NCBI RefSeq assembly: GCF_002105155.1
Contig: NW_019028995.1
Span: 310,001 to 374,000 of the forward strand
Direction: 5' to 3'
Source of the DNA: Lobosporangium transversale
Lineage: Eukaryota
DNA length: 64,000 nt
In this document: positions 1 through 64,000 of the stretch, one piece after another
Position numbering within the stretch: position 1 is the first letter of the stretch
How the letters are laid out: the number at the start of each line of letters is the position of its first letter
The notes under the pieces: model-generated
What the model saw: only the letters and a program-made list of their open reading frames with translations
The model's database searches: none
What the model was told of the DNA's origin: nothing
Translations under genes and position numbers: made by a program

Positions 1-99
1 GTGCAATGCTTTGCTTGTGCAGTGTTTTATTTTTACGTTCAATGCGCCTATTAAGTTATCTAATTCATGTGTCCTATTGTTCTCGTTTGAATGGGATAG

Positions 100-333
100 A
101 ATGTTCTTTTTGCTTTCTGCTTCGCCAATGAGCTCTTTTTTGTGGTTTTGTATCTCCTCTCATTCGGATTCCAGACTTCAACCCTTGGCAAGATTGTTCT
201 CTACACATTGGCTGCCTTGACAGGACCTGTCTGTGCTGGAAAGCAAATCATTAACTGTATCCAGTTTGCCAATGCAGCTAAAAACCTAGCTCAGATTGAC
301 ATTGAGGAGCGCAAGCAAGCCAAGAAGAATTAG
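100..333 (+). CDS. PIS1: Phosphatidylinositol synthase (CDP-DAG:inositol 3-phosphatidyltransferase), last exon only
   Basis: After the acceptor ATAG (96-99) the frame reads NVLFAFCFANELFFVVLYLL...GPVCAGKQIINCIQFANAAKNLAQIDIEERKQAKKN*, matching the PIS1/CDIPT C-terminus (CxxNELFY...K..I..I.L..AA..LA..D). Confidence 0.85.
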   Translation, partial: NVLFAFCFANELFFVVLYLLSFGFQTSTLGKIVLYTLAALTGPVCAGKQIINCIQFANAAKNLAQIDIEERKQAKKN

Positions 334-584
334 ACATCCCAACGTTTTTTTTTTAATGTGTATTTATATGAAAATAAATATTTCTTTTTTGATCAAGTGC
401 ACGTGATCACATCATGCAGTTCCTTTCTACCCTGACAGCTTGCCTTTTGTGTCTCTGCTCTTTGTTTGAATAATAAAAAACAGTGCTTTATTAACCCACT
501 CACTCTCGCCCACACATTTGCTCGTTATACTATTCTCTTTGCTTCCATTTATTCAGGCGAATTCATTTCTTTGCCTCTGTCCTC

Positions 585-2615
585 ATGCGTCGAACGGTAT
601 CGCCTGCGCAGCTCCCTAGTCAAGTTTATACCAGCTCTACCTTAGCCCACCAACATTCATTTCATGCAATGCCCTCAAACCATGGCTCCTCGCCCTCCAC
701 CAGTCATTTGCTGCAGAATGCAACCCCTAGCTATGGTCCATATAACTTTCAAGCCCACAGTAGCTCAACTCTCGATACATCAATCGTTCCTCGACCAACA
801 CAGGGCGATCGCATGACCTGCATCGTTAATGCGTCTATTACTTGCATCAGTGCTTCTGTGACCGTTTCACGCCAGGATAACTTTTACGCCAGCACTGGCC
901 AGGAGGGCAATGATAGATCGAACACAGTAAGTAACCCGACCATCAAAGGACAGACTGGCAGTAACCAGGGTCATTATCGTAGCCAGAGTCGTCAAGACGA
1001 ACAAGACCGTTTACGACTTTACGTTTTTGGAGGATTTCACCAATACACAGATGCGGTCAATAATGATCTCTATCGTCTAGACATCGATACGATGTCATGG
1101 GAGAAATTAATCTATACCAAAGGTGAACCTCCTTCGAAACGAAACGACCACTCTGCTATTCTTTGGGGTGATGATCGCATCGTGATCTTTGGAGGCAGCG
1201 ACGAGCGCAACCAGTTCTGTAATGATGTTCATGTCCTTCACGTAAGGACACTCACATGGGAAACACCTGTTACGAGTGGCTCCATCCCTGTTGGGAGGGC
1301 AAAGCATGCGGCAACCATCATGGACAACAAACTCTATATTTCCGGTGGTTGCCTAGAAGAGGGAGTGTCACAGGAGCTACTTTGTCTGAATCTTTTGACA
1401 TGGGAATGGGAGGAACCCATTGATTTTGTCCCGAGGCACACGCATACTCTGTTTGTTTATCGACAGAAGCTGTTTGCATATGGTGGATACAATGAAGAGA
1501 TGGATCGTACAGGAGTGATTGCTTATATGGATCTGGAAACAAATCAAGTCACAAAGATTAATGTATCAAATGAAATTGCGCCCAATGTTGCTGCTCAGCA
1601 ATATTCACAGGTGTGCGGCAATTACCTCGTTGTCGTCATATCTCAAGGTGTGCGCTACGAGCTTCAGAAATTCACAGGGGGGATTTGGACATTGAACCTA
1701 GATTGTTTTCAATGGACAAAGCATGATGACTGGAAGGTTTTGGGCGAAAATCACACATGGCATTACTTTTCGATGGCAAGGGATGGGGAACAGTTCTATC
1801 TCATTGGCGACGTCAATGACTCTGATGAATATTTCAAGCAAGTGCTTACAATTGACTTAAGAGAATATGGATCCTTTCTGGAGCCGCCTGTGACGATAGG
1901 AAATGAACTTGGACGGCTATTGCACGATCAAATGTCGCTGGCCGACTTTCGAATCATCTGCACAGGCACAGATGCCCAATCAAATGCAGCGATACACAGT
2001 GTCGGCTCCTTTAACGGATACTATGCCCCTTCAGACAGCAGCGGCGATCATGACATGATGATTGATAGCCATCCTATGATTTCGCACCAAAGAACCCGGT
2101 CACAGCGTCAGACACCATCTTCCAGTCGTGCAACAAGTCCAATGCAGGAGCCCATCATGTGTCATAAGCTGATCTTGATGGCTAGGTGGCCTCATTTTGC
2201 CAGCATGGTTCAGTCGGGTATGCTGGAGGCTCAAACAAGCACATTGACCCTTCCAGAACCATATGAAACTGTCAAGGCATTTGTTGACTATCTATATACA
2301 GATTCGATTGAAGGCGTGCCAACGGACACGATCGCCGACCTTCTAGTGATGGGAAGCATGTATGTAATGAAGCGTCTCGTCCAGCTCTGTAGCTCGGCTC
2401 TTCATCAGCAGATTGACATCGGGACAGTATCAAGGATTTATCATCGAGCGGGGCTGAGTGGTCAGATCGGCCTACGACAGCGAGCGCTTAAATTCATGTT
2501 CAGGAACTATGGCCCTGTCAGCAAGACGATCGGATTCCGATCTCTACCCAAAGAAGCACTTTTTGATTTCTGGGACTCGACTCCCGAAGGTGCTGTCATT
2601 AACATTGCAGTGTAA
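585..2615 (+). CDS. Kelch-repeat and C-terminal BTB/POZ domain protein (LZTR1/Ral2/Mds3-like)
   Basis: 676-aa single ORF with Kelch repeats (LYVFGG, IVIFGG, LYISGG, LFAYGG) and a BTB motif (CHKLILMARWPHFASM..SGM.E...FVDYLYTD). Confidence 0.85.
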   Translation: MRRTVSPAQLPSQVYTSSTLAHQHSFHAMPSNHGSSPSTSHLLQNATPSYGPYNFQAHSSSTLDTSIVPRPTQGDRMTCIVNASITCISASVTVSRQDNFYASTGQEGNDRSNTVSNPTIKGQTGSNQGHYRSQSRQDEQDRLRLYVFGGFHQYTDAVNNDLYRLDIDTMSWEKLIYTKGEPPSKRNDHSAILWGDDRIVIFGGSDERNQFCNDVHVLHVRTLTWETPVTSGSIPVGRAKHAATIMDNKLYISGGCLEEGVSQELLCLNLLTWEWEEPIDFVPRHTHTLFVYRQKLFAYGGYNEEMDRTGVIAYMDLETNQVTKINVSNEIAPNVAAQQYSQVCGNYLVVVISQGVRYELQKFTGGIWTLNLDCFQWTKHDDWKVLGENHTWHYFSMARDGEQFYLIGDVNDSDEYFKQVLTIDLREYGSFLEPPVTIGNELGRLLHDQMSLADFRIICTGTDAQSNAAIHSVGSFNGYYAPSDSSGDHDMMIDSHPMISHQRTRSQRQTPSSSRATSPMQEPIMCHKLILMARWPHFASMVQSGMLEAQTSTLTLPEPYETVKAFVDYLYTDSIEGVPTDTIADLLVMGSMYVMKRLVQLCSSALHQQIDIGTVSRIYHRAGLSGQIGLRQRALKFMFRNYGPVSKTIGFRSLPKEALFDFWDSTPEGAVINIAV

Positions 2616-3067
2616 TCTGCATAGTTTGCATAATTTGATATTCTTACCCTTTTTTTTTTTTTTTTTTAAAAAAAAAGTTACTTCTTTCTTCTTTTTGTTT
2701 ATGTTGTTGCATTGCTATTGTTGTTGCTGTACTATTCATATTTATTACCCTCCTTTACCTAATTACCCTCCTTCATCTCCATCCCTCTACCCATTTACAG
2801 CAATTAACGCTAGCGGCGCTTGATTTCCTCGGCATCCTCTTGTGCGGTAGATAGCTGAAGTACATATTGGAATATTGTAGAAAGTAGAAAAATAAATAAA
2901 AAAATCAATAAAAGCACAGCCCATGGATGAAGGCAAAGTAGAAGTATGGCAACGCCATCGTGGCTTACAAACATGGTCTGCCATATCCGAGAGTGTTAAA
3001 GAGCACTAAAGACAGCCTTTTCTTTTAAAAGCATGTGTACCATTGAATCACTTACGCTTACGCTTTA

Positions 3068-3104
<37 letters not shown>

Positions 3105-3300
3105 CGTCTTACTGAACTATTTCTGAGGGTCTACTACATACCAAAAGTTTAGAAAAGATAGAGCACTGATCAAAGAGAAGCCGACAGCATATGTCACTGT
3201 GGAAGCGAAGGCTCAGCTTCGTAAAAGATAAATTGTAATGAAAGCTTGCTCCAGTGAGGAGTAAACGGCCTGCTAAATTGACTTTTTTTTAATTCTATTT

Positions 3301-3540
3301 CAAAGCATTGAATTAGAAAATGAAGAAGTCAAGGATGGGGAGAAGATTGATGGTAATAGAGGGGACAACCAGCATTTTGCACAGCTTTTTATCCAGCTCT
3401 ATAAGGATGCAGATGACGATGCTAAACACACGGTGATGAAGGGTTTTACGGAGAACAATGGTACATGTTTATCAACGAACTAAAAGGAAGTTGGCGATGA
3501 AACTCGTCCTCCAGAAGGCATGGTTGCAAAAAAGATAGGC
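3301..3540 (+). pseudogene. SGT1: Decayed fragment of SGT1 (SGS domain, Hsp90 co-chaperone)
   Basis: The frame from 3301 reads ...EEVKDGEKIDGNRGDNQHFAQLFIQLYKDADDDAKHTVMKGFTENNGTCLSTN*KEVGDETRPPEGMVAKK. This matches the SGS consensus LF..IY.DAD.D..RAM.KSF.ES.GT.LSTNW.EVG...V...PP.GM..KK, but the conserved Trp is TAA (3481-3483). No TPR or CS domain is recognisable upstream. Confidence 0.8.
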
Positions 3541-4730
3541 TTCATAGAAAGCATCTTTCAATATTTCAGCATATCTATACCATAGTTTGGTATTGCTAAC
3601 TCATTCACACCTATTCGTTTGTATTTTGTACTTCAACTACCATATTGGTAATAAAGTACATAAAATCTTTGAAGGCTCCCTAGAGTTGATAGAGTGTGTG
3701 TGAATTACAATGTTAAAAGGAAAATGAAGGAAAAGGTTCCTTATCCGACTGTTATGCTTAGTTTCAGCCCCTCCACATGAGTACATGTAGTGGCATGCTT
3801 AGTGCACCTCAAACCTTGATAATTCATTTGTACCTGTCTGTGTGCCTCGCTGCTTTTTTTTTTTTTTTTTTGAGAGCTATTCAACCCGACAAACAAATAA
3901 GCAAGTAAGTAAGCACACAGTGCGATTTGTCCTTTCTTCTAACCATCCAGCGGGTAAATAAGACAGCATATTCATTTGGGCGTTCATTCAAGGCATACCC
4001 TTTTTCTTTGGGATAAAAAAAAGAAAAAAGAAAAAAAGAGCAGGAGTTGGTTGGTTTTTTACATACAAAGTTGGCCTTAGTCTATGAGTAACAATGGACA
4101 AAACAAAGGGACCCTGGTCGGTTGTCTACCCAGATATTTCTCAGAGCACGAGCAAACCGGGAATAGTATAAATGAACCTTCGAACAAAAAAGATCCATGC
4201 GATAAACGAGAACGACAAATGCGATTGATCAAGGCCAGAGAGCAGGAAGAAGTTGAGAAGTTGTGTAACCAAGAGCTGTGGATGAACTCGTTCGGACAGG
4301 TCTGGCCCAAGTTGCTCTTTGCCATTTTTCTTTTTTTTTTTTTTTCCTCTTTTCCTTCTTTACTCTTTCGAGCCCTCTTCCCCTCCCCACGCCCTGTCCT
4401 TCCTTCTACCATCCTATCCTTCCTTCTACCTAGACCTTCCTCCTTCCCTTCCTCCTCTACCGCCCGTCATTTGTTGCTGCTCTTCTGCCTTCCAGCCTGC
4501 AAATTTCCTTGTGACATACTCTCTCCATCGCTCCAGTATATCTTCATCTCTTTCCCGTTAACGATTTCCCCCTGTTTACTTTAACCTTGTCATCATCTCA
4601 TTGTCATATTTCGATTCATTACTTCAGCAAAAAAAGAAAAGAATCGTCTCATCTGCATCACCTCTGTCTTACCACACTTGACGTCTAATTTTATTGAAGC
4701 ATAAAAAAAAAAGAGGACTGACATTCGACT

Positions 4731-5882
4731 ATGAAGTTGTCAAAAGCAACCACGTTTCTGACCTTATATGCTGCGTTCCTCTTGGCTGCGCTGCCGTCTG
4801 ATGTCCATGGTCAAAGTATCTCTTCCCTTTTACCTTCTTCTAACCACCCTGCTACCACGACATCAGCCAGAGCGACCACAACCACGACAACCGTACCTGT
4901 CACCAACAATCCTCCTACGCAAACCCATACGACTCCTGCTCAAAAGACGACGACTGTAGCCAGCTCGGCGAATCGATTGTCCACAAACACTCAAAGCGCA
5001 CTCCCAACCACAACAACAAGTTTACCCATCCCAAGCAACAGTGATACCTGCGTAAACTCTTCTACATGTGCTGAAGGCCTTGTGTGTGCAGCGACAAATG
5101 GCACAGCGGGTACGTGCCAGCAGTTTGCTTATGTCTGCCAATCTAGTCCAGCTCTGACTTGTGTGACCAGCGCAGATTGCCCCCTGGCATTCTCACTCTG
5201 CACCGATGTAGAGGGCCAAAGAATTTGCGCAGGACGGGGCATCCCCGGCACTACTAACGAGTGTAAAGACCCCAAGGATAGTAGTTTGCAAAATACGCTC
5301 AAATATGCAGGCATTGCCGTTGGATCAGTTGCTGCATTTGCAGTCGTATTTGCTCTAGTTCGTTGGAAGAGACGTCGTCAACGCAGTGGTGTACCTGCAG
5401 AGATGTTTGGGGAGGTTGATTATGGCATGGCCGACCGTAATGGCTCGTCAAAGCCTGTAGAAAACTATCCATTCTCTAGCCGACCCAATGCCCATGGAAG
5501 TGATTATGCTCCTTCGCCGTTTGATTACAATGGTGGAGGTGGAGGTGGAGGTGGAGGTGGCCGTGGGTATGATGACCAATACTATGCAGAGCCTGTTGGA
5601 TATAACAACATGCATTCTGGCAAGGTGCGACAAGATCAATACTATGGTCATAATCAGTATGATAATAATCAGTACAGTGGCGGCTATGATCACCGCAATG
5701 ATGGTTTCTATGACCACGGTGGATACGATGGCTATCAACACCATCCAACTTCGCCAGCGCCTGTCGCACGGACCACTTCATCTCGCCATCAAAACTCCAA
5801 TACAATGGATAACTATGGTGCTGAGCCTTCAGAGCTGGACTTTGGTGGGCATGGCAGATATGGTGGTGGTGGCCGTTACTAG
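4731..5882 (+). CDS. Type I single-pass cell-surface protein (signal peptide, Ser/Thr-rich stalk, Cys-rich ectodomain, TM helix, Gly/Tyr/Asp-rich tail)
   Basis: 383-aa ORF with a hydrophobic N-terminus, a Thr-rich region, about 10 Cys, and TM YAGIAVGSVAAFAVVFALV followed by RWKRRRQR. Confidence 0.75.
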   Translation: MKLSKATTFLTLYAAFLLAALPSDVHGQSISSLLPSSNHPATTTSARATTTTTTVPVTNNPPTQTHTTPAQKTTTVASSANRLSTNTQSALPTTTTSLPIPSNSDTCVNSSTCAEGLVCAATNGTAGTCQQFAYVCQSSPALTCVTSADCPLAFSLCTDVEGQRICAGRGIPGTTNECKDPKDSSLQNTLKYAGIAVGSVAAFAVVFALVRWKRRRQRSGVPAEMFGEVDYGMADRNGSSKPVENYPFSSRPNAHGSDYAPSPFDYNGGGGGGGGGGRGYDDQYYAEPVGYNNMHSGKVRQDQYYGHNQYDNNQYSGGYDHRNDGFYDHGGYDGYQHHPTSPAPVARTTSSRHQNSNTMDNYGAEPSELDFGGHGRYGGGGRY

Positions 5883-6167
5883 AAATATTTTGTTGGAATA
5901 AAAAAAGGCCTGTGTTGCCATTGCACGTGACTTGTATACATCAAATGTGCAAATATAATCGTTGATCACAATGCGAGCATCATTGAGGTTTCTCATACAG
6001 GAATTCTGCTGTTAATGGTGTTAATGGTGTAGGGTCCGATTGTTTTTGGTGATGTAATGTTTTAAATATTTAATGTAATATCCATTGTTTGTTTTATCAA
6101 GGGGAAAAGGCTTTTGCAGGCAGGAAACATTTTTATTTTTTATCTGCACCATCAAAATCATTTAGTT

Positions 6168-6202
<35 letters not shown>

Positions 6203-6336
6203 CAGGACAGTCTTGCATCGCTTCACAGCTCATTTACTAAAGCCATCGAATTGCATCACCCGCCTATTATTTGTTATATTCTACCGTCTAAAAAAGAGTG
6301 CTTAGAACATTGATTTAATTTTACAAGGCTCGCTCA

Positions 6337-6809
6337 ATGACTATTCTACCGCTCAACTCCACGCCTGGAAGGAACACACCAACACAACAGAATGCATCCT
6401 ATTTTCCTACACAAGGAGGGCCAACGATTGGCATACCAAGTGCATACGATGCTTACGGTGGAAGGAAAGCAGATGCAGGAAGTGGATATGGATTTGGTGG
6501 CATGAGTAGCGCTAGCAACAGTTCCAGCAGCGGAAGAATTCACCACGGAGGACGACCCCATGGATCTGGAGGTATTTCAGGTTTTGTACCTTTGTTCCTA
6601 AGGAGATTGTTTCGTTTTCCACATATGGATTTTCAGGTAAAATGGGATCAGATATGAGCTTTTTGGTTCCGGACGGAAGAAAGAATAACTAATCTCTTTA
6701 CTTTCTTGCCATTCTGCTGACTCAATTGATAATTCTTGTAGTTTGCATTATGGCAAATGGTTTATCTCTGTATATCACCAAGGATAGTGTAAGTTACTGC
6801 TTTGTAGTT

Positions 6810-6865
<56 letters not shown>

Positions 6866-7964
6866 GTTGAATTGACAATATATTCCTTACCATCAAATTG
6901 ATCTGTTGTTTTTACGATAATAGATATCGCAATATTCATTATCACAAACGTAGGGCAATAGTTTGTTTTTTTATATCCTTGATTCTATATGTTATTTGGA
7001 GACAGCAGTTGCGTAGCGCAGGATCATCATTGAACTAAGGATTTTATCAATATTTATTTGTTTTCATGCAGAAACTAAGAATCAATGGGCACGGGATGAT
7101 CCAGCATTCATGGTGATTCTTTCAGGGATATTGGGATGTAAGTTGCGCTGCATGAAGCTAAAGATGATTATATCGATAAACTTGAAGGATATTTACGTGG
7201 TAGCGTTAGAAAATTGGTCTAACGAGTGTTTCATAGGCTCCGCTATCGCATGGGGTTTAGTTTATGGACACGGAATGATGGGTATCCTTCGCATGATGCT
7301 TTATATGGTCTTTGTAGATTTCGTGGTCATCGGACTTATTGTTGCAACGATTTGCTGGTAAGTATTATTTTCAACTTATTAGCCCAATTTGTAGGTATAC
7401 TTTGTTAAATTTTATAGAAAGATCCTAAACTTCAATATATCTTCTAATAACAACCATTATTGTTTTCTCCTTGCAATATCTGTTCATAAAGGACAATCGC
7501 CAACCGCTTCCTCACACGAGTAAGCGTTTACTCAACTGACCAAACGGTTGAATGGCAATATGCCTTCGATATTCATTGCAATGCGTTCATGCCTGTGATT
7601 GCACTCTTGTACATCATCCAAATGGTGTTCATGAAAGTTCTGCTCAAGGATTTCTGGATATGTAGTTTACTTGGCAATACTCTTTATCTGACCGCGATTG
7701 TTTACTACTGCTATATTACATTCTTGGGCTATAATGGTAAGATAACGGACAGAAATGTATTATTATTATTGGCTGATTTCGTTTTTATATGGAGTATGAA
7801 TGCCGTGATACTGACTTTTATGTATATATATTATAGCTCTTCCATTTGTTAGGCACCCGGAGATGTTCTTATACCCCATTACGATCTTTGTTATCTTTTA
7901 TGTTATAGTATTGATCCTTGGCGTCAATATCAGCGCCAAAGTTTTGACATTATACTTTGGATAG
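6337..7964 (+). CDS. GMH1: UNC-50/Gmh1 family Golgi membrane protein (about 7 exons)
   Basis: Spliced translation gives RLFRFPHMDFQFALWQMVYLCISP..VYRNIHYHKQTKNQWARDDPAF and VEWQYAFDIHCNAF, hallmark UNC-50 motifs. Introns are GT-AG; stop TAG at 7962-7964. Confidence 0.9.
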
Positions 7965-9789
7965 CTATCGAGAGGGGGGGGGGGGGTTTTTTTTTTTATT
8001 TCTCACCAGAAACGCATGTCGCCAGGGGTTGGAAAGGTGGTAAATATAGCCGTGTACATCAAGACAATTACATTAGGGAATAAAAGCAATTATTGTACGC
8101 TTTTTTATTTTTTTTATTTTATTTTTCTCGTCTGGTGTCTCGACTTTAGGCTTGTCAAATATGAAATGTCCTCAAGCACATATGCGAGTGTAATTATTGG
8201 GCAGAATTCGCTCCAAGGATTCAATAACCTTGTTGTCAACTAGCTTTTCTCAGTCAATTCAAACAGCGTTTGGCGGCTTCTTTACCGATAAACAGTGTGT
8301 ACCATTATGTTATGTTGTATGTCTGTGCGTATTTTGTCGCAGTATGGTCCACAAAACTCCTTCCCTATTTCCATGAGTACGTACACAGTACATGTTCAAG
8401 CAGTGAGAGGAATAGAGCCACTAGTTGTTCTTATCTGGAGGCCACCAAACTTTCCCCTTTCTACTCTTCATACTGCATTGTCTTTCCTCCTAACCATCTT
8501 CCTTCCTTGCTGCATGTCTCTTGACTGTCTCTTGGTCTACAAGCAGAAGCTTCATAAGCTTCATTTGTAACGCTCATCACACAGATTAAAACCTAATAGT
8601 AGACCTGGGGTTTATAAAAAATATGTCGATACAATTTACCAAGACACAGCGTGCTGTCCCGTGTGCTCTTCATGTGCAGACTAGCTTTTAATGCTCTGAG
8701 CATGACATAAGCATGGAGGAAGGAAGATGCTCCGTTCAAGCTAATACTTAATATTGGCTCCAAGGGAGAATAAAAACTATATATCATGAAGCCATACAAT
8801 CATCGTCCCCATCATCGCCATCGATTCAAAATGGCTCAGCAATCCTCAAATCCCAGTTTCCAAAGAGTGAAAGCTTGTGAAAGATGTAGATACCCATCCA
8901 AAGACAAGACGTTCAAACCCAGTTTTAGAAATGCATGGTTAATGATTCTGGTTGGCAGAGTAGGAGCACAACGTGATAGTGAGAGCATTATTGAATGTGC
9001 ATGGGCATTCAGATTGTCATGAATTTTTGGAGTTGTCAAAAAGCTTTTTTTTGAGTTTTCAGCCCAAAATAAATAATTGACACAGCCATTGACATTTGGA
9101 AAAAAAACGTGCCGAGCTGAGAAAGGCACAATAGCCCCGCCTCCCCTGCGTTTTTTTCTTTTTTCCTTCTTCCTTCCTCTATTCTACTGTTATTCTTTCT
9201 TTTCCTTTTTCTTTTTTTTTTTTTTTTTTTTTTTTTTTCTTTCTTCATCTCTTGAAATCAACCAAGATCCAACAGGTTCGTGACGCCAAAACAAAATAAA
9301 AAAGAAACTTGTGCAACCAACCAAATCCAGTGTCCAAAAAAAAAAAAGAGGGCGGATGATAATGGCCAAAGTCAAGACAATTGGCATTCATTCATTCACT
9401 CATTCATTTATTCACTCATTATTATTTTTTTTTTGTTCATCTCTTTCTTAGCTAATTTAGAACAAGCAAGGTGAGTGGATTATTCATAAATATCATCAAT
9501 CTATTCAACTGTTAAAAGTCTTTTCGCGGCATGGCCAACCTACAACAGCAGTAGTTTTTAAAGCAAAAAGAAATAGTGAATGCTTTCGAGGCAACACGGA
9601 AGGTTCACAGGCAGCACAAGCTTGGAACCAATAGTAAAACTCATTCTTCGTATCCCCTGTTTCTTCCTAACAGTCGAACGAGCAATAACGGTAATAAGCT
9701 CATACATGGTTCCTTTTTTTTTTTTTTTTTTTTTTTTTTGATTCCTAGGCCTTAATCATTAAACTGAAAGAATAATAATCTCCCTCAAG

Positions 9790-11302
9790 ATGATGAAAAT
9801 TATCGACAAGATCAAGAACCATGGCCATGAGCATGACAACGCGGCTGTCGAGAAGGCAGCAGCAGAAGCAGCAGCGCAGCAGAGGCGCGAGCAGGAGCAA
9901 AAAGGACCCAAAATGCATCCCGAGCTTTTGGAGCTCTACACCGTCTCAGACAAGGTCTTGGGTGTAGGCACTTTTGCCACGGTGAAGGAGATTGTAGAGA
10001 AATCGACTGGTAACTGCCTCAATTTCAATATTTCTTTTTTTTTTTTTTATTTGTCATGCAATTTTAGTTTGTGTTCCTGTGTGCAATGGACCATTCATTT
10101 CCTTTTGATTTTGTGTAAAAAAAAAAAAAAAAAAAATAGGTAAAAAGTTCGCACTGAAGATTATCCTCAAGAAGACACTTCAGGGAAAAGCCGCTATGCT
10201 GGAGACTGAGATCTCAATCTTGTCCAAAGTTCGTCATCCCAATTGCGTTTCCTTGCTCGAGTTATTTGAGACTGATGATGCCGTCTATTTGATCACAGAT
10301 CTTGCGGAGGGTGGAGAGCTCTTTGATCAACTTTTGCAGAAGGGTTTCTACACTGAAGGAGATGCTGCTCGCTTAGTTTACGAAATTCTATCAGGTGTGG
10401 AATACTTGCACAAAATGGGTATTGTCCACAGAGACTTGAAACCCGAGAACTTGTTGTTCGCAGACAAGTCCGAGAATGCGCGTTTAATGATTACGGATTT
10501 TGGATTGAGTAAGGTTCTGACGGGAGGCAACGACGTGTTGATGACTGCTTGTGGTACGCCCGGATATGTAGCTCCCGAGGTTCTGGAACAAATTGGACAC
10601 GGCAAGCCAGTTGATATGTGGAGTATTGGAGTCATTGCTTATACACTGCTTTGCGGATACACCCCATTCTGGGGAGATGGTAAGCTACCTTTTCGTTATA
10701 TTTTTACTTCAGTCTTAAATAATACAGCATTGTGCTAAAAGCAGCCTTCTCATCCATAATTAGATCAACCTTCATTGTTCGAAAACATTATTTCGGGACA
10801 ATACGAGTATGAAGAGGAATATTGGAAGGATATTTCCGATCTTGCCAAAAACTTTATCGATTCACTTTTGGTCCCTGCTGATAAGAGGCCAACAGCCACT
10901 CTCGCTCTGAGCCATCCCTGGTTCCGTACCGTGTTGGAGCAGGACATGGTGACACCTGTCTCGCCTACCGACAGCGTCAATCTTATGCCTGGAATGCGCA
11001 AGAACTTCAATGCTCGCTCTACTTTCAAGAAGGCTGTTCGTGCAGTGGGTTTGATTCGAAAGATCAACGCCAACTCTTCAGACTCATCGTTTGGTTCGGG
11101 TGAGGATATGGCAAGCCAGCAAGAAGTCACTATGATTGGCGGTAAGGGTCGCCCTTCAAGTACATTGAGCTTCCATGATATCGTGAATGTTGCAGTTCTG
11201 TCTAGTAAGGGTCTTGGCTTGAGTACGACTGAGGAAGACGAGGATGGCGAAACAGAAGGTCTTGAAAAAGCCACAGCAAACTTGGATATTAAGGATTCGT
11301 AA
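9790..11302 (+). CDS. Calcium/calmodulin-dependent protein kinase (CaMK1/CMK type), 3 exons
   Basis: Motifs LGVGTFATV, HRDLKPENLL, ITDFGLS, TACGTPGYVAPE and a CaM-binding-like FNARSTFKKAVRAV segment. Introns at about 10010-10139 and 10680-10763. Confidence 0.93.
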
Positions 11303-11629
11303 AAAATGCAAATAGCCTCCTATTATTTCGTCGTTTTAGTTTAGGATACCCTCACATGCCAGTTACAAAAAAAAAAAAAAAAAAAAAAAACCAGCAACAA
11401 CAACAACATATATATAATTCTGGTTGGATAAAGGTTCAATAATATATATATTACACGAGCTTTATTGCATGCTCTCTAAAAAGATGCCAAATTGTTGTAC
11501 TGCATTGTCGATTGACCCATAAATCCCACACTTCCTTGGCGTACTCTGACTCGACATGTCCTCAGGTATGATACGAAATGTCTCCAGCCCCAAACAATGA
11601 TGACAAGGACAGGGCGATACTCCAATTGA

Positions 11630-12290
11630 TTACGTTTTCCTGTCACGAATGAAGTTGTCAGCCTTGATTTTCTGTCTCCTGACTTCTTTATGATGCTTCT
11701 TGTCCAGGGGATCAGCGAGTCTGGCGGCCCGAACTTCAGGATCGATAATGTCCCACAGCCACTCAGGATAGGCACTGTCTGCAAGAGCGGTTGGATCCTT
11801 GCCATCCTTCATGTAGTTAATGCCCTTGAGCACCGCGCCTTCGGGCGCACTGGAGATAACGGTGCGCTTAGCTAAGTACAGATTGAGGTGTTGAAAATTG
11901 GTTGAAAATATTAACTGACTGTCTCTTGGATTAAATCAATTGATATGATCAAAACTGAACAGTGTCAGTCTGAAAGAGTATTAGGCAAAGTCCTTGAGAG
12001 CTTTTGAAAAGAGACAAAAATCCTGCGCTGAAATAGACCTGATATTTGTACACTACAACACTATAGCTATTGAGAGGCTGATTACGAACAAAAAGAAACA
12101 AAAAAAAAAAAAAAAAAAAAAAAAAAAGATCAATTTTTTTTGCTTGGGGGTCAATACCTTTTGGTGCAGCAGAACTGGATTCTCCCTTGACATTGAGCGC
12201 ACGATCCGAAACCTGAATCCAACGGACTTGACATTGTTTTGATGCAGTTCTGATGGCTGATGAGGCCATCGTTGACATGGACAAGAGCAT
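11630..12290 (-). CDS. MRPL54: Mitochondrial large ribosomal subunit protein mL54 (yeast MRPL37 family), 2 exons
   Basis: Presequence-like exon 1. Exon 2 reads VISSAPEGAVLKGINYMKDGKDPTALADSAYPEWLW...RRQKIKADNF, the mL54 signature. Confidence 0.85.
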
Positions 12291-12525
12291 AGCGTGTTTT
12301 TTTATGAGGGAATCAGTGAGAAAGTGGAGATTGTGAGATGAGCGGGAAGGTTGGTTTGCCTGCTTCGTGTGGCTTGGTGAACAGCAGATGAAAACAAACC
12401 CTCTGCCTTTACAGGCTCAGTCGTGTGAGTTTCGGGGTGGAAGGGAGAAACTGTTGGTTGTCCGTCCTTTTTTTCCTCCATCCATTCAATCCGTCTAGAC
12501 TAGGCTCTGACAACAAATCGCCACC
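12291..12525. promoter_or_regulatory. Probable bidirectional promoter between the mL54 and uL24m genes
   Basis: Only 235 bp separate the two divergent start codons. Confidence 0.55.
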
Positions 12526-13689
12526 ATGCAGCCTTCACTAGTCTCTAATATGCGTCGTCTGATCAACACTAAGCTCCAGCCCACCAGAGCCAAATATGTG
12601 GCACCAAAGGATCAGATCAAGATGTGGAGAATCGTCCGAGGAGACGAGGTAAATGAATATTCAGGACAAGGGAGGGGACCAAAGAAGGCCTTGCAAATTT
12701 TACTTGGTGTACAACCCTGTTTAATTAGAGAGACAGACAGCAACATACTCTCTTTCCTATGCCTTGAAGTTTTTTTTTTTTTTTTTTTTTTGAGCAACGG
12801 GATCAACATATTGACATTGAGTCCTAATGCGTGAGACTGTGGTATGAAAACATACTATCACAAATCCATTGATCTCATTATTAACTATATTATTCATTTC
12901 GATAATGATACTTTCTATACGACTGTTAGGTCTTCATCACCAACGGAAAAGAAAAGGGCAAAACTGGAGTTGTTAAGAAAGTTCTCAGGAGTTTGAACTC
13001 GTTATTGATCACGGAAAAAAACATGGTACGGAAGGAGCATTAAAAAAAAAAAAAAAAAAAAAAAACAACAACAGATTTGCCTAGATATAGAGAGCGAAGG
13101 GTTAAGAACGCCGATTGGATGCATTTTCAGAAAAACTGACCAAGGTCATCGACACAATTGCTCCTGAATCCTACTGGTTATATATATATATACATATATA
13201 GGTTACAAAGCATATTCGTCCCCAGCCCGGAGATCCTACAAAGACGACAAGGGTTCAATTGGAGGCACCTATCCATGTTTCAAACGTATCATTGATTGAC
13301 CCTCAAACAAGGTAAATTCACATCACGTTTTCTTTTAACATCCATGTAACTAAAAAATAAATAAAAAAAATCATTGTGGTCCGACTCTTACAACACTTTT
13401 TTTTTTTATGATGATAAATAGACAACCTGTCAGAACCCATTATCGCGCAGTTATTGATCCTATCAGTGGAAAGTCGGAGCGTAAGCGCTTTGTGGTTGGC
13501 ACGGAGCTGGAGATTCCAAAGCCAAAAGCTGATATTGCTAAATACAAGTTGGAGCGCGTAGAAAGTCCAAAGGATACATCTCCTCAGCTCGCTAGAGAAG
13601 TGACCTTTATTCCTGACATTAATATTCCACCGTTCCCTAGTAGTAGTATCCTCGATGAGCTCAGGAACCCATATTCCAAGCATCGTTAA
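12526..13689 (+). CDS. MRPL24: Mitochondrial large ribosomal subunit protein uL24m, 4 exons
   Basis: Spliced WRIVRGDE|VFITNGKEKGKTGVVKKV (KOW motif)...EAPIHVSNVSLIDP...PPFPSSSILDELRNPYSK. Exons at about 12526-12648, 12930-13025, 13202-13311 and 13422-13689. Confidence 0.9.
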
Positions 13690-14480
13690 AAAAGAATAGA
13701 AAAAAAAAAAAAAAAAGAACCAAGACTTTAAAAAATTTAGAAGTAATTCACGGTATAACATATTAGGAGGAAGGGATTTAGAGCATTTATTATTTCACGA
13801 TTGAGACAACAGGCGAAGACAACAGGTATTTGGCGACTGGTGATAGAGAACAGACAACTGGAATGTTGATTTGGTCGTCTATAAAAAAAAAAAAGATTTT
13901 TCATATTTGTACACAAGCACAAAAATTAACCGGTTGAGAATAAATAAATAAATAAAAAAAGAACACAGAGATCGTGTAGAGTTAGATCTGTGAATAACTC
14001 GCTTCAACTGCTGCACGGAATGTTAGTGAGCATGCAGTGAGCATGCATGGGAGAACAAAAAAGAGATGGATATTGCTCCATAAGCATGAACATAAGCATG
14101 TGCAGGTGTGACACTTAATAGGGTAATTCTCTGCACATGTCTACATGACATTCGTGAGTCACTAGAAAAAAAAAAAAAAAATTGTGACACCTGCATTTAA
14201 GGCTTTTTTTAATGTCTTCTATGTGTATAATGTGAATACTCTAAACTGAACGTTATGGGCAAAATACTATGATCCAGGGCAATAAAGGATACTATGCAAT
14301 GAAGTGTTTGAACAATAAAAATGCTTCCATGAACAAGAAAAAGAAAAAAAGTGACAGCACGGAGTGAAAAAGAGAGAAAAGAGGGGGTATAGGCACAATT
14401 GTCCATTGTGCTGATCAGCCTTGAAAAATGGCTCGGAAATCCTGCTTGATTTGATCGATCAGTCCGACAATCGATTTGCT

Positions 14481-14723
14481 TTACTTGCGGACATTTGGGG
14501 TCCAGTAGACGACCTCGTCCTTCAAGAGAACAGCAGCACCTGCAACGACGATACCGCCTCCGAGAACGGTATAGGCAGCGGCCTTGGCAGTCCTTGAGCC
14601 ATTAGCAGTTGCGGGCATGGCATTCTGTGCGATCGAAGCAGCGGCATTTGCCTTTGAGGACTGAGAGATGAATCGACGGGCAACAAAGGCCTTGGGAGTA
14701 ACAGCGCGGATTGAAGGCAACAT
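14481..14723 (-). CDS. Small (80 aa) probable mitochondrial membrane protein of unknown function
   Basis: Arg/Ser/Ala-rich N-terminus free of acidic residues (MLPSIRAVTPKAFVARRFISQS), one hydrophobic helix, and a GC-rich codon-biased ORF in AT-rich surroundings. Confidence 0.65.
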   Translation of the reverse strand: MLPSIRAVTPKAFVARRFISQSSKANAAASIAQNAMPATANGSRTAKAAAYTVLGGGIVVAGAAVLLKDEVVYWTPNVRK

Positions 14724-15813
14724 GGCTATGTATTTGATTTTAATGTAAGGATGAGAGGGAAGAGGATAATAGAGAAAGGATGTGGTTGTTATAGATCTTT
14801 TCAGAAACCGAGTAAATCGTCAGAAGGAAAGAGAAGAGATGCGCTGCTTTTTATAGCCCTTCAAGATTTTTTTTTTTTTTTTTTTTTTTTTTAGCGGAGA
14901 TATATTTTCAACATGATAACGCAACGCAAAAAGGAATTTACACCAGTAGTCATAATCCATGAACAAGATTTTCATGTACGGCTCTGCGCATCGAGTCTTC
15001 GCGTACATGCTCTATAATATTCCATAAATAGCGCCAAGCAAATCAAACAACATCGCAGGCCACTCCATTCGTTGATGTGGAAGGCCAGTGATGAGCAAGT
15101 CGTTCCACAATTAAATCGGCTCTTGTTCTGCCCACGTTGTTATGTAAGTGGTCCAAGACAGTAAGTGGTCGACGGACTTTTTATTTTATTTTTATGATGA
15201 TAAGGAGGAAGAGAGAGGGGGAAAGGAGAGAAAGAGAAAGGAGAAAAAGGAAATCACCCTGCCTATATCAACTACAAGGGTTCGCTTTTGCAATTGCATT
15301 CTTGGAGATGTGAATGATTGTCTTATCAATTTTATGTGAACAGACAGACAATAAAGAAAGTGGGTCCAAAAAGACTTTGAGGATGGGGCACAGGCGGAAA
15401 TGTGGGGAATGGAGAAAATACGTTGATCTGTGGGGACAGCCTTCAAACGTTCAAGGATATTTTATAGCCCCGACTTATCACATCTACTACAAATATATAT
15501 ATACGTATAATATCAATGCGGTTCAACTTAAGCCATAACAATAACAATAACAATAGCAATATTAATAACGCCATCAACCCCAACAATGACAACGATAGCA
15601 ACAATATTATATAACACAGCAGAAGCAGTCGACATTAATAACCAGCCCTGTTGTCATCATTCGATCGACAGACCCCCTGTGCTCCGCATAGGATACAGAT
15701 ACAGAATACAAAAAATTGTTGTGTCAATCACGAATCTACAGTATAAACGCGACCTTCATATTTATACATTTTCTACATGTATTTTTGTTTTTTTAAACAG
15801 GACAACAAGCAAA

Positions 15814-18231
15814 ATGACACTGTCCAAAAGCACAGCACTAGCCATCACTGCCAAAGAGTTTGCAAGATGGCTCTCCCCATTATACAGTCGACAAAACAGC
15901 ATTGCTTCATGCTTGGAGCAAGGTCTACCAAACAATGAAAGACATAAAAGTCATTCCATGGATCAGAATCCCACTGACATTCATCAATCTCGTCTAGAGT
16001 CCAAGGACCACAACATTGCTATAGCTGTCTCTGGTGGTGTTGATAGTATGGCTCTTGTAACACTGTTGGCAAAACATTATTATCCTACACAAGATAGAAC
16101 TAAACAACAACAGCTTCATACTGTCCCTACAAAGCTACATGCCTTAATTGTCGACCACAAACTAAGAGATGGCAGTTCTGAAGAGGCTGCCTTTGTTGCA
16201 CAACAGGTGCAAAGACTGAGTATGTTGTTATGGTACACTGGATTTGACCAGAAAGGAAATCTGTGAACCTATTGTTGTTACTATGACTATTGTTATAATT
16301 ACTATTATTATTATTTTATACTGAAAGCTAAACTGTTGAACGATATCCAGATGTCACCCCGCATGTACTTACGTTGGATTGGATTGCCAAAGACAAAAAC
16401 AGTGGCCAGAACCAAAACCATCAGAATGATGATAATGATGAGATTTACCAGCTTAATAGACCTAGTAAAGTTCACCTCGAGACTAGAGCGCGCGAGGAAC
16501 GATATAGGGTCATTGCTCAAAAGTGTCACGAACTTGGAGTCAGAGATTTGTTTGTGGGTCACCATTCTGGTGATCAGGTTGAGACTGTCATCTTTCGGTT
16601 CGCAAGAGCTAGTGGCATTGATGGCCTTGCAGGGATCCAAGAAGATACCCCTTTAAGCGTTGTAAACGTACCAGAAGGTTTAAATATCCAAATCATCAGA
16701 CCACTTTTAAAAGCTACGAAAGTAATTAATTGAAAACAAAGGAATGACCGTTGAATAGACGGAAAAGACAGGAATCAACCATCATAGGACTAGAGTTTCT
16801 AATTTATATCATTTTATATCATTTATATCTTTCAGGACCGCCTGAAGGCAACATGTAATGAAGCAGGAACCCGATGGGTTGAGGACCCTTCGAACAAGTC
16901 ATTGGATTATCAACGGAATGTCATCCGGCATTTTCAGCAGGACATAGATGCGTGTGTCGAGAAGGACCCAAACTCGGAGCTGAGTCCTTTATCATCGAAG
17001 GCTTGGTTGGAATTCCGTGCAAGGATGGATCAACATCGGCGAGCGGCCTGGGATCAAGGTAACATCTATGTGATTCCAGAGTAATTATTTATTACTATTA
17101 TTATTATTTCATTATCATAATTACCATATCATCATTATAATAGAAAATGACCTAGTCATATTTTCTGCTCTATCAATATTAGTGAGACCATGGTTACGGA
17201 ACATCTTCTTTGATTCTGCAAATGGTGTCTGCTATGTAAAATTGCAGGCGACCAGCACTTCAGAGGATGCTATAAGAAGTACATCGATTCCTACAAAAGT
17301 GGAATGGTTGGAGAGATCCCAGAATCATGTGGCCATGCGCCTTGTCTCCTATTTAATACACTGGGTGAACTGTAAAGACCACGCTCCCCGTTCCGAAGAT
17401 GTGCAGATGTTGTTGAAGCAACTGAAAAAACCTTATTCTGTTATTGGCTCTTATTTTGAAGCAACTCGTATGAAAAGCGTCTGTGATAGCTCAACAAAGT
17501 CTATACAGAAAAAGAAGCGCGCTTCCAATCGTTCATCTGCTGCCCGACAACAAGATATATCATCAAAGTTCGCCATAGCCATGACTGACAGTCATTCTGA
17601 AGCAATGTCACTTCCGCCCATCAATTTAGCAGGCGTGCAATTCTCCCCACCAAGAAGCACAAAGGGCCTCCCTGATTACTGGACCCTTGCTCGGCAACCA
17701 ATGTCCCGTGCCGATCGAAAAGCCGTTACGATAGCATTTTCGATAGGGGGCGATAATGAAGAAGCTAAGAGAGACATTTTCTTTGATGAGAGTAAACAGA
17801 GCAATGAAGTTAACCTGCTTTGGGATCAACGTTTTTTCCTCAAGATACAAAGCAGTAGCTTTAGAAGCGTTCCCAATGCTCCATCAAGGGGTCGGATATA
17901 CATAAAGCCGATGCGTCAGGAGGATGCATCAATTATTCAAAAACTAGAAGCATCCGGCCAGCTGGAGCAATCAAAGACGATAGATCTCCATACATGGATG
18001 ACGGCTGTACCAGGCAGCTGTCGGTTTACTGTCCCTGTTGTTTACCTAGAAGGCAACAGCGGCGATACCGGGGCTGAGCCAAGAAGCCAGATGTTTTTGT
18101 CCTTACCCACCCTGGGCCTTCATATGAAGGCTTCGCCATTTGCCATCCAAAGTTACTTCAAATCCAAGCACCCAGTGGACGGACCAGATATGGCTTGTTT
18201 AAAAGAGGCATTCAGTAAAATGTTGAAGTAG
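15814..18231 (+). CDS. tilS: tRNA(Ile)-lysidine synthase-like PP-loop ATPase, 4 exons
   Basis: Motifs IAVSGGVDSMAL, LIVDHKLR..S.EEA, ETRAREERY, GHHSGDQVETVIFRFARASGIDGLAGI, IIRPLL and WVEDPSN. Introns at about 16220-16350, 16722-16835 and 17059-17182. The true start is uncertain. Confidence 0.88.
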
Positions 18232-18352
18232 ATGTAGACAAAAAGAAACACCTTTATTTGAAAACAATATTAATAATGAATGAAAGAGGGAGTAAGAGTG
18301 CATATATAGTATATAGAGGAGAGTATAGGGGATCGGACGGTATTTATTAACT

Positions 18353-21185
18353 TTATGGAGCTATACAGTCGGGTATCTTGATCTTGAGGTTCCCGTCCTT
18401 GTCAAAAAGACCCCAATAGGGTTCGACAGGAACCTTGGGATCGTTCTTCCATGGCTCATCCTTATATTCGAACCAATAATCTAAAATGTCAATAAAAAAA
18501 TAAAAAAAAAGCATCATAAAGTCAAGAGAGTTATTAGACCGTATCGACAAGTTGTACCAAAAGATAAGAGAGAATAAACAATAAGACTTACATGGAATGC
18601 CTTGTTGGTTGGCTTCACAAATAAATGTGTCGATCATGGTTTGCAGATTGGCCACGCCAGGGACAGCATAAGTTTCTAGAAGGAGGGTATAGAAAGAAAG
18701 AAAAGTGTGCTGTCAGTATGAACCTTATGATTAGGGACCAAAAAAAAAAAAAAAAAAAAAAGAATTCTTACGGTATATTGCGCTGGCAGGTGCGGAAGGC
18801 CAACCAACCTCCGAGATAGCACCTTTGAGGCCAGTCTTTGTTGGGTTCCCTAGTATAACATCGTTATATTGCTGGATGGTCCAGTTGGCAGCTTCCGAGA
18901 CAGCAGTGCCTGCAAAGTAAGGATGCAAGTTACCAGAAAGCTCGTCGGAGACTGCTGCCAACTCCGAGTTCAAATTGTTTCCAATCTCAGATGTAAAGAT
19001 TGGGATGGACTTGCCATAGCGGCTCTTGACAGTGTTGCGAACATCAGTCATCAGATTTGATAGTGCGGTCAGATCCATATCCTTTCGGAACAATACCTCA
19101 TTCCCCACACTGATACCCTGGACCATGTCAGTACCATAAGTATCCAGAACCTTGAAAAGGGTATTGTATTGACGTTCCACCGTTCCAGTATTGTTGTCAA
19201 CCCAGAGTGTCAAAACTACTTTCATGGTCTTATTGAGGTTTAATGCGTTGATGGCCTGGAAGGTCAAATCAGCTTGCTGACAGTCCATACCATATAGGCG
19301 AATGCGGTTTGTCAACTGCGACATGATGATTATGTCATCAACTACATTCTGGAGCGTGACACCGCACCAGGGCATGAGTGATTTTGCGGGATTGTAATCA
19401 AGGCCATAGAACGACTTGCGCAAGTTCGGATTGGGTGTAAACTGTGTAATAGGAGGCATTGTATTCGTGGGCCTGTCCGGATCCCTAGATGCCAAGGCCG
19501 AAACAAAAAACATTGTCAGTATATCTCCTTTTATTTTGAAAAAAAAAAAAAAAAAAAAAAAAAAGAAAAAGAAACATAACGGAAACAAGACATAGGACGA
19601 GGTTCACATACAATGGGGGAGCTAGACCATCGACTTTGCCCTTTCGTGTGATAAATCCAAGAACAATACCTGCAATGACAGCGATGAAGGCTAGGAGTCC
19701 AACCACACAGCAGATGCCGCGCCATTTACGACTTGCCCTGTTCTTGCGCTTAAGCCACTCGCTCTTCTCAAAGAGTATGGATGAGGAAGGATTTGAAAAT
19801 TCTGTTTCAGCAGAGTTATAGCTCTCCTTGTTGTGCTCTTTTGTAACCATTGCAGCTGATACCAATTCCATCTTCTTTGAGCTGCGGATGGATCCATCAT
19901 GAGCTTTGACCTGCATAGGCCGTGGCGAAGAAGCAGCTAAGAGTCGCTCGCCTTTGGCATTCAGCTCAATATCGAGGGCACTACTACTACTCGCAAATGA
20001 TGAAGTGTTGGAGTTTCGACGTGACGACTTTAGGGAACGACGACCTGGTTGAATAAATACGGGCTTGGGCTTCTCTAGATGCTTAGTGTCGGTAGTAGTA
20101 TTGATTTCGTCTTCATCGTCCCCATTCAAGACATCGTACAACTGCTCGCGGCTGGTGATCCCTTCTGAACTTTGCAGGACAGATAAATGAGTCAAAACTG
20201 GCGCAACACTAGAGGCCCTTGAGCCCCTTCCAGAGCCATTGTTATGCGACGTTGTTGCGCTTTCCAACTGTTGCTGCGAACTTTCCAACTGTTGCTGCGA
20301 ACGTGGTTGGCGTAGTGAAGGAGCAGAGGATCGCTGAGTTAAGGATTGTTGACTTGAAGACGCCCTTAACCTTGCATCGACTGCCGCAAGGACATTGGGT
20401 GCCATGACAGGGGAACTGTCGGGATAAAAACACACCGAATCTGGCCGGAGGGTCCCTGGGGTTGAGTATCGAGGAGTGAGTTGATGCTGAGATAAGGGAT
20501 TGTTAGGACCTAAAGGCGGGAGATACTGCTGTTGCTGTTGTGAGGACATAGCAGAGGCTTGCGTGGTCGCAGAAGCGTTTGGTGGTGAGGACCTTGATGG
20601 GGAGAGATGTGAAGAGGCTAGCGATGCAGAGATTGGATGTATAGCTGAAGAATGATGGGTATTGGACATAAAGATTGGTGCCGAACGAAATTCGCGTGGG
20701 TCTCCTCCACTTCCTCGCTCTGCCACAACTGCTGCTGGCGCTTCTGAGATATTCTTTTCGGCCATGTTCACTACCGTTGATAGTCCTGGTTCTGAAGCGT
20801 CCTGGCTGAGTGGTGCCAACGACGGTATTGGCGCGCTCGAAATAACGTTGATAGAGTCTGATCGGGTTGATGGTCGATGACGTGACGTGAACAGTAAGCC
20901 CCTATCAAACACCATCTCTTCCTCTGGTGTTGTAGGTACAACATTTCTTCTATGGCTTCCTTCTTCAAAACGTGAATAATGATCCGAGGAATCAAGTGAA
21001 TTATTGAAAGCAGGTACTTTTAATTGTCCGCTATTTTTTGGTAATGATGATGGATCTCTAGGGTTGTCGCTTGAACTGGAGGAAGATACATTATCTATGG
21101 GCAATGTGGATGATGTAGGCTTTGAGATTGCTTTTAGGCTAGACGAGGGTTTTCTCAGAGATGTGTCAACTTCTGTTGGTTTCAT
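18353..21185 (-). CDS. btgC: Membrane-anchored GH17 beta-1,3-glucanase/glucanosyltransferase (BtgC-like), 4 exons
   Basis: Long disordered N-terminus, a TM helix, then SFYGLDY.P, IRLYGMDC, ISVGNEVLFR, NLHPYF, ISEVGWPS and EPYWGLFD. Both GH17 catalytic Glu motifs are present. Confidence 0.88.
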
Positions 21186-23239
21186 GACTAAAGGAGAAAG
21201 ATTGGGAAGGGAAATAGATGAGCACGTCCCTTGGTTTATTAATTAATGATGCACAGAAAAAAAGGAGATGTTATTAGGAAGAAATGTTCAGCGACGATAT
21301 GAGGACAGAATGCTAGAGAATGAAGGCATAAAGGTCAATGGACAAGTAAGGTGAGAAGAAATGGTAAAGAAAATACCTTAGGAAAGGCAGGAGATGAGAA
21401 AGAATGATAAAGAATTGTCGAAAGAAAATAATGATGACTAAATTAAGAGAAAAAGATGTCTGAAAATGTGTAACATGCGACGTAGAAACAGGGACAGCCA
21501 TCCAAATGAACTAAATAAAATATTGTTGAAGCTCACTTTTTTGTTCTCAGAAAAGGTGAGAGGCCAGATTGATTAATAAATCTTGGCTTGCAAGATAGTA
21601 CCGACATCAATAAGAAAAGCTGAGGCTTTTGATTGTTTGTTCAATGATTCCATTTCTTGTCCATTAGCAGGCATCGTTAGGATCTCATCCATAACATCGA
21701 CGACATGGTGAAAAGCATTACCAAAAACAAGATAAACAAGGCTGCACATTTAGACTCATGAACAAGCTGCATACGCAGCAAATCAGAACAAACGTGCCTT
21801 AATCTTATGCAGGAACTGGACAAATTAATGAGCGTCACTCGCAAATGAACGATGTAATGCATATTTTGCTTGTCAACGATTAGCAACTTTAGAAATATCT
21901 ATAATTTTTATCTAAATATTTCACCTCACATCAACATCCCGTCACTTTATACATCGATGCTCTCTCTCGCTGTTTCGTCATTAACACTTTTGAAAACACA
22001 ATAAACAATTACCTCTAAAAAATAGCTGATTCAAATGTTTTGCAAATACAAATGTGTCAAATTTGTACTTGTGTTATCTTGACAGTGTGCCACAATTTTG
22101 TTGGACCCATTTTTATCTGAGGTTGAACTCAACACAATGTTGTCATGATGATGAGAATATATTTGTAAGTTCAAATCTCCAAAATGTCAAGAGACAAAGT
22201 GATGTTCAAGACTTATCGTTGTCTTTATCAACTTTTAAGACTCTTGATCTTTCTTTTTTCCTTTTTTTTCTTTATCTACGCTAATGTCTATCAATAATTG
22301 TGAGCCAATAAGATTTGGATGGCAAAACGTTGTCCGGCTCATTGGGGTGCTGCGTGGGGACAAAAGATTCCTTGAGGGCTCACCTCTTTAATCTAACAGT
22401 TTGTGCTTCCCCATATGATTCTTTGATTCACATTTTTTAATTGTAACTGGGATAAATATGGGGGCTCATTTTGCTATAGAGAAGCCCATGTCCAACAGAC
22501 ATCGCAAGGACCCAATGCTTGCCTTTTTCTTTTTGTTCAGCGTTACCAATGGCTGTGCTGACGCTATTGTTTCTTCCCTGGGAACTTTGATCATGGGCAA
22601 TTGGTTCGAGTATTAGAGATCCTGCATAACAATTAAGATTAAACAAAATGTAGGCACAGCACAACATGTCACTCACATTAACACGTGCTAAAATTAAAGC
22701 CCAAAGTGTCTTTCATCTCGACAGCTACGGATACATTTCGCGCATCTGAAGGTGAGGATCTTGCTACTCGTTTCCACTCCATTTTTTTTACCTGGCTCTC
22801 ACCATCTCTAATAGATTCTCTAAATCAATGCTACGCCACGATGATGGAAGCGCTTTTGAAGCCATCACATTCCTCTATCGAGCTTTCATACCTTTTCATA
22901 GCAAACTGTCCATCAACCCTATGGAGGCGAATTTTTCCCTTTACAGAATATCAATCGAAGATGCCCAGGGCATAGAGTTTCTGTACTCTTCTAGATGAGA
23001 AGCATAGGTCTACAAGAAGTATATAATATTGGACGAAGCGCTCGCTTCTTCTCCTTGGACTGCGTTGCTGTTACGCCCAAGCGTGCTTGCAATTTCCGAA
23101 ACGATATACGTTGGAATAAACTCGGTCAAGATAAGAACACCTGATATTGAAAGATACAAGTATTTAAACAATTCAACGCGTTCTTGCATTTCATTGAATT
23201 CATTGGATTCATAATATTATGGATGTCGCATTATCATTG

Positions 23240-23285
<46 letters not shown>

Positions 23286-23456
23286 CGTAGAAGATGGGTT
23301 GTCAAACCGCCATCTTATTTTACTTTGCTATCTTTAAACATAACGCACAGACAAATGAATCCATTTCTAGTTTTTATTTATTTATTTATAATTCTAATTC
23401 TATTTTAGTAATGAGGACAGGCAATCCATTCTTGGCAAAGGACAATGTACGAGTTT

Positions 23457-24158
23457 TTACTGGATCTGGATATCAGCGCAAGAAGTGTACCATTCATTCT
23501 TGTTCAACATCCAGCGCCATTGCAACTGATAGATACCAGGACGGCGCTTAGGAACATCGAAGCATCCACCGCAAGTACGACGATCCTCGTTCCTACCGGG
23601 ATTGCAGTTCTTGTAAGGCAAGAGAGCAACAGTGTTCTTAAGCAATTCCTGCTGGTTCAGCTCCAGACCAGCTCTGGGCGCCAAGTTAATCTGGACCATA
23701 TTGTTAGGTTCATTCTTCTTGGCGTGGTTCTTAGAAGGCCAGCGGACACACAGCCTCTTGCCGACGGAGGTCACGGTCATACGACCGTATCTACCACCGT
23801 AGGCATCCTGAGGGCGGCGAGCACGGGTCTCATCCGAACCCACCTCGACACCGTGCTTCCTGTCAGAGCAGGCAATAGCCCTGTTGGGGGCGGGGTTACT
23901 GTGGGTTTGCTGGTAGTGGCGTGAAGGCCAGGCGACATCCAGGGAGCCAAATTCCTTGTCTTTAGGGAAACGGCGGGGATATCCCATGCAGTAGCCTCGA
24001 CTGCTGGAAAAGTCCAATTTCTTGGATCTGGGGTTCTGGTTCTTAAACCTCCAGTCAATGCAGTCAGCCCAAGAATGGGCCTCGGCCTGAGGAGTATAGG
24101 AAGAGAAAACCGCCATAGTGGCGACAAGAAGGAAGGTGAAGGAAGACTTGAGGACCAT
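23457..24158 (-). CDS. Secreted His1 protein, LPMO-like, paralog 1 (intronless)
   Basis: The signal peptide ends AEA|HSW. A second His lies in WPSKNH, the C-terminus reads YQLQWRW...EWYTSCADIQI, and there are multiple Cys. Confidence 0.8.
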   Translation of the reverse strand: MVLKSSFTFLLVATMAVFSSYTPQAEAHSWADCIDWRFKNQNPRSKKLDFSSSRGYCMGYPRRFPKDKEFGSLDVAWPSRHYQQTHSNPAPNRAIACSDRKHGVEVGSDETRARRPQDAYGGRYGRMTVTSVGKRLCVRWPSKNHAKKNEPNNMVQINLAPRAGLELNQQELLKNTVALLPYKNCNPGRNEDRRTCGGCFDVPKRRPGIYQLQWRWMLNKNEWYTSCADIQIQ

Positions 24159-26741
24159 GATGAAAATGATTAAATGAAAATGAAAGCTGTTTTACACGGG
24201 GTATAGAGAAGGTTTGAGTAAGGAAGGAAGGATAGGGGTTAGATGCTAGGTAGTGTAGCGTGGGGGGAGTAAACAATGCAGAAGCAAGTTGAGAAGAGGA
24301 AAAGACGAGGAGCAAGAGAAAAAAAAAAAAAAAAAAAAAAAAAAGTCTTAGGGTGGAGGAAGTCTTCAATATTTATAATAAAGTCTACAATACTGATAAT
24401 CCTGGGGGATAAATGTGAATATCTTTTTTTCTGGTGGTCTTGTGGTTGACAAAAATAACGCTTAAAAGCTGTTATGAATTGACCGGTTCAGCATTATGGC
24501 ACTAGGGTACAACACATGTACACATACACCTATCTGATCTGGAATGTTCAACAAACCTTGTAAGTTTTTCGAATAGTCTTTTGTGCTTTTGTTTTTTACT
24601 TCCTCCCTTTCTTTTGCTCATATGGAAGGTAGTCTCATTTTAGGTCGCATGCATTGACAGGCAGTATAATATGAGCCACTGGGAGTAGCTGTCTCCTGAA
24701 CCAAGATTAAGTGAGCTTTGGCGCCTTAGGCTTTCTATTTCCATTTTGGCAAGAAATGAAATCGTCGTGACTTCCGCAAAAAAGCTGTTTATTTTTACTT
24801 TTTCGGTTTGTAGTTTTTTGTTTCTTCAGAATGAGCACTAGGAGTTGCCGACCTTGATTGGAACATATTACGATTATACTGACTTTTATTAGCAAAAAGC
24901 AAGGACTGAATATATAACACTTCCTTTCACTCGCATAAAACTCTACTTGAATGTACATGTAGCATAGGTTTACAGCTCATAGATTAAAAACCCATGGCAT
25001 TTGTGGGATAAATGGCAATGTGTCTGTGTATGCTACAACATCCATGATGTTCCTTGCTGTGCAGTTCCGTTTCATCATCCAGATTTTTAATCGTGTCACC
25101 AATTCAATCTTGATTTTCATCCCTTGCCCTCTCTACAATAATCTCTGTCCATTTCTGTCAACTCTGGGACAGCTGATCAATTCTAATCTAGCAGTCTAGG
25201 CCTTTTTTGTTATCATTTACAGGTGCTCAAACAAGATATGCTTTATTTGAGCACAAGTTGCTTACAGAAACCGTTTTATGCAAACAAACAAGCAAAATAA
25301 AAAACTCTATCCCTCCAACGAGTTTGTGAACTTCTTTCTTTTCCAGAACACCAATGATGGGAATTCATTTTATTCATATACTTGCTTTCTATAAGACCGT
25401 ATGACGGAACCTATGAATGCTGGTAGGATTTTTGTCTTTTTTCCTCTCAAGACAGTAGTCATTTATGTACTGTATAGCAATGGAAGCAAGATACATCTGC
25501 CTTTATTAAAAACAACTCCAATTTTGATTTTGCAGTCTATTCATGCATTCCTACGAGTTTTTTTTTTCTCGTCCTATCGTGTTTACAATGTATATATATA
25601 TTTTATAGTATGGAGGAAGAACACGAAGCGGAAATAACAGCCAAAGCGTTCATTAATTAATTAAAGTATGTCATGATTCGGCCCATCTAGAAGAACACCC
25701 TTTTTTTTCTTTTTCTTTTTCTTAGATAAAATAAACAATGAGGCTCATTTCAACATTGCAGCGAATATGTTGGATGAAGTGGGAAACAAAGAGGTGGAAG
25801 AACATGGCGATTTGCCTAGACTTTGTAGACTTGTTTCTGGGAGGACATGATAAAACTTTACATTGAATAAAGTAACAGCGGGAGCTTAATTCGCACTCCC
25901 ACATGGATTAAGAATATATATAATTAGGGTGCTGTATTTTGAAGCTCGAACAAAGCTCCAGGCAAAGGAAATAAGGAGCTGCAATGGTAATGCATTTCGG
26001 CATATAAAATGTATAGCAACTTTACATCTCTATATATATATACTATCTGTGGCCTTTTATATATATTTATAGATTCAGATTCATGCTTTCACCCTTGTTG
26101 TAGTCAATAACGTCGGGGCCGATACGCGCGCATGCATTTCACAGCAAAGTGAACTAAAAATAAAAATCTGATTCTATTGAGCAGTGATCGAACCTACCAA
26201 ACGGTCACAATAACTCATCTTCCTTCGTGCTCCTTGTGAAACAGAGGATCATCTCTGACGCGTTATAGTTCTAGAAATCCTAGGACCCTTGGTTTAATTT
26301 CATTACCCATCGAGTCAGGACCATAAAGGTAGTCTTCTCTTATTGCCAAATAATGCGACAATCCAGAAACTACCCTTAATAATAGAAGTGAATAAAATAA
26401 AATCTGCTCTGCTACCAAATGGATCTGCATCTTCTTGATAGTGAGCCAGGACGTGAAGAAAGAAAGTGTGGGAACAGAGGATGGGACATGTATGGCCCTG
26501 GCTCTAAGATAATAAGCCAAAGTTGTCATGTTATTCAACTTGGCTAACTACTTCCTTTCATTATTAGTCTATGATAGTGTGATTGAACACCCATGCTTCT
26601 ACTTTACTTCTTCATTGGCTACCTTTGGAACAACAATGGTGGTCAGATAAGATGATATTGTATTTATTCTTAGATTGAAGTTTTTTTTTTTTTTTTTTTT
26701 TTTTTTTCATTGTTACTTCAGTTTATGTTCTTCAGCCAGGT

Positions 26742-27571
26742 TCAGAGGCGACGCTTATTTCCACGTTTGTCATCCTCAATTTGGATGTCCTAAAATGAAA
26801 AAAGAAAATATCGCGTAAGTATCAATAACGACATATTAGGAATAAGAACCATCCAAAACAACCAGCATTAATAACCATTATCATATTATAGCTTACAGCA
26901 CAACTAGTGTACCATTCACCAGGATTAAGCATCCACCTCCATTGAAGGAGGTATAGCCCTGGTGAACGCGCCGGCATCTTGAAGCATCCCCCACAGGGCT
27001 TTTTATCCGTGCCGGATCCACGACTACAGTTCTTGTACGGCAATCTGGCAATAGTATTTCGGAGCAACTCTGCCTGCGTCGCGTCTTGGCTGTTGCGAGA
27101 CTTGATCAAGTTGATCTGAACAATTGTATTGTCTTCGTTGCCTTCTGCGTGGTTTTTAGCCGGCCAGCGGACGCAGAGTGTCTCTCCAGATCGTATCGTT
27201 GCCATTTCTCCATATTTGCCGCCATAGGCACTCGAGACTGGGTCTCCCATTGTTTCATCCGAGCCTATATCTTTACCATGTCTGCGATCCGAGCAAGGCA
27301 AAGCGGTATTGGGATTACCAGCTTGTTGATAGTGGCGCGAAGGACTGGCATCGTCCAACGTGCCAAAGTTTAGGTCCTTTGGGTATCTACGGGCATAGCC
27401 ACGACAGTATCCTCCTTTATCCGAAAAGTCGGGATTGGTTCGACTGTGGAACTTCCAGTTGACACAGTCCATCCAAGAGTGTGCCTCGGCTGCTGGGGTC
27501 AAGTTCGATGAAGCGAAGAGGACCAACGCTGAAGCTAGGATAGTGGTATAGGTTGCGGTAGAGACGAGCAT
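26742..27571 (-). CDS. Secreted His1 protein, LPMO-like, paralog 2 (intron 26790-26896)
   Basis: AEA|HSWMDC...WPAKNH...YLLQWRWMLNPGEWYTSCA|DIQIEDDKRGNKRRL*. Removing a GTAAGC...TAG intron restores the CADIQI ending seen in paralog 1. Confidence 0.8.
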
Positions 27572-29266
27572 GATCTAGACAAGTACTTGCGTGCTATAAT
27601 AAGATGAAGCGTAGTAGACGAGCAGGAAATCCAGGCAGTGATCACAAAGAAACGGTAAGGATGAAATATAAAAACTTTCCTTTCCTTTTTATACCTTTTT
27701 CTTGTTGCTGTTGGCATCAAACTAATGTATTAATTTTTGCGAAATGGGAGAGCCAATCACAAATATTATGTGAATCGGTTTTCTCCTCGTTGTTATCCCT
27801 GCTGTCTTAATTGCAATCCAGCAAACAAGGGTGAGCGAAAGTAAGAGTCGGAGGAGGAGGGGGAGGCTCAAGAAAGATGGGTAGGGAAGGTAGAAGGGGC
27901 CAAAAAGAAAAAAAAAAAAAAAAAAAAAAAAAGGAAATCCAAAAGTAGGAGTCTCATCATAAGTGTAGATCGAGTTTGAACATGACTTTTTTTTTATAGA
28001 CAGGCGAAATATCCAAATGTATCCGAGCGAAACTAACGTTCTTTTTAACATATTCGTCTAGTTACAAACGACAATAGGCATAACTTTCCTGGAATGGGCA
28101 AACAATGATTCGTCTTTTCTCGTTTCCTGTGCTTTCCATCCCTATAATCCTAAAACTGAGACCTAAATATAATCCAGCCCATTTCTTCAAAAACGTTTGA
28201 GAAGAAAGGAGAAAATGCAAAAAAAAGGAGACAAGGAGTAAAAGGAGCCAAATGAGGATCTAGAGAAAATAAGTAGCGAACAAGGGCTGTTCCAAAGACA
28301 AAAAACTGAGAGAAAGAGAGGCAGATATAATAGAGTATTACTCATTCATCATAATAGGCCACGGTGTAACAAATGCAACGATGCAACGAGTTTTTTCTTT
28401 TCTCATTCTAGGATCAGGAGGCAGGCTCTATGAGGTCTTCAGATTGGAAGAAAGGAGAATCATGGTGGCATGGCCGACAGTGTTTTCCTGTATAAGGTCT
28501 AAGGAAATAATATACTTGTGGGACCGCGTACTTGCCAGTATTCAGTCTCTTATGGCTTTGGACATGAAAAAGGCGCCGTGCTTCACTGCAATTGATGCTT
28601 TTTGAGAAGCACAACTACCTCTCGCTTCCTTATTTGAAACACGGCAATAGTGCATCTAATACTGCTCAATTAGGTGTACCTAGCATGGCAAGCAATGATC
28701 GTTGTCTTCATCCTTCTGGTTATCTCCCATTGCATTGACAGCGCCTCATTTCCCAACCCGTAGTTGCTACCTTGCTAGCAGCTGTGAATTGTTCTTTATT
28801 GCATGCTATGTATATTATATACTTTTACTTAGCAAGGAGACTGCCCTTAAAATCCTTACCATGGCGAGTATTAAGTGAACAAAATCTAGCGCTGGATCTC
28901 TCATCCTCCGGAACTGGAATAGTATCGCTTCCAACGTTGCACTGCTGCAAGTGAAGCAGCACTTTCCACTTTCGACAATGATTGCATGCATCCGTTTTAT
29001 TAGCCAGCATGATACATGTTCAGCTATTCCTACACATTATGCTGATTTCCAGTATTCATAGTGACTGAATGGAGGCTCTTATTAATACATCCATCTTATT
29101 CATTGCATAATAGATGTTTGTCTGTTTTTATTATTATTGCTGTTCCTCAAAAAGGGCTGGTACCAATAGCGGCCTTGGCCACAACGGCCCTGGTGACAGT
29201 AATGACTGCAACAGTAGCTAAAGTTCGATTGTTCTTATTCTCATCCACTTGCAAGGTAGCTCACAC

Positions 29267-32200
29267 CTAGTCTCCTCTACTTGTAGATTCAATCGAGATC
29301 CGCTCAAGCTCCTCCTCAGTCTCAAACCCAGAGACCATCATCCCATATTTGAGACTGTACTGCATCTCCACCTCTATCTCCATCTGCTGGTGCTGGCTCT
29401 GGAGCTGCTGAATATACCCCGACTGTAATTGTGATTGTCGCTGTTGGATTTGTTGGATATGCTGGAATTGCTGAAACTGTTGAAATTGTCGAAGTAGCTG
29501 GACTTGTTGGATATATCCGGCCTGATGAATTTGTTGTATTCGGGTACCCTCTGCTGCAGCTGCTGCAGCAATCTCGTTGGTATTGACAATAAGTTCATGG
29601 CTCTCTTTCATCACTACATCCTCCTCCACATCTTCTTCGTCATCATCTATCTCTTCGTCATCATCTATCTCTTCGTCGTCATCTATCTCTTCGTCGTCAT
29701 CATCTTCCTCTTCCGATCGCTCCCAACCTATCCTTCTCTGTGGCTTCTCAATGGTAACAAGCTTTTCATATTCCAGTTCAACATAGGCAATCCATGGCGA
29801 CTCTCTATTTATGTGATCCAGCGTTGCGCATGAGAAATGAAAGGCAGATTAGTGCTACTATTATAATTTTCAATATGGGGATCATCTGATGAATGAAGTA
29901 GATCCATTATTCATAACAAACCTAATGGTCGCTAATAACGCCTTCTCCTTGCGTTCTTCCTCGGTCAAAGCGTTGTGCATCATTGCTTGCTGCCTTTTGC
30001 GACGTTTCTGCTTTGTTCGTTTCCTGATATGCGCTGCCTCGATAGCTACTTCAGTTATCTCAACAGCGCCTCCTAGGTCAATATGAGTGTTAGAGATCAT
30101 TGGCTCCATTTCTCCTCTACCAGCAGCTATATGGATATTCATGTTGGCGCTCGTACTTCCATCAAAATGGCTTCCAGACTGACCGGTATAATTAGAATTA
30201 TTTAGGGTCGTGGTAGCATCAGCTACTACTTGAACGGCAAGACTGACGTCGAGACCAAGACCAATGTTACCTCTACTATCAGAACTCATATCCAGCGAGC
30301 TAAAACTCAATCCTTTTTCGGATGCAAGCGTGGCTACTCGTGGTGTCCTGGTAAAGCTTCCAATATTTATACTATCGCTGTTACTATCATCCTCCCCTTC
30401 CTCCTCTTCCTCCTCCTCCTCCTCCCCCTCGCTATATTCATTATCTAGATCGGCGTATATGTCGTCATCACCTTCACCTTCATCACCATCATTATATAGA
30501 TCCTCGCCAAGCGCTGCTCCTTCCCATGCAGAATCCGCGGCCCGCTGCATAGCAATCTGCTGCTGTTTCATCCTGATTTGATGTTGATGTGCCTCAAAAG
30601 ACCTCCATCTTACAACGTTGCAAAATAGGTCGATGAAAGGCCCAGCTTGTCCACACCGCTTAAGGTCTAATAGTCGAACCAGTCCCGCCTCCTTCGGATT
30701 GACTAGATCCTGCATTTGGCAGATGGCATCCTCGAAGCCAAACGGCTCCATGCCTAATATGTCCATCCTGGCGACTTGCTCTTGAAAGAGTTGTTCGAGC
30801 TCAAAAACGGTAAGAATGCCATCTCCGTCAATATCCATACACCGAAACCAATACTCGATGGATGTAACTGTTTGTTTGTCAGTTTCGGCTAGAAGAAACC
30901 AGATGAAGCCTTTGTAGGTCATGCGATAACCTTGGGGTTGGCATTGGCTCCCAGGGCCTGTAAGCATTGTTCGTTGCGGGTTCATCATAGCTGCCTTTGA
31001 CGCTATGGCTGTTGAGGCGTTTTCGAGCGGTGGTCCGCTACTAGACACTGCTTGAGGTTCTTTGGATGAGGCTGTGCCGACAATGGCTAATACTTCTGTT
31101 GTATCCATAAGCTTAATAGAAGATAGATCCATAGATATAGATCGCTTCAAAGCTTTAGGCTCACTATCTTGGAAATCAACAAAATCTACTTCTACATCTA
31201 CATCGAACACTACAGTGGGGACTGCGCTGTCCAAACTCGGAGTAATTACATCCTCTAAATCTCCTTCGGGGGCCTGTTGCTCTTTTTGTAGAGCTTCATG
31301 CTGAGCTATCTGCTGTTGGTCCTGATTCTGCTGCTGTTGCTGCCGCAGTAGTAGACCTTGTTGGTCATTCACCATAAATATTCCCATCTCATTTCCATAC
31401 CCTTGCATGACTCTACGGATTATCTTTGAAGATATAGCACCTCCCGAATACCCCATTAGGTCCTGTTCATCTAAAACCAAATCGTGGTCTTGATCCAGCT
31501 CCCAAAACTTGCAATAGATTACGTAAAAATGCTTATATGAAAAGCAATCTTCCGTTTGGTTCAAATCACTGCTCTCGAGCTTTCGCAACGTTTTGTCAAA
31601 ATTTGAGCGGCGTAAGTCGAAGAGTGACATTTTACCATGTCGACGGTTGGCGTCGTAAAATATACGAGTGATGACCGTTTCCACTAAAATGAGTATGAAG
31701 CAAATGTGAATAACAGCTGTTGGGAGCATTGACAAAAAAGAGGAGGGAGGGGGAAGAGTGTGTCTACATACGATAGCGTTCCTGGAAAACAGTATTCCCA
31801 GAAAGAAACTCAAGCCCAGGATGGTACAAAATTAGATCCTGAAGTACCACCTCAAAATCAGTAGGGGTTAAAAACTTGACATTGGACTGCTTTAAGATCA
31901 TGAAAATCTAGACATTTCATAAGCAGGTAGCAAGGAGTTTGTTAAACGCGTTCCCGTTTTTAAGAGGCCCAGGCAAATGACGCCAAAAATAAAGAAAATA
32001 TACCATCGATGTCTCGTCGGGACATGTTTCCGCGAGCGATTCCCAGACACGCTCAAATTCGCGGAAGTGAACATAACCACTACCTGTTAGGTCGACTCTA
32101 CGGAACAAGGCTCGATTCAGATAGCGCGGTAGTCCACAACACTGCACAGTGATGGTCACAAAAGCCTCTTCTGCCAATGATTCATCCTCAGATGCAATGA

Positions 32201-35200
32201 AAATTTCTTTTGCCTTATTCTACGGGAAGAAAAATGATGTTATCTACAAAATACTGTCTACTTTTACTACCGTCATTCATGCAATGAACTTCTAACACAA
32301 TGCCACACTTTACTCACCACAGCATTGTGAATTCGCTGGCGGCGCTTGGCAGCAGCTAGAGGCTTTCCCATTGGAAAGTAAAATGGAGGAATAACGTAGC
32401 TTAAAGAGCCTTCCGAGACCATTGTAGCTATAATGTTAGTATGAGACTTAATACTCTTTGCCAGCAGCTGGAGTGAAGAGGCTTGAGATAACTGTTGCTG
32501 CTGAGGACTATTATCGAGGCTGTGCAAGCTGGCCGCATTAAACCCAAGCTTCTTGCCGCCAGAGCTATTGACTCGTTTCCTGCGTGATTTAAATGCTCCT
32601 ACGATCCTGCTTTGTATGCTTTCACTACCGTTTTGCTCTTGGCCATGGATATGGCTATGTTCTGGCTGCTCCTGGGATGTGAACTTTTCTCGAAATCTAA
32701 ACCCAGAAGTAGGCCCAGCTTGATCAAGTATTGACGGTATCTCTTCTTCCAGCTCCGTCGTACTCCTTACTATATCGCCATCACTAATTCTATCCACACC
32801 AATACGTATATTGTAGGACACAGAAGCCTCACAAGTCGGTGAATGAGATATTCTAGAGTCAGAGCTAGAGCTCGTCAGTGAGCCCGAATGCACCTCTGGC
32901 GCCGGACCCAACTCAGGCTGCAGTCTTGGCATACCCAATGAAGCGATATTCTGTGAAATGGCTCCCAAGTTCGGTAATAATATCGGCTCTCCAGCCTCCC
33001 CAATGGCCTTTAGGCGTAATGGCGACATCTCAGGTATATCGCCTCCATGGCCAACAGCCGATTCAGCGGAGCTACCTGCTATTACAGACATCATGCCCTC
33101 ACGCTTCCGGTCGAATATTTCATTGCTGGTAATTACCAAATCGTTTCGCATCGGGATGTCGAGAAGGTCAGTTTGATCCAATTTTGCGACCAAGTCATCA
33201 CATTTCTGATCACCTGATAGTGGTGCGGCCCTCGAGCCCTTGGATATCTCTTCGTCCGTGCTAGTTTCCGTAGCTGAACCACCAGCATTGAGTGACGGTG
33301 AGAGAGATTTCATAGTCTCCGACATGCTGTTTCCATCTACCTTAACTTGCAGGTTGCTCTCGCTCTTGCTGCTCAACAGACTGCGTTGTTTAAGTGATTT
33401 CATGGACCGACTAGAGGTAAGGAGCATGACTGACTTTACGTTGTGGTCAGCTTCATCTGTTATCACTCTACTACAGAACGAGCCGCGCATTGATGGCGAA
33501 GAAGATGAAACTGGTGAAGTTGGCTGGTGAATGCTAGTCGTAGCAGTCATGATTGACGGTGTGGCTATGTTACCTATGGCGGATACGGGTGGGGCCGGGG
33601 TTGCCTTGGTAGGCGCTTTCAGTACATCAGCATCTAAAGACCTCAACCATTATGAAACAGTTCAACAGCTTGCTGTTAGTGCTGGGCACCTAGTAATTAA
33701 TTTTAAAGCCCAAATTCTTTTGCCACAGTAACTTACAAGAAAGTTGGCCAAAGTTTAAAATTGGTGCTGATCGACTGCGCCGCAAAACAAGCCCTGAAAC
33801 ACCGTCTATTTTTGCTGTTCCTCGGGTATTAACAATGTTTTCAGCATCACTTTCATCCTCTGTGTGATTGGTACTAGGCACCTCTCTATTAATAAACCTT
33901 CCGCTGGTAAATGCCCCATGCCTTTGCCAGTGTCGCCATTTATTACTATCCGACACTAATAATGAGGCGCTTTGTAGATGTTGACTTGAAGCAGACGATG
34001 ATGGCAAGCTTTGTGGTGTGTCTCTTTGAGGCTCTTCAGACAATTGAGTGGATGCATACTGTAATGTCGAGAAAGCTCGAATAACGTGACCCTGGATTTC
34101 ATCATTAATTGCCCATATTTCGAATTCTATATGTTGGTGGCAAAATAACACATCAGTTCTCAGAAATACATCGTTGACGCCAATCAGAATACTATTTTGA
34201 TTATGGATAGTTACCATTTTCCTCAAGACTGGAAAGCATAGAGCGGTGAGAACTATCTTTTTCACGCGATGGACTCAGGGGAAGGGTTGCGGCAGTATCA
34301 AGCTGACTTCCGACTGAGAGCGGCTGCTGCTCGGATGATCCTGAAGAGGGAGAGAAGCTGAAAGAAGCCGCTGTAAACGATGAAGACGACATACTGGTGG
34401 TTGGTGGTGAAATGAGAATAGGGGAGAGTAAACATGGGCTGCTGCTAGCTTGCTGATGTGTTGTCCTTGCTGGGACTTCAGCTATGGCTCTAAGCGACTC
34501 CATAGTAGGTGACTCTATAAGGACAGCAGGTGGCGCTAGGCGAGGGAAGTCTGTGTTGGAGATACGCGAGCTAAGGGAGAGCTCTACCGAGCTATTAATG
34601 GTGCTCTGATGTAGCCTTTGGTGAGTATGTAAGGTGCCAGGCCGCATGGGCGGTGAAGCAGAGGCTGATGCGCCAGATGGTGACGTCTGCTTGGGTGGGC
34701 TAAAAGAATGTTTGCTGAAGAGAAATGGTGAGAGAGACGGCGAGGTATCCTTGTCAGATTTTGACCGAAAGATTGATTCTGGATATAATGGCGGGTATGG
34801 CGGGGAGGAAGGAGACGGAGGAGAGGTGAATAAAGGCGCTTGAGTATGAAAATGAAAAGGTGTCATCGATGTCATTGTCGTTGTTGTTGCTGTTGTTGTG
34901 GCCATGGTTGTGTTAGTTCGAGATAAACTTTTTTTATAGCCACTCTCTCCGGGATCGTGTACTTGGCATTGGAACCCTGTAATAATAGGATGAGCGCAAG
35001 GTGAACTTATACTTGTACTCCCATCCTGAGACGATGGCTTTAACCTAGGCATGCCATCATGTAGGTTCTTCCGCGCGGATTTAGCTCTTGTACCAGGCGA
35101 TCTATTGGAAGAGTCGGGTGAGATGGATAATAGTGAATAGTAGTCCATGACCAAAAACGATGGGTTACTTGGCGAGCTAATGGGCGATAGGCCACTCATC

Positions 35201-35979
35201 GCCATATGGGTACATGATCGTCCTGAAGTTGGAGGAGAGGGAGCAGGGGATGGAACATCATCACTTAGTCCCAAGGATCCTGTATAAATGGGCATAGGTT
35301 CACTACTCCCGCTTCGGTTGCTGCCAGATTGCTCATAGCGATGAGGCTGTATTGAAGCTGTTGTGGCAGTGACAGGTTTCTCCTGTTGTTGATATAAGGA
35401 ACAATGGCAAGGAGCTTTCATCAATTCAGGTGCTGAAGCACTATATCGCTGATATTGACCAGCACTATTTTCAGTCAGCGAGATCGTACGATTGCTATAA
35501 GAGGCAGAAGCAGGTGATACTGACAAGCCCAGTTTGTGGTGCTGTTCTCCCTCTGCTGACTTGGCTGTCATCTCTTTGAACCGACTTGTCTTAGACGTGC
35601 GCGATGAAAGCAAGGTCTGTCCCGAAGAGGAAGGTCTATGTTTTGTCTGCTCCCCACAAGAGTGCTCCGACTCTGCACGCTGAGCATGCCCCTTCAAATA
35701 ACCAATATATAATCCCCTATTAGAAAGTGTCATCGATGATGATAGTGCTGGTGTTGGTGTCGACATTGACACTGGTGATGATTCCGGCTCTGCTCCTTGG
35801 GTGCCACCTTGCAATAGTAAGCTAGGCCCTGGTCCAGGCTTAACATCCAGGACCGACTCGACTAATGAAGCTCCGCACCGCTGTGGCTGAAGACGATGCT
35901 GGCCGTCAATCTGCTGCTGCATCTGTAGCTCCTGATATTTTGAAAGCTCTTCGGTCGTACCTTCTCTTGACCAGGCCAT
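29267..35979 (-). CDS. Protein phosphatase 2A regulatory subunit B'' (PPP2R3/PR72 family) with very long low-complexity extensions, multi-exon
   Basis: Motifs IPPFYFPMGKP, HPGLEFL, FSYKHFYVIYCKFWELDQDHDL, SIEYWFRCMDIDGDG (EF-hand) and ESPWIAYVELEYEKL. The N-terminal exons join via GT-AG sites, but the 5' structure is less certain. Confidence 0.85.
29634..29703. repeat. 18-bp coding tandem repeat (about 3.8 copies) encoding DDDEEI units in the PP2A B'' tail
   Basis: TCTTCGTC(A/G)TCATCTATC repeated in tandem. Confidence 0.85.
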
Positions 35980-37719
35980 GGGTGGGGAGTGTGGTGAATC
36001 CTCGTCAGCGTCTGACTGGACAGATTTTGTGAAAGATCTTGCAGCAGACCCTGGCTTGAATACATTTGTTATGTCAGCAAGAGCAATGTAATAACATGTT
36101 CAGTGTCCAGAAATTTCAAAGAACAAAGCAAGCGCAGCAGTGTAGACAAAGAAAGGGGAGACAAAAATCAGGGGCCAAAAAAAAAAAAGGAGCACAAGGA
36201 ACACAGAACACAGAACACAGAACACAGGCCACAAAAAAAAAGGGATCAACTTAGTAAGTTAGATGGATGAAATGGGAATGTTTGTGGGAAATGCTGACAG
36301 AAGAAAACCCATTCCTTTCAATGATCATTCATTGTTAATGCTCATGGCAAACAATTTTGCTAAAGAACGGAGAGAGGAGAGAGACAGAGAGAAAGAGAAA
36401 CGTAGTATCTCTCTTCAGAAATGGCTGGCAAAAAAGTAAAGCAAGCACACGAAAATATGGAAGCGCTTACATCCCACTTCAGCGCATTCACATTCAAAGA
36501 CAGTTGGGGATTGGTCTACAAAGAAATAAAAAAGCAGAGCATTGAGTATTAAGACAGCAATGCGAAAAGGATGATCATTTTTTTGTAGAAATGCGATTAT
36601 TCAATGCTTGCAGAGCAAGTAGATGTAGTAGATGGCAAGATAATCTTTACATGTAAGCGTTGTGCTGTCTTTTTTTACTCTTTCACTATCCTTTGTTCCT
36701 TCCTTTGTTCATGTAGACAACTACTTGACATATTCCTGAGGCATGTTTCCAGTAACACATTTTATTTAAGAGTCGCGTGTCGCGTATCGCGTAGATCATA
36801 AAGAAACTCAGTAATGTGGATTGACACAAGATGAGATACGACAAACATTCGCGTATATTTCTTTTCTTTTACCTTAGCAAGGCTGATGGGAATCAATATC
36901 GGTTCCTGGAAGGACTGCCTCAAGGCTAAGCTATTATGTGCAACATCCGTTCTATAGCGCGTTTCTGAATCATCAGATCCCATTACTATCGAACTGTTCT
37001 TACGTCGATGGCTTTATTTTTCCACAGGTTCTCGTGTCTGCTACTCGTAGAAAAATGTTGCCACCAGGTCAATTTACTGATGATGAAACAAATTTTGAAG
37101 AGTTGAGGCTAGATCGTACGCCGTGTTCGAGCTTGGGTTATGGATATGGGCACTGTCTTTCTTAAATAGCCGTGAATAGAAGCAATAAAAAAATAAAAAA
37201 ATAAAAAAAAAAAAAAAAAAAAAAAGCTTGACTAAATATCCGCCTTGAGCAATTATAGGACTTTTGATCGTAATGAAGAGAGAGTATAATGACTTAAACT
37301 TGGTCAAGTTTGCATAAAGTAAAAGGATGGAGTTAAAAAGAAGGAAAGAAAGCACAAAATAAATGAAAGGAGGGATATTTGAAGGCACTGAATGGGATTG
37401 TGGACTATGTTTATGAAGTTATTGACGTTGTAGGTGTTAGTATGTTAGGGTTTGAAACAAGTATGCAGACCCAAGTGTCTTCACCCCTGCTATTGATGTG
37501 GGAATTAGAGGCTGTTACTGAAGGACGAGCAAGTCCATGCAATATGTGGATGTAAAGGAATATGTGGAAGCAGGATTGAAAGGGCGGAGGAGGGGAGGTA
37601 GAAGAGAAAGAGATAAGTACCAGCCAAAGAAGGAACTCTAGACAAAAAAAAAAAAGAGAGAGTGAGAAAAGAAACAGAGGGGTAGATGGTCCAGCCTCAA
37701 AACCAGGGACGCTACGCAG

Positions 37720-37752
<33 letters not shown>

Positions 37753-38251
37753 CGGCAATCATCCTTTCAAGAACAAGGAAAGGGGTGAGTGTTTGTAGGA
37801 GAGCAAGGGTATTCTAGGAGGAGCATTTTTATGTAAAATAAAATATGGCCAACATGAGTTTGTGCGAAAGTGCTCCACAAAAGACTGGAGCTTTCTTTTA
37901 CATTATAAACATGCTGACACATGGTGGCAATCGCAATACACGTTGGATGAGCTAGTCTATAATGCCAAGGGATGCGATGCTAAGGAGAAACATGAGTAAA
38001 ATAAGATGAAGACAATAAGGTGTCAAGAGAGTCAGACAAGAATAGAAAGGACATATAATTAAGTGCTACATAAACCAGCCAAACTGCAGTAGTAGGAGAA
38101 AAAGAGAAAGACATCTTTTGTGGTTAGTTCCATCCGTCAAAAGCAAAAGGATGAGGATTTTATTCTTCAGCTTGTGTACAAGAATAGCATGAGAGAAAGG
38201 TTTGTGCGCAGAGACCAATACAGTTTTTTTTGTCTTTTTTGTTTACTTTAT

Positions 38252-40738
38252 TCAGCTAAAGTATGATGTTGTTGGTGAATATGTATCTTCTTTAGAGAAC
38301 TTGGCAGGGCCCGACGACATGGATCGTAATGACGAAGAACATGGTGCCTGAGACACAATGGCACCTTTGGAAGGCGACACCAACGTTTCCCCACAACCAT
38401 CACGCTCAATCACCAATTGCCAAACAATAGCCTCATAGCAGAACACATATTGACGCAAACACTGAACCATCGAAAGTCGCTGCTCTCGGAACCTGTTTAC
38501 GGTCGCATAAACTGCATCAATTGTCGAGCCCCCCAGCCACTCACTCTGCGTAGGGGCTCGTCCGATGGTATTTAAAGCGTAAGCATTGTTGTGAATACCA
38601 CGGGGATGAGATAAGTCTGATGAAGTTCGCGCAATACCAAGCACTTCGGAGGACTGTTGCTTGAATCCAGAAAGTACAGAGTCAATAGTGCAAAAGGCTC
38701 CAGTCCTTCCACACCCCGCGGAACAATGTATCACCATCGGGCCCGCCAATGCTTGGACATCATTGTTGTAGCTGTTCGCAAGGTAAATCACCCTGAGTAC
38801 ATCCATTGGCGTCTCCGGGACGCCAAAATCTGGCCAGCCAGTGTATTGAATCTGGGTGATTATCCGCGTTGACGACCTTGCCTTCTCTTCCTGAGTATGG
38901 TCGCGATTGCGATGTCTCAAACACATCTGACGTACCAAGATTGTGTCATTGAAGCCATCGAGACGACGCTCGTTAATAAATTTGACCTCCAAGAGGCCAA
39001 GATCCATGATCGGATGCTCTGATGATGGCCAGTACTGATGACACTTAATCCTGCCCATCTCGAATTCGCGTGTGAGCATGACAACAACTTGTGACCCTTG
39101 CTCCCAGACTATCTTCCAAAAGTCTTGAAATGTCGATGGTAATGGTGCTTGAGTTGCAATGTATGATTTGTTTCCGAAGGGAGAGTTTAGGAACGAGGCA
39201 TTAATATAATCATCTTCCTCGTCCTGGCACTCCTTGATCTTAACTCGTGTCTGATCAAAGGGCCAGATATGGTTATACCGGTTCTTCAACCCTTTCTCCA
39301 ATCCGGCAGAAATACTGAGTTTTGTCTCCTTATTAGATGTCATTTCCTGGGGCGCCATCAGCAGAGCAAGCCTCTTCTTCTCACTACCCTCGATTTTCTA
39401 AACAGAGAAATCGCCGTCATGGTGGTTGCACGAGAGAAGATGTGAATACAACCATTCTTTGAGTTCCTTTGAGGTAGATTGATTTAATAAAACTATCATC
39501 TAAACTTTATATAGTCTTCTGTAGTCTTACCTGAAAGCATTTGGCCAATCTAGACTTGCCTTTGTCAGGATGAATGGCCTCATCTAGCCAAGAGGGGAGT
39601 TGGCCTTGAAGACTGTCGGCTGTAAATCCAAGTGGGAGGCGGACAGCAACTTCTTCCGTGATGCTTGTATTGAGGCCCATTGCTAGACGGACACTCTCAA
39701 AAAGGGGGTTGATATTGGGATTCTCCATCATGGGTGTCTGGCACACGGAGGTCTCACCGGTATTTGGCTTGGCCATAATCTCGGGCAGTGAACCAAGATG
39801 TAGGCGACTGCGTACGTTAGTTGAGGATTTTTTTGTCTCGCTGACTGAATTCGGGTTGGATCCCTCCTGTTCTTGACCTTTGTTTGATACATCAAGCATC
39901 CCTTGTTGGTTTGCACCATAGCACAGAGATGCATGGCTATGAGCAAATGCATTATATCCTCCTATACGAATAGAATGATCATAAGGATATGTCAGTCCAG
40001 TTGTAATAAATAAAAGGAACTTGATACCCTTGAATAGAAATCAGTGCTCATAGTAAGAAGTGAAATCATGATATATATTTACTCTATATAGAATACTATC
40101 ACCTCTTGCCTATTACTTGTTGCTTATTGCTTACCATGAATAAAGGCCATTTTGGCTGAACAGCCTTCCTGGCGAAACTTCTGAATAATGCAAAAAATGG
40201 GCGATCCCTTGACGGGTAGTGTCCCCGTAGCATCAAATACCACAATGTTGGAGAACTTTCTCCAATTCGAGAAAGCTTCAACCTCCCTCTCCGTCCTTAA
40301 CTGCTCCATCACCATCTTAAGAGAGTACATGGGACGCTTCAATAACACATTGGGCACACTCACATTGATGGCAGATTTGATAGTGGACGTAGCATAGCAG
40401 GTAAGCGGTCGCATGTCCAGTAGCAGAACAATGTTCCTATCACCATTACGACTATTGATGGACCTTTTAACTAGCTCTGAGACCCTATCGGTGCTCATCT
40501 CTTCGATCTCAAGATCTTCAAGAGTGGGCGGTTTTGTTGACGCTGATGGTGTGGATGGGAGAGATGATGTTGAAGCCAGTGGCAGTCTGAGAGACGAGAG
40601 AGGGGAAGAGTTGAATTGGATATTTTGAGATTGAGTGGATTTGTGCCACGAACCTCTGCGCTCCATAGTTGATCCTTTGGGATATGGCTCCCAAAGCGGA
40701 CCAGACGTGATGTTATTGATTTGTGTCACTGGTGGCAT
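38252..40738 (-). CDS. Protein tyrosine phosphatase with N-terminal rhodanese-like domain (Ptp2/Ptp3/Pyp1-like MAPK phosphatase), 3 exons
   Basis: Rhodanese-like LLLDMRP...IKSAINVSVP..LLKR, followed by KNRYNHIWPF, DYINAS, YIATQAP, WPDFG, HCSAGCGRTG and MVQCLRQY. Confidence 0.92.
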
Positions 40739-41395
40739 ATTTGAGTAGCTAGATGTAACTGACTTCGGTACTTGGTTGAATAATCCCTAGAGCCACAAGG
40801 TATTGTCACAGCTGCAGATGAAGTTGAAGGAAGGCGAGGTACTACGAGAAAAAGCTTTCAATTTTCAAACGAGAATAATCTATGCAGAGTGTTGACTGAT
40901 TATTCAAGAGGGAGTGTGGTGATGGTATGAATTGTCGATCTGGATGGATGGTGCGATGTAGTCTGCTCGATATTTGGTTGTGGTTTGGTTTAGGTAGGCA
41001 AGATCAGGAATGTAATTAGGAGATACTGAACAGGTGGTAATGACGCTGTTGTTAAGGGAGAGAAGCTGCAGCTAATAATTGTTGCTCTTAAGACCGAGAA
41101 TAAGGGTGATCTCGACCCTGTTGATACCAATGTTGATGTTTGAAATTGATACTGAAATGTGGCAATGATAATGATAATGAAAAAGAAAATGACTGCACAG
41201 TGTGTAAAAAAGGAGATTGGGTGTCAGTGTAAGGAAATTTGCAGGCGAAGTAGGAGTGGATTCAACACAGATATGGATAAAGATATAGACAAGGGTGCAG
41301 ACAAATGAAAGGCGGAGTGTCGCAGATCAACTGTGGACACAAGGTTCACTCAGCAAGTGACACAAGCAATAAAAGATATCCCAGATGGAGATCTT

Positions 41396-41443
41396 TAATT
41401 GTCTAATTGTTTAATTATTTAATTATTCAATTGTCTAATTGTG
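41396..41443. repeat. Imperfect 8-bp tandem repeat (TAATT-G/A-T-N x6) upstream of the PTP gene
   Basis: TAATTGTC TAATTGTT TAATTATT TAATTATT CAATTGTC TAATTGTG. Confidence 0.75.
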
Positions 41444-44400
41444 CCTTTTAAAGAAAAAATAAAATAAAATTATAAAATTAAAAAAGATGAAGCTGGTGAT
41501 GACTTATTTGGTAAAATGTATAACAGCAACTGTTCACTTGAGAATGAAAAAGAGAATTCTCTTTCAAAAGGAAGGATAAGAAATATTTATATGTTGAGAG
41601 GAAAGAAAAAAGAGTAGGCACATGAGTCAAAAAACTAAGAATGAATTTGCGACGTTCTTGATGTACGTCATTGCACATGTTGCATTTGTATTTTTGGCAC
41701 TGCTAAGTCTGAAATGATTGAGGCCGTTCATTTTGAGGATAAAAAGAAGTTCCATACATCACAGAAAATACATGCGGAAATAAATAATATCCGGATTGGT
41801 TGGTTTACTACAGATTGAGCTTGCTAGTGAAGACAACAGCTGTGTTTATTAATCTTTTTAGCCTTCGACCATGTGCTGTACGCGATTTCGCATTAGGATC
41901 GTGAGACTAGTGTGATTTGATTAGACTAAAGATGGATCTTGATACTCTTTTACTTTTTTTGTTGGAAGAAAACAGGGATCCAGAAAAGGGAACATTATAT
42001 TCCTAAAGAAAACTTTTGTTAAATGGGTCAATGCGTCATGGATGCATAACCTCAGGACACTTAAAAAGTTAGACTAGTCAACACACATATTTCATAGTCG
42101 TCATAAACATTATATGTGTATATGTACTTGTTTATTAGACATAAAGTTCCAGATCCATTGATGATTATTTTTTTTCAGACATTTTAGCGCTAAGTACACA
42201 GGAAATGATGCACAAATCAGCAAAACTCGTCAAAGTTGGAATTATTCAATAGGGCAAAATCGCAACAAGGGGCCGACAATTGACATCATGCCCGAAGTCG
42301 CTGCCATAAAACCTGATTGCTAGAATTTAGATAGTTACTTGACTAGTCTCCCTTCATATGTGATACGGACATAATAATATATATATATATATATATATAC
42401 ATGTCTTTTTTTTTTTACTTTTTTTAGGTTTCACCACATTACTTTTCATAATCTAGGGCTCTGCATCTGTCATCATGCCCTCCTCTCTCTTCTCTCCTCG
42501 CTCCTCTCTCCTATTACGCGTTCCTTTTTCTTCTGAACAGGAAGGCGTCATCTCTAGCGCAATTTTCTTTTCCTTAGATTGAATTAACTCCGGTGCACGA
42601 TCAAGGCATGATGACGCCGATTGCGCTTGATCAAAAGAATATCACTACCCTGGCCTGACATTAACATCAAATGCTTTCTCTAATTAGTCTACATATTCAT
42701 ATCTCACGAGAATCATAATCAGTAGACTACTCATATTCCCATTCGCTAGTTTCCACTTCATCATCCTCCTTTGATCTGCATGTGCTGTAGCATATCTATC
42801 ATATTAAGCTAGTAGTGCTTCAGCCAGAGAGCGATATCCTTACAATACACTATTTTCGATTCAACATTGCATGAAAAATTCATTTTTCTGACATATTGCG
42901 TTAATACAATCTTGCCAAAGCGGATTAAATCATAAAATATTTCAACCAAGCTGTGAACGCCCCTGACCATACAATAATGTAGTTATTTATTTCTCGGAAT
43001 TTTTCAGTGCATCAAAGGCTATGCGAAAGCTGCAAGTGCTAAATATATCGTATTCCTGAATTTTATTACCGAAAAAAAAAAAAAAAAAAAAAAAGTAAAA
43101 AAAAGTGGTAATGCAGATTATAAAGTATATCTTCTTTTCTTTCACTCACGGAAATGGTGTCCTTGTTTATAGCGTACTACTAAGTCATGCCGTCCACTTG
43201 TGTTAGTGAATACTCCTCTTTTTCATTCCACTAACACTCGACCAAATAGATATTGCTCTTATGGCTAGGTCCCTCCTGCGTAAGCCAAGTGCGTCTGGAT
43301 AGCACCTAGCTGTGGAATCTAATAGGTTGGTATCCGCATTTTGCATACTATATTAGCTTCTGTTTCGAGGTGATTAATACTGGTGCTCCTACCATGGATA
43401 GATCTGTGGAGTGATATTGCCCCAGGAAACTGCGAGAGGGCGCCTGATAAAAATTTCTCATACGAGCTAATCTGCGTTGTTACTTTAAACTACCTTTGTT
43501 CTTGATCGACCTTCAGCACAAGTCTTCTCCATGACCCTCAAACATAGACGATATTTTAATTTTTCTTGCCACTCGTTGAGCATATGTACCGCCTCAGGAT
43601 GTCGTGGACTCGTTAGAGACAACTCCATGGAGTTCTTCTTTATAGGCTTCAGTAAATAACACCCTTGCCAGCGAGGGATCCCGTGAAAGGCGGAATTAAT
43701 AAACGTGAAGATGGTGCTATTAGTAATAAGGCTGTGCCTATTGTGACACTATTTGTTGAGGTACTTGGGCCACGCGAAGGCACTATTGTCATTAAACTGG
43801 AAGGATCGAATGGGTGATGGAGCAAAGTAGGGTAAGGTGGGATAGGAATGGAAATGAGCGTTATTATATTTCAAAGACAAGACAAATCAAGGCGTAGATA
43901 GGGTGAGGTGGAGCGATGCAACGCGATGGAGTGCTGGTAGCCAGCCCTAATAGAGGAGAATGAGTCTACGATATGTGGCGCTGAAGAGTGAAGAAGGAGA
44001 TAGAGTAGAAAGGGGTAGAGAGAGCAAAAAGGAAACCAAGAATTAGAAGAAAAGAGCATAGTAAGCAAAGAGAGTGACAAAGAATAGAGGCGATCATCCA
44101 CAAGAATGCGTTAGTGAGCATTTGTATACGATCAAAAAAAAAAAAAAAAAAAAAAAGGAGCGAGCATGCAACAGGGGCGAGAATTCGTTTTTATCGTTGT
44201 TTGTTATTCGTAAGGACGAAATGTAGATGTCTATATTTCACGCGTCTGATACTAGGCCAATGAGAATAACCAAAAGAGCAAACTTGTGGCAACCGTCGAC
44301 AATAATGTGTAGTGGTGAGTATATGACACAGCTGTAGACTATGCTTTGCCAAGAGCCTACTTTTACCCCTTACTCTTTTTCCTGGCCAAAGTCATATCCC

Positions 44401-45147
44401 ATCCTAATGAAATTGTAATAAAAACTATTCGTACGATACTCATCAATATTTATACACACGATTCACAAGTGTAGCCATGGCTTAATTGGTCCAAGGCATT
44501 CTAACCAATAAACAAAAAACCCTCTGGTACAGCTTTCTCGGTGCCTTGTCTCGGTGAGTATGACTCGCAAAATTGAAAACCATATTGGAACAAGTTCCGA
44601 AGTCTTGTGAAATACGCCATGCTTACAAAAACCTTGAGCAGAACAAACTAATCTTATGCAGACTCTTTCTTTACCTCATAAGTTCGCAGTAAAAAGCAAT
44701 AAACAGCGTGTACCAAACACAACATTCCACAAGGGGCTACAAACACAGCAAGAAAGAGAATCCACGCAGATGAAATTTCTCTCAGGAACGCTGAATACTT
44801 TTCTATGCCAAATACAAACATAAAAAAGTAAGAAGCAAGAAAGAGAAACAGTCTGCGATGTGCGTAATGGATGAATAGCCTTTTTCTTTCTATTTTTATT
44901 GAGACTGATTTATAAAACTATAGTCGGTGCTGTTCCAGTAAGTGCCAAGTTCAAATCGCGATTTAAGACCAGGGCCACACGACTTGAACAACACAAGGAC
45001 ATTACTATCTTTTACTAACATCTCTTTATCCTGTTGCTGCCATGCTTACTTTCATCCAAAGTCACAGCAAGGTAGATCATATTAATTCCTTGATTGTGAT
45101 GGAGCATTAGATCTCTTTATTCATTTCAACTCATTCTCTGATTCAAC

Positions 45148-45992
45148 ATGGTCGGCTACTACTGCTACACTCATTACATCTTTAATATTATTGCCTTTTT
45201 ATATCTGATTGTTACAGGCATAAGAGCCTTTCCTCTCCAAAGTATGCCACTGTCTATGCAGCGTTGTGCTATGTCAAATAATTTAATGGTATTCATGCTG
45301 GATACAATCTTCTTTCTAGTGTTGTAAAGCTCATGAAATTATATTTCCTGTGCTTGAACCATGTCCTTATTTTTGTCTCAGAAGAGGACTTTTGCCCAGT
45401 AGACCACATCTCCGCATGTAGATACATCGTCATGATGCACTCCTCTGCGCCAGATACCATTCTCTCAAAGGATAGTCTTACCTCCAGTCCGGTCCCAGGC
45501 CCTCTTCCTGAAGCACACCCTTATCCTTCTTCTGCTATTTCCAGGGGTAAATGTGACTACAATGCAGACCACAGTGTAATAAAAAAAGGGTCCGCTGTGA
45601 ACTCGCAGCAACATCCAGCATGGTTCAGGGCCATTGTCGATATCAAGGACAATAGAGATCGAGCTGAACGCGATGCATACACCAGACTGAAGATCAAACC
45701 TGCTTCTGTGGGCAACTTGGTGTGGTATTCAACGACGTTAGATCCAAAGACAGCAGTACGTATCCATAAACAAAGGCACGTGCATCATATCAAATACGTA
45801 ATACCAGACTTATCTGTTCAAATGTATGGACGAGTACAAAAGTATCCTCCGAACTGGGGATTAGACAGGATTGATCAGAGAAATGACAGGCTCGATGGCC
45901 TCTATCATTATCCTGCCAGTGCCGGACAGAATGTCACTATCTATATCATTGATACGTAAAGAAATTTTTCAATCCTCATTGTTTATTTTTAT

Positions 45993-46030
<38 letters not shown>

Positions 46031-47181
46031 AACATATTTTACAATATTATTCTTTCTTTACTGATGCAAAAGCGGGGTCAATATTGAGCACAAGGATTTC
46101 GAGGGACGAGCACAGCATGGACCAACCTTCGTACCAGGCACAGACGACCAATCAGACAGGAATGGGCACGGAACCTTTGTCGCCGCAGTTGCCGCAGGAA
46201 CAACATTTGGCGTGGCTAAAAAGGCTCGAGTTGTGTCCTTGAAGGCTTTAGATAATGCTGGCTCTGGGAGGCTTTCAAACGTTCTTTCTGCGATTGAATG
46301 GGTTGTCAAACAGCATCTATCACAAGGAGCAAGTGCTCGATCAGTCATAAAGTATGCCTATTCGATCGAATCCTTTTGTATCCCTATACTCACTATTCAT
46401 TCTATAATAACAACAAAAATGTAGCTCTTCTTCTCTACCCAAATCATCTATTAATCATCCTTGCTTCCTTTCAAAATGTTTGAAAAGCCTGTCATTAGGC
46501 GCCGAATATAATGAACTTACCAATATAGCCATTCAAGAAGCTATGAAGCTTGGTATACATTTCTCAATCGCAGCCGGAAATGATAGTAAGGACGCATGCC
46601 AATTCTCACCAGCATCTACACCTGGGGCTGTAACAGTTGGTGCAACGGACCAAGATGACACAGTTGCTCATTTTTCTAATTGGGGCCCATGTGTTGCTAT
46701 TTATGCACCGGGTACGAATATTCTCTCGGCCTGGACTGGGTCTAATTCTGCCAATCATGTTCAAAGTGGAACATCAATGGCCTCTCCTCATGTCGCTGGT
46801 TTGATGGCTTTACTCCTTTCAGAATCACCTAAGGATAACATCCCCGTTAGGACACTGGCAAAAATGATTTTGAAGTCAGGGACAAGTTTCAGCCTAAACG
46901 GTCAATCGACTGTTGCTGGCACGAGACTCTCTCACAATTCGTCTTTGTCACCATCAATTTTATCAGAGATTACAGAATATGATACTCTGAAATTCCATGG
47001 GAAAGTCCTTGCAAGGAAACTTCTATATGTTGACTCAATGACTCCTAATGGAAGCAATAGCACGGATATTGAGGACCCACCAATGACCATTGTTTCTTTT
47101 GCACCAACAAAGTTAGCAAGTCATCAGTTATTCAAAAATATACTCTTAGGACTAATTTGCTTATTCATCTGTGCTCTCTGA
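45148..47181 (+). CDS. Subtilisin-like serine protease (S8A, proteinase K type) with signal peptide, prodomain and hydrophobic C-terminus, 4 exons
   Basis: Motifs NWGLDRIDQR, IYIIDT|GV (Asp), NGHGTFVA (His), AAGN and SGTSMASPHVAG (Ser). Exon 1 (45148-45241) encodes a signal peptide. Confidence 0.9.
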
Positions 47182-48634
47182 TTATAGGCCCTTCTTACTT
47201 CTTTCTATTTCTTGTAATCATTTATATATTTAATAAATACAGTAGAAACCCCTGTAAGAATATTTTTCATATCTGGCACACTTGTAAAAATATTAGTATG
47301 CATATGAACAACTTCATTACAACAACAAAAAAGAGAGAGAGCAGGAGCAAGTTATTTGATTCCTTTTCCTTAAAAAATCTCCAATTTACGTGATATAGCA
47401 ACTGGTGGAGGCTGTACATGTTTAACATGATGGTACGTGTTCAAAAAAAAAAAAAAAAAAAAAAAAACTTGGTATGCTCACCTTTGAGTTATAGGAAGAG
47501 GAAAGTAGATAAAGATGTTAATGAGACGAGTTTTTGGAAGACAACAAAAATAGGAAACAAGTCATGGCTTTTTATGCACGCTTCCAAACATAAAATATAG
47601 AGATAAAATGAGCTTCCTATTCGCTTCCCTGTGAAAGCAATTACCTATCTGCTTGGCGTTTTCGCTCCACACCATGGAGGAAGGAGTCCTCTTTTTTTCC
47701 CTACTATTTGCTGAGTGGACAGAAGTACAAGCATTTATTCACAATACAAATGATGAATGGACTGTTAGAGACAGATGTTGATACAGCATTACTGTTTGTT
47801 CTACTTGTACCGCGATCCTTATATAAGTTACAGCACTTTGCTGACGCGCCAAAGTAAGAGTTTTATTGGAACTTAACAAAGAGTGTCGTCTAGCTATTCA
47901 ACAAGACACAAGCACGGGAGCAAATTGAGCATAACAATAACATTTATTACAGCATACACTGTCTTGCTATTTTAAGATATGCTTCATCATACCCTGTCCC
48001 TCACTAGGGTTTTGAGTATGCTCATAACGAAGCCCTATTCACTATCTAGGCTTCTACTTCTTTTTCTATATTCAGCAACCTTGAAAAGTAAACCTAGTTT
48101 AGCAAGAGACTCTAGCATTTTACCACATGAAGGAAGAAGGAAGAGAGGAAGGCTTGCCGCGGTCCTCTTCGTATTTGTATAAAAGGCTGCCTATTTCTTT
48201 ATCTTTTTTTTTTTTTTATCACTTTAGACTCCAGTTATTCTTGAGCTTACTACTACCAATGACAAAGACCTGTCCTCTTATGCTAACAGTCTACCATCAT
48301 CACCAAGCACCGTTGAGCCTACAATGCTTTTTTTCCAAAATGATCATATCTGTTAATTTACAATTTACATCAAAGTTTAATTATGATAAAAGATAAAAAA
48401 TAAGATGATTAGTGAAAGCGACGACACGTCAAAGTTAGTGCTCTATGTAAATTTGCTCTATTCATTTGGAGTACATAATGCGCGTAAGCCAAAACAGGCT
48501 ATACTCTTTATCAAACAATGACAGTAGTAACTGTGCGAATATATATATATATATTGCTTATTTGTCTGATTGTTCGTCTGTTTGTCCATGCGCTTCTTTT
48601 ATTCTGCTATAATCACTACAGCATTAAGTGAATG

Positions 48635-51600
48635 CTATGCCTGGTTCCCGATGAGCATGCCATCAAAAGCATGCTCGTCGCCCACCGCCTAAGAAAAATA
48701 AGGCAAAGCAATAGTAAATAACGTACAGATGTTCCTAGTGTAGCAGAAGTACTAATAAATATAAACGAACTTACTGTTCTATATTCATGTAAAATCCTAG
48801 CTTTTTCCTCGTCCCAATGTACAAACATGTTCCTGTATAGGAGCGACCATACATAAGGACAGAAGAAATCGTTTGACTGTTCTTGTTCCTCATACTCAAA
48901 CTTAATGTCTGGATATACCTTCATAAGATTAGGTGGCCACGTCCTAGAAGCCGTATGAATCACCTGAGCCACCTCCTCAGGCGTTGGTGCTTTGATATTT
49001 GCCTCGGATACCTTTTGTTGAAAGTAATTAACAGCTTGTTCAATGTTGTAAATGAGGTCTTTAAACTTCAAATCATTTCGGAAATACGTAAACATCTCCT
49101 GCTTGTGAAGCAATGAATAAACAAGCTGAGGATTTGCCTTGAGCTTGTGCGTCAGAGTAGAATTTATGATTTCGAGGACGAGTGTGACCATGTCCCCATA
49201 GATAATTACATCGGCGTTCTGTACGTGAGCAAGTAAGCAATGAAAATTAGGAACAACACTCCAAACGAGACCATTCAACCTTCAATAGCTTGTATAATAG
49301 TGTCGACATACCTTGTCGATGTTCTCATCTAATAGCGTTTGCTTGGTTGCCAGCTTTTGGTATCTTCGTGCGATCATGTCAAATAAAGTTACAAGTCTCT
49401 GAGAGACGTATGGATGCATGTCCTGTAATGAGTTGGACATATTGGCTAAGATTGCTAATGAATTAGTATGAAAGTAAACATCCTAGAGTAAAAAAAAGGA
49501 GAGATAACGAGGATAATGTAAGCAATAAAGCCCTCTTTCCTTTCATACATTCAAAAGAGGAGCATGGATTGGAACCACATAGGATGATTGGTACCTTGTG
49601 CTGCGCTAGGTTGTACTGGATAGTTCGAATGACGATAGCAACAGCTAGGCCACCAAGCGAGATAGACTTTAGCAACCTTTCAGTAAACCAAGGCTGGTAC
49701 GTCATTGTCTAGAAAACAGGATGGTATAAGAGCTATAGCAAGCAAAATATGGCCTATATCATTTTATCGTTTCATACAGCCTCATACACTCGGCTTACGA
49801 TTTTTTGGATATTGTCGTTAAAGACTTCATCTTGGCTGAACAAAAGCATGATAACTAACAGAACATAGACTTGAGAATAGTTTGTTCTGCCTTCGACACC
49901 CTCATAAACCATACGTAAGATGGGAAGATACTGTACTCATCCGGAAGAAAGACAACTGGTGTTAAAATCCGGATTATGCATTCGGTGATAACACAACGGT
50001 CTGGTCGTCCCCAACCCACTTACGAGCGTTTCTGGATCTGTTCGTGACAAGACGTATGTCCTAAAATACGTGCTCTCAACAAGCAACACATGCAATAATA
50101 AACAGACTTCTTCACAATGAATTTGTCTACAGATTAGATAAAGTATGGCAACACTCATGTTAATAGTGTTAATAGTTTAAAAAATAGCAAATGAAGTCTA
50201 AAAGGGAGTATCCAAGCAGGAAAGGGGGCGCATGTTTAATTGGAACAAAACCATACTGGCATATGATATGAAAAATCTTGCGGAATGAAATAAATATACT
50301 GGAGTCCTTCGAATCATCCGTCATTGACCCTAAAAAAAAAAAAAAAAAAAAAAAATCAACCAACGAACAAAATATTATTTATATTAAAAAAGAACGACTT
50401 TCTTATCTCAGAACCTCGCAATCACCTCGTTCATCCCGAATATTCTGAATCGATCTTTTAAATGCTTCCCAACCAGGATGGCCTTTTGCTTGAGAGTGCA
50501 AAAGCAGCAGAAGTAGGACACTCCTGTCTGCGATCGGATGTGCCTCTGATGATGGCGATGTTCCTGTCTTCGAAAATAAATAATTGTATGCATTATATAC
50601 AAGACTTCCTGTCAAAGGCGGGCTTGGTCTCTGGTCAGTGAAATTCCACAATAACCTTAAAGTTAATTGGTCCGCTAGGTGGCTGAATGCATCGGGGAAA
50701 AAAGGATGAAGTCTGTCAGTCTTCCTCTTCACTAACGCGGTAGTAAGCCTCTGAATAACTCCCACAGACATGTGCTGACCTAAAGTTCTGGAGTACGAGG
50801 TTCAAAAAATAGTTTTTCTCATTTGGCTCTGCACTAGTCAATTGAAGTTGGGTTGATGACATCACAATCATCAAATTGAGCGTCTCCTCGTAGAATTCAT
50901 ATGCAGATGAGGTAGACCTAATTTGTGGGAAATGTTGCATATTTAGCCCATGCACGGTTTATTTACAAAGCCTTTTTTCTTTCGTCTATTGATATTTCAT
51001 GTTAACTTACCCCGCATCTAAATTCAGAATAATTCCTAGAACTTCTTGAATTAATTGCTCCGCATACGATCTAGGATCGGAAACCAAAGTCTGGTCCACT
51101 CCGATTTTACATCCTTTGAAAGAAACTATGCCCAATGCCTCCTGCTGGGCTTCAACTGAAAGATTTGATCCTAATGACAACATGCTATGTTGTTTAGTTA
51201 TCTGAATAGGGATTCAAATATCCAAAGTTGATAAGTAACTACATCCTGCTAACCTTCAAAGAAAGCGACCATTTCCGTTGATGACAAATGCGAAATGAAG
51301 TGATTTAAAAAGATCCGCGTCAAAAACAAGGCGTTGTAGGCATGATTGGGTATATCACTGCAATAAAGTATGAAGCACATGAGAGTGGTAAATAAAACTA
51401 GGCATGACTCTATATGCAATGCAAATGGATAAGAGTGGAAATTCACACTTGAAATATGTGCAATTGGCCTCTGGCCCTTAGTCAATACCCTTTGTAGTCC
51501 TGATCTTTGATAAGCTTTAGTTGCGAAATTAGTTGCAATACAAGTGTATTGAAGTTTTGGGTCTGTGGATTGTTGGAACCAAACTCAATTGCTGCATACG

Positions 51601-52631
51601 TAGTTGCCATCTCGATATCGTATGCGTCCTGACTATAGTTAGTTTCAAATACGACAATGGCTGTTACCAAATTTTAAGCTCATTGTAGTCAATTGACATC
51701 ATGACTGATCGTGGTCATATTTTTTTTTTTTTTTTTTTTTTTTTGCTTACCTAGAATTGATTGTGGGAAATTTCTGCGCACCAAGTATGGAATACCAGCC
51801 AATGGTGTCAATCCTGCTCAAAATCCTTGGTGAGCAAAGTGTTTTGATGGCGACCTGTTGTGCTGGTCCTAGAATAAGGATATTCTCAAACTCCTTGATA
51901 GTGATCGGATGTTTGTGCTCTAATGCCGGGGGCTTTGTCTGTGCAGTGCTAGCGATGCTGGATATAGATGCCGAGCCTGGGATAATCCCAGATAAGGACG
52001 AGATCGAATATGCAGGTGAATGTGGCCCTGAGCCAAATGCTCCGTGGCTGCTTTGAGGGTGTGGGTGATGCTGAAAATCTTGATCGAATGACGAATGAAA
52101 ATCGGCCGCAGCTGCGTTTATACTGCTATTCGAATTCCTAATAGCTGAGGAAGCTGGGGTCTCGAGTGTTGGTGCAAGTGTTGGTATCTGTCCACCAAGT
52201 TTGGCTTGTCGCCTGCTTGCAATAGTAGCAGATCCCTCAATGAATGGGCTTGGATGAATGCTGCCTTGTCCGCTGGAATAACGACGACTAGAGTCAAGGA
52301 CAGGTCGTCCGGTATAAGTATTATTGTCACTGGCTGGCAAATCCGATACGAATGGACTGTTGTAGCCTGCGCGATATTCAACACTGTTACGATGGTGAAC
52401 AAGAGCAATATCGTATCCTGATGTATGAGTCCCAACGGTAGAAGTTGCAGTCGTGTTTGGCTTTTGAGTTGAAGATAAAAGGATACCACTGCTGCTTTCG
52501 AGGCGATGAAGTGGGAGTGCGGCGTGTTCTTGGCTGTGCTGATGTATCTGAGCGATGGGTGCAAGTGCAGCAGCAGACTCAAAAGCCGATGAGGGTGAAG
52601 ATGACCGAGCAAGGCCAGAAGTCGTAGTCAT
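48635..52631 (-). CDS. DYM: Dymeclin (DYM/HID1 family), multi-exon
   Basis: Motifs [31 protein letters not shown]...[10 protein letters not shown] and [14 protein letters not shown] are typical of dymeclin. The last exon ends ...GNQA* at 48635. Confidence 0.85.
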
Positions 52632-52956
52632 TCCGACGCATTAACCGTACCAGCAGAATATGCGCGATCGTCGATGTTTATATTGTTTGAAGGAAAGGAG
52701 AATGGGTGAAGAAAAAAAAAAAAAAAAAAAAAAATGAAACGAAATGCATGACTCCTCTCATTGACACATTCTCTGGTTCTCCCACACACCTCCACGTCTC
52801 TTTCGTGTCTGTCTGTTACGTGTCTATTCATAGAATTTAATTTGATTAAAAATGCATGTACAACAAACACTTATTGTGTGGAACAGACGTACTATTTACT
52901 CACTCTTGTGCTGCCTCCACTTATTTGTCCCATATCCTTCCAATTATACTCTTCAT

Positions 52957-55434
52957 TTATTTTGAAGTGACAGAGGCGTCCATGTCTTCCAACAAGAGAT
53001 CAGTGCTCATTCTATGCGTATCTGACGAATCTATCTCTATTGCCTCATCTGCTAGGAGATTACTGCTCGATTCTCCTACCATTTCTATTGCTGCTTCATC
53101 ATCCAAGAGGACCTCTCCACCAATAGGCCGGTCTAGCTTGGACTTACCGCGATGATGCATGCCTTTAGACTGCCGCTTCCTACGACGGCTATGGACTGCC
53201 GCCAGATCAGCTCCACCTCCATTCAAACTATTTACAGAAGTGGCAATGTTTAGGCTCGCGATTTCCTTGGCGGTTTTTCTGGCTTTTGCTTTGAGTTCGC
53301 GCAATTTCATAAAGTGATAGAATCCAATTCCTGAAAGTGTAATGAAAAGTCCAAGAATGTTGACAACCGTGAGTTTATCATCAAACACCAAAGAAGATAT
53401 GATGATTGTTATGACCTCCTATTAGCCCACATGAAAATATATACAAAGCTTTAATGATTAATATCAAAGAAAGCCCATATAGCAGCCATTTTAAAAAGGT
53501 TTAAATCAATGGCATCTATTTACCTTGATAATCCCTAGCACAGATAATGACACTACGCTTGTCCGGGCAATTAAGTTGAACTCTGCCAATACCATGCTGA
53601 ACGCAAATATGCCTCCTAAGAGCAATAAGCCTAATGTCCTTAAGCCTGAATCAACAGTTTGGAAAAACTCGGAACTGAATATGTTGGTATAGCCCTCAAA
53701 TACCCCAGCCACGATGAAAAGGCATATTCCCATGATTGGTGATAGGAAAAAGATGGTTGAAATTGGATTGGCTAAACTTCCAGATTTCGTGTTTGTTCGC
53801 TCCAACAATAGCTGTGTTAAAGACCACCTTAATCCACCCAAGACTGAAGCCAGCATGACTTGGATGAATCTAAAGCAAGAAAAAGAAGCCATGATCAATA
53901 TAGCATATGTATTTAAGCATAAAAGCCATGACTTGAGATATAAACTTACCCGGCAAGCACGAAATTCACCTCGGACATAACCATCATGAAAAGCCCAATG
54001 GATATAACGCCAATGACTCCTGCTAGGGCCCAAGTTGGCCTCTCAAGCTTAAATAAAAATGCAAACAACAGTACGAAAGCAAGCGATGAAGATTTGCACA
54101 TGGCTAACACAAGAAAAAAGTTAGGTTTCCCTATTATCGTCGTTATCTTGAAGAACTTCTGTCATCAGTTGCATACATACTATAAAAGGCAAGAGTAATC
54201 GACTTTAAGCTATTGTTGCTGAGCCCAATGTCTAGCCCAGATGCCAAAGCACATGGCATGATCTTTGTTCTAGAGTTGAATGAGGAAAAAAGCAAGAGAG
54301 GACCAATTATCATGCCAGTTTCAGTTGTCAGTTTTTAAACTGCTTCCCTTTTTTAAAAAATAAAAATAAAAACACTTATAAATACACGCAGGAATGCGTT
54401 ACCCAAAGTCTTTCGCTGATGGTGCTGCTTGCGGCCGTAGAGACGGTATCATTGATAATGTGATAGAAGATAACAAAAATTGCGTCACCATGTGCAGGCA
54501 CGTTGTAAAGAGTGGAAATCGGAAACTGTAGTGGTTGGGTGAGAACAACCATTTGTTGTAGAATGATAGAGAAGTCGAGCAGCCATACCTAGTCAAAACC
54601 AGTAAGCGCAAAGCATGTTAGCATGACAGAATGTAATGAAGCGACATATGTTATTTTTCCCAAAAATATCATCGCCTAAAAAAAGGAAACATACCATGCA
54701 ACAATATAGAAAGCGCTCCAGAACAGCTTGATCCTAAGCTGCTTCTTTGCTATCAATTTCTCCTGCTCTGTTAGCATCATCACTGGTACCGCGGTATGCA
54801 TTAACCCGCGACTTCGATTCCGGTGGCTTTTCTTCCTTAGTCTTTTCCCTGCTTGTTGTCTTTCAGACTCACTTCTACTGGTCCTTGACTGCCGTGGATC
54901 GTTACTAACTCTTGTCAAAGGCAGTACATCATAATCGTCGTCGTCTCCGCCACTCATATTCTTACCCGAACGATAATGTTGTCGATAATCACACTCAAGA
55001 TCGAGACCAATCGTGGTTCCTGTACCGGTCTCGCCCACACGCATCCCCATACCCATCCCTCCTAGGCAAGCGTTTTTTGAAGTAGCCAAAAGATGTCGAG
55101 TGTCTTGATCCTCATATGTGCTCTCTCGATCATCATCCCCTGCGTCAGTACTATAGCCATCATACCCACCACTGTCCTGTTCAGAATCGTGTTCGGACGA
55201 ATAGTATGCCGAAGTGTCCCATTCGATCCCATCGTCGCTGCTATGACTTTCTGAATTAGATAAGCTGTTTCTGCGGAGTCGCTCATGCTCTTGTATAAAC
55301 CCCGTAGTTGTACGGGCTGATAACTTTGGTCTATTAGGAGCATCCTGTCCTGGAGAACTACCTTCTATACGAGTTGCTGTGGTTTCAGTGTTGTAGCCTG
55401 TCTGAGCTATTAGATTTATACTCGAATCTGTCAT
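52957..55434 (-). CDS. Nucleotide-sugar/triose-phosphate transporter family protein (SLC35C2/Ymd8-like), multi-exon
   Basis: Motifs WYGCSTSLSFYNKWLF, FPLFTTCLHM, GGLRWSLTQLLL and AEFNLIARTSVVSLSVLGIIKE, with multiple TM helices. Confidence 0.88.
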
Positions 55435-55723
55435 GATGTCAAAAGGGTGTTCGCCCTCATAAGCTAATTATTCCTCAATAACTGAGGGTTGTGGACATTA
55501 AAGTAAACTGATCTACACAAATGATGTCACGAAGATGCGATGCGATGTATCTGGTGTGATGGATGAAAACAAGAGAAAAGGCAAGTAAGCAGAGGAAGGA
55601 TACACAACAAGTGACAAGCAATCACATAAACAAAATGATCTATTAAACGCGCTTTTATGATGTGTATCAACTGTTGGTACATTTTTATTACTCTTTTCAT
55701 GCACTGACTATCCCTTTCCTTCT

Positions 55724-57293
55724 CTAGAACTTGAAGACATGGTCATTAGTTAATCCAAGCTCCTTCAAGGCACCATCAACATCACCTTGGGTGAAGTTAG
55801 GGCCTTTAGGTCCACTGACAGACTTCATCATAGCTAATAACAGACATGTCGAAATTAATTAACACGCAAATCCTAGTTTTGCTAACAGTTTAAACAAGGA
55901 AGGATCAAACTTACGTGGTGGTCCACAGACAAACACCTTGGTGTTGCCCTGTCCGATCTCAGGGTTGTACTTCTTGATTAGCTCAGCAGTAACGTATCCA
56001 GTAGGGCCAGTCCATCCCTCTACGGGTTTATCAACGACGTAGGTAACCTTGAAGCGGTCTGGATGGGCCTTAGCAAAGGCATCAATCTCATCCTTGAGAA
56101 TAATGTCTTCTGGAGTGACATTAGCGAAGATAAGGTTAATCTTAGTTTTATCTGCCTTATCTTTGAGGAGTCCACCGATGATCTGAATCATGGGTGTGAT
56201 ACCGGAACCACCAGCGATCAAGGTGACAGTCTCATGCTGGTTAGCTTTGAGAGGATACTTGCTGATAGGACCTAGCGTCGCACGCACAAGTTACGTATAC
56301 ACAAATCTACTCAATATGGCGCCAACATAATAACAAAAAAAAAAGATTCTTAAAAGTAATAATCGATACTGACCCTTGACAGACAGGGTGTCACCGGGTT
56401 TCATGCTATGGATGTGAGATGACATTGGACCTCCTGTTACATGTAGCATTTACGACATGAAGAAATTTTTAGTTTGTGTCATGACAGACAGGTACCAATT
56501 AAGTCAGACTGATATTTTCCGTGAGAAACATTTCTATCAAAAAAACACATACCTTCATAACGCTTGATGACAAAGTCGAATGAACCAGTACGATCAGAAT
56601 CAGAGGTAGGAGTGTAAGGACGAATAATAGGCTTGCCATCTTCTTTGATAAACTTGGTAACAACACAGGATGCTACATCCAAACCCAACTTCTGGTTCTC
56701 CTCCAGCTCAAATGTAAAGCGACTGGTGTTTGGAGTCAACTTTTGCACACTCTTCAACTTGAAGTCAACAAAGGCGTTAGGATCCAAAGCAGAGGAAACA
56801 GGGCCCTTCTTTGTAGCCTCATCTTCTACTGTGGGAGCGGTAGTAGATGCGCCTCCCAACTTGTCACCATAATACATATACGCGGCTACATTGGAAATTA
56901 TGTTAAAAAATCATGATAACAAGTAGAACTAAGATCTTCGCTATTTGTCATCTTGATGAATAGTCATGGTGGGAAGAGAGAGTCATATGGATATAAAAAA
57001 AAGAGAGAAAGAGGAAGGAGACAGACGACCTACCTGCAGCAGCGACACCAAGAGGAAGGCCAACAGTCAGCAACTTGCTGGAACCGCCCGCTGGCTTACT
57101 AGAAGTCGAGTAAGATTGCCTCTACAGGAAAGCATAGCAAAGGATAATTGTTTTAATTGAATCTCTCCAATCATTGTATCTGAATTCCCTTTGAACATTG
57201 GCCATAAGGAAGCTCATATGCAAGCAAATAGAAATATTAACATACTGAAAAGGCACGAATACTAGATTTGAAAGGGCTGATCAATCGGAACAT
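55724..57293 (-). CDS. MCR1: Mitochondrial NADH-cytochrome b5 reductase, multi-exon
   Basis: Motifs IIRPYTPTS (FAD-binding RxY(T/S)), LIAGGSGITPM.Q and VFVCGPP, a C-terminal VFKF*, and a presequence-like first exon MFRLISPFKSSIRAF. Confidence 0.92.
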
Positions 57294-57605
57294 CGTGAAC
57301 GCGAATGCAGAACAGAGTGGAGGAATGAGTCTGAAATAGAAACATTGCAAGGTGCGTGAATTCCAATTAAAAAACCAACTCTCAAATACGCCACATCCAT
57401 TAAATCCCACGCACGCCATGCAAATTTAATATTTCTCTTTTTTCACATATAAAGCATTAATTGCCACTCTTTCGCACTGTACTTTATTTTATTTTTTTAA
57501 TAACAGGGATCTCCAGGGATTAAGAAATACCTATGACTTATTGAGTCATTAAGCGCCTTTCATTATCGAGTATAGACAATATTGTCTGTAGACTTTTTTT
57601 TAATT

Positions 57606-57770
57606 ACAAGGACCCTCAGAGTCATGGGATGATGTTATCTGTTGATCTGTACGGTTTTTAAAGTTAGTCCAGAAATTCAAGGGCAAAAGATTAGGTAGAA
57701 AGGATACAGACGAAAATAAACAGAACTTACAAATTTTTTTGTGGGTGTGCCGGCACCCAAATACTTGTGT
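57606..57770 (-). ncRNA. Candidate Fanzor omegaRNA scaffold / element 3' end
   Basis: Lies directly 3' of the RuvC stop codon. It contains hairpins (TGGGTG..CACCCA at 57742-57759; GACCCTCAGAGTC at 57611-57623) and three blocks conserved in a second copy at 63602-63680. The RNA call is inference only. Confidence 0.4.
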
Positions 57771-60700
57771 CTAGCGTCGTGCGCGCTTTGCACCCGGAGC
57801 AGACGACTCTTCCGAGGGTTTGCACTTTGCAGGTCTCTCTTGCCTCTCAATTTGAGCAAGACCGATTCTTGCGATGTTTTCCGCCCCTACTGCGTCACGG
57901 TCGAAGAATACCTTACATGCGCGGCAATATTTAGAGCAAGGGTACACAGCCTCTAAAAAGCTATCGCAGAGGGGTCGGGGACAGCGGGCGCTGGTGTAAA
58001 ATTCGTGCGCCCCTACAGTGAAGTGTCCTCGTGCTTTGACCTAAGCGTTTCAAATGGCAGTCGTTTATTAGCAAAGGTTCTATGGCTTTCCAGCTTTTTT
58101 TACTTTTTTAAAAAAGTCATACCTGTGTGACAAGGTGTCTCGTTATAGTAGTGTGCTTGCTGGGAACTCCCTTACTACTTTCAAAGGACCCTAAGCCGAC
58201 GACAAGCACTCCTTTTTCCCCGAGCATCTTCAATACTCGCTGCACCGCATAGTCGAACGTAGCTCGTTGAGCCTTTCGTAAGTCCCATTTTTTTTTTTTA
58301 GGTGCCATCTGGACTCGTAGAACTCTTGAAGCACATCCAAATTCTTTGATCCTGTCTGTGTCTGGGATTCTTCGTTCATCCATTGAAAGTACTCGTTGTA
58401 CGCATCCCTTCCAAACACAGGGGATGGCGCTCTCAACCTCAATCATTCCTTTTTCACGCTTCCTTTTGTTCAACAGGTGATTGAAGCGGAGGACGGGGAG
58501 GTACAAGAACCTGCTTCTTACCTTCACCGTTTGCCGCAAGTTAGGGTTGTGAGGGTCCAGCGAGGAAAACGTAAGGGCGTTAACAATACCAGGATCACAT
58601 CCGACGATAGTTGTGGTGTTTGCGGATGGGCATCGCCCTGGCTTGTTGAATGTGAGCTCAACGTTTTCAAGCAGCTTGGAGCTCCTCTTCCAGTTTATGT
58701 TTGCATAGTCTTCATCTGTCAGGTCTTCACCGGCTGCCTTTGAACACGTCGTGTTGAGAAATCCCTGAGAAAACTCCAGTTCTTGGCTGGGGTCTTCTTC
58801 ATCTACGTCAGACTGCTGCTGTCTCTTCGTCTGGGTTGTGTCATAGGCAAGTAGATTCAGAACTAGACCGTTGGTAGAAATCGTTTCTTTGAGTTTGAAC
58901 CGAGTTATATCTTTGTCTTGTGACTGTAGGAATACTTTGTCTCGATATCCATGAACCATGCGATCACCTCCAATGTCACAAAAGAGAGCCTGTATCAAAA
59001 CCCCTTTTGTTCCCTGTACACACTCATACATTGCAGTCTTGGAAGCATTATTGAGAGGCAGAATGCGCTCCAGCAGCTGCTTGGTATCTTCGTTCGCCCA
59101 GAGGACGTCAACTAGGGCGTGTTCAGACAGATACACATACCTGGGTGACCAGGGGGGCGTAGGAAAGTCTGAGTATTTTTTCACTTTTTTGTTCTCCCGC
59201 AAAAAAAACTCAATGTCGCTCATATCTTCGTTTGTTTTCTGGACATCAAACTAGAAAAAAATAAAAGAGTCTGAATATAGAGCATTTGATTGCAGAATAT
59301 GCATGAAAATAACCTACACAAGGTTATACCATTGCGTTCCTGTAGTGCTGCCTTAATGATGTCTGTACTTGGCCCATTAGTAGCTCTGACGCTCTTGGAA
59401 ATGAGATCTTTTTGGGATCAAGCCTTGCACGTCCCCCAATGTGATGTCTATTTCCTTTATTGGGGAAAGTTCAGTGGTGGCCTTGAAATGTTCATAAGCG
59501 AGGATATAGTGGGCGTTTCTACCGCCCTTCCTTGTTTTTCTGCCCTCGCGTAAGCTGAATAGGGGGCCACCTTGGCCACTTAAAAGAAGGGTGGCGAGAC
59601 AGAAGGAATAGTTAGTGCTATCCAAGACCTCGTCCAGTGCCTTTTTCCTCGACCTTGCTACCCCTGGTAGCCGCATGATCCTCTCAATGTCCAAGGCAAT
59701 CGCCGAGTATGCATAGCGGCGTAGTCGGCTGCGGACAGCAACTGCCCCTCGGATCTGGCTTGCAATATTATCCCTTTCATCTGCGTCCAGTCTGCCTTTC
59801 CTTGCCATGGAAGCCTTGAGGGGTCCAATTGTTAAGGCCTTGATAGGATGCTTACTACTGTAGCTGTGATCAACCTTCGTAGCATCCTTCAAGTTCCTAA
59901 TTGGTGCACCTTCTTTTTTTACCCCTGTGGAGCTTCTTGCCTTTGTGCTTCCGCTTTTGTTTTTTCTGTTGCTCTTTTTTGCCTTTTTCCGACGTGGTGG
60001 ATGCCTAAGGCCCGGCCTATCGTGCTGACGGCAGTTACTGATATCAACTGTGCGCTCATTCAATATGCTCGGCTTGTCAGAAAAGATGGGCCGGTACTGG
60101 TTTCTATGTGACCCTTTCGCTATATAGAATGATGGTGCGTCTCTACACTATCCAAGAAAGGGACTAACGATTAGTATTGGGGACGTTTGGTTTCAGACCA
60201 AAACTATAGCTTGAGCTTTCTTACGTTCTGCGGCGCTGCGTTCGCCTTTGCTGAGCCATTCTATGACGAAGTTCCTTTCCTTTGAGTAGACACTGCTTGA
60301 AGTTATCGAACTCATTGTTCGATGGTAACGCTCGGGCCGACGTTTGATGGCCGGAAGTAAAAACACGGAGAGCTACTCTGAAACGGCCTTCTTCAGAGGC
60401 TGCGTTCCTTCCCAACATCTTACTAGCTTCCCTTAGGTAATCTCGAAGCATCTTATTGTAGTTTCTGCTCCACGCAACCTTTTGAATTAATTGAGGATTA
60501 TTAATCGGGCCCAACGTCTCGAGGTTCCTTGAGTAATCATTGCCTGCGATGGCACAGAATAACACCAGATATTCGTGTGATGGCAGGCTTAGTGCTTGGA
60601 TAACGTTATCTACATCGTAAACCCCAAACTTCTGTCTACGGTGTGGAGGGGGTCGCACTAGGATGCAGACTCGTTCGTACGCAAAAAAATCAGAGTCTTG

Positions 60701-61248
60701 GGATATCACGATCCTATCATTCTCCTCATTATGGCACCCTATGCATGGGTCCGCTTCATATGTACACAGACAGACATCGAAGACAGAGCCAAGGCCTATT
60801 GCCAGCTGATCCTTGAGGGTGTGGACTTCTCGAAGACCCTTCTGGATGCGCCTTATGACTTGAGGACGAGTCCATACCCCACTCTGAGAATTTCTCCCGA
60901 AGGCGTTCATATCGTTCTCCAAAGCATCCATATTTTTTTGTCTTATGGCTTGCCGTTCTGTTCTTGCTTTTTCTTTCTCATTACAAGGCCTCCCATCAAT
61001 ATGTATAGTCAGATTGTCCGTTTTAAAAAGATCCTTTATCTCGAGCGTCAGGGACCTTCCTACATCAATGATGGATTTGCTTTTCATCTTTGCATGGACG
61101 TCTCTACGGTGGATGTTGTAATAGAACGTACCGAGGAGATCTACATGAACAGAATGGTCAGGATTTGCCGCCAAGAAAGTGCCCACGTCAGTTTCCGAAG
61201 GTAAACCCCGCGATCCGCAACCAGTTTGAAGAAGAACTTCAGCCCCAT
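57771..61248 (-). CDS. PIN (FEN1/XPG-like) nuclease fused to Fanzor/TnpB-type RuvC endonuclease; 4 exons, about 1080 aa after repairing four homopolymer frameshifts
   Basis: Exons at 61248-60225, 60142-59330, 59250-58123 and 58040-57771 join in phase through GT-AG introns. PIN motifs: MGLKFFF, HVDL, HIDG..CNEK, EAD, SQDSDF, GNDY. RuvC-I is IVGCDPG, RuvC-II is AHEFYTSARC, the Zn finger is CPRPLC...CRAC and RuvC-III is DRDAVGAENI. Confidence 0.8.
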
Positions 61249-63565
61249 GATCAATATCTAAGCGAAGGAGAAAGAAAAAAGGAAAGATGGTGGTGATGAA
61301 AAGAAATGAAAAAGAAAAAAAAAGAGCGACAAAGGTATAAATGGATGAGCTTTTTTATGGTTTAAAGATCCAAAGTGAATAGATAAAGAATATTGAGGAA
61401 AAGATACAGGAACAAGTAGCAGTGGTAAAAGGGATGGGACTTTGGAGCGAGCGAGTGGGAAAGGAGGAAGACAATGATCCCTTTTTATATCCTGGATTGA
61501 TGATGAGTTTTATCATTGTCTCATATAGTTTTGATATCGATCCTTTGCTTCACAGGCCACATCAATTTTTATTCAGTTCCTTTGTTTGGATTGGGGTTTT
61601 GTCCAAGTCAATAGTAGAGATCGACAAATAAATACAAGCTCTCGCATGAATGGCAGATCGGAAACAATAGCACTGAGATACCAAAGTGAGCATTCAAAAA
61701 AATTATCTCCATATACAGCATACAGTGTTGATGTCGATCCTTTGTTATACAATTTTTTTTCAGTTTCTTTTTGCATTGGCCCTTGCTTTGTGAGGAATTT
61801 AATGAATAAAAAAAAAAATTATAGTATTAAACAAGGGTAGTAAATACGTTGACAGATTTGACTCGGTGTGTAGGAACTGGTTTTGAAACAGGTGATTACA
61901 TCCTTGTCAAAGGTAACAACAAGAGAAAAAAAAGTCTTTTTTATCAAAGAATGGGTTCAGATGTCGCTCTTTGCTCCAACAGCCCCAGTACTATTGTGTT
62001 AAAGCAGAGATATTCGTTGGCTCTCAGGTTTCGGCATCAATGGCGGAGATAGGAGTGATGTAGTTGCATGCGCTTATTGCTTGGAGTAAAAGCTATCTAA
62101 GCACCCTTTCTTACTGGACGATGCCTTGTTAATGGTGATATTGCGCAGCGCCTTGTGGATGGAGGGAGAGCAGAAGCGAGAGTGGTGGTTTTTGGCGGTC
62201 GTTTGGTGTGTGTATGTGCGAATTTGATGGTTGATACCAATCGCCAAATTATATGAATATAGAATTACAGAAGCGAGATTAATACCGACGCGTTTGAGTT
62301 TCTTTCCTTGAGATTGTTATAACCATGGGATGATTGCGGAGTGGCCACCAAAATAGTTTGTTTATTTCTTCTGGAGGCTCCATTGGAAAGCGCTTGTGTT
62401 TTGAAGTTGCCTAGAAAACAAAAAAAAAACGCCGCGATGCAAAATGTGTTTCTATGCGTGCAAAAACCAAAGAGATGCTTTAGCTGTTTATTCAATAGCC
62501 TGGTGCATGTTCATGTACACACGACTGATAGTGATTGATTAACAAAAGGAAACTCTCGTCTCATCCCATGCATGTACCGCCAAATATTTTCGAAACAATA
62601 AAAGGCATGTACAGACAACAAAGAAGCACGTCAACTGTTTGATTGCTTGATCAGTATCCTCCAGTTTACTCACGTATAATATTTTTTTCTATTCACTCTT
62701 GGCGTGCTTGTACGTCTATTAAGTTTTCTGTCTGGTCGTATAACACTAGGAACCCCCCACGCCAGAAAAAAAATACTTCCCATGGTTGGTGCCAGGTCTG
62801 AAAACAATAATAATAATGCACATGCCGTGCATGGAAGATAGGGCCTTGACACTATGACCATTGTTATGCAGACTCACCGAAATCAACTTGTGATCACAAC
62901 TGCTACTCATGCTCTGTTGCCAAGGGCTTGAAAAGGGACACAAACCTCTTCTTCCTTGTTCTCATAATCCCTCACATCCTTTCAATACTTTCGCCGTAAA
63001 TGTCCATTACATTTGAATCACACATAGGCACTTCACCATTACATATATCACCTTGGGTATGATACGTTGGTGTGGTTCCCTCCAGTTTCAACAGGCCCAA
63101 CAAACTCTATTAGCAGTGCTTACCAACCCAGATATATCAAAGGAACGCAAGAAGACGAGGAAGCAAACGATGTGAAAAATCAGGTCTCGCCGAGTTGTAC
63201 AGGAAAAGATCAAGTTAGTCAAGCTTCATGGTGCGGTAGAATGAATCAACTCAGATTGCACTGCTTTCAAGTCGAGACTACGGCGGCGAATATTACCATT
63301 GCTATATTACACCAGTCAATAAATAAACGATACAATGGGCTCCCAAGCGGATGCTAGAGTCATGCGAAAGTTTTCATGAGTTTTTTTATTTGCACAAATA
63401 AAGAAGCCAGGATAGTTCCTGGATTTTAAGCCCATTTATAATGGTAAATTTGCCCTTGTTATGGATGAAGGGATAATACTAACGTAGATGGTGGGGATTT
63501 ATGTCTGTTTCGTCCAGCGTTCAGCCGTTCTTTCAGGATCGTCCCGCGCAGCTATCGCTCGACTT

Positions 63566-63598
<33 letters not shown>

Positions 63599-63601
63599 AT
63601 A

Positions 63602-63680
63602 ACAAGGACCCTCAGGGTCATGGGATTTATTTTCTACACTCTATGAACAAAATGCTCCAGAAACTATAGTCAATAAACAG
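63602..63680 (-). repeat. Second copy of the element-end motif
   Basis: ACAAGGACCCTCAGGGTCATGGGAT (63602-63626) is 24/25 identical to 57606-57630. It is followed by the shared blocks TCCAGAAA and AATAAACAG and preceded by poly-T. Confidence 0.8.
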
Positions 63681-63795
63681 CTATTACTGCACAAACGACA
63701 AGAGCCGCTGTATCCATGATTTCATAAACCCTGACCGCCGTGGTTGGTACTCAAAGTCCACCTTTCCGACGTGGCCTGTTGCGCAACGCGACAAA

Positions 63796-63999
63796 TTATC
63801 CGCTATCCATAGTCATCAAAAACTTCATTCCACCTAGCCGCTCCATCACGTCCAGTTTGGTTTTCCCAAGGTAACTGTCCCGGACTCGGTCATCCGCGAT
63901 CTTGTAGATCTCTTTTACATTCAGCTTCTGTCTTTGTCTGAGGGAAGGGACAAGGAAATCATTGCTACTACGTCTGTGCTCCCCAACACAGTTGCGTCC
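63796..63999 (-). CDS. C-terminal end of an unidentified ORF running in from the right edge
   Basis: Open frame GRNCVGEHRRSSNDFLVPSLRQRQKLNVKEIYKIADDRVRDSYLGKTKLDVMERLGGMKFLMTMDSG*. The sequence is GC-richer than its flank; no family was recognised. Confidence 0.4.
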   Translation of the reverse strand, partial: GRNCVGEHRRSSNDFLVPSLRQRQKLNVKEIYKIADDRVRDSYLGKTKLDVMERLGGMKFLMTMDSG

Positions 64000-64000
64000 T

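Follow-up and report, generated by a model that had tools for sequence, protein, structure and literature searches.

The window (the whole 64,000-nucleotide stretch of Lobosporangium transversale DNA analysed here) contains two neighbouring genes, A and B, whose products each carry a histidine directly after a signal peptide. The question raised by this locus is whether these proteins are LPMOs and, if so, of which family. Predicted models and comparison with relatives suggest that A and B are probably secreted copper LPMOs of an unclassified family, each with a single copper ion likely held by His1 and His118, and each likely to cleave a resistant polysaccharide by oxidation. That polysaccharide is most probably chitin or a wall polymer resembling it.

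Both genes lie on the minus strand. Gene A (23457–24158) is a single exon encoding 233 residues (P0001), with a mature domain of 206 residues, a pI of 9.8 and a net charge of +17. Gene B (26742–27571) has two exons and encodes 240 residues once spliced. Exon 1 (26897–27571) covers residues 1–225, including the signal peptide (residues 1–30), and exon 2 (26742–26789) supplies the last β-strand residues, a short charged tail and the stop codon. The predicted intron between them (26790–26896; 107 nt, GT...AG) falls between the Ala and Asp codons of the closing S-C-A/D-I motif, which is complete only after splicing, and the predicted product is identical to an NCBI Lobosporangium transversale protein (P0060). 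A and B are intact paralogs with signal peptides and share 54% identity over 237 columns. Two antisense reading frames on the plus strand (23415–23924 and 26966–27373) were rejected as shadow frames, being matched in related loci only atop a family gene. Contigs of one run, whose kind was guessed, extend over 23419–24298 and are not taken as evidence of expression.

The signal peptides were called from the −3/−1 rule, the hydrophobic core and conservation. That of A (24078–24158, residues 1–27) has a hydropathy peak of 2.34 and conserved −3/−1 positions, and ends in Q-A-E-A. It is followed by HSWADC, beginning with His28 (24075–24077), the predicted brace ligand and mature His1. In B, AAEA precedes HSWMDC, beginning with His31 (27481–27479, within exon 1), and an AlphaFold2 model places a helix at residues 5–22 of the signal peptide. 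Among 115 near homologs with both a Met start and the His motif, residue −1 is Ala in 113 and Ser in two, and residue −3 is always Ala, Val or Thr. The preliminary description had proposed a signal peptide ending in AEA and followed by His1 in both paralogs, which is what we see, with A-x-A before the His in each. His1 itself is kept in 295 of 299 relatives. Secretion and cleavage would leave its amine free.

Predicted structures give both proteins an LPMO β-sandwich fold. The AlphaFold2 model of mature A has a pLDDT of 96.1 and a pTM of 0.92, and that of B, including its signal peptide, has a pLDDT of 91.1. When the predicted model was compared with 48,161 representative solved chains, the top 23 matches were all LPMOs or LPMO-like proteins, at 8–18% identity, and the first chain not titled as such scored Z 6.9. 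Foldseek agreed, bearing out the fold proposed earlier. The best match is ScLPMO10C (Z 11.4, rmsd 3.3, 159 residues aligned); TdAA15A scores Z 11.0 (rmsd 3.2, 150 aligned), AA13 10.1, AA16 7.6 and the xylan-active 5NO7 7.5. AA10, AA15, AA13 and AA11 are roughly equidistant from the model.

Within this fold, a putative copper site can be traced. The predicted second brace ligand of A, His145 (23724–23726; mature His118), lies in a W-P-x-K-N-H loop that reads WPSKNHA in A and WPAKNHA around His141 of B (27151–27149, within exon 1). This second His, singled out in the preliminary description, is present in 337 of 337 relatives. The C-terminal strand of A reads YQLQWRW...EWYTSCADI and contains Glu222-Trp-Tyr224 (23487–23495), which correspond to mature Glu195 and Tyr197, the predicted second-sphere Glu and axial Tyr; the equivalents in B are Glu219 and Tyr221 (26917–26909, exon 1). 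E-W-Y in both proteins fits the N/Q/E-x-F/Y motif with its axial aromatic given for LPMOs in PMC6420742. When the family profile is aligned to AA11 chains in the PDB (E 2.5e-7), E-W-Y falls over E-M-Y, placing Glu195 and Tyr197 in register with AA11 Glu138 and Tyr140. The structural alignments begin at residue 1 and stop nine residues past Tyr197, and the same offset from the axial Tyr is found in four of four structures (5msz Tyr184, 5acf Tyr164, 4d7v Tyr166 and 4mai Tyr140). The earlier assignment of an axial aromatic and a second-sphere Glu to this strand is supported.

Conservation and covariation also speak for such a site. Position 197 is Tyr in 316 and Phe in five of 322 relatives, an exchange known in LPMOs. 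Two coevolving pairs involve the N-terminus: I7-D202 (rank 2) connects it with the last strand, and W3-K116 (rank 9) with the loop carrying His118. The cysteines noted earlier as conserved between the paralogs include four that are invariant (C6, C30, C70 and C200), and two further pairs covary (C110-C172 and C158-C169). A β-sandwich held by four likely disulfides would gather His1, His118 and Tyr197 into the copper brace, with Glu195 predicted to occupy the second sphere as in AA11. Two features of the site count against the LPMO reading. Of 337 relatives, 330 have Lys or Arg at the second position ahead of His118, where TdAA15A has Ala89. Glu195 is kept in 111 of 115 near homologs, but across the wider family the position is Glu or Gln in only 234 of 325 members, with Asp in 35, Ser in 21 and Thr in 18; PMC10472438 gives Glu or Gln in more than 96% of AA9, AA10 and AA11.

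His-brace proteins that do not cleave polysaccharides are known, namely X325/Bim1 and one AA16 that is inactive on polysaccharides. An X325/Bim1-like protein of LPMO fold that binds or scavenges copper without catalysis would account for the loss of the second-sphere Glu in part of the family, for Asp47 (conserved in 127 of 141 members) as a possible fourth ligand, and for LaX325 as a structural neighbour (Z 8.2). We consider this improbable for A and B: catalytic LPMOs score higher (Z 10–11.4), the Mortierellaceae branch retains both the Glu and the Tyr at the axial position, the BIM1-like Pfam family has no match in 114 or 141 members, and A and B show no hydrophobic C-terminal anchor signal, whereas Bim1 is GPI-anchored.

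The family is large. We found 230 homologs at E≤1e-3 (321 candidates) and 443 clusters at 50% identity, so the gene pair is not a product of chance. In Mortierellaceae the family has expanded, and the tandem pair there is old: the two partners form clades that run in parallel through the species, which rules out a recent duplication. Members also occur in Basidiobolus, amoebae and oomycetes, and a single liverwort record, Mapa_005058 of Marchantia paleacea, may reflect either transfer or contamination. No relatives were found among 77 prokaryotic and 28 viral pattern matches, in a search that used near-homolog patterns only and has low sensitivity. Some distant members carry an additional module: CBM1 (as in P0212) in 4 of 84, GH5 in 2 of 141 and a chitin-recognition module in 1 of 141. 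A and B have no binding module, and the tail is at most 15 residues long in 79 of 105 near homologs.

By analogy with LPMO chemistry, a reductant would prime Cu(I), and H2O2 or O2 would then allow hydroxylation at a glycosidic carbon, leading to chain cleavage. The least sure step is the substrate, where the balance is about even: it may be chitin or chitosan, used as food or as part of the fungus's own wall. PMC9391592 describes Mortierellomycotina as chitinolytic with expanded chitinases, and its tables list no secreted AA9, AA10, GH6, GH45 or CBM1 for L. transversale. Against the main reading, A and B carry no binding module. The modules fused to distant members favour cellulose over chitin, so chitin is weakly supported as the substrate.

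The same lack of a binding module would suit a copper-brace oxidase whose main product is H2O2, formed from O2 with a reductant; this would feed other LPMOs or act against neighbouring microbes, with no cleavage of polysaccharide. PMC10472438 associates a Glu-Tyr second sphere with raised oxidase activity, PMC13353379 describes an AA16 that is inactive on structural polysaccharides yet produces H2O2, and the 15 secreted AA11 domains that a dbCAN survey lists for L. transversale could use that H2O2. This role is unlikely, since CBM1, GH5 and chitin-binding fusions in the wider family fit action at a polysaccharide surface, and expansion into several old paralog lineages is more in keeping with diversified substrates than with one helper function. 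Returning to copper LPMOs as the preferred reading, we offer a broader proposal tentatively. This would be a new and ancient LPMO family whose members occur in early-diverging fungi, amoebae, heteroloboseans and oomycetes. Its copper site would differ from those of the named families (a Lys-Asn-His loop against Ala-x-His in AA15, and a second-sphere Glu missing in part of the family). Basic, stand-alone Mortierellaceae members would act on chitin or chitosan-type walls and CBM1- or GH5-fused protist members on cellulose, and a liverwort would have received one copy.

The preliminary description also placed the pair next to a GH17 cell-wall gene, and the neighbour is real. A membrane-anchored GH17 β-1,3-glucanosyltransferase-like gene (18353–21242, ends approximate, minus strand) lies about 2.2 kb downstream of the pair, outside the proposed system, and matches a solved β-1,3-glucanosyltransferase at E 2.9e-20. 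GH17 genes adjoin family genes at none of 63 related loci, but more than 4 kb of downstream sequence was covered in only three of them (L007, L015 and L020).

To our knowledge, every LPMO family added so far has extended these enzymes to a substrate or biological role not seen before. The AA15 and AA16 papers each illustrate this. The chitinolytic Mortierellaceae are common in soil. Pfam misses this secreted, multi-copy family of theirs, as CAZyme pipelines probably do too, and surveys of secretomes would therefore count too few of their oxidative enzymes. The natural variation at the second-sphere position, together with the conserved Lys beside His118, would probe how much variation His-brace chemistry allows. 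As small, single-domain proteins with confident models, A and B lend themselves to expression, and the question can be put to a direct test. Novelty is tempered because automatic database names of members already read 'chitin-binding type-4' or 'LPMO'. No description of the family was found in the open-access literature searched, as judged from listings.

We compared A and B with the named families using Pfam, PDB sequences and structures. No strong match to any named AA family emerged among those compared, in keeping with the earlier suggestion, and the family is likely unclassified in this sense. Both proteins fall below every Pfam cut-off, with DUF7492 the nearest entry, and no LPMO-type NCBIfam family was matched among 141 members. 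For AA9 (PF03443), neither A nor B matches; three of 141 members do so at E≤0.001, the best of them (2.4e-6) perhaps close to the cut-off, and the His-Gln-Tyr second sphere of AA9 has Gln where A and B have Glu. Solved members of AA13, AA14, AA16 and AA17 are absent from PDB sequence searches at E≤10. Glutaminase-asparaginase profile matches (E≥0.13) were set aside as chance. The founding member of AA18 is reportedly a jelly-roll enzyme lacking the LPMO fold. AA18 was founded by Santos et al. 2025, as cited in PMC13431639.

AA10 and AA15, represented by ScLPMO10C (4OY7) and TdAA15A (5MSZ), give the best structural scores and share the His1 start and an axial aromatic in register. AA15 also shares the axial Tyr and a wide eukaryotic range. 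Identity is only 15–16%, and AA15 has Ala where the family has Lys or Arg two residues before the second His. Neither protein matches PF03067 (LPMO_10, cut-off 23 bits) at E≤1; six of 114 near members match at E≤0.1 (best 0.004), and one of 141 at E≤0.001, with 20.3 bits, below the cut-off. X325/Bim1, which had been named for checking, shares a secreted His1 and an LPMO-like sandwich (LaX325, 6IBH; rmsd 3.0, 123 aligned). X325 uses Asp as a fourth ligand. A and B keep an E-x-Y motif, and neither matches PF20238.

AA11 (AoAA11 4MAH/4MAI, AfAA11B 9EXJ/9HDG and 7P3U) is closer in sequence. It shares the signal peptide, His1 and the C-terminal hairpin G-x-Y-x-x-x-W-x-W...E-x-Y-x-x-C, and AA11 chains are the only significant PDB sequence-profile matches (E 2.5e-7 to 4e-6). 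A and B could then be very divergent AA11 chitin LPMOs, already counted as such by CAZy or dbCAN, with the same activity and no new family. The 15 secreted AA11 listed for L. transversale in the available part of PMC9391592 are not identified individually, and may or may not include A and B; that survey demanded E<1e-15 and 50% coverage. We regard this reading as very doubtful. The profile matches span only the last 50 or so positions, phmmer searches with either protein give no match at E≤10 against a library containing three AA11 sequences, and structural identity is 15–16% with scores (Z 9.6–9.9, rmsd 2.9–3.2, 131–140 aligned) not above those of AA10 or AA15. A and B also differ from AA11 in their H-S-W-x-x-C start, their W-P-x-K-N-H loop and their longer domain, and they do not have the GS-linker/X278 tail that is reported in three of the four AA11 characterised.

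DUF7492 (PF24320), to which the preliminary description had also pointed, is mostly found in Ascomycota, has no assigned function and is named in none of the open-access papers searched. It matches both domain ends of A and B weakly and in part (14.1 and 12.7 bits, where the cut-off is 27), with an Atlas feature score of 0.85–0.90. Across the family, 41 of 141 members match at E≤0.001 and six of 65 scanned representatives exceed 27 bits. The best explanation of these sequence comparisons is that the family of A and B is nearest to AA11 and a sister to DUF7492.

The gene pair is real and intact, anciently duplicated, and drawn from a large eukaryotic family with an LPMO fold and residue set. 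In this fungal window, gene A (24158..23457, minus strand) encodes 233 amino acids, and gene B (27571..26742, minus strand) encodes 240 amino acids after removal of a 107-nt GT-AG intron (26896..26790, minus strand). The spliced gene B product reads identically to database protein P0060, which NCBI labels Lobosporangium transversale, and A and B share 54% identity. All of the motifs named in the preliminary description are found in both genes, with the terminal C-A-D-I motif of gene B created only by splicing. Database relatives P0042, P0058, P0066, P0067, P0086, P0113 and P0142 end in S-C-A-V-S. This is the expected product of read-through of the gene B type of intron, so this intron seems, from these protein ends, to be common to relatives and frequently overlooked by gene callers. 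Among 115 near homologs with a Met start and the His motif, the residue preceding the His is Ala in 113 and Ser in 2, and position -3 is Ala, Val or Thr in all 115. The sole strongly hydrophobic stretch in A and B by hydropathy is N-terminal. Together, these features fit cleavage directly before the His and the absence of a membrane or GPI anchor.

The proposal that the pair adopts an LPMO fold is borne out by structure prediction. AlphaFold2 models are confident for mature A (pLDDT 96.1, pTM 0.92, 141 rows) and for the gene B protein (pLDDT 91.1, pTM 0.85, 86 rows), and the A model served as the only query for structure searches. The Foldseek matches listed are PmoD and LPMOs of AA10, AA9, AA15, AA11 and AA16; their query TM-scores are at most 0.5. 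When 48,161 chains were searched without Foldseek, LPMO or LPMO-like chains took ranks 1–23, and rank 24 has a Z of 6.9. The best AA10 match has a Z of 11.4 (rmsd 3.3, 159 residues aligned), followed by AA15 (11.0), AA13 (10.1), AA11 (9.9), AA9 (9.2), X325 (8.2) and AA16 (7.6), all at 8–18% identity. A rival reading, that A and B are X325-like copper binders, has a structural neighbour in X325, with higher scores for catalytic LPMOs. The structural alignments run from residue 1 to 9 residues past Tyr197; assuming a gapless last strand, the axial Tyr has the same 9-residue offset in all four numbered structures (TdAA15A Tyr184, LsAA9A Tyr164, NcAA9C Tyr166 and AoAA11 Tyr140). A His-brace geometry is predicted for A and B.

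The novelty put forward in the preliminary description holds against Pfam, where neither A nor B (the latter scanned unspliced) reaches the cut-off of any family. The nearest is DUF7492, at 14.1 and 12.7 bits against a cut-off of 27. In the wider family at E ≤ 0.001, DUF7492 is matched by 41 of 141 members, AA9 by 3 and LPMO_10 by 1, and phmmer found no PDB sequence matching A or spliced B at E ≤ 10. On these Pfam and phmmer results, the A/B protein would work like an LPMO by modelled fold and residues, yet fails the sequence tests run for AA9, AA10/AA15, AA11, X325 and DUF7492. The alternative of a divergent AA11 draws on a match between the family profile and AA11 (E 2.5e-7), which is confined to the last hairpin and places E-W-Y of the A/B family onto AA11 E138-M-Y140. 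The survey in PMC9391592, whose stated criteria are E < 1e-15 and 50% coverage, credits this species in its supplement with 15 secreted AA11 domains by dbCAN. A and B may be among them. UniRef and ESM Atlas already label family members automatically with LPMO-type names, as 'Chitin-binding type-4 domain-containing protein' or 'Lytic polysaccharide monooxygenase', with no Pfam family. The family is apparently uncharacterised, and we found no description of it in searches of open-access literature, as judged from listings.

A word-seeded search identified 230 homologs among 321 candidates, and the species-named homologs among the 120 matches listed are all Mortierellaceae. A profile built from 114 of these homologs and run against 1.84 billion representatives extended the family to 443 clusters (E ≤ 1e-3), with 150 clusters listed. 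Among 30 proteins looked up, named sources outside Mortierellaceae are Basidiobolus, Marchantia paleacea, Paradermamoeba, two dictyostelids and the chytrid Nowakowskiella. Willaertia, Saprolegnia and Thraustotheca came from a further search. HHalign aligns the near set with the distant set reached by profile over their full length, at 100% probability. PF27624 is precomputed on 10 of 84 members from the further search, and many of its distant members have long C-terminal extensions. Pattern scans of low sensitivity found no relatives in prokaryote genomes or viral contigs; one short record among the relatives, P0344, is labelled 'bacterium'. The liverwort protein P0136 (Marchantia paleacea Mapa_005058, on a 2.98-Mb contig) has the complete His1/His/E-x-Y set. 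It is 49% identical to Mortierellaceae members. Its grouping with fungal sequences is weakly supported (80/88), and its 22 matches include no other plant; it represents either transfer from a fungus or contamination.

Consecutive locus tags for family pairs recur across Mortierellaceae. There are 14 such pairs including that of the window, 12 with both members in the tree. Of these 12, 11 are split, with one partner inside the gene A clade of 43 rows (FastTree support, 98) and the other outside it. In a 54-row IQ-TREE analysis, A belongs to a starred clade with support 95/88, and a parallel clade with support 89/97 holds B, with bootstrap not fully settled. The A/B duplication is old, and both copies have been retained. 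In contrast, Basidiobolus P0126 and P0271 (ORX79462 and ORX79461), which have consecutive accessions on one contig and 100% domain identity over 192 columns, look like a recent duplication.

A GH17 transglycosylase-like gene adjoins the pair, as originally described. Conserved GH17 linkage was seen at 0 of 63 related loci, only 3 of which have more than 4 kb downstream. In the window, at 15532-18231 on the plus strand, and at related locus L021, at 2940-5142, a PP-loop ATPase gene (PF01171) is found some 5 kb away from a family gene, though not in the same orientation. This is loose microsynteny and probably carries no functional meaning. The Kelch-BTB protein (495-2615), protein kinase (10109-11302), EF-hand protein (29882-31831; presumably PP2A B''-like), tyrosine phosphatase (38252-39397), subtilase (46411-47181) and dymeclin (48616-49281) are ordinary neighbours. 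No copper-transport or chitinase family occurs among the window's 21 other scanned ORFs. A secreted-looking, Thr/Ser- and Cys-rich frame of 386 aa (4722-5882, plus strand) has no Pfam match at E ≤ 0.001.

The family is tied to polysaccharides by domain fusions: a chitin-recognition module in P0247, GH5 in both P0216 and P0219, and CBM1 in P0212 and in 4 of 84 members of the further search, with the CBM1 motif visible in P0245. A rival reading takes A and B for H2O2-making oxidases. For an LPMO-like enzyme, chitin or chitosan is an evenly balanced prediction as substrate in the Mortierellaceae branch, favoured since PMC9391592 describes these fungi as chitinolytic and lists this species with no secreted AA9, AA10, GH6, GH45 or CBM1. 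The near members, with a median pI of 9.2 (9.8 for gene A), are basic and the distant ones, with a median of 5.3, acidic. Their substrates could therefore differ, an acidic wall polymer being one possibility.

Following the His-brace chemistry outlined in PMC10952591, removal of the signal peptide would leave the amine of His1 free, and copper is predicted to be bound by His1 and His118. A profile search without a His filter matched 353 of 354 collected proteins; residue counts refer to proteins covering each position and, coming from family profiles, are not independent of the motifs. His1 is kept in 295/299 relatives, His118 in 337/337, Cys200 in 321/321 and Tyr197 in 316/322 (Phe in 5, Met in 1). 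Glu occupies position 195 in 111/115 near homologs; over the family as a whole, Glu or Gln is present there in only 234/325. A third His (R53-H54, within P-x-R-H-Y-x-Q; 23916-23921, minus strand) occurs in 48/50 near and 21/25 intermediate members and is absent from the top residues of 66 distant members. Cys110/Cys172 and Cys158/Cys169 are each gained and lost jointly (Fisher p 1e-44 and 1e-12, respectively, without correction for kinship). Top couplings, from 255 rows pre-selected for full domains, include I7-D202 (rank 2) and W3-K116 (rank 9). Tyr197 and Glu195 would be the counterpart of the Glu-Tyr second sphere that PMC10472438 gives for AA11. Position 116 (K116-N117; 23727-23732, minus strand) is Lys or Arg in 330/337 relatives and, with near-invariant Arg35, Tyr93 and Asn192, may shape an unusual second sphere; at this place, two residues before the second His, TdAA15A instead has Ala89.

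Follow-up and report, generated by a model that had tools for sequence, protein, structure and literature searches.

What lies at the 3' side of the Fanzor gene in the window, by which we mean the whole 64,000-nt stretch of Lobosporangium transversale DNA analysed here, is probably the right end of a multi-copy Fanzor1 transposon whose guide RNA gene is split by an 84-nt spliceosomal intron, so that the working guide would be a spliced RNA. A hairpin is followed, just before the element ends, by a full set of intron signals, and on this ground the guide RNA is likely assembled by splicing (Table 1).

Table 1. Features of the Fanzor1 element and its flank (positions count from the first letter of the window).
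Feature	Position	Strand	Remarks
Fanzor1 gene	57771..61248	minus	ATG at 61248, stop at 57773-57771; three coding introns
Coding intron 1, 82 nt	60143..60224	minus	skipped by an X7 contig (joint 60139-60225)
Coding intron 2, 79 nt	59251..59329	minus	skipped by an X7 contig (joint 59249-59330)
Coding intron 3, 82 nt	58041..58122	minus	predicted from frame and signals; an X7 contig enters it unspliced
Hairpin SL1, 6 bp, 6-nt loop	57742..57759	minus	predicted first omegaRNA stem
A-rich linker ending in UUU	57731..57741	minus	predicted end of the 5' exon
Predicted spliceosomal intron, 84 nt	57647..57730	minus	GTAAGT 57730-57725; GACTAAC 57669-57663; AG 57648-57647
Predicted 3' exon, 11 nt	57636..57646	minus	ends in TA at the boundary common to copies
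Would-be spacer of the window copy	57621..57635	minus	flanking DNA; about 15 nt by analogy with SpuFz1
Candidate left end	62586..62625		degenerate inverted match to 57635-57676; 2 of 360 background tiles score equally
Palindromic 25-mer	57606..57630		marks the end of another repeat and is not part of the Fanzor element; found again at 63602-63626

The window consists of intron-rich fungal DNA, and as judged from its sequence the gene encodes a Fanzor1 nuclease, as originally predicted. The C-terminus matches Pfam PF07282 (E 1.1e-05, 26 bits against a cut-off of 26.3), and the Fanzor1 motif of Bao and Jurka 2013 (PMC3627910), D-X(125,275)-[TS]-[TS]-X-X-C4 zinc finger-X(5,50)-RD, is found as GCDPG, HEFYTSARC, the C4 finger and FDRD, spread over the frames of the window copy. 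A structure model of a relative (P0008, pLDDT 83.8) finds SpuFz1, PpFz1 and GtFz1 in a Foldseek search, in which the top matches are Fanzor1 proteins (SpuFz1, E 1e-10) and FEN1/Exo1 reaches E 2e-9. ORZ22893.1, by eye a close paralog, carries the FZ1 label in the tree table of Saito 2023 (PMC10432273), and the protein family is already catalogued as Fz1. Those relatives that bear a name are annotated as hypothetical proteins, from Mortierella, Gamsiella, Lobosporangium and Podila, which makes a host in the Mortierellaceae likely. No relative was confirmed among 68 candidates in viral contigs or 33 candidates in prokaryote genomes, and an Atlas search returned only the Cas12f1-like cluster of the Fanzor1 family itself. 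The frame of the window copy is not intact: it is shifted about six times, near 61202, 59972, 59914, 59419, 58420 and 58288, and indels between copies fall at these places. The RuvC D/E/D residues and the C4 zinc finger are present in this copy.

Upstream of the Fanzor1 portion, the protein carries an N-terminal FEN1/Exo1-like nuclease domain of the XPG family (window 60225-61248, minus strand), which recurs with its acidic motifs kept in P0001, P0008, P0013 and P0015. The Pfam match of this end to XPG_I is weak (E 0.042), and a profile built from 11 relatives has Exo1/FEN1 as its best match in the PDB (E 9.8e-05), with SpuFz1 at E 0.0045. We found no paper treating Fanzor and XPG together in the literature searched, which mostly excluded subscription papers, and the available part of a PIN-domain survey (PMC5499597) does not mention TnpB or RuvC. 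Such a fusion is a possible built-in end-processing activity. On the other side of the element, a host gene adjoins it at 55720-57100 (minus strand); judged by motifs in its translation, it is a putative NADH-cytochrome b5 reductase gene.

Copies of the element were studied through contigs from three sequencing runs (X1, X7 and X8) placed on the window, where X7 is, by our guess, an RNA run and the contigs carry no strand information. Contigs in the flank have a depth of about 130, against thousands from 57562 to past 62449, which marks the element as a repeat of about 5 kb present in multiple copies; the depth ratios of 40-100 over the flank are to be read as many copies and not as a copy count. 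X7 contigs further suggest transcription of the element, with introns 1 and 2 removed from the transcript. At least eight X1 and at least three X7 contigs start at 57636/57635 with long and mutually unlike flanks (three runs on 57550-57820), one X8 contig also begins at 57636, and depth rises there from about 1900 to more than 10000. Because copies change flank at this point, 57636 is the last position of the element, which on the minus strand finishes in TA. The sequence is conserved from the stop to this end and gives way to variable flank, and the same is seen in two related loci, L003 and L005. The original prediction had placed a 165-nt guide RNA scaffold at 57606-57770, closed by the palindromic 25-mer, with an A-rich spacer from about 57605, and had suggested looking for a sharp drop in conservation at its boundary. 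The drop is there, at 57636/57635 and not near 57605, so the 25-mer is part of a separate repeat outside the element, 57635-57621 would serve as spacer, and the A-rich spacer was wrong.

The 25-mer is a real repeat even so, and its two copies in the window stand in the same orientation. The palindrome itself (57611-57623) has, as had been noticed, a single mismatch that becomes U-G on the minus strand, though its 1-nt loop allows only five pairs to close. On the minus strand the 25-mer is followed by a run of eight A and about 30 further letters (57594-57630 and 63568-63626), a weak third copy lies at 57491-57527, and the interiors beyond the two 25-mer copies, where the two sequence blocks of the original prediction lie, resemble each other no better than shuffled sequence does (296 of 1000 shuffles reach the score). 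A separate set of contigs, at least three from X1 and at least one from X7, covers only 57594 to 57627-57628, with unlike flanks at 57594, and stops outside the element; among the contigs listed, only one from the window locus itself joins this repeat to the Fanzor element. The 25-mer repeat may be the 3' terminus of a retroelement with poly(A), and its pattern had no match in metagenome contigs. The copy at 63568-63626 lies downstream of the end of an ORF (63799-63999, no Pfam match) that leaves the window.

The left side of the element is less sharp, with depth dropping in the 62449-62600 bin and further contigs crossing 62600. Compared with a Tc1/mariner-type element, which has inverted repeats at its ends and duplicates a TA target, the element has TA at its right boundary, the candidate left end is degenerate and has TC at the place that matches this TA, and three ORFs of 61538-62510 gave no match to any Pfam family, a DDE transposase included. 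A reading as Helitron2 was rejected, as the hairpin 25-mer lies outside the element and a 10-nt inverted match at 62561-62570 is at chance level. Insertion of the element into a copy of the repeat at 63600 also found no support, with the likeness of 62600-63000 to 63620-64000 at background (161 of 312 tiles). An imperfect direct repeat (61522-61594 and 61719-61779, 71% over 73 columns) lies in the 1.3 kb that precede the Fanzor1 gene, and a 20-nt near-perfect inverted repeat lies at 57571-57590, in single-copy flank 45 nt past the other end of the element.

The motifs reported earlier between the stop and the 25-mer are all present, namely the stem TGGGTG/CACCCA at 57742-57759, AATAAACAG at 57715-57723, TCCAGAAA at 57668-57675 and the palindrome. 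The description of the region as hairpin-rich does not hold. Folded on the minus strand, 57606-57770 has a z of 0.10 and 106 of 200 shuffles fold equally well, none of 22 minus-strand windows that end at 57635/57636 reaches z < -0.3, and a perfect 6-bp stem like the one singled out occurs in 505 of 2000 shuffles and 89 of 387 window tiles. What had been overlooked is that 84 nt of the supposed contiguous scaffold carry spliceosomal intron signals. GTAAGT, GACTAAC and CAG follow one another in the order of a U2-type intron, and the length compares with 79-82 nt for the three coding introns of the gene. We take GTAAGT and GACTAAC to be the fungal donor and branch consensus. The predicted acceptor AG is the first downstream of the branch motif, and there is no other AG inside the 84-nt stretch. 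After splicing, the last four bases of the 3' exon would pair with 57731 and 57646-57644 to form a second stem, SL2; no SL2 forms if the second AG (57640-57639) is used as acceptor. The predicted spliced RNA folds into exactly two stems. Rfam gave only a chance match on 57300-58100 (CrcZ, 10 bits against 95) and no group I ribozyme core.

Variation between copies concentrates in the interior of the predicted intron (57678-57713). This part holds 16 of the 19 listed substitutions and 8 of the 10 listed indels, none of the listed variation falls in 57636-57677, and no listed substitution falls in 57714-57744; single records (X7 11, X8 17 and X8 19) have 3-4 differences in about 57636-57677. Within the family, two of the three substitutions in SL1 break a pair and none is compensated. 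None of the ten X7 contigs on 57550-57820 contains the spliced junction, though a junction contig may overlap the window too little to be placed, and one X7 contig covers 57645-57761 unspliced. One contig begins three letters before 57735, at the predicted donor, a weak hint only that a genomic variant could explain. The most abundant X7 contig at the element end lacks SL1 and the donor. X7 record 11 (2815 nt, depth 214) is placed on 57636-57679 and again from 57759, with SL1 and the donor lost, and is probably a decayed element copy inside another transcript.

A metagenome scan confirmed nine related loci from 272 candidates, which with the window makes ten, or nine independent loci when L003 and L005 are counted once. 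GTAAGT stands 26-57 nt after the stop in L003, L004, L005, L006, L007, L009 and the window, that is in 7 of 10 loci and 6 of 9 independent ones, and its occurrence within 60 nt of the stop has P of about 3e-10 at the window background rate; it is absent near the stop in L001, L002 and L008. In all six independent loci with the donor a hairpin ends 10-15 nt before it, with stem sequences that differ (combined Fisher p 0.0025; none of 32 control GTAAGT sites at p<=0.05), although single loci give p 0.003-0.31 and only one of six falls below 0.05. Covariation had been proposed as a check, and the outcome is divided: in the RNAalifold consensus of SL1 across loci four of five pairs show both-sided change, but the covariation term is unfavourable (+0.36). 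A scaffold 3' of the stop is in the expected place and its stem has positional counterparts in relatives, and the omegaRNA locus as first proposed is partly right, with the wrong boundary.

The stem that would close the end of the RNA after predicted splicing is 4 bp in the window (background 0.11) and 5 bp in L003 (0.04), and at predicted ends it is 4 bp in L007 (0.06) and 3 bp in L009 (0.17), so that each test is weak alone (p 0.04-0.17). Minimum-energy folds of the spliced RNA place SL2 of L003/L005 in a shifted register and give L009 another fold. L003 and L005 have two tandem introns around a 6-nt microexon in the predicted guide RNA gene (L003 435-649, L005 1692-1892), and the sequence common to both breaks off 7 nt past the last AAG, in TA as in the window. 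L001, whose end is likewise predicted, has a 7-bp SL1 and a contiguous 4-bp SL2 at 2385-2430 without a donor motif, and may be an intronless counterpart of these guide RNA genes. Measured against an SL1 of about 7 bp and an SL2 beside the guide, the window thus has an SL1 of 6 bp with cross-locus support and an SL2 that would form only after splicing, the unspliced RNA forming a long helix instead.

A comparable layout can be found in published elements, whose ends we read by eye and whose acceptors we chose after seeing them. Among the last 330-380 letters of 12 Mucorales Fanzor1 families with a defined right end in the available part of PMC3627910, a donor-like GT after a hairpin together with an AG 2-12 nt from the end occurs in seven (ROr-1, ROr-2, ROr-3, PBl-1, PBl-3, MCi-1 and MCi-4) and is absent in ROr-4, MCi-2, MCi-3, MCi-5 and MCi-7. 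Five of these fitting families have TA or TAN as target duplication, and in all five a stem of 4-6 bp joins the end of the first exon to the last bases plus TA after splicing; in ROr-1 and ROr-3, with inverted repeats of 90 and 133 bp, respectively, the intron would remove most of the repeat. The terminal non-coding parts accessible for SPu-1, PUl-1, MDe-6 and MDe-7 lack the donor motif. DFa-1, a Sola2 Fanzor1 element from a slime mould, combines GTAAGT with a branch-like motif, a tract of pyrimidines and an AG that stands 3 nt from its end. Two Parasitella omegaRNAs mapped in yeast (IDs 58 and 59 in the supplement of Saito 2023, PMC10432273) both have CAG/GTAAGC about 12 nt after SL1 and remain alike past it; the end of ID 59 consists of a branch-like motif with a run of pyrimidines. 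As far as their sequences tell, these RNAs resemble SL1 plus an unspliced intron, and the guide segment of PpFz1 may be intron sequence. The word 'intron' does not occur in the main text of Xu 2024 (PMC11423790).

We infer splicing, RNA ends, protein binding and cleavage alike in the pathway that would follow. A polymerase II transcript of the element would run through its end into the flank, and the spliceosome would join 57731 to 57646. The product would have two stems, SL1 and a 4-bp SL2 that the terminal TA closes, with the A-rich linker between them and a spacer of about 15 nt behind; its spliced scaffold of 40-50 nt would take the two-stem form known from the structures of SpuFz1 and PpFz1. 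The intron would let the element retain the terminal DNA needed for transposition while keeping it out of the RNA scaffold. The protein of an intact family member would bind this RNA and cut empty insertion sites, as proposed for TnpB and Fanzor. As the protein of the window copy is frameshifted, its RNA could act only in trans. Its would-be spacer has no other match with two or fewer mismatches in the window and so would not target the second 25-mer copy.

These observations could also be read without a spliced guide. An unspliced omegaRNA of 125-135 nt, ending at 57636 with the spacer behind it and built from SL1 and a long helix, would turn the splice signals into an off-switch, as in IStrons, or an aid to read-through. 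The long helix (57724-57702 with 57652-57638) is predicted with high pairing confidence in the unspliced window RNA, contigs of the probable RNA run cover the stretch unspliced, and Xu 2024 (PMC11423790) reports both little constraint beyond SL1 and DNA cleavage supported by unspliced PpFz1 RNA made in yeast. We nevertheless think this arrangement unlikely, since copies vary most in the 5' arm of that helix (a common 3-nt insertion and deletions of 12 and 42 nt), the helix leaves the terminal TA unpaired that the spliced form pairs, and the stems that close on TA across spliced junctions in the five published elements would go unexplained.

It is more doubtful still that there is no working guide RNA at all and that the stretch, in a dead copy, is a plain intron in the 3' UTR of the Fanzor mRNA that overlaps a terminal inverted repeat. 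The frameshifted gene, the lack of excess folding or an Rfam match in the region, and a degenerate inverted match at the left end that could account for terminal conservation all fit such a copy; it would leave unexplained the fixed distance between hairpin and donor across divergent loci and the stems that form only across the junction, and the RuvC and zinc-finger residues are kept across the family. The contiguous 165-nt scaffold ending with the 25-mer at 57606, before an A-rich spacer from 57605, now seems very improbable. The repeat nature of the 25-mer and the contigs with unlike flanks that start at 57594 speak for a real boundary there, but those contigs stop at 57627-57628, outside the element, the element copies switch flank at 57636/57635, and the only bridging contig comes from the window locus. 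A spliced guide RNA is the reading we prefer, and a likely one.

Among characterised systems, SpuFz1 of Spizellomyces punctatus (Spu-1; PMC10432273, PMC11423790) shares the Fanzor1 fold with relative P0008 and the TA end with the window, and its RNA has what is predicted for the window RNA, a start just after the stop, SL1 and SL2, and a guide derived from the flank; unlike the window, Spu-1 has a contiguous RNA with a 75-nt scaffold that incorporates the inverted repeat, its end (SPu-1) is without the donor motif, and its protein of about 630 aa has no FEN1-like domain. PpFz1 of Parasitella parasitica (PMC11423790) is likewise a Fanzor1 of the Mucoromycota, with a 7-bp SL1, a 4-bp SL2 beside the guide, and CAG/GTAAGC at the position equivalent to the window donor, but it is described as a contiguous RNA mapped in S. 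cerevisiae and its protein has an FRI insertion. The 7-bp SL1 is common to all three Fz1 structures compared by Xu 2024 (PMC11423790), the 4-bp SL2 being given for PpFz1. ROr-1/2/3, PBl-1, MCi-1 and MCi-4 (PMC3627910) share the hairpin, the donor, the AG 2-12 nt from the end and mostly branch-like motifs; these Mucorales transposons, in contrast, were described as DNA elements before guide RNAs were known of, with both ends and the superfamily defined as they are not here. The available part of Bao and Jurka 2013 (PMC3627910) contains no mention of a terminal intron.

IStrons, which combine a group I intron with an IS605/IS607 TnpB (10.1101/2023.11.20.567912; review PMC13565253), likewise make the right end of the transposon both 3' splice site and guide scaffold. 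There, however, a self-splicing ribozyme spans the whole element and splicing excludes omegaRNA function, whereas in the window the signals are spliceosomal and internal to the RNA gene, so that the guide would arise through splicing. In the Fanzor literature searched, by titles and abstracts and mostly outside subscription papers, we found no spliced omegaRNA, and in the literature searched, again with few subscription papers, no paper on Fanzor in Mortierella or Mucoromycota. Introns in Fanzor genes are discussed by Jiang 2023 (PMC10530073), in the available part of which we found no spliced guide RNA.

Taken beyond this one element, we lean towards the view that a wide range of eukaryotic Fanzor1 transposons, in Mortierellaceae, Mucorales and possibly slime moulds, make their guide RNA with the host spliceosome, the intron excising the terminal repeat and joining a 40-50-nt scaffold to the spacer. 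On this view, what was published as the PpFz1 omegaRNA would be an RNA left unspliced in yeast, with intron sequence as its guide, and the RNA of the Mortierellaceae would serve a FEN1/Exo1-like fusion protein. If true, Fanzor guide RNA biogenesis would be directly testable from junction reads, and very small natural scaffolds would be predicted for a large and mostly uncharacterised Fanzor1 group. OmegaRNAs mapped in budding yeast or in cell-free systems could then be artefacts that escaped splicing, a caution that extends to the PpFz1 RNA as published. Two ways are known for an RNA-guided nuclease to live with a captured transposon end: the end can be incorporated in the scaffold, as in the Fanzor1 RNAs of Yoon 2023 (PMC10711439), which take in inverted repeats along with target duplications and have a stem at their end, or it can compete with the guide, as in IStrons. 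Splicing the end out of the guide would be a third way, and one open to a eukaryotic nuclease.

Follow-up and report, generated by a model that had tools for sequence, protein, structure and literature searches.

The last exon examined here belongs to a single four-exon gene that fuses a FEN1/EXO1-like N-terminal nuclease (the 'head') to a Fanzor1, and both sets of catalytic residues are present. The gene occupies the minus strand from 61248 to 57771 of the window, the whole 64,000-nt stretch of Lobosporangium transversale DNA that was analysed, and its summed exons (61248–60225, 60142–59330, 59250–58123 and 58040–57771) encode ~1,077 aa. It is carried by an element that is present in many copies and whose 3′ boundary is sharp. 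Our preferred reading, held with moderate confidence, is that the window contains a frameshifted, likely dead copy of this element, and that intact relatives probably cut DNA under the direction of a guide RNA, with the head predicted to trim at the break. An earlier note, made from the sequence, had picked out the last exon; the more unusual feature, the FEN1/EXO1-like domain, and the four-exon gene as a whole went unseen. The parts of the element are as follows.

61249–63477, minus strand: repeated 5′ non-coding part, with raised depth and internal deletions; its longest wholly contained stop-free frame is 109 aa
60225–61248, minus strand: exon 1, with the ATG and the FEN1/EXO1-like PIN nuclease with its seven acidic residues; frameshift at 61202
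60143–60224, minus strand: intron 1, 82 nt, phase 2, with the acceptor placed from the reading frame; a phase-2 intron precedes the same FY motif in metagenome locus L002
59330–60142, minus strand: exon 2, coding for the basic linker and the Fanzor N-terminal/REC region, with a frameshift at 59419 and two mutually compensating indels at 59972/59914
59251–59329, minus strand: intron 2, 79 nt, phase 0; joint 59249–59330 in an X6 contig of depth 86, and an intron at the same place in metagenome loci L001 and L002
58123–59250, minus strand: exon 3, coding for the Fanzor WED/RuvC-I region, which includes CDPG; the frame shifts at 58420 and again at 58288
58041–58122, minus strand: intron 3, 82 nt, phase 0, GT-AG, with a branch-like GCTAAT
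57771–58040, minus strand: exon 4, with the rearranged RuvC-II Glu, C4 zinc finger, RuvC-III RD and basic tail; 89 aa and TAG
57636–57770, minus strand: 3′ non-coding end of the element, 135 nt, ending ...CAGATA at 57636; the expected site of an ω-RNA scaffold

Exon 4 is the genuine last exon of a TnpB-derived Fanzor1, as the earlier note had proposed for a hidden exon at this position. The peptide quoted there is the translation of minus strand 58040–57771, and the '90 codons' ascribed to it are 89 residues and reach 90 when the stop is counted. Its length alone is unremarkable, since 103 stop-free frames of at least 50 aa occur in 52000–64000. The peptide matches the Pfam profile PF07282 (Cas12f1-like_TNB) with an E value of 1.1e-5 and 26.0 bits, just below the 26.3-bit cut-off, and shares 52% identity over 77 aa with the C-terminus of a Mortierella alpina protein 1,053 aa long. 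Searched alone against solved structures, it gives no match below E 0.6. The catalytic Glu (HEF), the four zinc-finger cysteines (CPRPLC and CRAC) and the RD are all kept. Two catalytic acids, those of the Glu and RD motifs, thus lie in the exon as claimed; the third (CDPG) is in the upstream exon, with two frameshifts between. A fifth cysteine (YPCSK, at 57938) is private to this copy, the sister protein P0042 having Arg there. In these respects exon 4 is ordinary for a Fanzor1. That automatic calling overlooks it also proved correct: the gene models of sister copies P0042, P0073 and P0070 skip its first third, including the catalytic Glu, so that the proteins appear inactive or partial in databases.

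Intron 3 is real. It reads GTATGA...GCTAAT...TTAG and has a GC content of 33%, against 55% for exon 4. The exon 3/exon 4 junction (HLVTQ/VKARG) aligns colinearly and without gaps with FILRV/QSMG of the Mortierella alpina protein P0003, and an intron sits at the identical codon and phase (HVITR/IKSLG) in metagenome locus L001, from a distant relative. Splicing is observed in sister copies and not in this one, and for intron 3 weakly. Junctions across 58122–58041, to which the earlier note had looked for a check, point both ways. In one X6 contig from a sister copy (depth 8.6), 58214 and 58042 are linked across 88 letters, where 89 would be expected if spliced and 171 if unspliced, but a deeper X6 contig (depth 31) continues unspliced into the intron. 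What is apparently the same diverged copy as in the spliced contig (the same 135-letter piece, with 11 differences and five gaps) continues into intron 3 in the DNA runs X3 and X4. We take X6 to be a probable RNA run, a guess made where no run is recorded as RNA; the two indications are four spliced joints in the neighbouring gene, present in X6 alone, and zero depth in the intergenic flank. For intron 1, no splice joint appears among the rows shown.

The C-terminal two-thirds of the protein bear the signature of a Fanzor. The RuvC-I motif is present as IVGCDPG in exon 3 (D in 74 and P in 56 of 81 non-gap rows), and the rearranged catalytic Glu stands six residues before the zinc finger in HEFYTSARC (E in 45 of 52 non-gap rows). 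DPG and this Glu arrangement, ExxxxxxC, are the Fanzor fingerprints given in PMC10711439. A second published description, D-x(125,275)-[TS][TS]xx-C4 zinc finger-x(5,50)-RD (PMC3627910), is matched by TSAR, the C4 finger and RD. One cysteine pair is spaced Cx4C here, in contrast to the CxxC of the Fanzor regular expression in PMC10711439. A profile built from five homologues and run against PDB sequences has a sole match, SpuFz1 (8gkh; E 0.009). In the predicted model of the full-length homologue P0002 (1,186 aa; pLDDT 83.6), SpuFz1 takes Foldseek ranks 1–3 and 5 (E 3e-11 to 3e-9), with FEN1/EXO1 chains among the remainder. The sole PDB profile match, the top fold match and the FZ1 label of a sister copy place the gene with Fanzor1 rather than with Fanzor2 or TnpB.

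The head is recognized from its fold. The predicted model of the N-terminal piece from this window has a pLDDT of 93.9, and Foldseek matches it to human FEN1 (E 1.4e-9) and to EXO1, with TM scores of ~0.5–0.6, placing it among the FEN-like PIN folds. Sequence identity to FEN1, EXO1 and XPG is 12–14%, and Pfam XPG_I appears on the head only at E 0.042, below the cut-off. The acidic set of EXO1 comprises D30, D78, E150, D152, D171, D173 and D225 (PMC5499597). Seven acidic residues of the head follow this set, matched by the order of motifs and not by residue-level structural superposition. Across 30 homologues they are retained in 20/20, 20/20, 23/26, 23/25, 27/27, 26/27 and 28/28 non-gap rows.

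The basic tail of exon 4 (AKRARR) had been likened to a monopartite nuclear localization signal (NLS), and its KRAR does fit K(K/R)x(K/R), which we take to be the monopartite pattern. The family is enriched in this pattern near its C-termini: 10 of 46 distinct tails have it within their final 15 aa, versus 78 of 1,687 windows, or 4.6%, in the same proteins and 4 of 335 windows in host frames. The tail is nevertheless absent from four of the five closest full-length C-termini: P0002, P0003, P0004 and P0006 terminate before its position, and P0001 has a basic end. All 18 long homologues that were checked contain an internal 20-residue window with 8–16 Lys or Arg residues, often in the linker. 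As judged from sequence, the tail may be an NLS, though not the conserved one. The accompanying idea of eukaryotic adaptation through introns and an NLS is not new, intron gain and NLSs in Fanzors being already reported in PMC10530073.

The boundaries of the element are placed from contigs of its other copies. Contig depth jumps at ~57630 and remains high to 64000 (flank versus element, 130 versus mostly 4,000–16,700 in X1 and 6–10 versus mostly 130–670 in X3, values that are sums over contigs and not copy numbers). Contigs in X1, X3, X4 and X6 exit at 57635/57636 into mutually differing flanks (agreement 0.48–0.68 where several were pooled), indicating that the 3′ boundary is sharp and the insertion sites numerous. 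On the 5′ side, the end is placed tentatively near 63477/63478, from one loose end at 63478 (X6) and one contig exiting at 63477 (X8). The frame listing contains no transposase-sized frame in 61249–63477, the 30 other frames of the window scanned with Pfam include no transposase match, and no terminal inverted repeat is found among the matches listed. Because the 5′ end is known from two contigs, full-length copies could carry a transposase elsewhere. The 135 nt that separate the stop codon from the element end fold no better than shuffled sequences (z −0.04 and 0.33), and a comparison of the 3′ region with Rfam gave no match.

Other features of the repeat can be noted. The minus strand reads TA at each putative end (63478–63477 and 57637–57636); this may reflect duplication of a TA target in the absence of terminal inverted repeats, and depends at its 5′ side on one contig. 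Large internal deletions in other copies (59306–61854 and 62105–63303) mark candidate non-coding 'ghost' derivatives. Shortened variants of the 3′ part (57679–57759 and 58277–58422) reach a depth of ~200–214 in X6, and the 57679–57759 variant is at single-copy depth in the DNA runs X3 and X4. These short variants could represent an expressed short derivative or a source of guide RNA, the contigs revealing neither level nor strand.

Upstream of the element, the minus strand carries the 3′ end of a LINE-type retrotransposon at 63590–64000, with the C-terminus of an endonuclease-RT-RNase H protein, a stop, a 3′ UTR and a long poly(A), all at high depth. An Atlas search of this upstream frame gave a 0.75 match only; a homologue search then identified the LINE C-terminus, frame 63799–63999 matching at 79% identity the 67 C-terminal residues of an endonuclease-RT-RNase H protein of 1,887 aa. 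The 37-nt direct repeats at 57594–57630 and 63590–63626 belong to the LINE. We considered these repeats as ends of the Fanzor element and rejected them, as most copies end at 57635/57636 with unrelated flanks. The repeat at 57594–57630 is a LINE 3′-end remnant with A8 that lies 5 nt beyond the element end, and a more decayed one is found at 57491–57515. The LINE remnant and the putative guide of this copy overlap, but the first five bases of the guide differ from LINE positions 63627–63631. An intron-containing gene (55723–57250, minus strand), with the element lying ~400 nt upstream of its first exon, has FAD_binding_6 and NAD_binding_1 domains in Pfam and is spliced in X6; we take it to be an FAD/NAD-binding oxidoreductase of the cytochrome b5 reductase type. 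Pfam matches in 1–55500 are those of ordinary host genes (kelch-BTB, protein kinase, PP-loop, EF-hand, tyrosine phosphatase, subtilase and dymeclin).

The fusion occurs across Mortierellaceae and in a chytrid. A profile search returned 943 proteins at E 0.001 or better, 150 of them listed. Among 164 proteins examined, 45 match the head profile, 69 the last-exon profile and 20 both; these 20 include near-duplicates and one marginal 205-aa match, and the profiles were built from the same 164 proteins. Named carriers of both parts are Mortierella, Linnemannia, Entomortierella, Dissophora, Actinomortierella and the chytrid Synchytrium. The nearest named proteins among the matches listed are 78–82% identical and annotated in Lobosporangium transversale itself. 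A metagenome scan gave two loci (L001 and L002) among 356 matches, both too short to reach the element ends, and none of 104 pattern matches in viral contigs was confirmed.

Members of this family are present in published data tables, and the two-nuclease fusion goes undiscussed in the available parts of the papers searched (including PMC11423790 and bioRxiv 10.64898/2026.06.03.729735). Supplementary file 3 of PMC10432273 (2023), which does not mention XPG, gives the label FZ1 both to the sister protein ORZ22893.1 (P0073) and to a full-length fusion, KAG0303305.1. The PMC10711439 supplement has many Mortierella and Linnemannia matches, with 'XPG' and 'PIN' absent from its available text; 'XPG' is likewise absent from the accessible part of PMC3627910, and two supplements of PMC10530073 do not name these genera. 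In the literature searched, a scope that excludes subscription journals and preprint supplements, no paper has both Fanzor and Mortierella, and XPG is absent from the 40 matches listed of 101 in one literature search.

How the intact members might work can be outlined from these parts; we infer each catalytic step from the anatomy observed, and the role of the head purely so. By comparison with studied Fanzor1s, an ω-RNA would derive from the 3′ end of the element, and its guide would be the flank beyond 57636. By analogy with SpuFz1 (PMC10432273), the target would be the empty site left after excision or the one on a homologous chromosome, which the Fanzor half of intact members probably cuts under the guide RNA. 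The chemistry of FEN1 and EXO1 suggests that the head would resect 5′ ends or remove flaps at the break. Such trimming would favour repair from the element-bearing template, by which the element would be copied back. Insertion at new sites would most likely require a transposase acting in trans, because none is seen in the element.

The copy in the window would be excluded from this scheme, as it is probably dead. Relative to contigs of other copies it has six indels (61202, 59972, 59914, 59419, 58420 and 58288), of which four shift the frame and two (59972/59914) compensate each other. Its 29 private coding substitutions fall 12:7:10 on the three codon positions (third-position excess, p 0.52); these are sites at which ~95% or more of X1 depth differs from this copy, with lower shares dropped, and they come from two 40-row tables with 513 and 58 further rows outside them. 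It is the presence of six indels absent from other copies, together with the lack of third-position bias, that points to a dead copy, and the term 'intact' used in the earlier note is therefore true of exon 4 only. All six indels sit in short homopolymers and no in-frame coding segment contains a premature stop, a pattern that sequencing error could also produce. The copy might then be intact and active, its frameshifts being assembly errors, and its retention of every catalytic residue fits this view. We regard it as unlikely: the single-copy flank (56000–57663) is identical to the short-read contigs, with no differences and no gaps over 1,664 nt, the substitutions are not concentrated at third positions (10 of 29), and the annotated sister copies are fragmentary too. 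It is highly improbable, and largely refuted, that the gene was carried by the neighbouring LINE as a 3′ transduction with the 37-nt repeats and poly(A) as its ends. The LINE 3′ end and its 37-nt copy flank the gene as this would require, and some Fanzor1s are reported near LINEs (PMC10530073), but in most copies the element breaks off at 57635/57636, before the LINE remnant is reached, and unrelated flanks follow; introns, moreover, are retained in the DNA copies.

The remaining alternatives concern the role of the fused protein. It could itself be the mobility machine, its two nucleases, aided by host repair enzymes but by no transposase, excising the element or copying it to new sites. An element with many insertion flanks, no transposase-sized frame, no terminal inverted repeats among the matches listed and two active sites conserved across genera would be consistent with this. 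Neither nuclease family, however, is known to perform strand transfer. Fanzor1 elements that lack a transposase of their own are also on record, with mobilization in trans proposed for them (Spu-1, PMC10432273; PMC3627910), so we consider a self-mobilizing protein improbable. The head could instead be a passenger or act on RNA, for example in maturing the ω-RNA or its own transcript, and play no role where the DNA is broken. PIN-like domains have both RNA and DNA among their substrates, EXO1 removes RNA primers (PMC5499597), and most Fanzor1s function without such a head. The fold, however, resembles that of FEN-like structure-specific 5′ nucleases and not that of RNA-directed PIN toxins, and the full conservation of the seven acids speaks against a passenger, making this option quite doubtful. 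We retain the reading in which a Fanzor cut is followed by trimming of the break by the head.

The closest Fanzor1s are SpuFz1 of Spizellomyces punctatus (PDB 8gkh and 9ceu–9cez; PMC10432273) and PpFz1 (9cf0–9cf1; PMC11423790). The protein shares with them DPG, RD and the Glu in its rearranged position, six residues ahead of the zinc finger, SpuFz1 being the best fold match, and like SpuFz1 it belongs to a multi-copy element without a transposase of its own. It differs from both in ~330 additional N-terminal residues that form the FEN1/EXO1-like nuclease and basic linker, in its size of ~1,077 aa, its three introns and its Cx4C pair, and in the frameshifts of this copy; no 30-nt inverted repeats were found. 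With the FEN1/EXO1/XPG (Rad2) 5′ nucleases the head has in common the fold and seven acidic residues in EXO1-like order; unlike them, it forms one protein with a RuvC nuclease and is encoded on a repeated element. The intron-containing, NLS-bearing Fanzors (PMC10530073; CRe-1 to 3, PMC3627910) likewise have spliceosomal introns and basic segments that resemble an NLS. The NLSs tested in those studies are N-terminal, whereas the candidate here lies in a C-terminal tail that varies, and the linker holds a more strongly basic cluster.

The family joins two nuclease active sites, both kept across several fungal genera. It is a natural counterpart of hand-engineered nuclease-exonuclease fusions, and its built-in 5′ nuclease allows one to test directly whether the Fanzor cut feeds homologous repair. 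A bolder interpretation, which at present seems to us a long way from likely, is that these elements form a transposase-free fungal class in which an RNA-guided Fanzor cut and a FEN1/EXO1-type nuclease are combined in one protein, and which spreads to new sites by that pair alone together with host repair. If true, the protein would be a natural cut-and-resect genome editor.

What the first reader, a model, noticed from the sequence alone, without database searches (positions are those of the whole stretch)
63602..63999. Same 3'-end motif recurs 6 kb away behind an unrelated ORF
Seen: 63602-63626 matches 57606-57630 at 24/25, here with a perfect palindrome GACCCT-C-AGGGTC. The blocks TCCAGAAA (63656-63663) and AATAAACAG (63672-63680) occur in the same order but with different spacers. 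In both cases a minus-strand ORF stops 165-195 bp before the motif end and a poly-A run follows, yet this ORF end is not RuvC-like. Block-wise conservation with divergent spacers fits a functional RNA or end signal better than a recent duplication. It could be a second guide locus acting in trans, a partner gene of the same element (for example its mobilising enzyme) sharing a terminus, or a tandem element (inference).
Basis: partly seen in the sequence, partly recalled or inferred. Interest (0 to 1): 0.75.

Follow-up and report, generated by a model that had tools for sequence, protein, structure and literature searches.

The report
Fanzor element bracketed by LINE tails
The repeated motif sits at the poly(A)-tailed end of a LINE retrotransposon fragment, and a second copy closes the far end of a multi-copy, intron-containing Fanzor nuclease element that likely moved as DNA into that tail, though it may instead borrow the tail to spread.

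Summary
The 24/25 match is real (37 nt at 92% with the A-runs). The two extra blocks exist but are hardly above chance. The 'unrelated ORF' is the last 67 residues of a LINE ORF2: full-length relatives carry endonuclease, reverse transcriptase and RNase H. So the motif plus A30 is read as a LINE tail, not a second guide locus. The other copy (motif plus A8) ends a roughly 6-kb multi-copy unit encoding an XPG/FEN1-like plus Fanzor1 protein; single-copy DNA begins right behind it. The unit keeps three introns in multi-copy DNA and in distant relatives, which argues against spread through spliced RNA. Best reading (0.5): a DNA-mobile Fanzor unit lodged in a LINE tail, with the second tail a local duplication or stub. 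Open alternatives: the family borrows the tail for reverse transcription (0.22) or uses it as a guide (0.15). Whether other copies end in the tail was not determined. [quoted passage not shown]

The parts
63796..64000 (-). C-terminal 67 codons and TAA stop of a LINE ORF2; runs off the window
   Evidence: 16 phmmer hits; 40% identity to the last 63 residues of 2027-aa P0091, which has Exo_endo_phos, RVT_1 and RNase_H
63627..63795 (-). LINE 3' UTR, multi-copy; other contigs join it with different upstream sequence at 63784 and diverge at 63738
   Evidence: depth 34-107 times the single-copy level in bin 63779-64000; loose ends, table 7
63598..63626 (-). terminal 29-nt tail motif of the LINE, with the palindrome at 63607-63619
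   Evidence: sequence
63568..63597 (-). A30 tail, followed on the minus strand by GGAAGTC
61249..63560 (.). multi-copy 5' part of the Fanzor unit, no ORF over 109 aa; true 5' boundary not determined
   Evidence: depth 4-71 times single-copy; joints link it to the gene in other copies (table 5); ORFs
57771..61248 (-). XPG/FEN1-like plus Fanzor1 gene; introns 60143-60224, 59251-59329, 58041-58122; this copy differs from many others by small coding indels (61202, 59419, 58420, 58288) and is probably dead as a full-length gene
   Evidence: Cas12f1-like_TNB E 1e-5, XPG_I E 0.04; Rad2 E 0.004; SpuFz top fold hit E 1.2e-6; fused relative P0018; introns; indels table 4
57631..57770 (-). 3' region of the Fanzor unit, where a guide-RNA scaffold would be expected; multi-copy from at least 57634
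   Evidence: single-copy contig ends at 57663 in 3 of 3 DNA runs laid (table 8); no fold signal; no Rfam match
57594..57630 (-). second copy of the LINE tail: motif (26 of 29 identical) plus A8, followed by GTC and single-copy DNA
57491..57518 (-). third, decayed tail-like stub (15 of 20 identical) with its own A-run
   Evidence: the only other hit in a both-strand scan of the window for A-run plus terminal 9-mer (3 hits in all)

Best explanation
The motif lies at the poly(A)-tailed end of a LINE ORF2 fragment and again at the far end of a multi-copy, intron-containing XPG-Fanzor1 unit, which likely spreads as DNA and likely landed in this LINE tail, so that the second tail copy would be local to this site. 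The preferred version is one event: insertion with a long target duplication covering motif, A-run and the next few bases (both A-runs are followed by AAGTC). A variant of nearly equal weight is a tiny 5'-truncated LINE stub that landed at the unit's end. Shown: ORF identity, repeat, multi-copy depth, introns, Fanzor fold. Inferred: that the motif is native to the LINE, DNA-level mobility, and the origin of the second copy. The mobilising enzyme is not identified.
For: LINE identity. Introns are in the amplified DNA: an X4 contig at depth 162.7 (single copy 9.8) spans intron 1, and indels inside that intron have depth 110-190 in X2 (tables 4, 8). No intron-skipping joint from a DNA run is among the 15 of 46 joints shown, while RNA-like X6 joins 59249 to 59330. 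Introns stand at matching positions in 3 of 3 related loci that cover them (L017-L019), and genomic ORF calls at 29-49% identity break at the same intron (P0056, 58, 59, 60, 68). The single-copy contig runs from the flank through the whole tail to 57663, so sequence shared with other copies first appears at 57634, 3 nt past the end of the repeat (inference from 31-letter contig logic). L019, the 1 of 4 related loci that passes the stop codon, shows no motif and no long A-tail in about 590 nt. A decayed third tail 103 nt away suggests that stubs occur here. Precedent: intron-bearing Fanzor1 elements CRe-1/2/3 have duplications of 7-19 and up to 443 bp (PMC3627910 section read); a fungal LINE inserts into poly(A) tracts (PMC1965478 passages).
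Against: The 3' ends of other copies were not seen, so the key prediction is untested. The contig break at 57633 could be a private point change (it is a TG, a possible decayed CpG). Bases 57633-57639 are the exact complement of the LINE's last 7 nt (chance about 1e-3 by window frequency, found after the fact), which fits a long-standing shared end better. A duplication would not predict A30 upstream against A8 downstream. Bin 57504-57754 is deep (36-48 times single-copy although about a third of it is unique flank). No terminal inverted repeat or transposase was found. AAGTC after both A-runs is equally expected from target-primed insertion into the tail, and GT follows 11 of 98 A-runs by chance.
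Confidence: 0.5

Rival explanations
1. The whole Fanzor family ends in a borrowed LINE tail and is copied in trans by the LINE reverse transcriptase, like a giant SINE, using unspliced RNA; this copy inserted into the LINE's own A-tail with a short duplication ending in AAGTC.
For: Tail, A8 and single-copy DNA abut directly. Head-to-tail position behind a LINE A-tail fits A-tract targeting (PMC1965478 passages). The 7-nt complement could close an outer stem. The LINE 3' UTR has at least one other upstream partner (loose end at 63784 in 4 of 4 runs). Shared tails are the rule for stringent LINE/SINE pairs, with fungal cases (PMC3747384 passages). L020 holds a relative that appears 5'-truncated.
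Against: Three introns are kept in multi-copy DNA and in distant relatives. Intron retention is called highly unusual among retroelements and is described for Penelope-like elements (PMC8557442 passages). Depth does not fall steadily towards the 5' end; 63026-63527 is as deep as the 3' end. L019 has no tail.
Confidence: 0.22
2. The tail is family-wide but works at the DNA level: it is the fixed guide of the Fanzor RNA, the nuclease cuts LINE 3' ends, and repair (perhaps helped by the fused flap-nuclease domain) copies the unit into LINE tails, giving LINE-tail-unit-tail composites.
For: Explains adjacency, the direct repeat, retained introns and the expansion (41 gene models under one species label). 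The motif starts 140 nt after the stop, and the LINE has AT-rich bases just upstream of it, as Fanzor1 target motifs are (PMC13565253 passage). Depth is similar on both sides of the A30 (34-52 times single-copy in X2 and X4). 19 of 41 models keep all three RuvC motifs.
Against: The upstream tail remains an intact target, so an active nuclease would cut its own locus (inference). The one annotated LINE-end protein under this species label (P0001) is 67 and 98 accession numbers from the two Fanzor models on a contig of the same length. No guide RNA or activity data. No fold signal.
Confidence: 0.15
3. One reading: 63602-63796 is a stand-alone ('ghost') Fanzor guide locus acting in trans.
For: Ghost loci exist for SpuFz1 (PMC10432273 passages). 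RNA-like run X6 has its highest depth within the unit in bin 63528-63778 (contig depth is a poor measure).
Against: The region is the 3' UTR of a LINE ORF2. Homology beyond 29 nt is not significant, whereas the SpuFz1 scaffold is 75 nt.
Confidence: 0.05
4. A generic 3' UTR or terminator motif of ordinary genes.
For: None found.
Against: No copy in the first 57.4 kb of the window, which reads as host genes where examined; both good copies touch multi-copy DNA.
Confidence: 0.03

Closest known systems
APE-type non-LTR retrotransposons with RNase H (LINE ORF2); Zorro3 of Candida albicans for poly(A) targeting (PMC1965478)
   Same: Relatives have endonuclease, reverse transcriptase, RNase H and a Cys/His knuckle in one ~2000-aa ORF; best PDB hits are R2 and LINE-1 proteins; short UTR and A-tail.
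   Different: Clade not determined; only the last 67 residues lie in the window; A-tract targeting is not shown for this family.
Fanzor1 (SpuFz1, PDB 8gkh/9ceu); a protein of this family is listed on the FZ1 branch in the supplement of PMC10432273
   Same: RuvC D-E-D with E just before the zinc finger; SpuFz is the top fold match. Row ORZ22893.1 matches P0061 in length and C-terminal letters.
   Different: N-terminal XPG/FEN1-like domain, three introns, no inverted repeats found, LINE tail at the 3' end.
CRe-1/2/3 (Helitron2-type) and MCi-2 Fanzor1 elements (PMC3627910)
   Same: Non-autonomous Fanzor1 elements; CRe has introns and variable, sometimes very long duplications; MCi-2 has a 6-kb 3' part and no inverted repeats.
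   Different: They share ends with Helitrons or nothing, not with a LINE; no Helitron partner or clear asymmetric repeat was shown here.
Stringent LINE/SINE pairs sharing a 3' tail (PMC3747384)
   Same: Shared 3' terminal sequence plus A-run.
   Different: Only 29 nt shared against about 80-100 in the cited pairs; the passenger is 6 kb, protein-coding and keeps introns.

Membership tests
LINE (APE-type non-LTR retrotransposon), for 63568-64000 | ORF2 with endonuclease and reverse transcriptase | tested here: met
   Met through homology only: P0091 and P0095 have both domains plus RNase H; the window piece matches the P0091 C-terminus at 40%. This copy's own domains lie beyond the window.
LINE (APE-type non-LTR retrotransposon), for 63568-64000 | short 3' UTR ending in a poly(A) or repeat tail | tested here: met
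   198 nt then A30
LINE (APE-type non-LTR retrotransposon), for 63568-64000 | interspersed multiple copies | tested here: met
   depth 34-107 times single-copy; summed contig depth is not a copy number
LINE (APE-type non-LTR retrotransposon), for 63568-64000 | target-site duplication around the element | not testable with these tools
   5' end is beyond the window; no genome held
Fanzor1 | RuvC D-E-D with the glutamate about six residues before the zinc finger | tested here: met
   GCDPG, HEFYTSARC and DRD in window ORFs; definition from PMC13565253
Fanzor1 | Fanzor1 fold | tested here: met
   model pLDDT 58.9; ranks 1-4 SpuFz, E 1.2e-6, TM 0.37; modest model
Fanzor1 | structured guide RNA at the 3' end | tested here: inconclusive
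   z +0.58, no Rfam hit; one diverged copy, no small-RNA data
Fanzor1 | intact reading frame in this copy | tested here: not met
   coding indels against other copies at 61202, 59419, 58420, 58288 (table 4)
Fanzor1 | RNA-guided DNA cleavage | not testable with these tools
   needs biochemistry
LINE-mobilised passenger (stringent SINE-like) | 3' tail shared with the LINE at this locus | tested here: met
   26 of 29 nt plus A-run
LINE-mobilised passenger (stringent SINE-like) | tail shared by the whole family, with varied flanks | tested here: inconclusive
   other 3' ends not seen; contig break at 57633 and depth are ambiguous; motif absent from three collections
LINE-mobilised passenger (stringent SINE-like) | loss of introns | tested here: not met
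   three introns in the window, in multi-copy contigs and in L017-L019
LINE-mobilised passenger (stringent SINE-like) | short target duplication and 5' truncation | tested here: inconclusive
   AAGTC after both A-runs; no steady depth gradient
Helitron2-type Fanzor element (CRe) | asymmetric terminal repeats and hairpins at both ends | tested here: inconclusive
   a 9-nt inverted match at 63455-63463 seen by eye; terminal alignment at noise level; fold z -0.99
Helitron2-type Fanzor element (CRe) | a Helitron partner sharing the ends | not tested
   no genome held
Ghost guide-RNA locus | scaffold-length homology to the Fanzor 3' region without a gene | tested here: not met
   29 nt only; the rest is not significant; upstream is LINE ORF2

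The most novel reading that the evidence does not exclude
An XPG-Fanzor1 family of about 40 copies parasitises a LINE through its 3' tail: either as an intron-keeping passenger copied by the LINE reverse transcriptase, or with the LINE tail as its fixed guide so that it cuts and colonises LINE ends. Either would be a Fanzor physically dependent on a retrotransposon, which a 2026 review says has no evidence.
Probability: 0.35. Interest if true: 0.82.

Novelty: new variant of a known kind. Interest (0 to 1): 0.52.

Why it matters
If the second tail is local, this is nested transposition and the residual interest is the XPG/FEN1-Fanzor fusion and its unexplained spread without a known transposase. 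If the tail is family-wide, it contradicts the view that Fanzors pay off only in excising elements (PMC13565253 section 6.2), and gives a testable case of an RNA-guided nuclease riding on, or aimed at, a retrotransposon. One extraction of all 3' ends from an assembly decides between these.

Tried and rejected
Exact motif scans found 0 stretches in viral, metagenome and prokaryote collections. Fanzor and LINE scans of viral contigs gave no Fanzor relative and 16 loci with weak RNase H-region matches that I did not examine; P0091 against prokaryote genomes gave none. The Atlas search of the 67-aa piece was uninformative; for P0028 1-170 the nearest named clusters were Prp8 (0.92) and RVT_1 (0.83), a lead only. 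The fold of the LINE model matched only RNase H domains in the rows listed. No listed holder was on record as RNA; X6 is a guess. Rejected as chance: the two extra blocks; a duplication-like match around the second tail (22 of 98 controls as good); three ACAGA boxes (picked after the fact); inverted or direct terminal repeats; 8-9-nt flank matches elsewhere in the window. No Fanzor gene model carries LINE ORF2 pieces, and only 2 stored proteins read into the Fanzor 3' region, not as far as the motif. A closer read view of 57540-58200 was not obtained, which leaves the 3' ends of other copies and intronless copies open. Earlier-finding look-ups by sequence and place were empty. Literature: 10 searches showed no paper on an XPG-Fanzor fusion or a LINE-tailed Fanzor; 'XPG' had 0 hits in the main texts searched and in two supplements.

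Full report
Observation. The 25-mer pair matches at 24 of 25 and the repeat extends to 34 of 37 with the T-runs; nothing else in the window comes within 7 mismatches. On the minus strand each copy is followed by an A-run, A8 at 57594-57601 and A30 at 63568-63597, 169 and 198 nt after a stop codon. The two extra blocks are there. Two such colinear blocks arose in 12 of 1000 shuffles, but whole-region alignment scores beyond the core were matched by 280 and 460 of 1000 shuffles and 713 of about 2000 real window pairs. Neither 3' region folds better than shuffles, and Rfam has no match. The solid shared part is therefore 29 nt plus an A-run.

The second ORF. The 67 residues at 63799-63999 found 16 relatives, several from Mortierellaceae fungi by their source labels. 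Longer relatives carry RNase H. Two cluster members of about 2000 residues, P0091 and P0095, carry endonuclease, reverse transcriptase and RNase H domains above Pfam cut-offs; the best solved relatives of P0091 are R2 and LINE-1 proteins. The window piece aligns to the last 63 residues of P0091 at 40% identity. It is the extreme C-terminus of a LINE ORF2, and a short UTR, hairpin-like motif and A30 are what a LINE end should look like. That the motif is native to the LINE is an inference; DNA of other LINE copies was not obtained.

The first ORF. The gene at 61248-57771 has three GT-AG introns. Its C-terminal part has the RuvC residues with the glutamate next to the zinc finger, a Cas12f1-like TNB match and SpuFz as best fold match from a modest model. 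Its N-terminal part resembles XPG/Rad2/FEN1 weakly (Pfam E 0.04; Rad2 E 0.004) and is fused to the RuvC part in P0018. Forty-one gene models with one species' tags belong to the family, 57-100% identical to P0032; 19 of 41 keep all three RuvC motifs. A member appears to be listed on the FZ1 branch in the supplement of PMC10432273, and a Mortierella protein with what I read as the same kind of N-terminus is in the supplement of PMC10711439, unlabelled. So the proteins are catalogued; I found no description of the fusion or of the element. The window copy has coding indels against other copies and is probably dead.

Extent. Laying four runs on 56500-64000 shows single-copy depth up to about 57500 and 4 to 129 times that depth in every bin from 57504 to 64000; summed contig depth is not a copy number. 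Joints in other copies link 59306 to 61854 (X1 only) and 62105 to 63303, so the non-coding stretch belongs with the gene. The layout on the minus strand is LINE end, tail, A30, a unit of about 6 kb, tail, A8, single-copy DNA, with a decayed third tail 103 nt further.

How the unit moves. The amplified DNA contains introns: an X4 contig at about 17 times single-copy depth spans intron 1, and RNA-like X6 shows intron 2 being joined out. No DNA joint across an intron is among the 15 of 46 joints shown; 31 were not shown. Introns sit at matching positions in 3 of 3 related loci that cover them (the scan examined 133 pattern hits and confirmed 4 loci). Copying through spliced RNA would strip them (established knowledge), so DNA-level spread is more likely. 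The single-copy contig runs through the whole second tail to 57663 in 3 of 3 DNA runs, which puts the first sequence shared with other copies at 57634, just past the repeat. That fits a tail that is local to this site, though a private point change would give the same picture. Both A-runs are followed by AAGTC, as a duplication through the tail would leave; target-primed insertion into the A-run would leave it too, and GT follows 11 of 98 A-runs by chance. Long duplications around intron-bearing Fanzor1 elements are on record (PMC3627910). I put 0.5 on a DNA-mobile unit lodged in a LINE tail with a local second tail, split almost evenly between one duplication event and a separate stub.

Against this reading. 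Bases 57633-57639 complement the LINE's last 7 nt (about 1e-3 by window frequency, noticed after the fact), which suggests a shared end of long standing. A30 upstream against A8 downstream is not what a duplication predicts. The bin holding the second tail is deep. No terminal repeat or transposase was found. Above all, the 3' ends of the other copies were not seen. A family-wide tail used for reverse transcription of unspliced RNA keeps 0.22. A family-wide tail used as a fixed guide against LINE ends keeps 0.15; it is weakened by self-targeting (inference) and by P0001, the one annotated LINE end under this species label, lying 67 and 98 accession numbers from the two Fanzor models on a contig of the same length (this assumes accessions follow scaffold order).

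What is known. Jiang et al. report LINEs near Fanzor1c within 10 kb (PMC10530073). [quoted passage not shown] What I saw of each paper: PMC13565253 abstract, passages and section 6.2; PMC3627910 passages and the Helitron section; passages only of 10.1101/2023.06.13.544871, PMC10530073, 10.1101/2023.08.09.552727, PMC10432273, PMC3747384, PMC8557442, PMC10288648 and PMC1965478; term searches in the supplements of PMC10530073 (0 hits), PMC10432273 (one picture file not searched, first two places per term seen) and PMC10711439. Repbase and preprint supplements were not available and may describe this element. Earlier AI notes on other genomes raised the stub variant and are leads only.

Verdict. 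The arrangement of an XPG-Fanzor1 unit between two LINE tails is unusual and undecided between nested insertion and a real dependence on the LINE. Interest 0.52; new variant of a known kind.

Noticed in passing
window 60224-61248: XPG/FEN1-like domain fused in front of Fanzor1, with acidic motifs (DLLG, IDG, EAD, DSD, GNDY) that look like a full active site by recall of FEN1; fused relatives occur in several Mortierellaceae labels.
   Followed up: partly
window 57491-57518: Decayed third tail-like stub with A-run, 103 nt from the second tail; its differences from the LINE motif are all transitions.
   Followed up: partly
window 57572-57591: Near-perfect 20-bp palindrome right behind the A8 in the single-copy contig; could be the leftover true end of the unit or chance (fold z -0.42).
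   Followed up: partly
window 63784 and 63738: Contigs in 4 of 4 runs share the LINE 3' UTR up to 63784 but continue into other GC-rich sequence; others diverge at 63738. Possible SINE-like partner or sister LINE subfamily (table 7).
   Followed up: no
window 59306-61854: A joint at about six times single-copy depth in X1 only removes the XPG part, with one break inside intron 2: a possible amplified deletion derivative (table 5).
   Followed up: no
window 62766: A loose end in X2 shows an allele here that resembles the tail motif with one extra base; probably chance (table 7).
   Followed up: no
window 63408-63478: Two small hairpins and a 9-nt inverted match to the motif end at 63455-63463, next to a loose end at 63478 in X6; candidate other terminus.
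   Followed up: partly
L020 9905-10759: A Fanzor relative that lacks its 5' part lies directly behind unrelated host-like genes.
   Followed up: partly
window 55859-57250: Single-copy, spliced, well-covered host gene next to the unit; its motifs suggest an NADH-cytochrome b5 reductase (name from recall, not tested).
   Followed up: no
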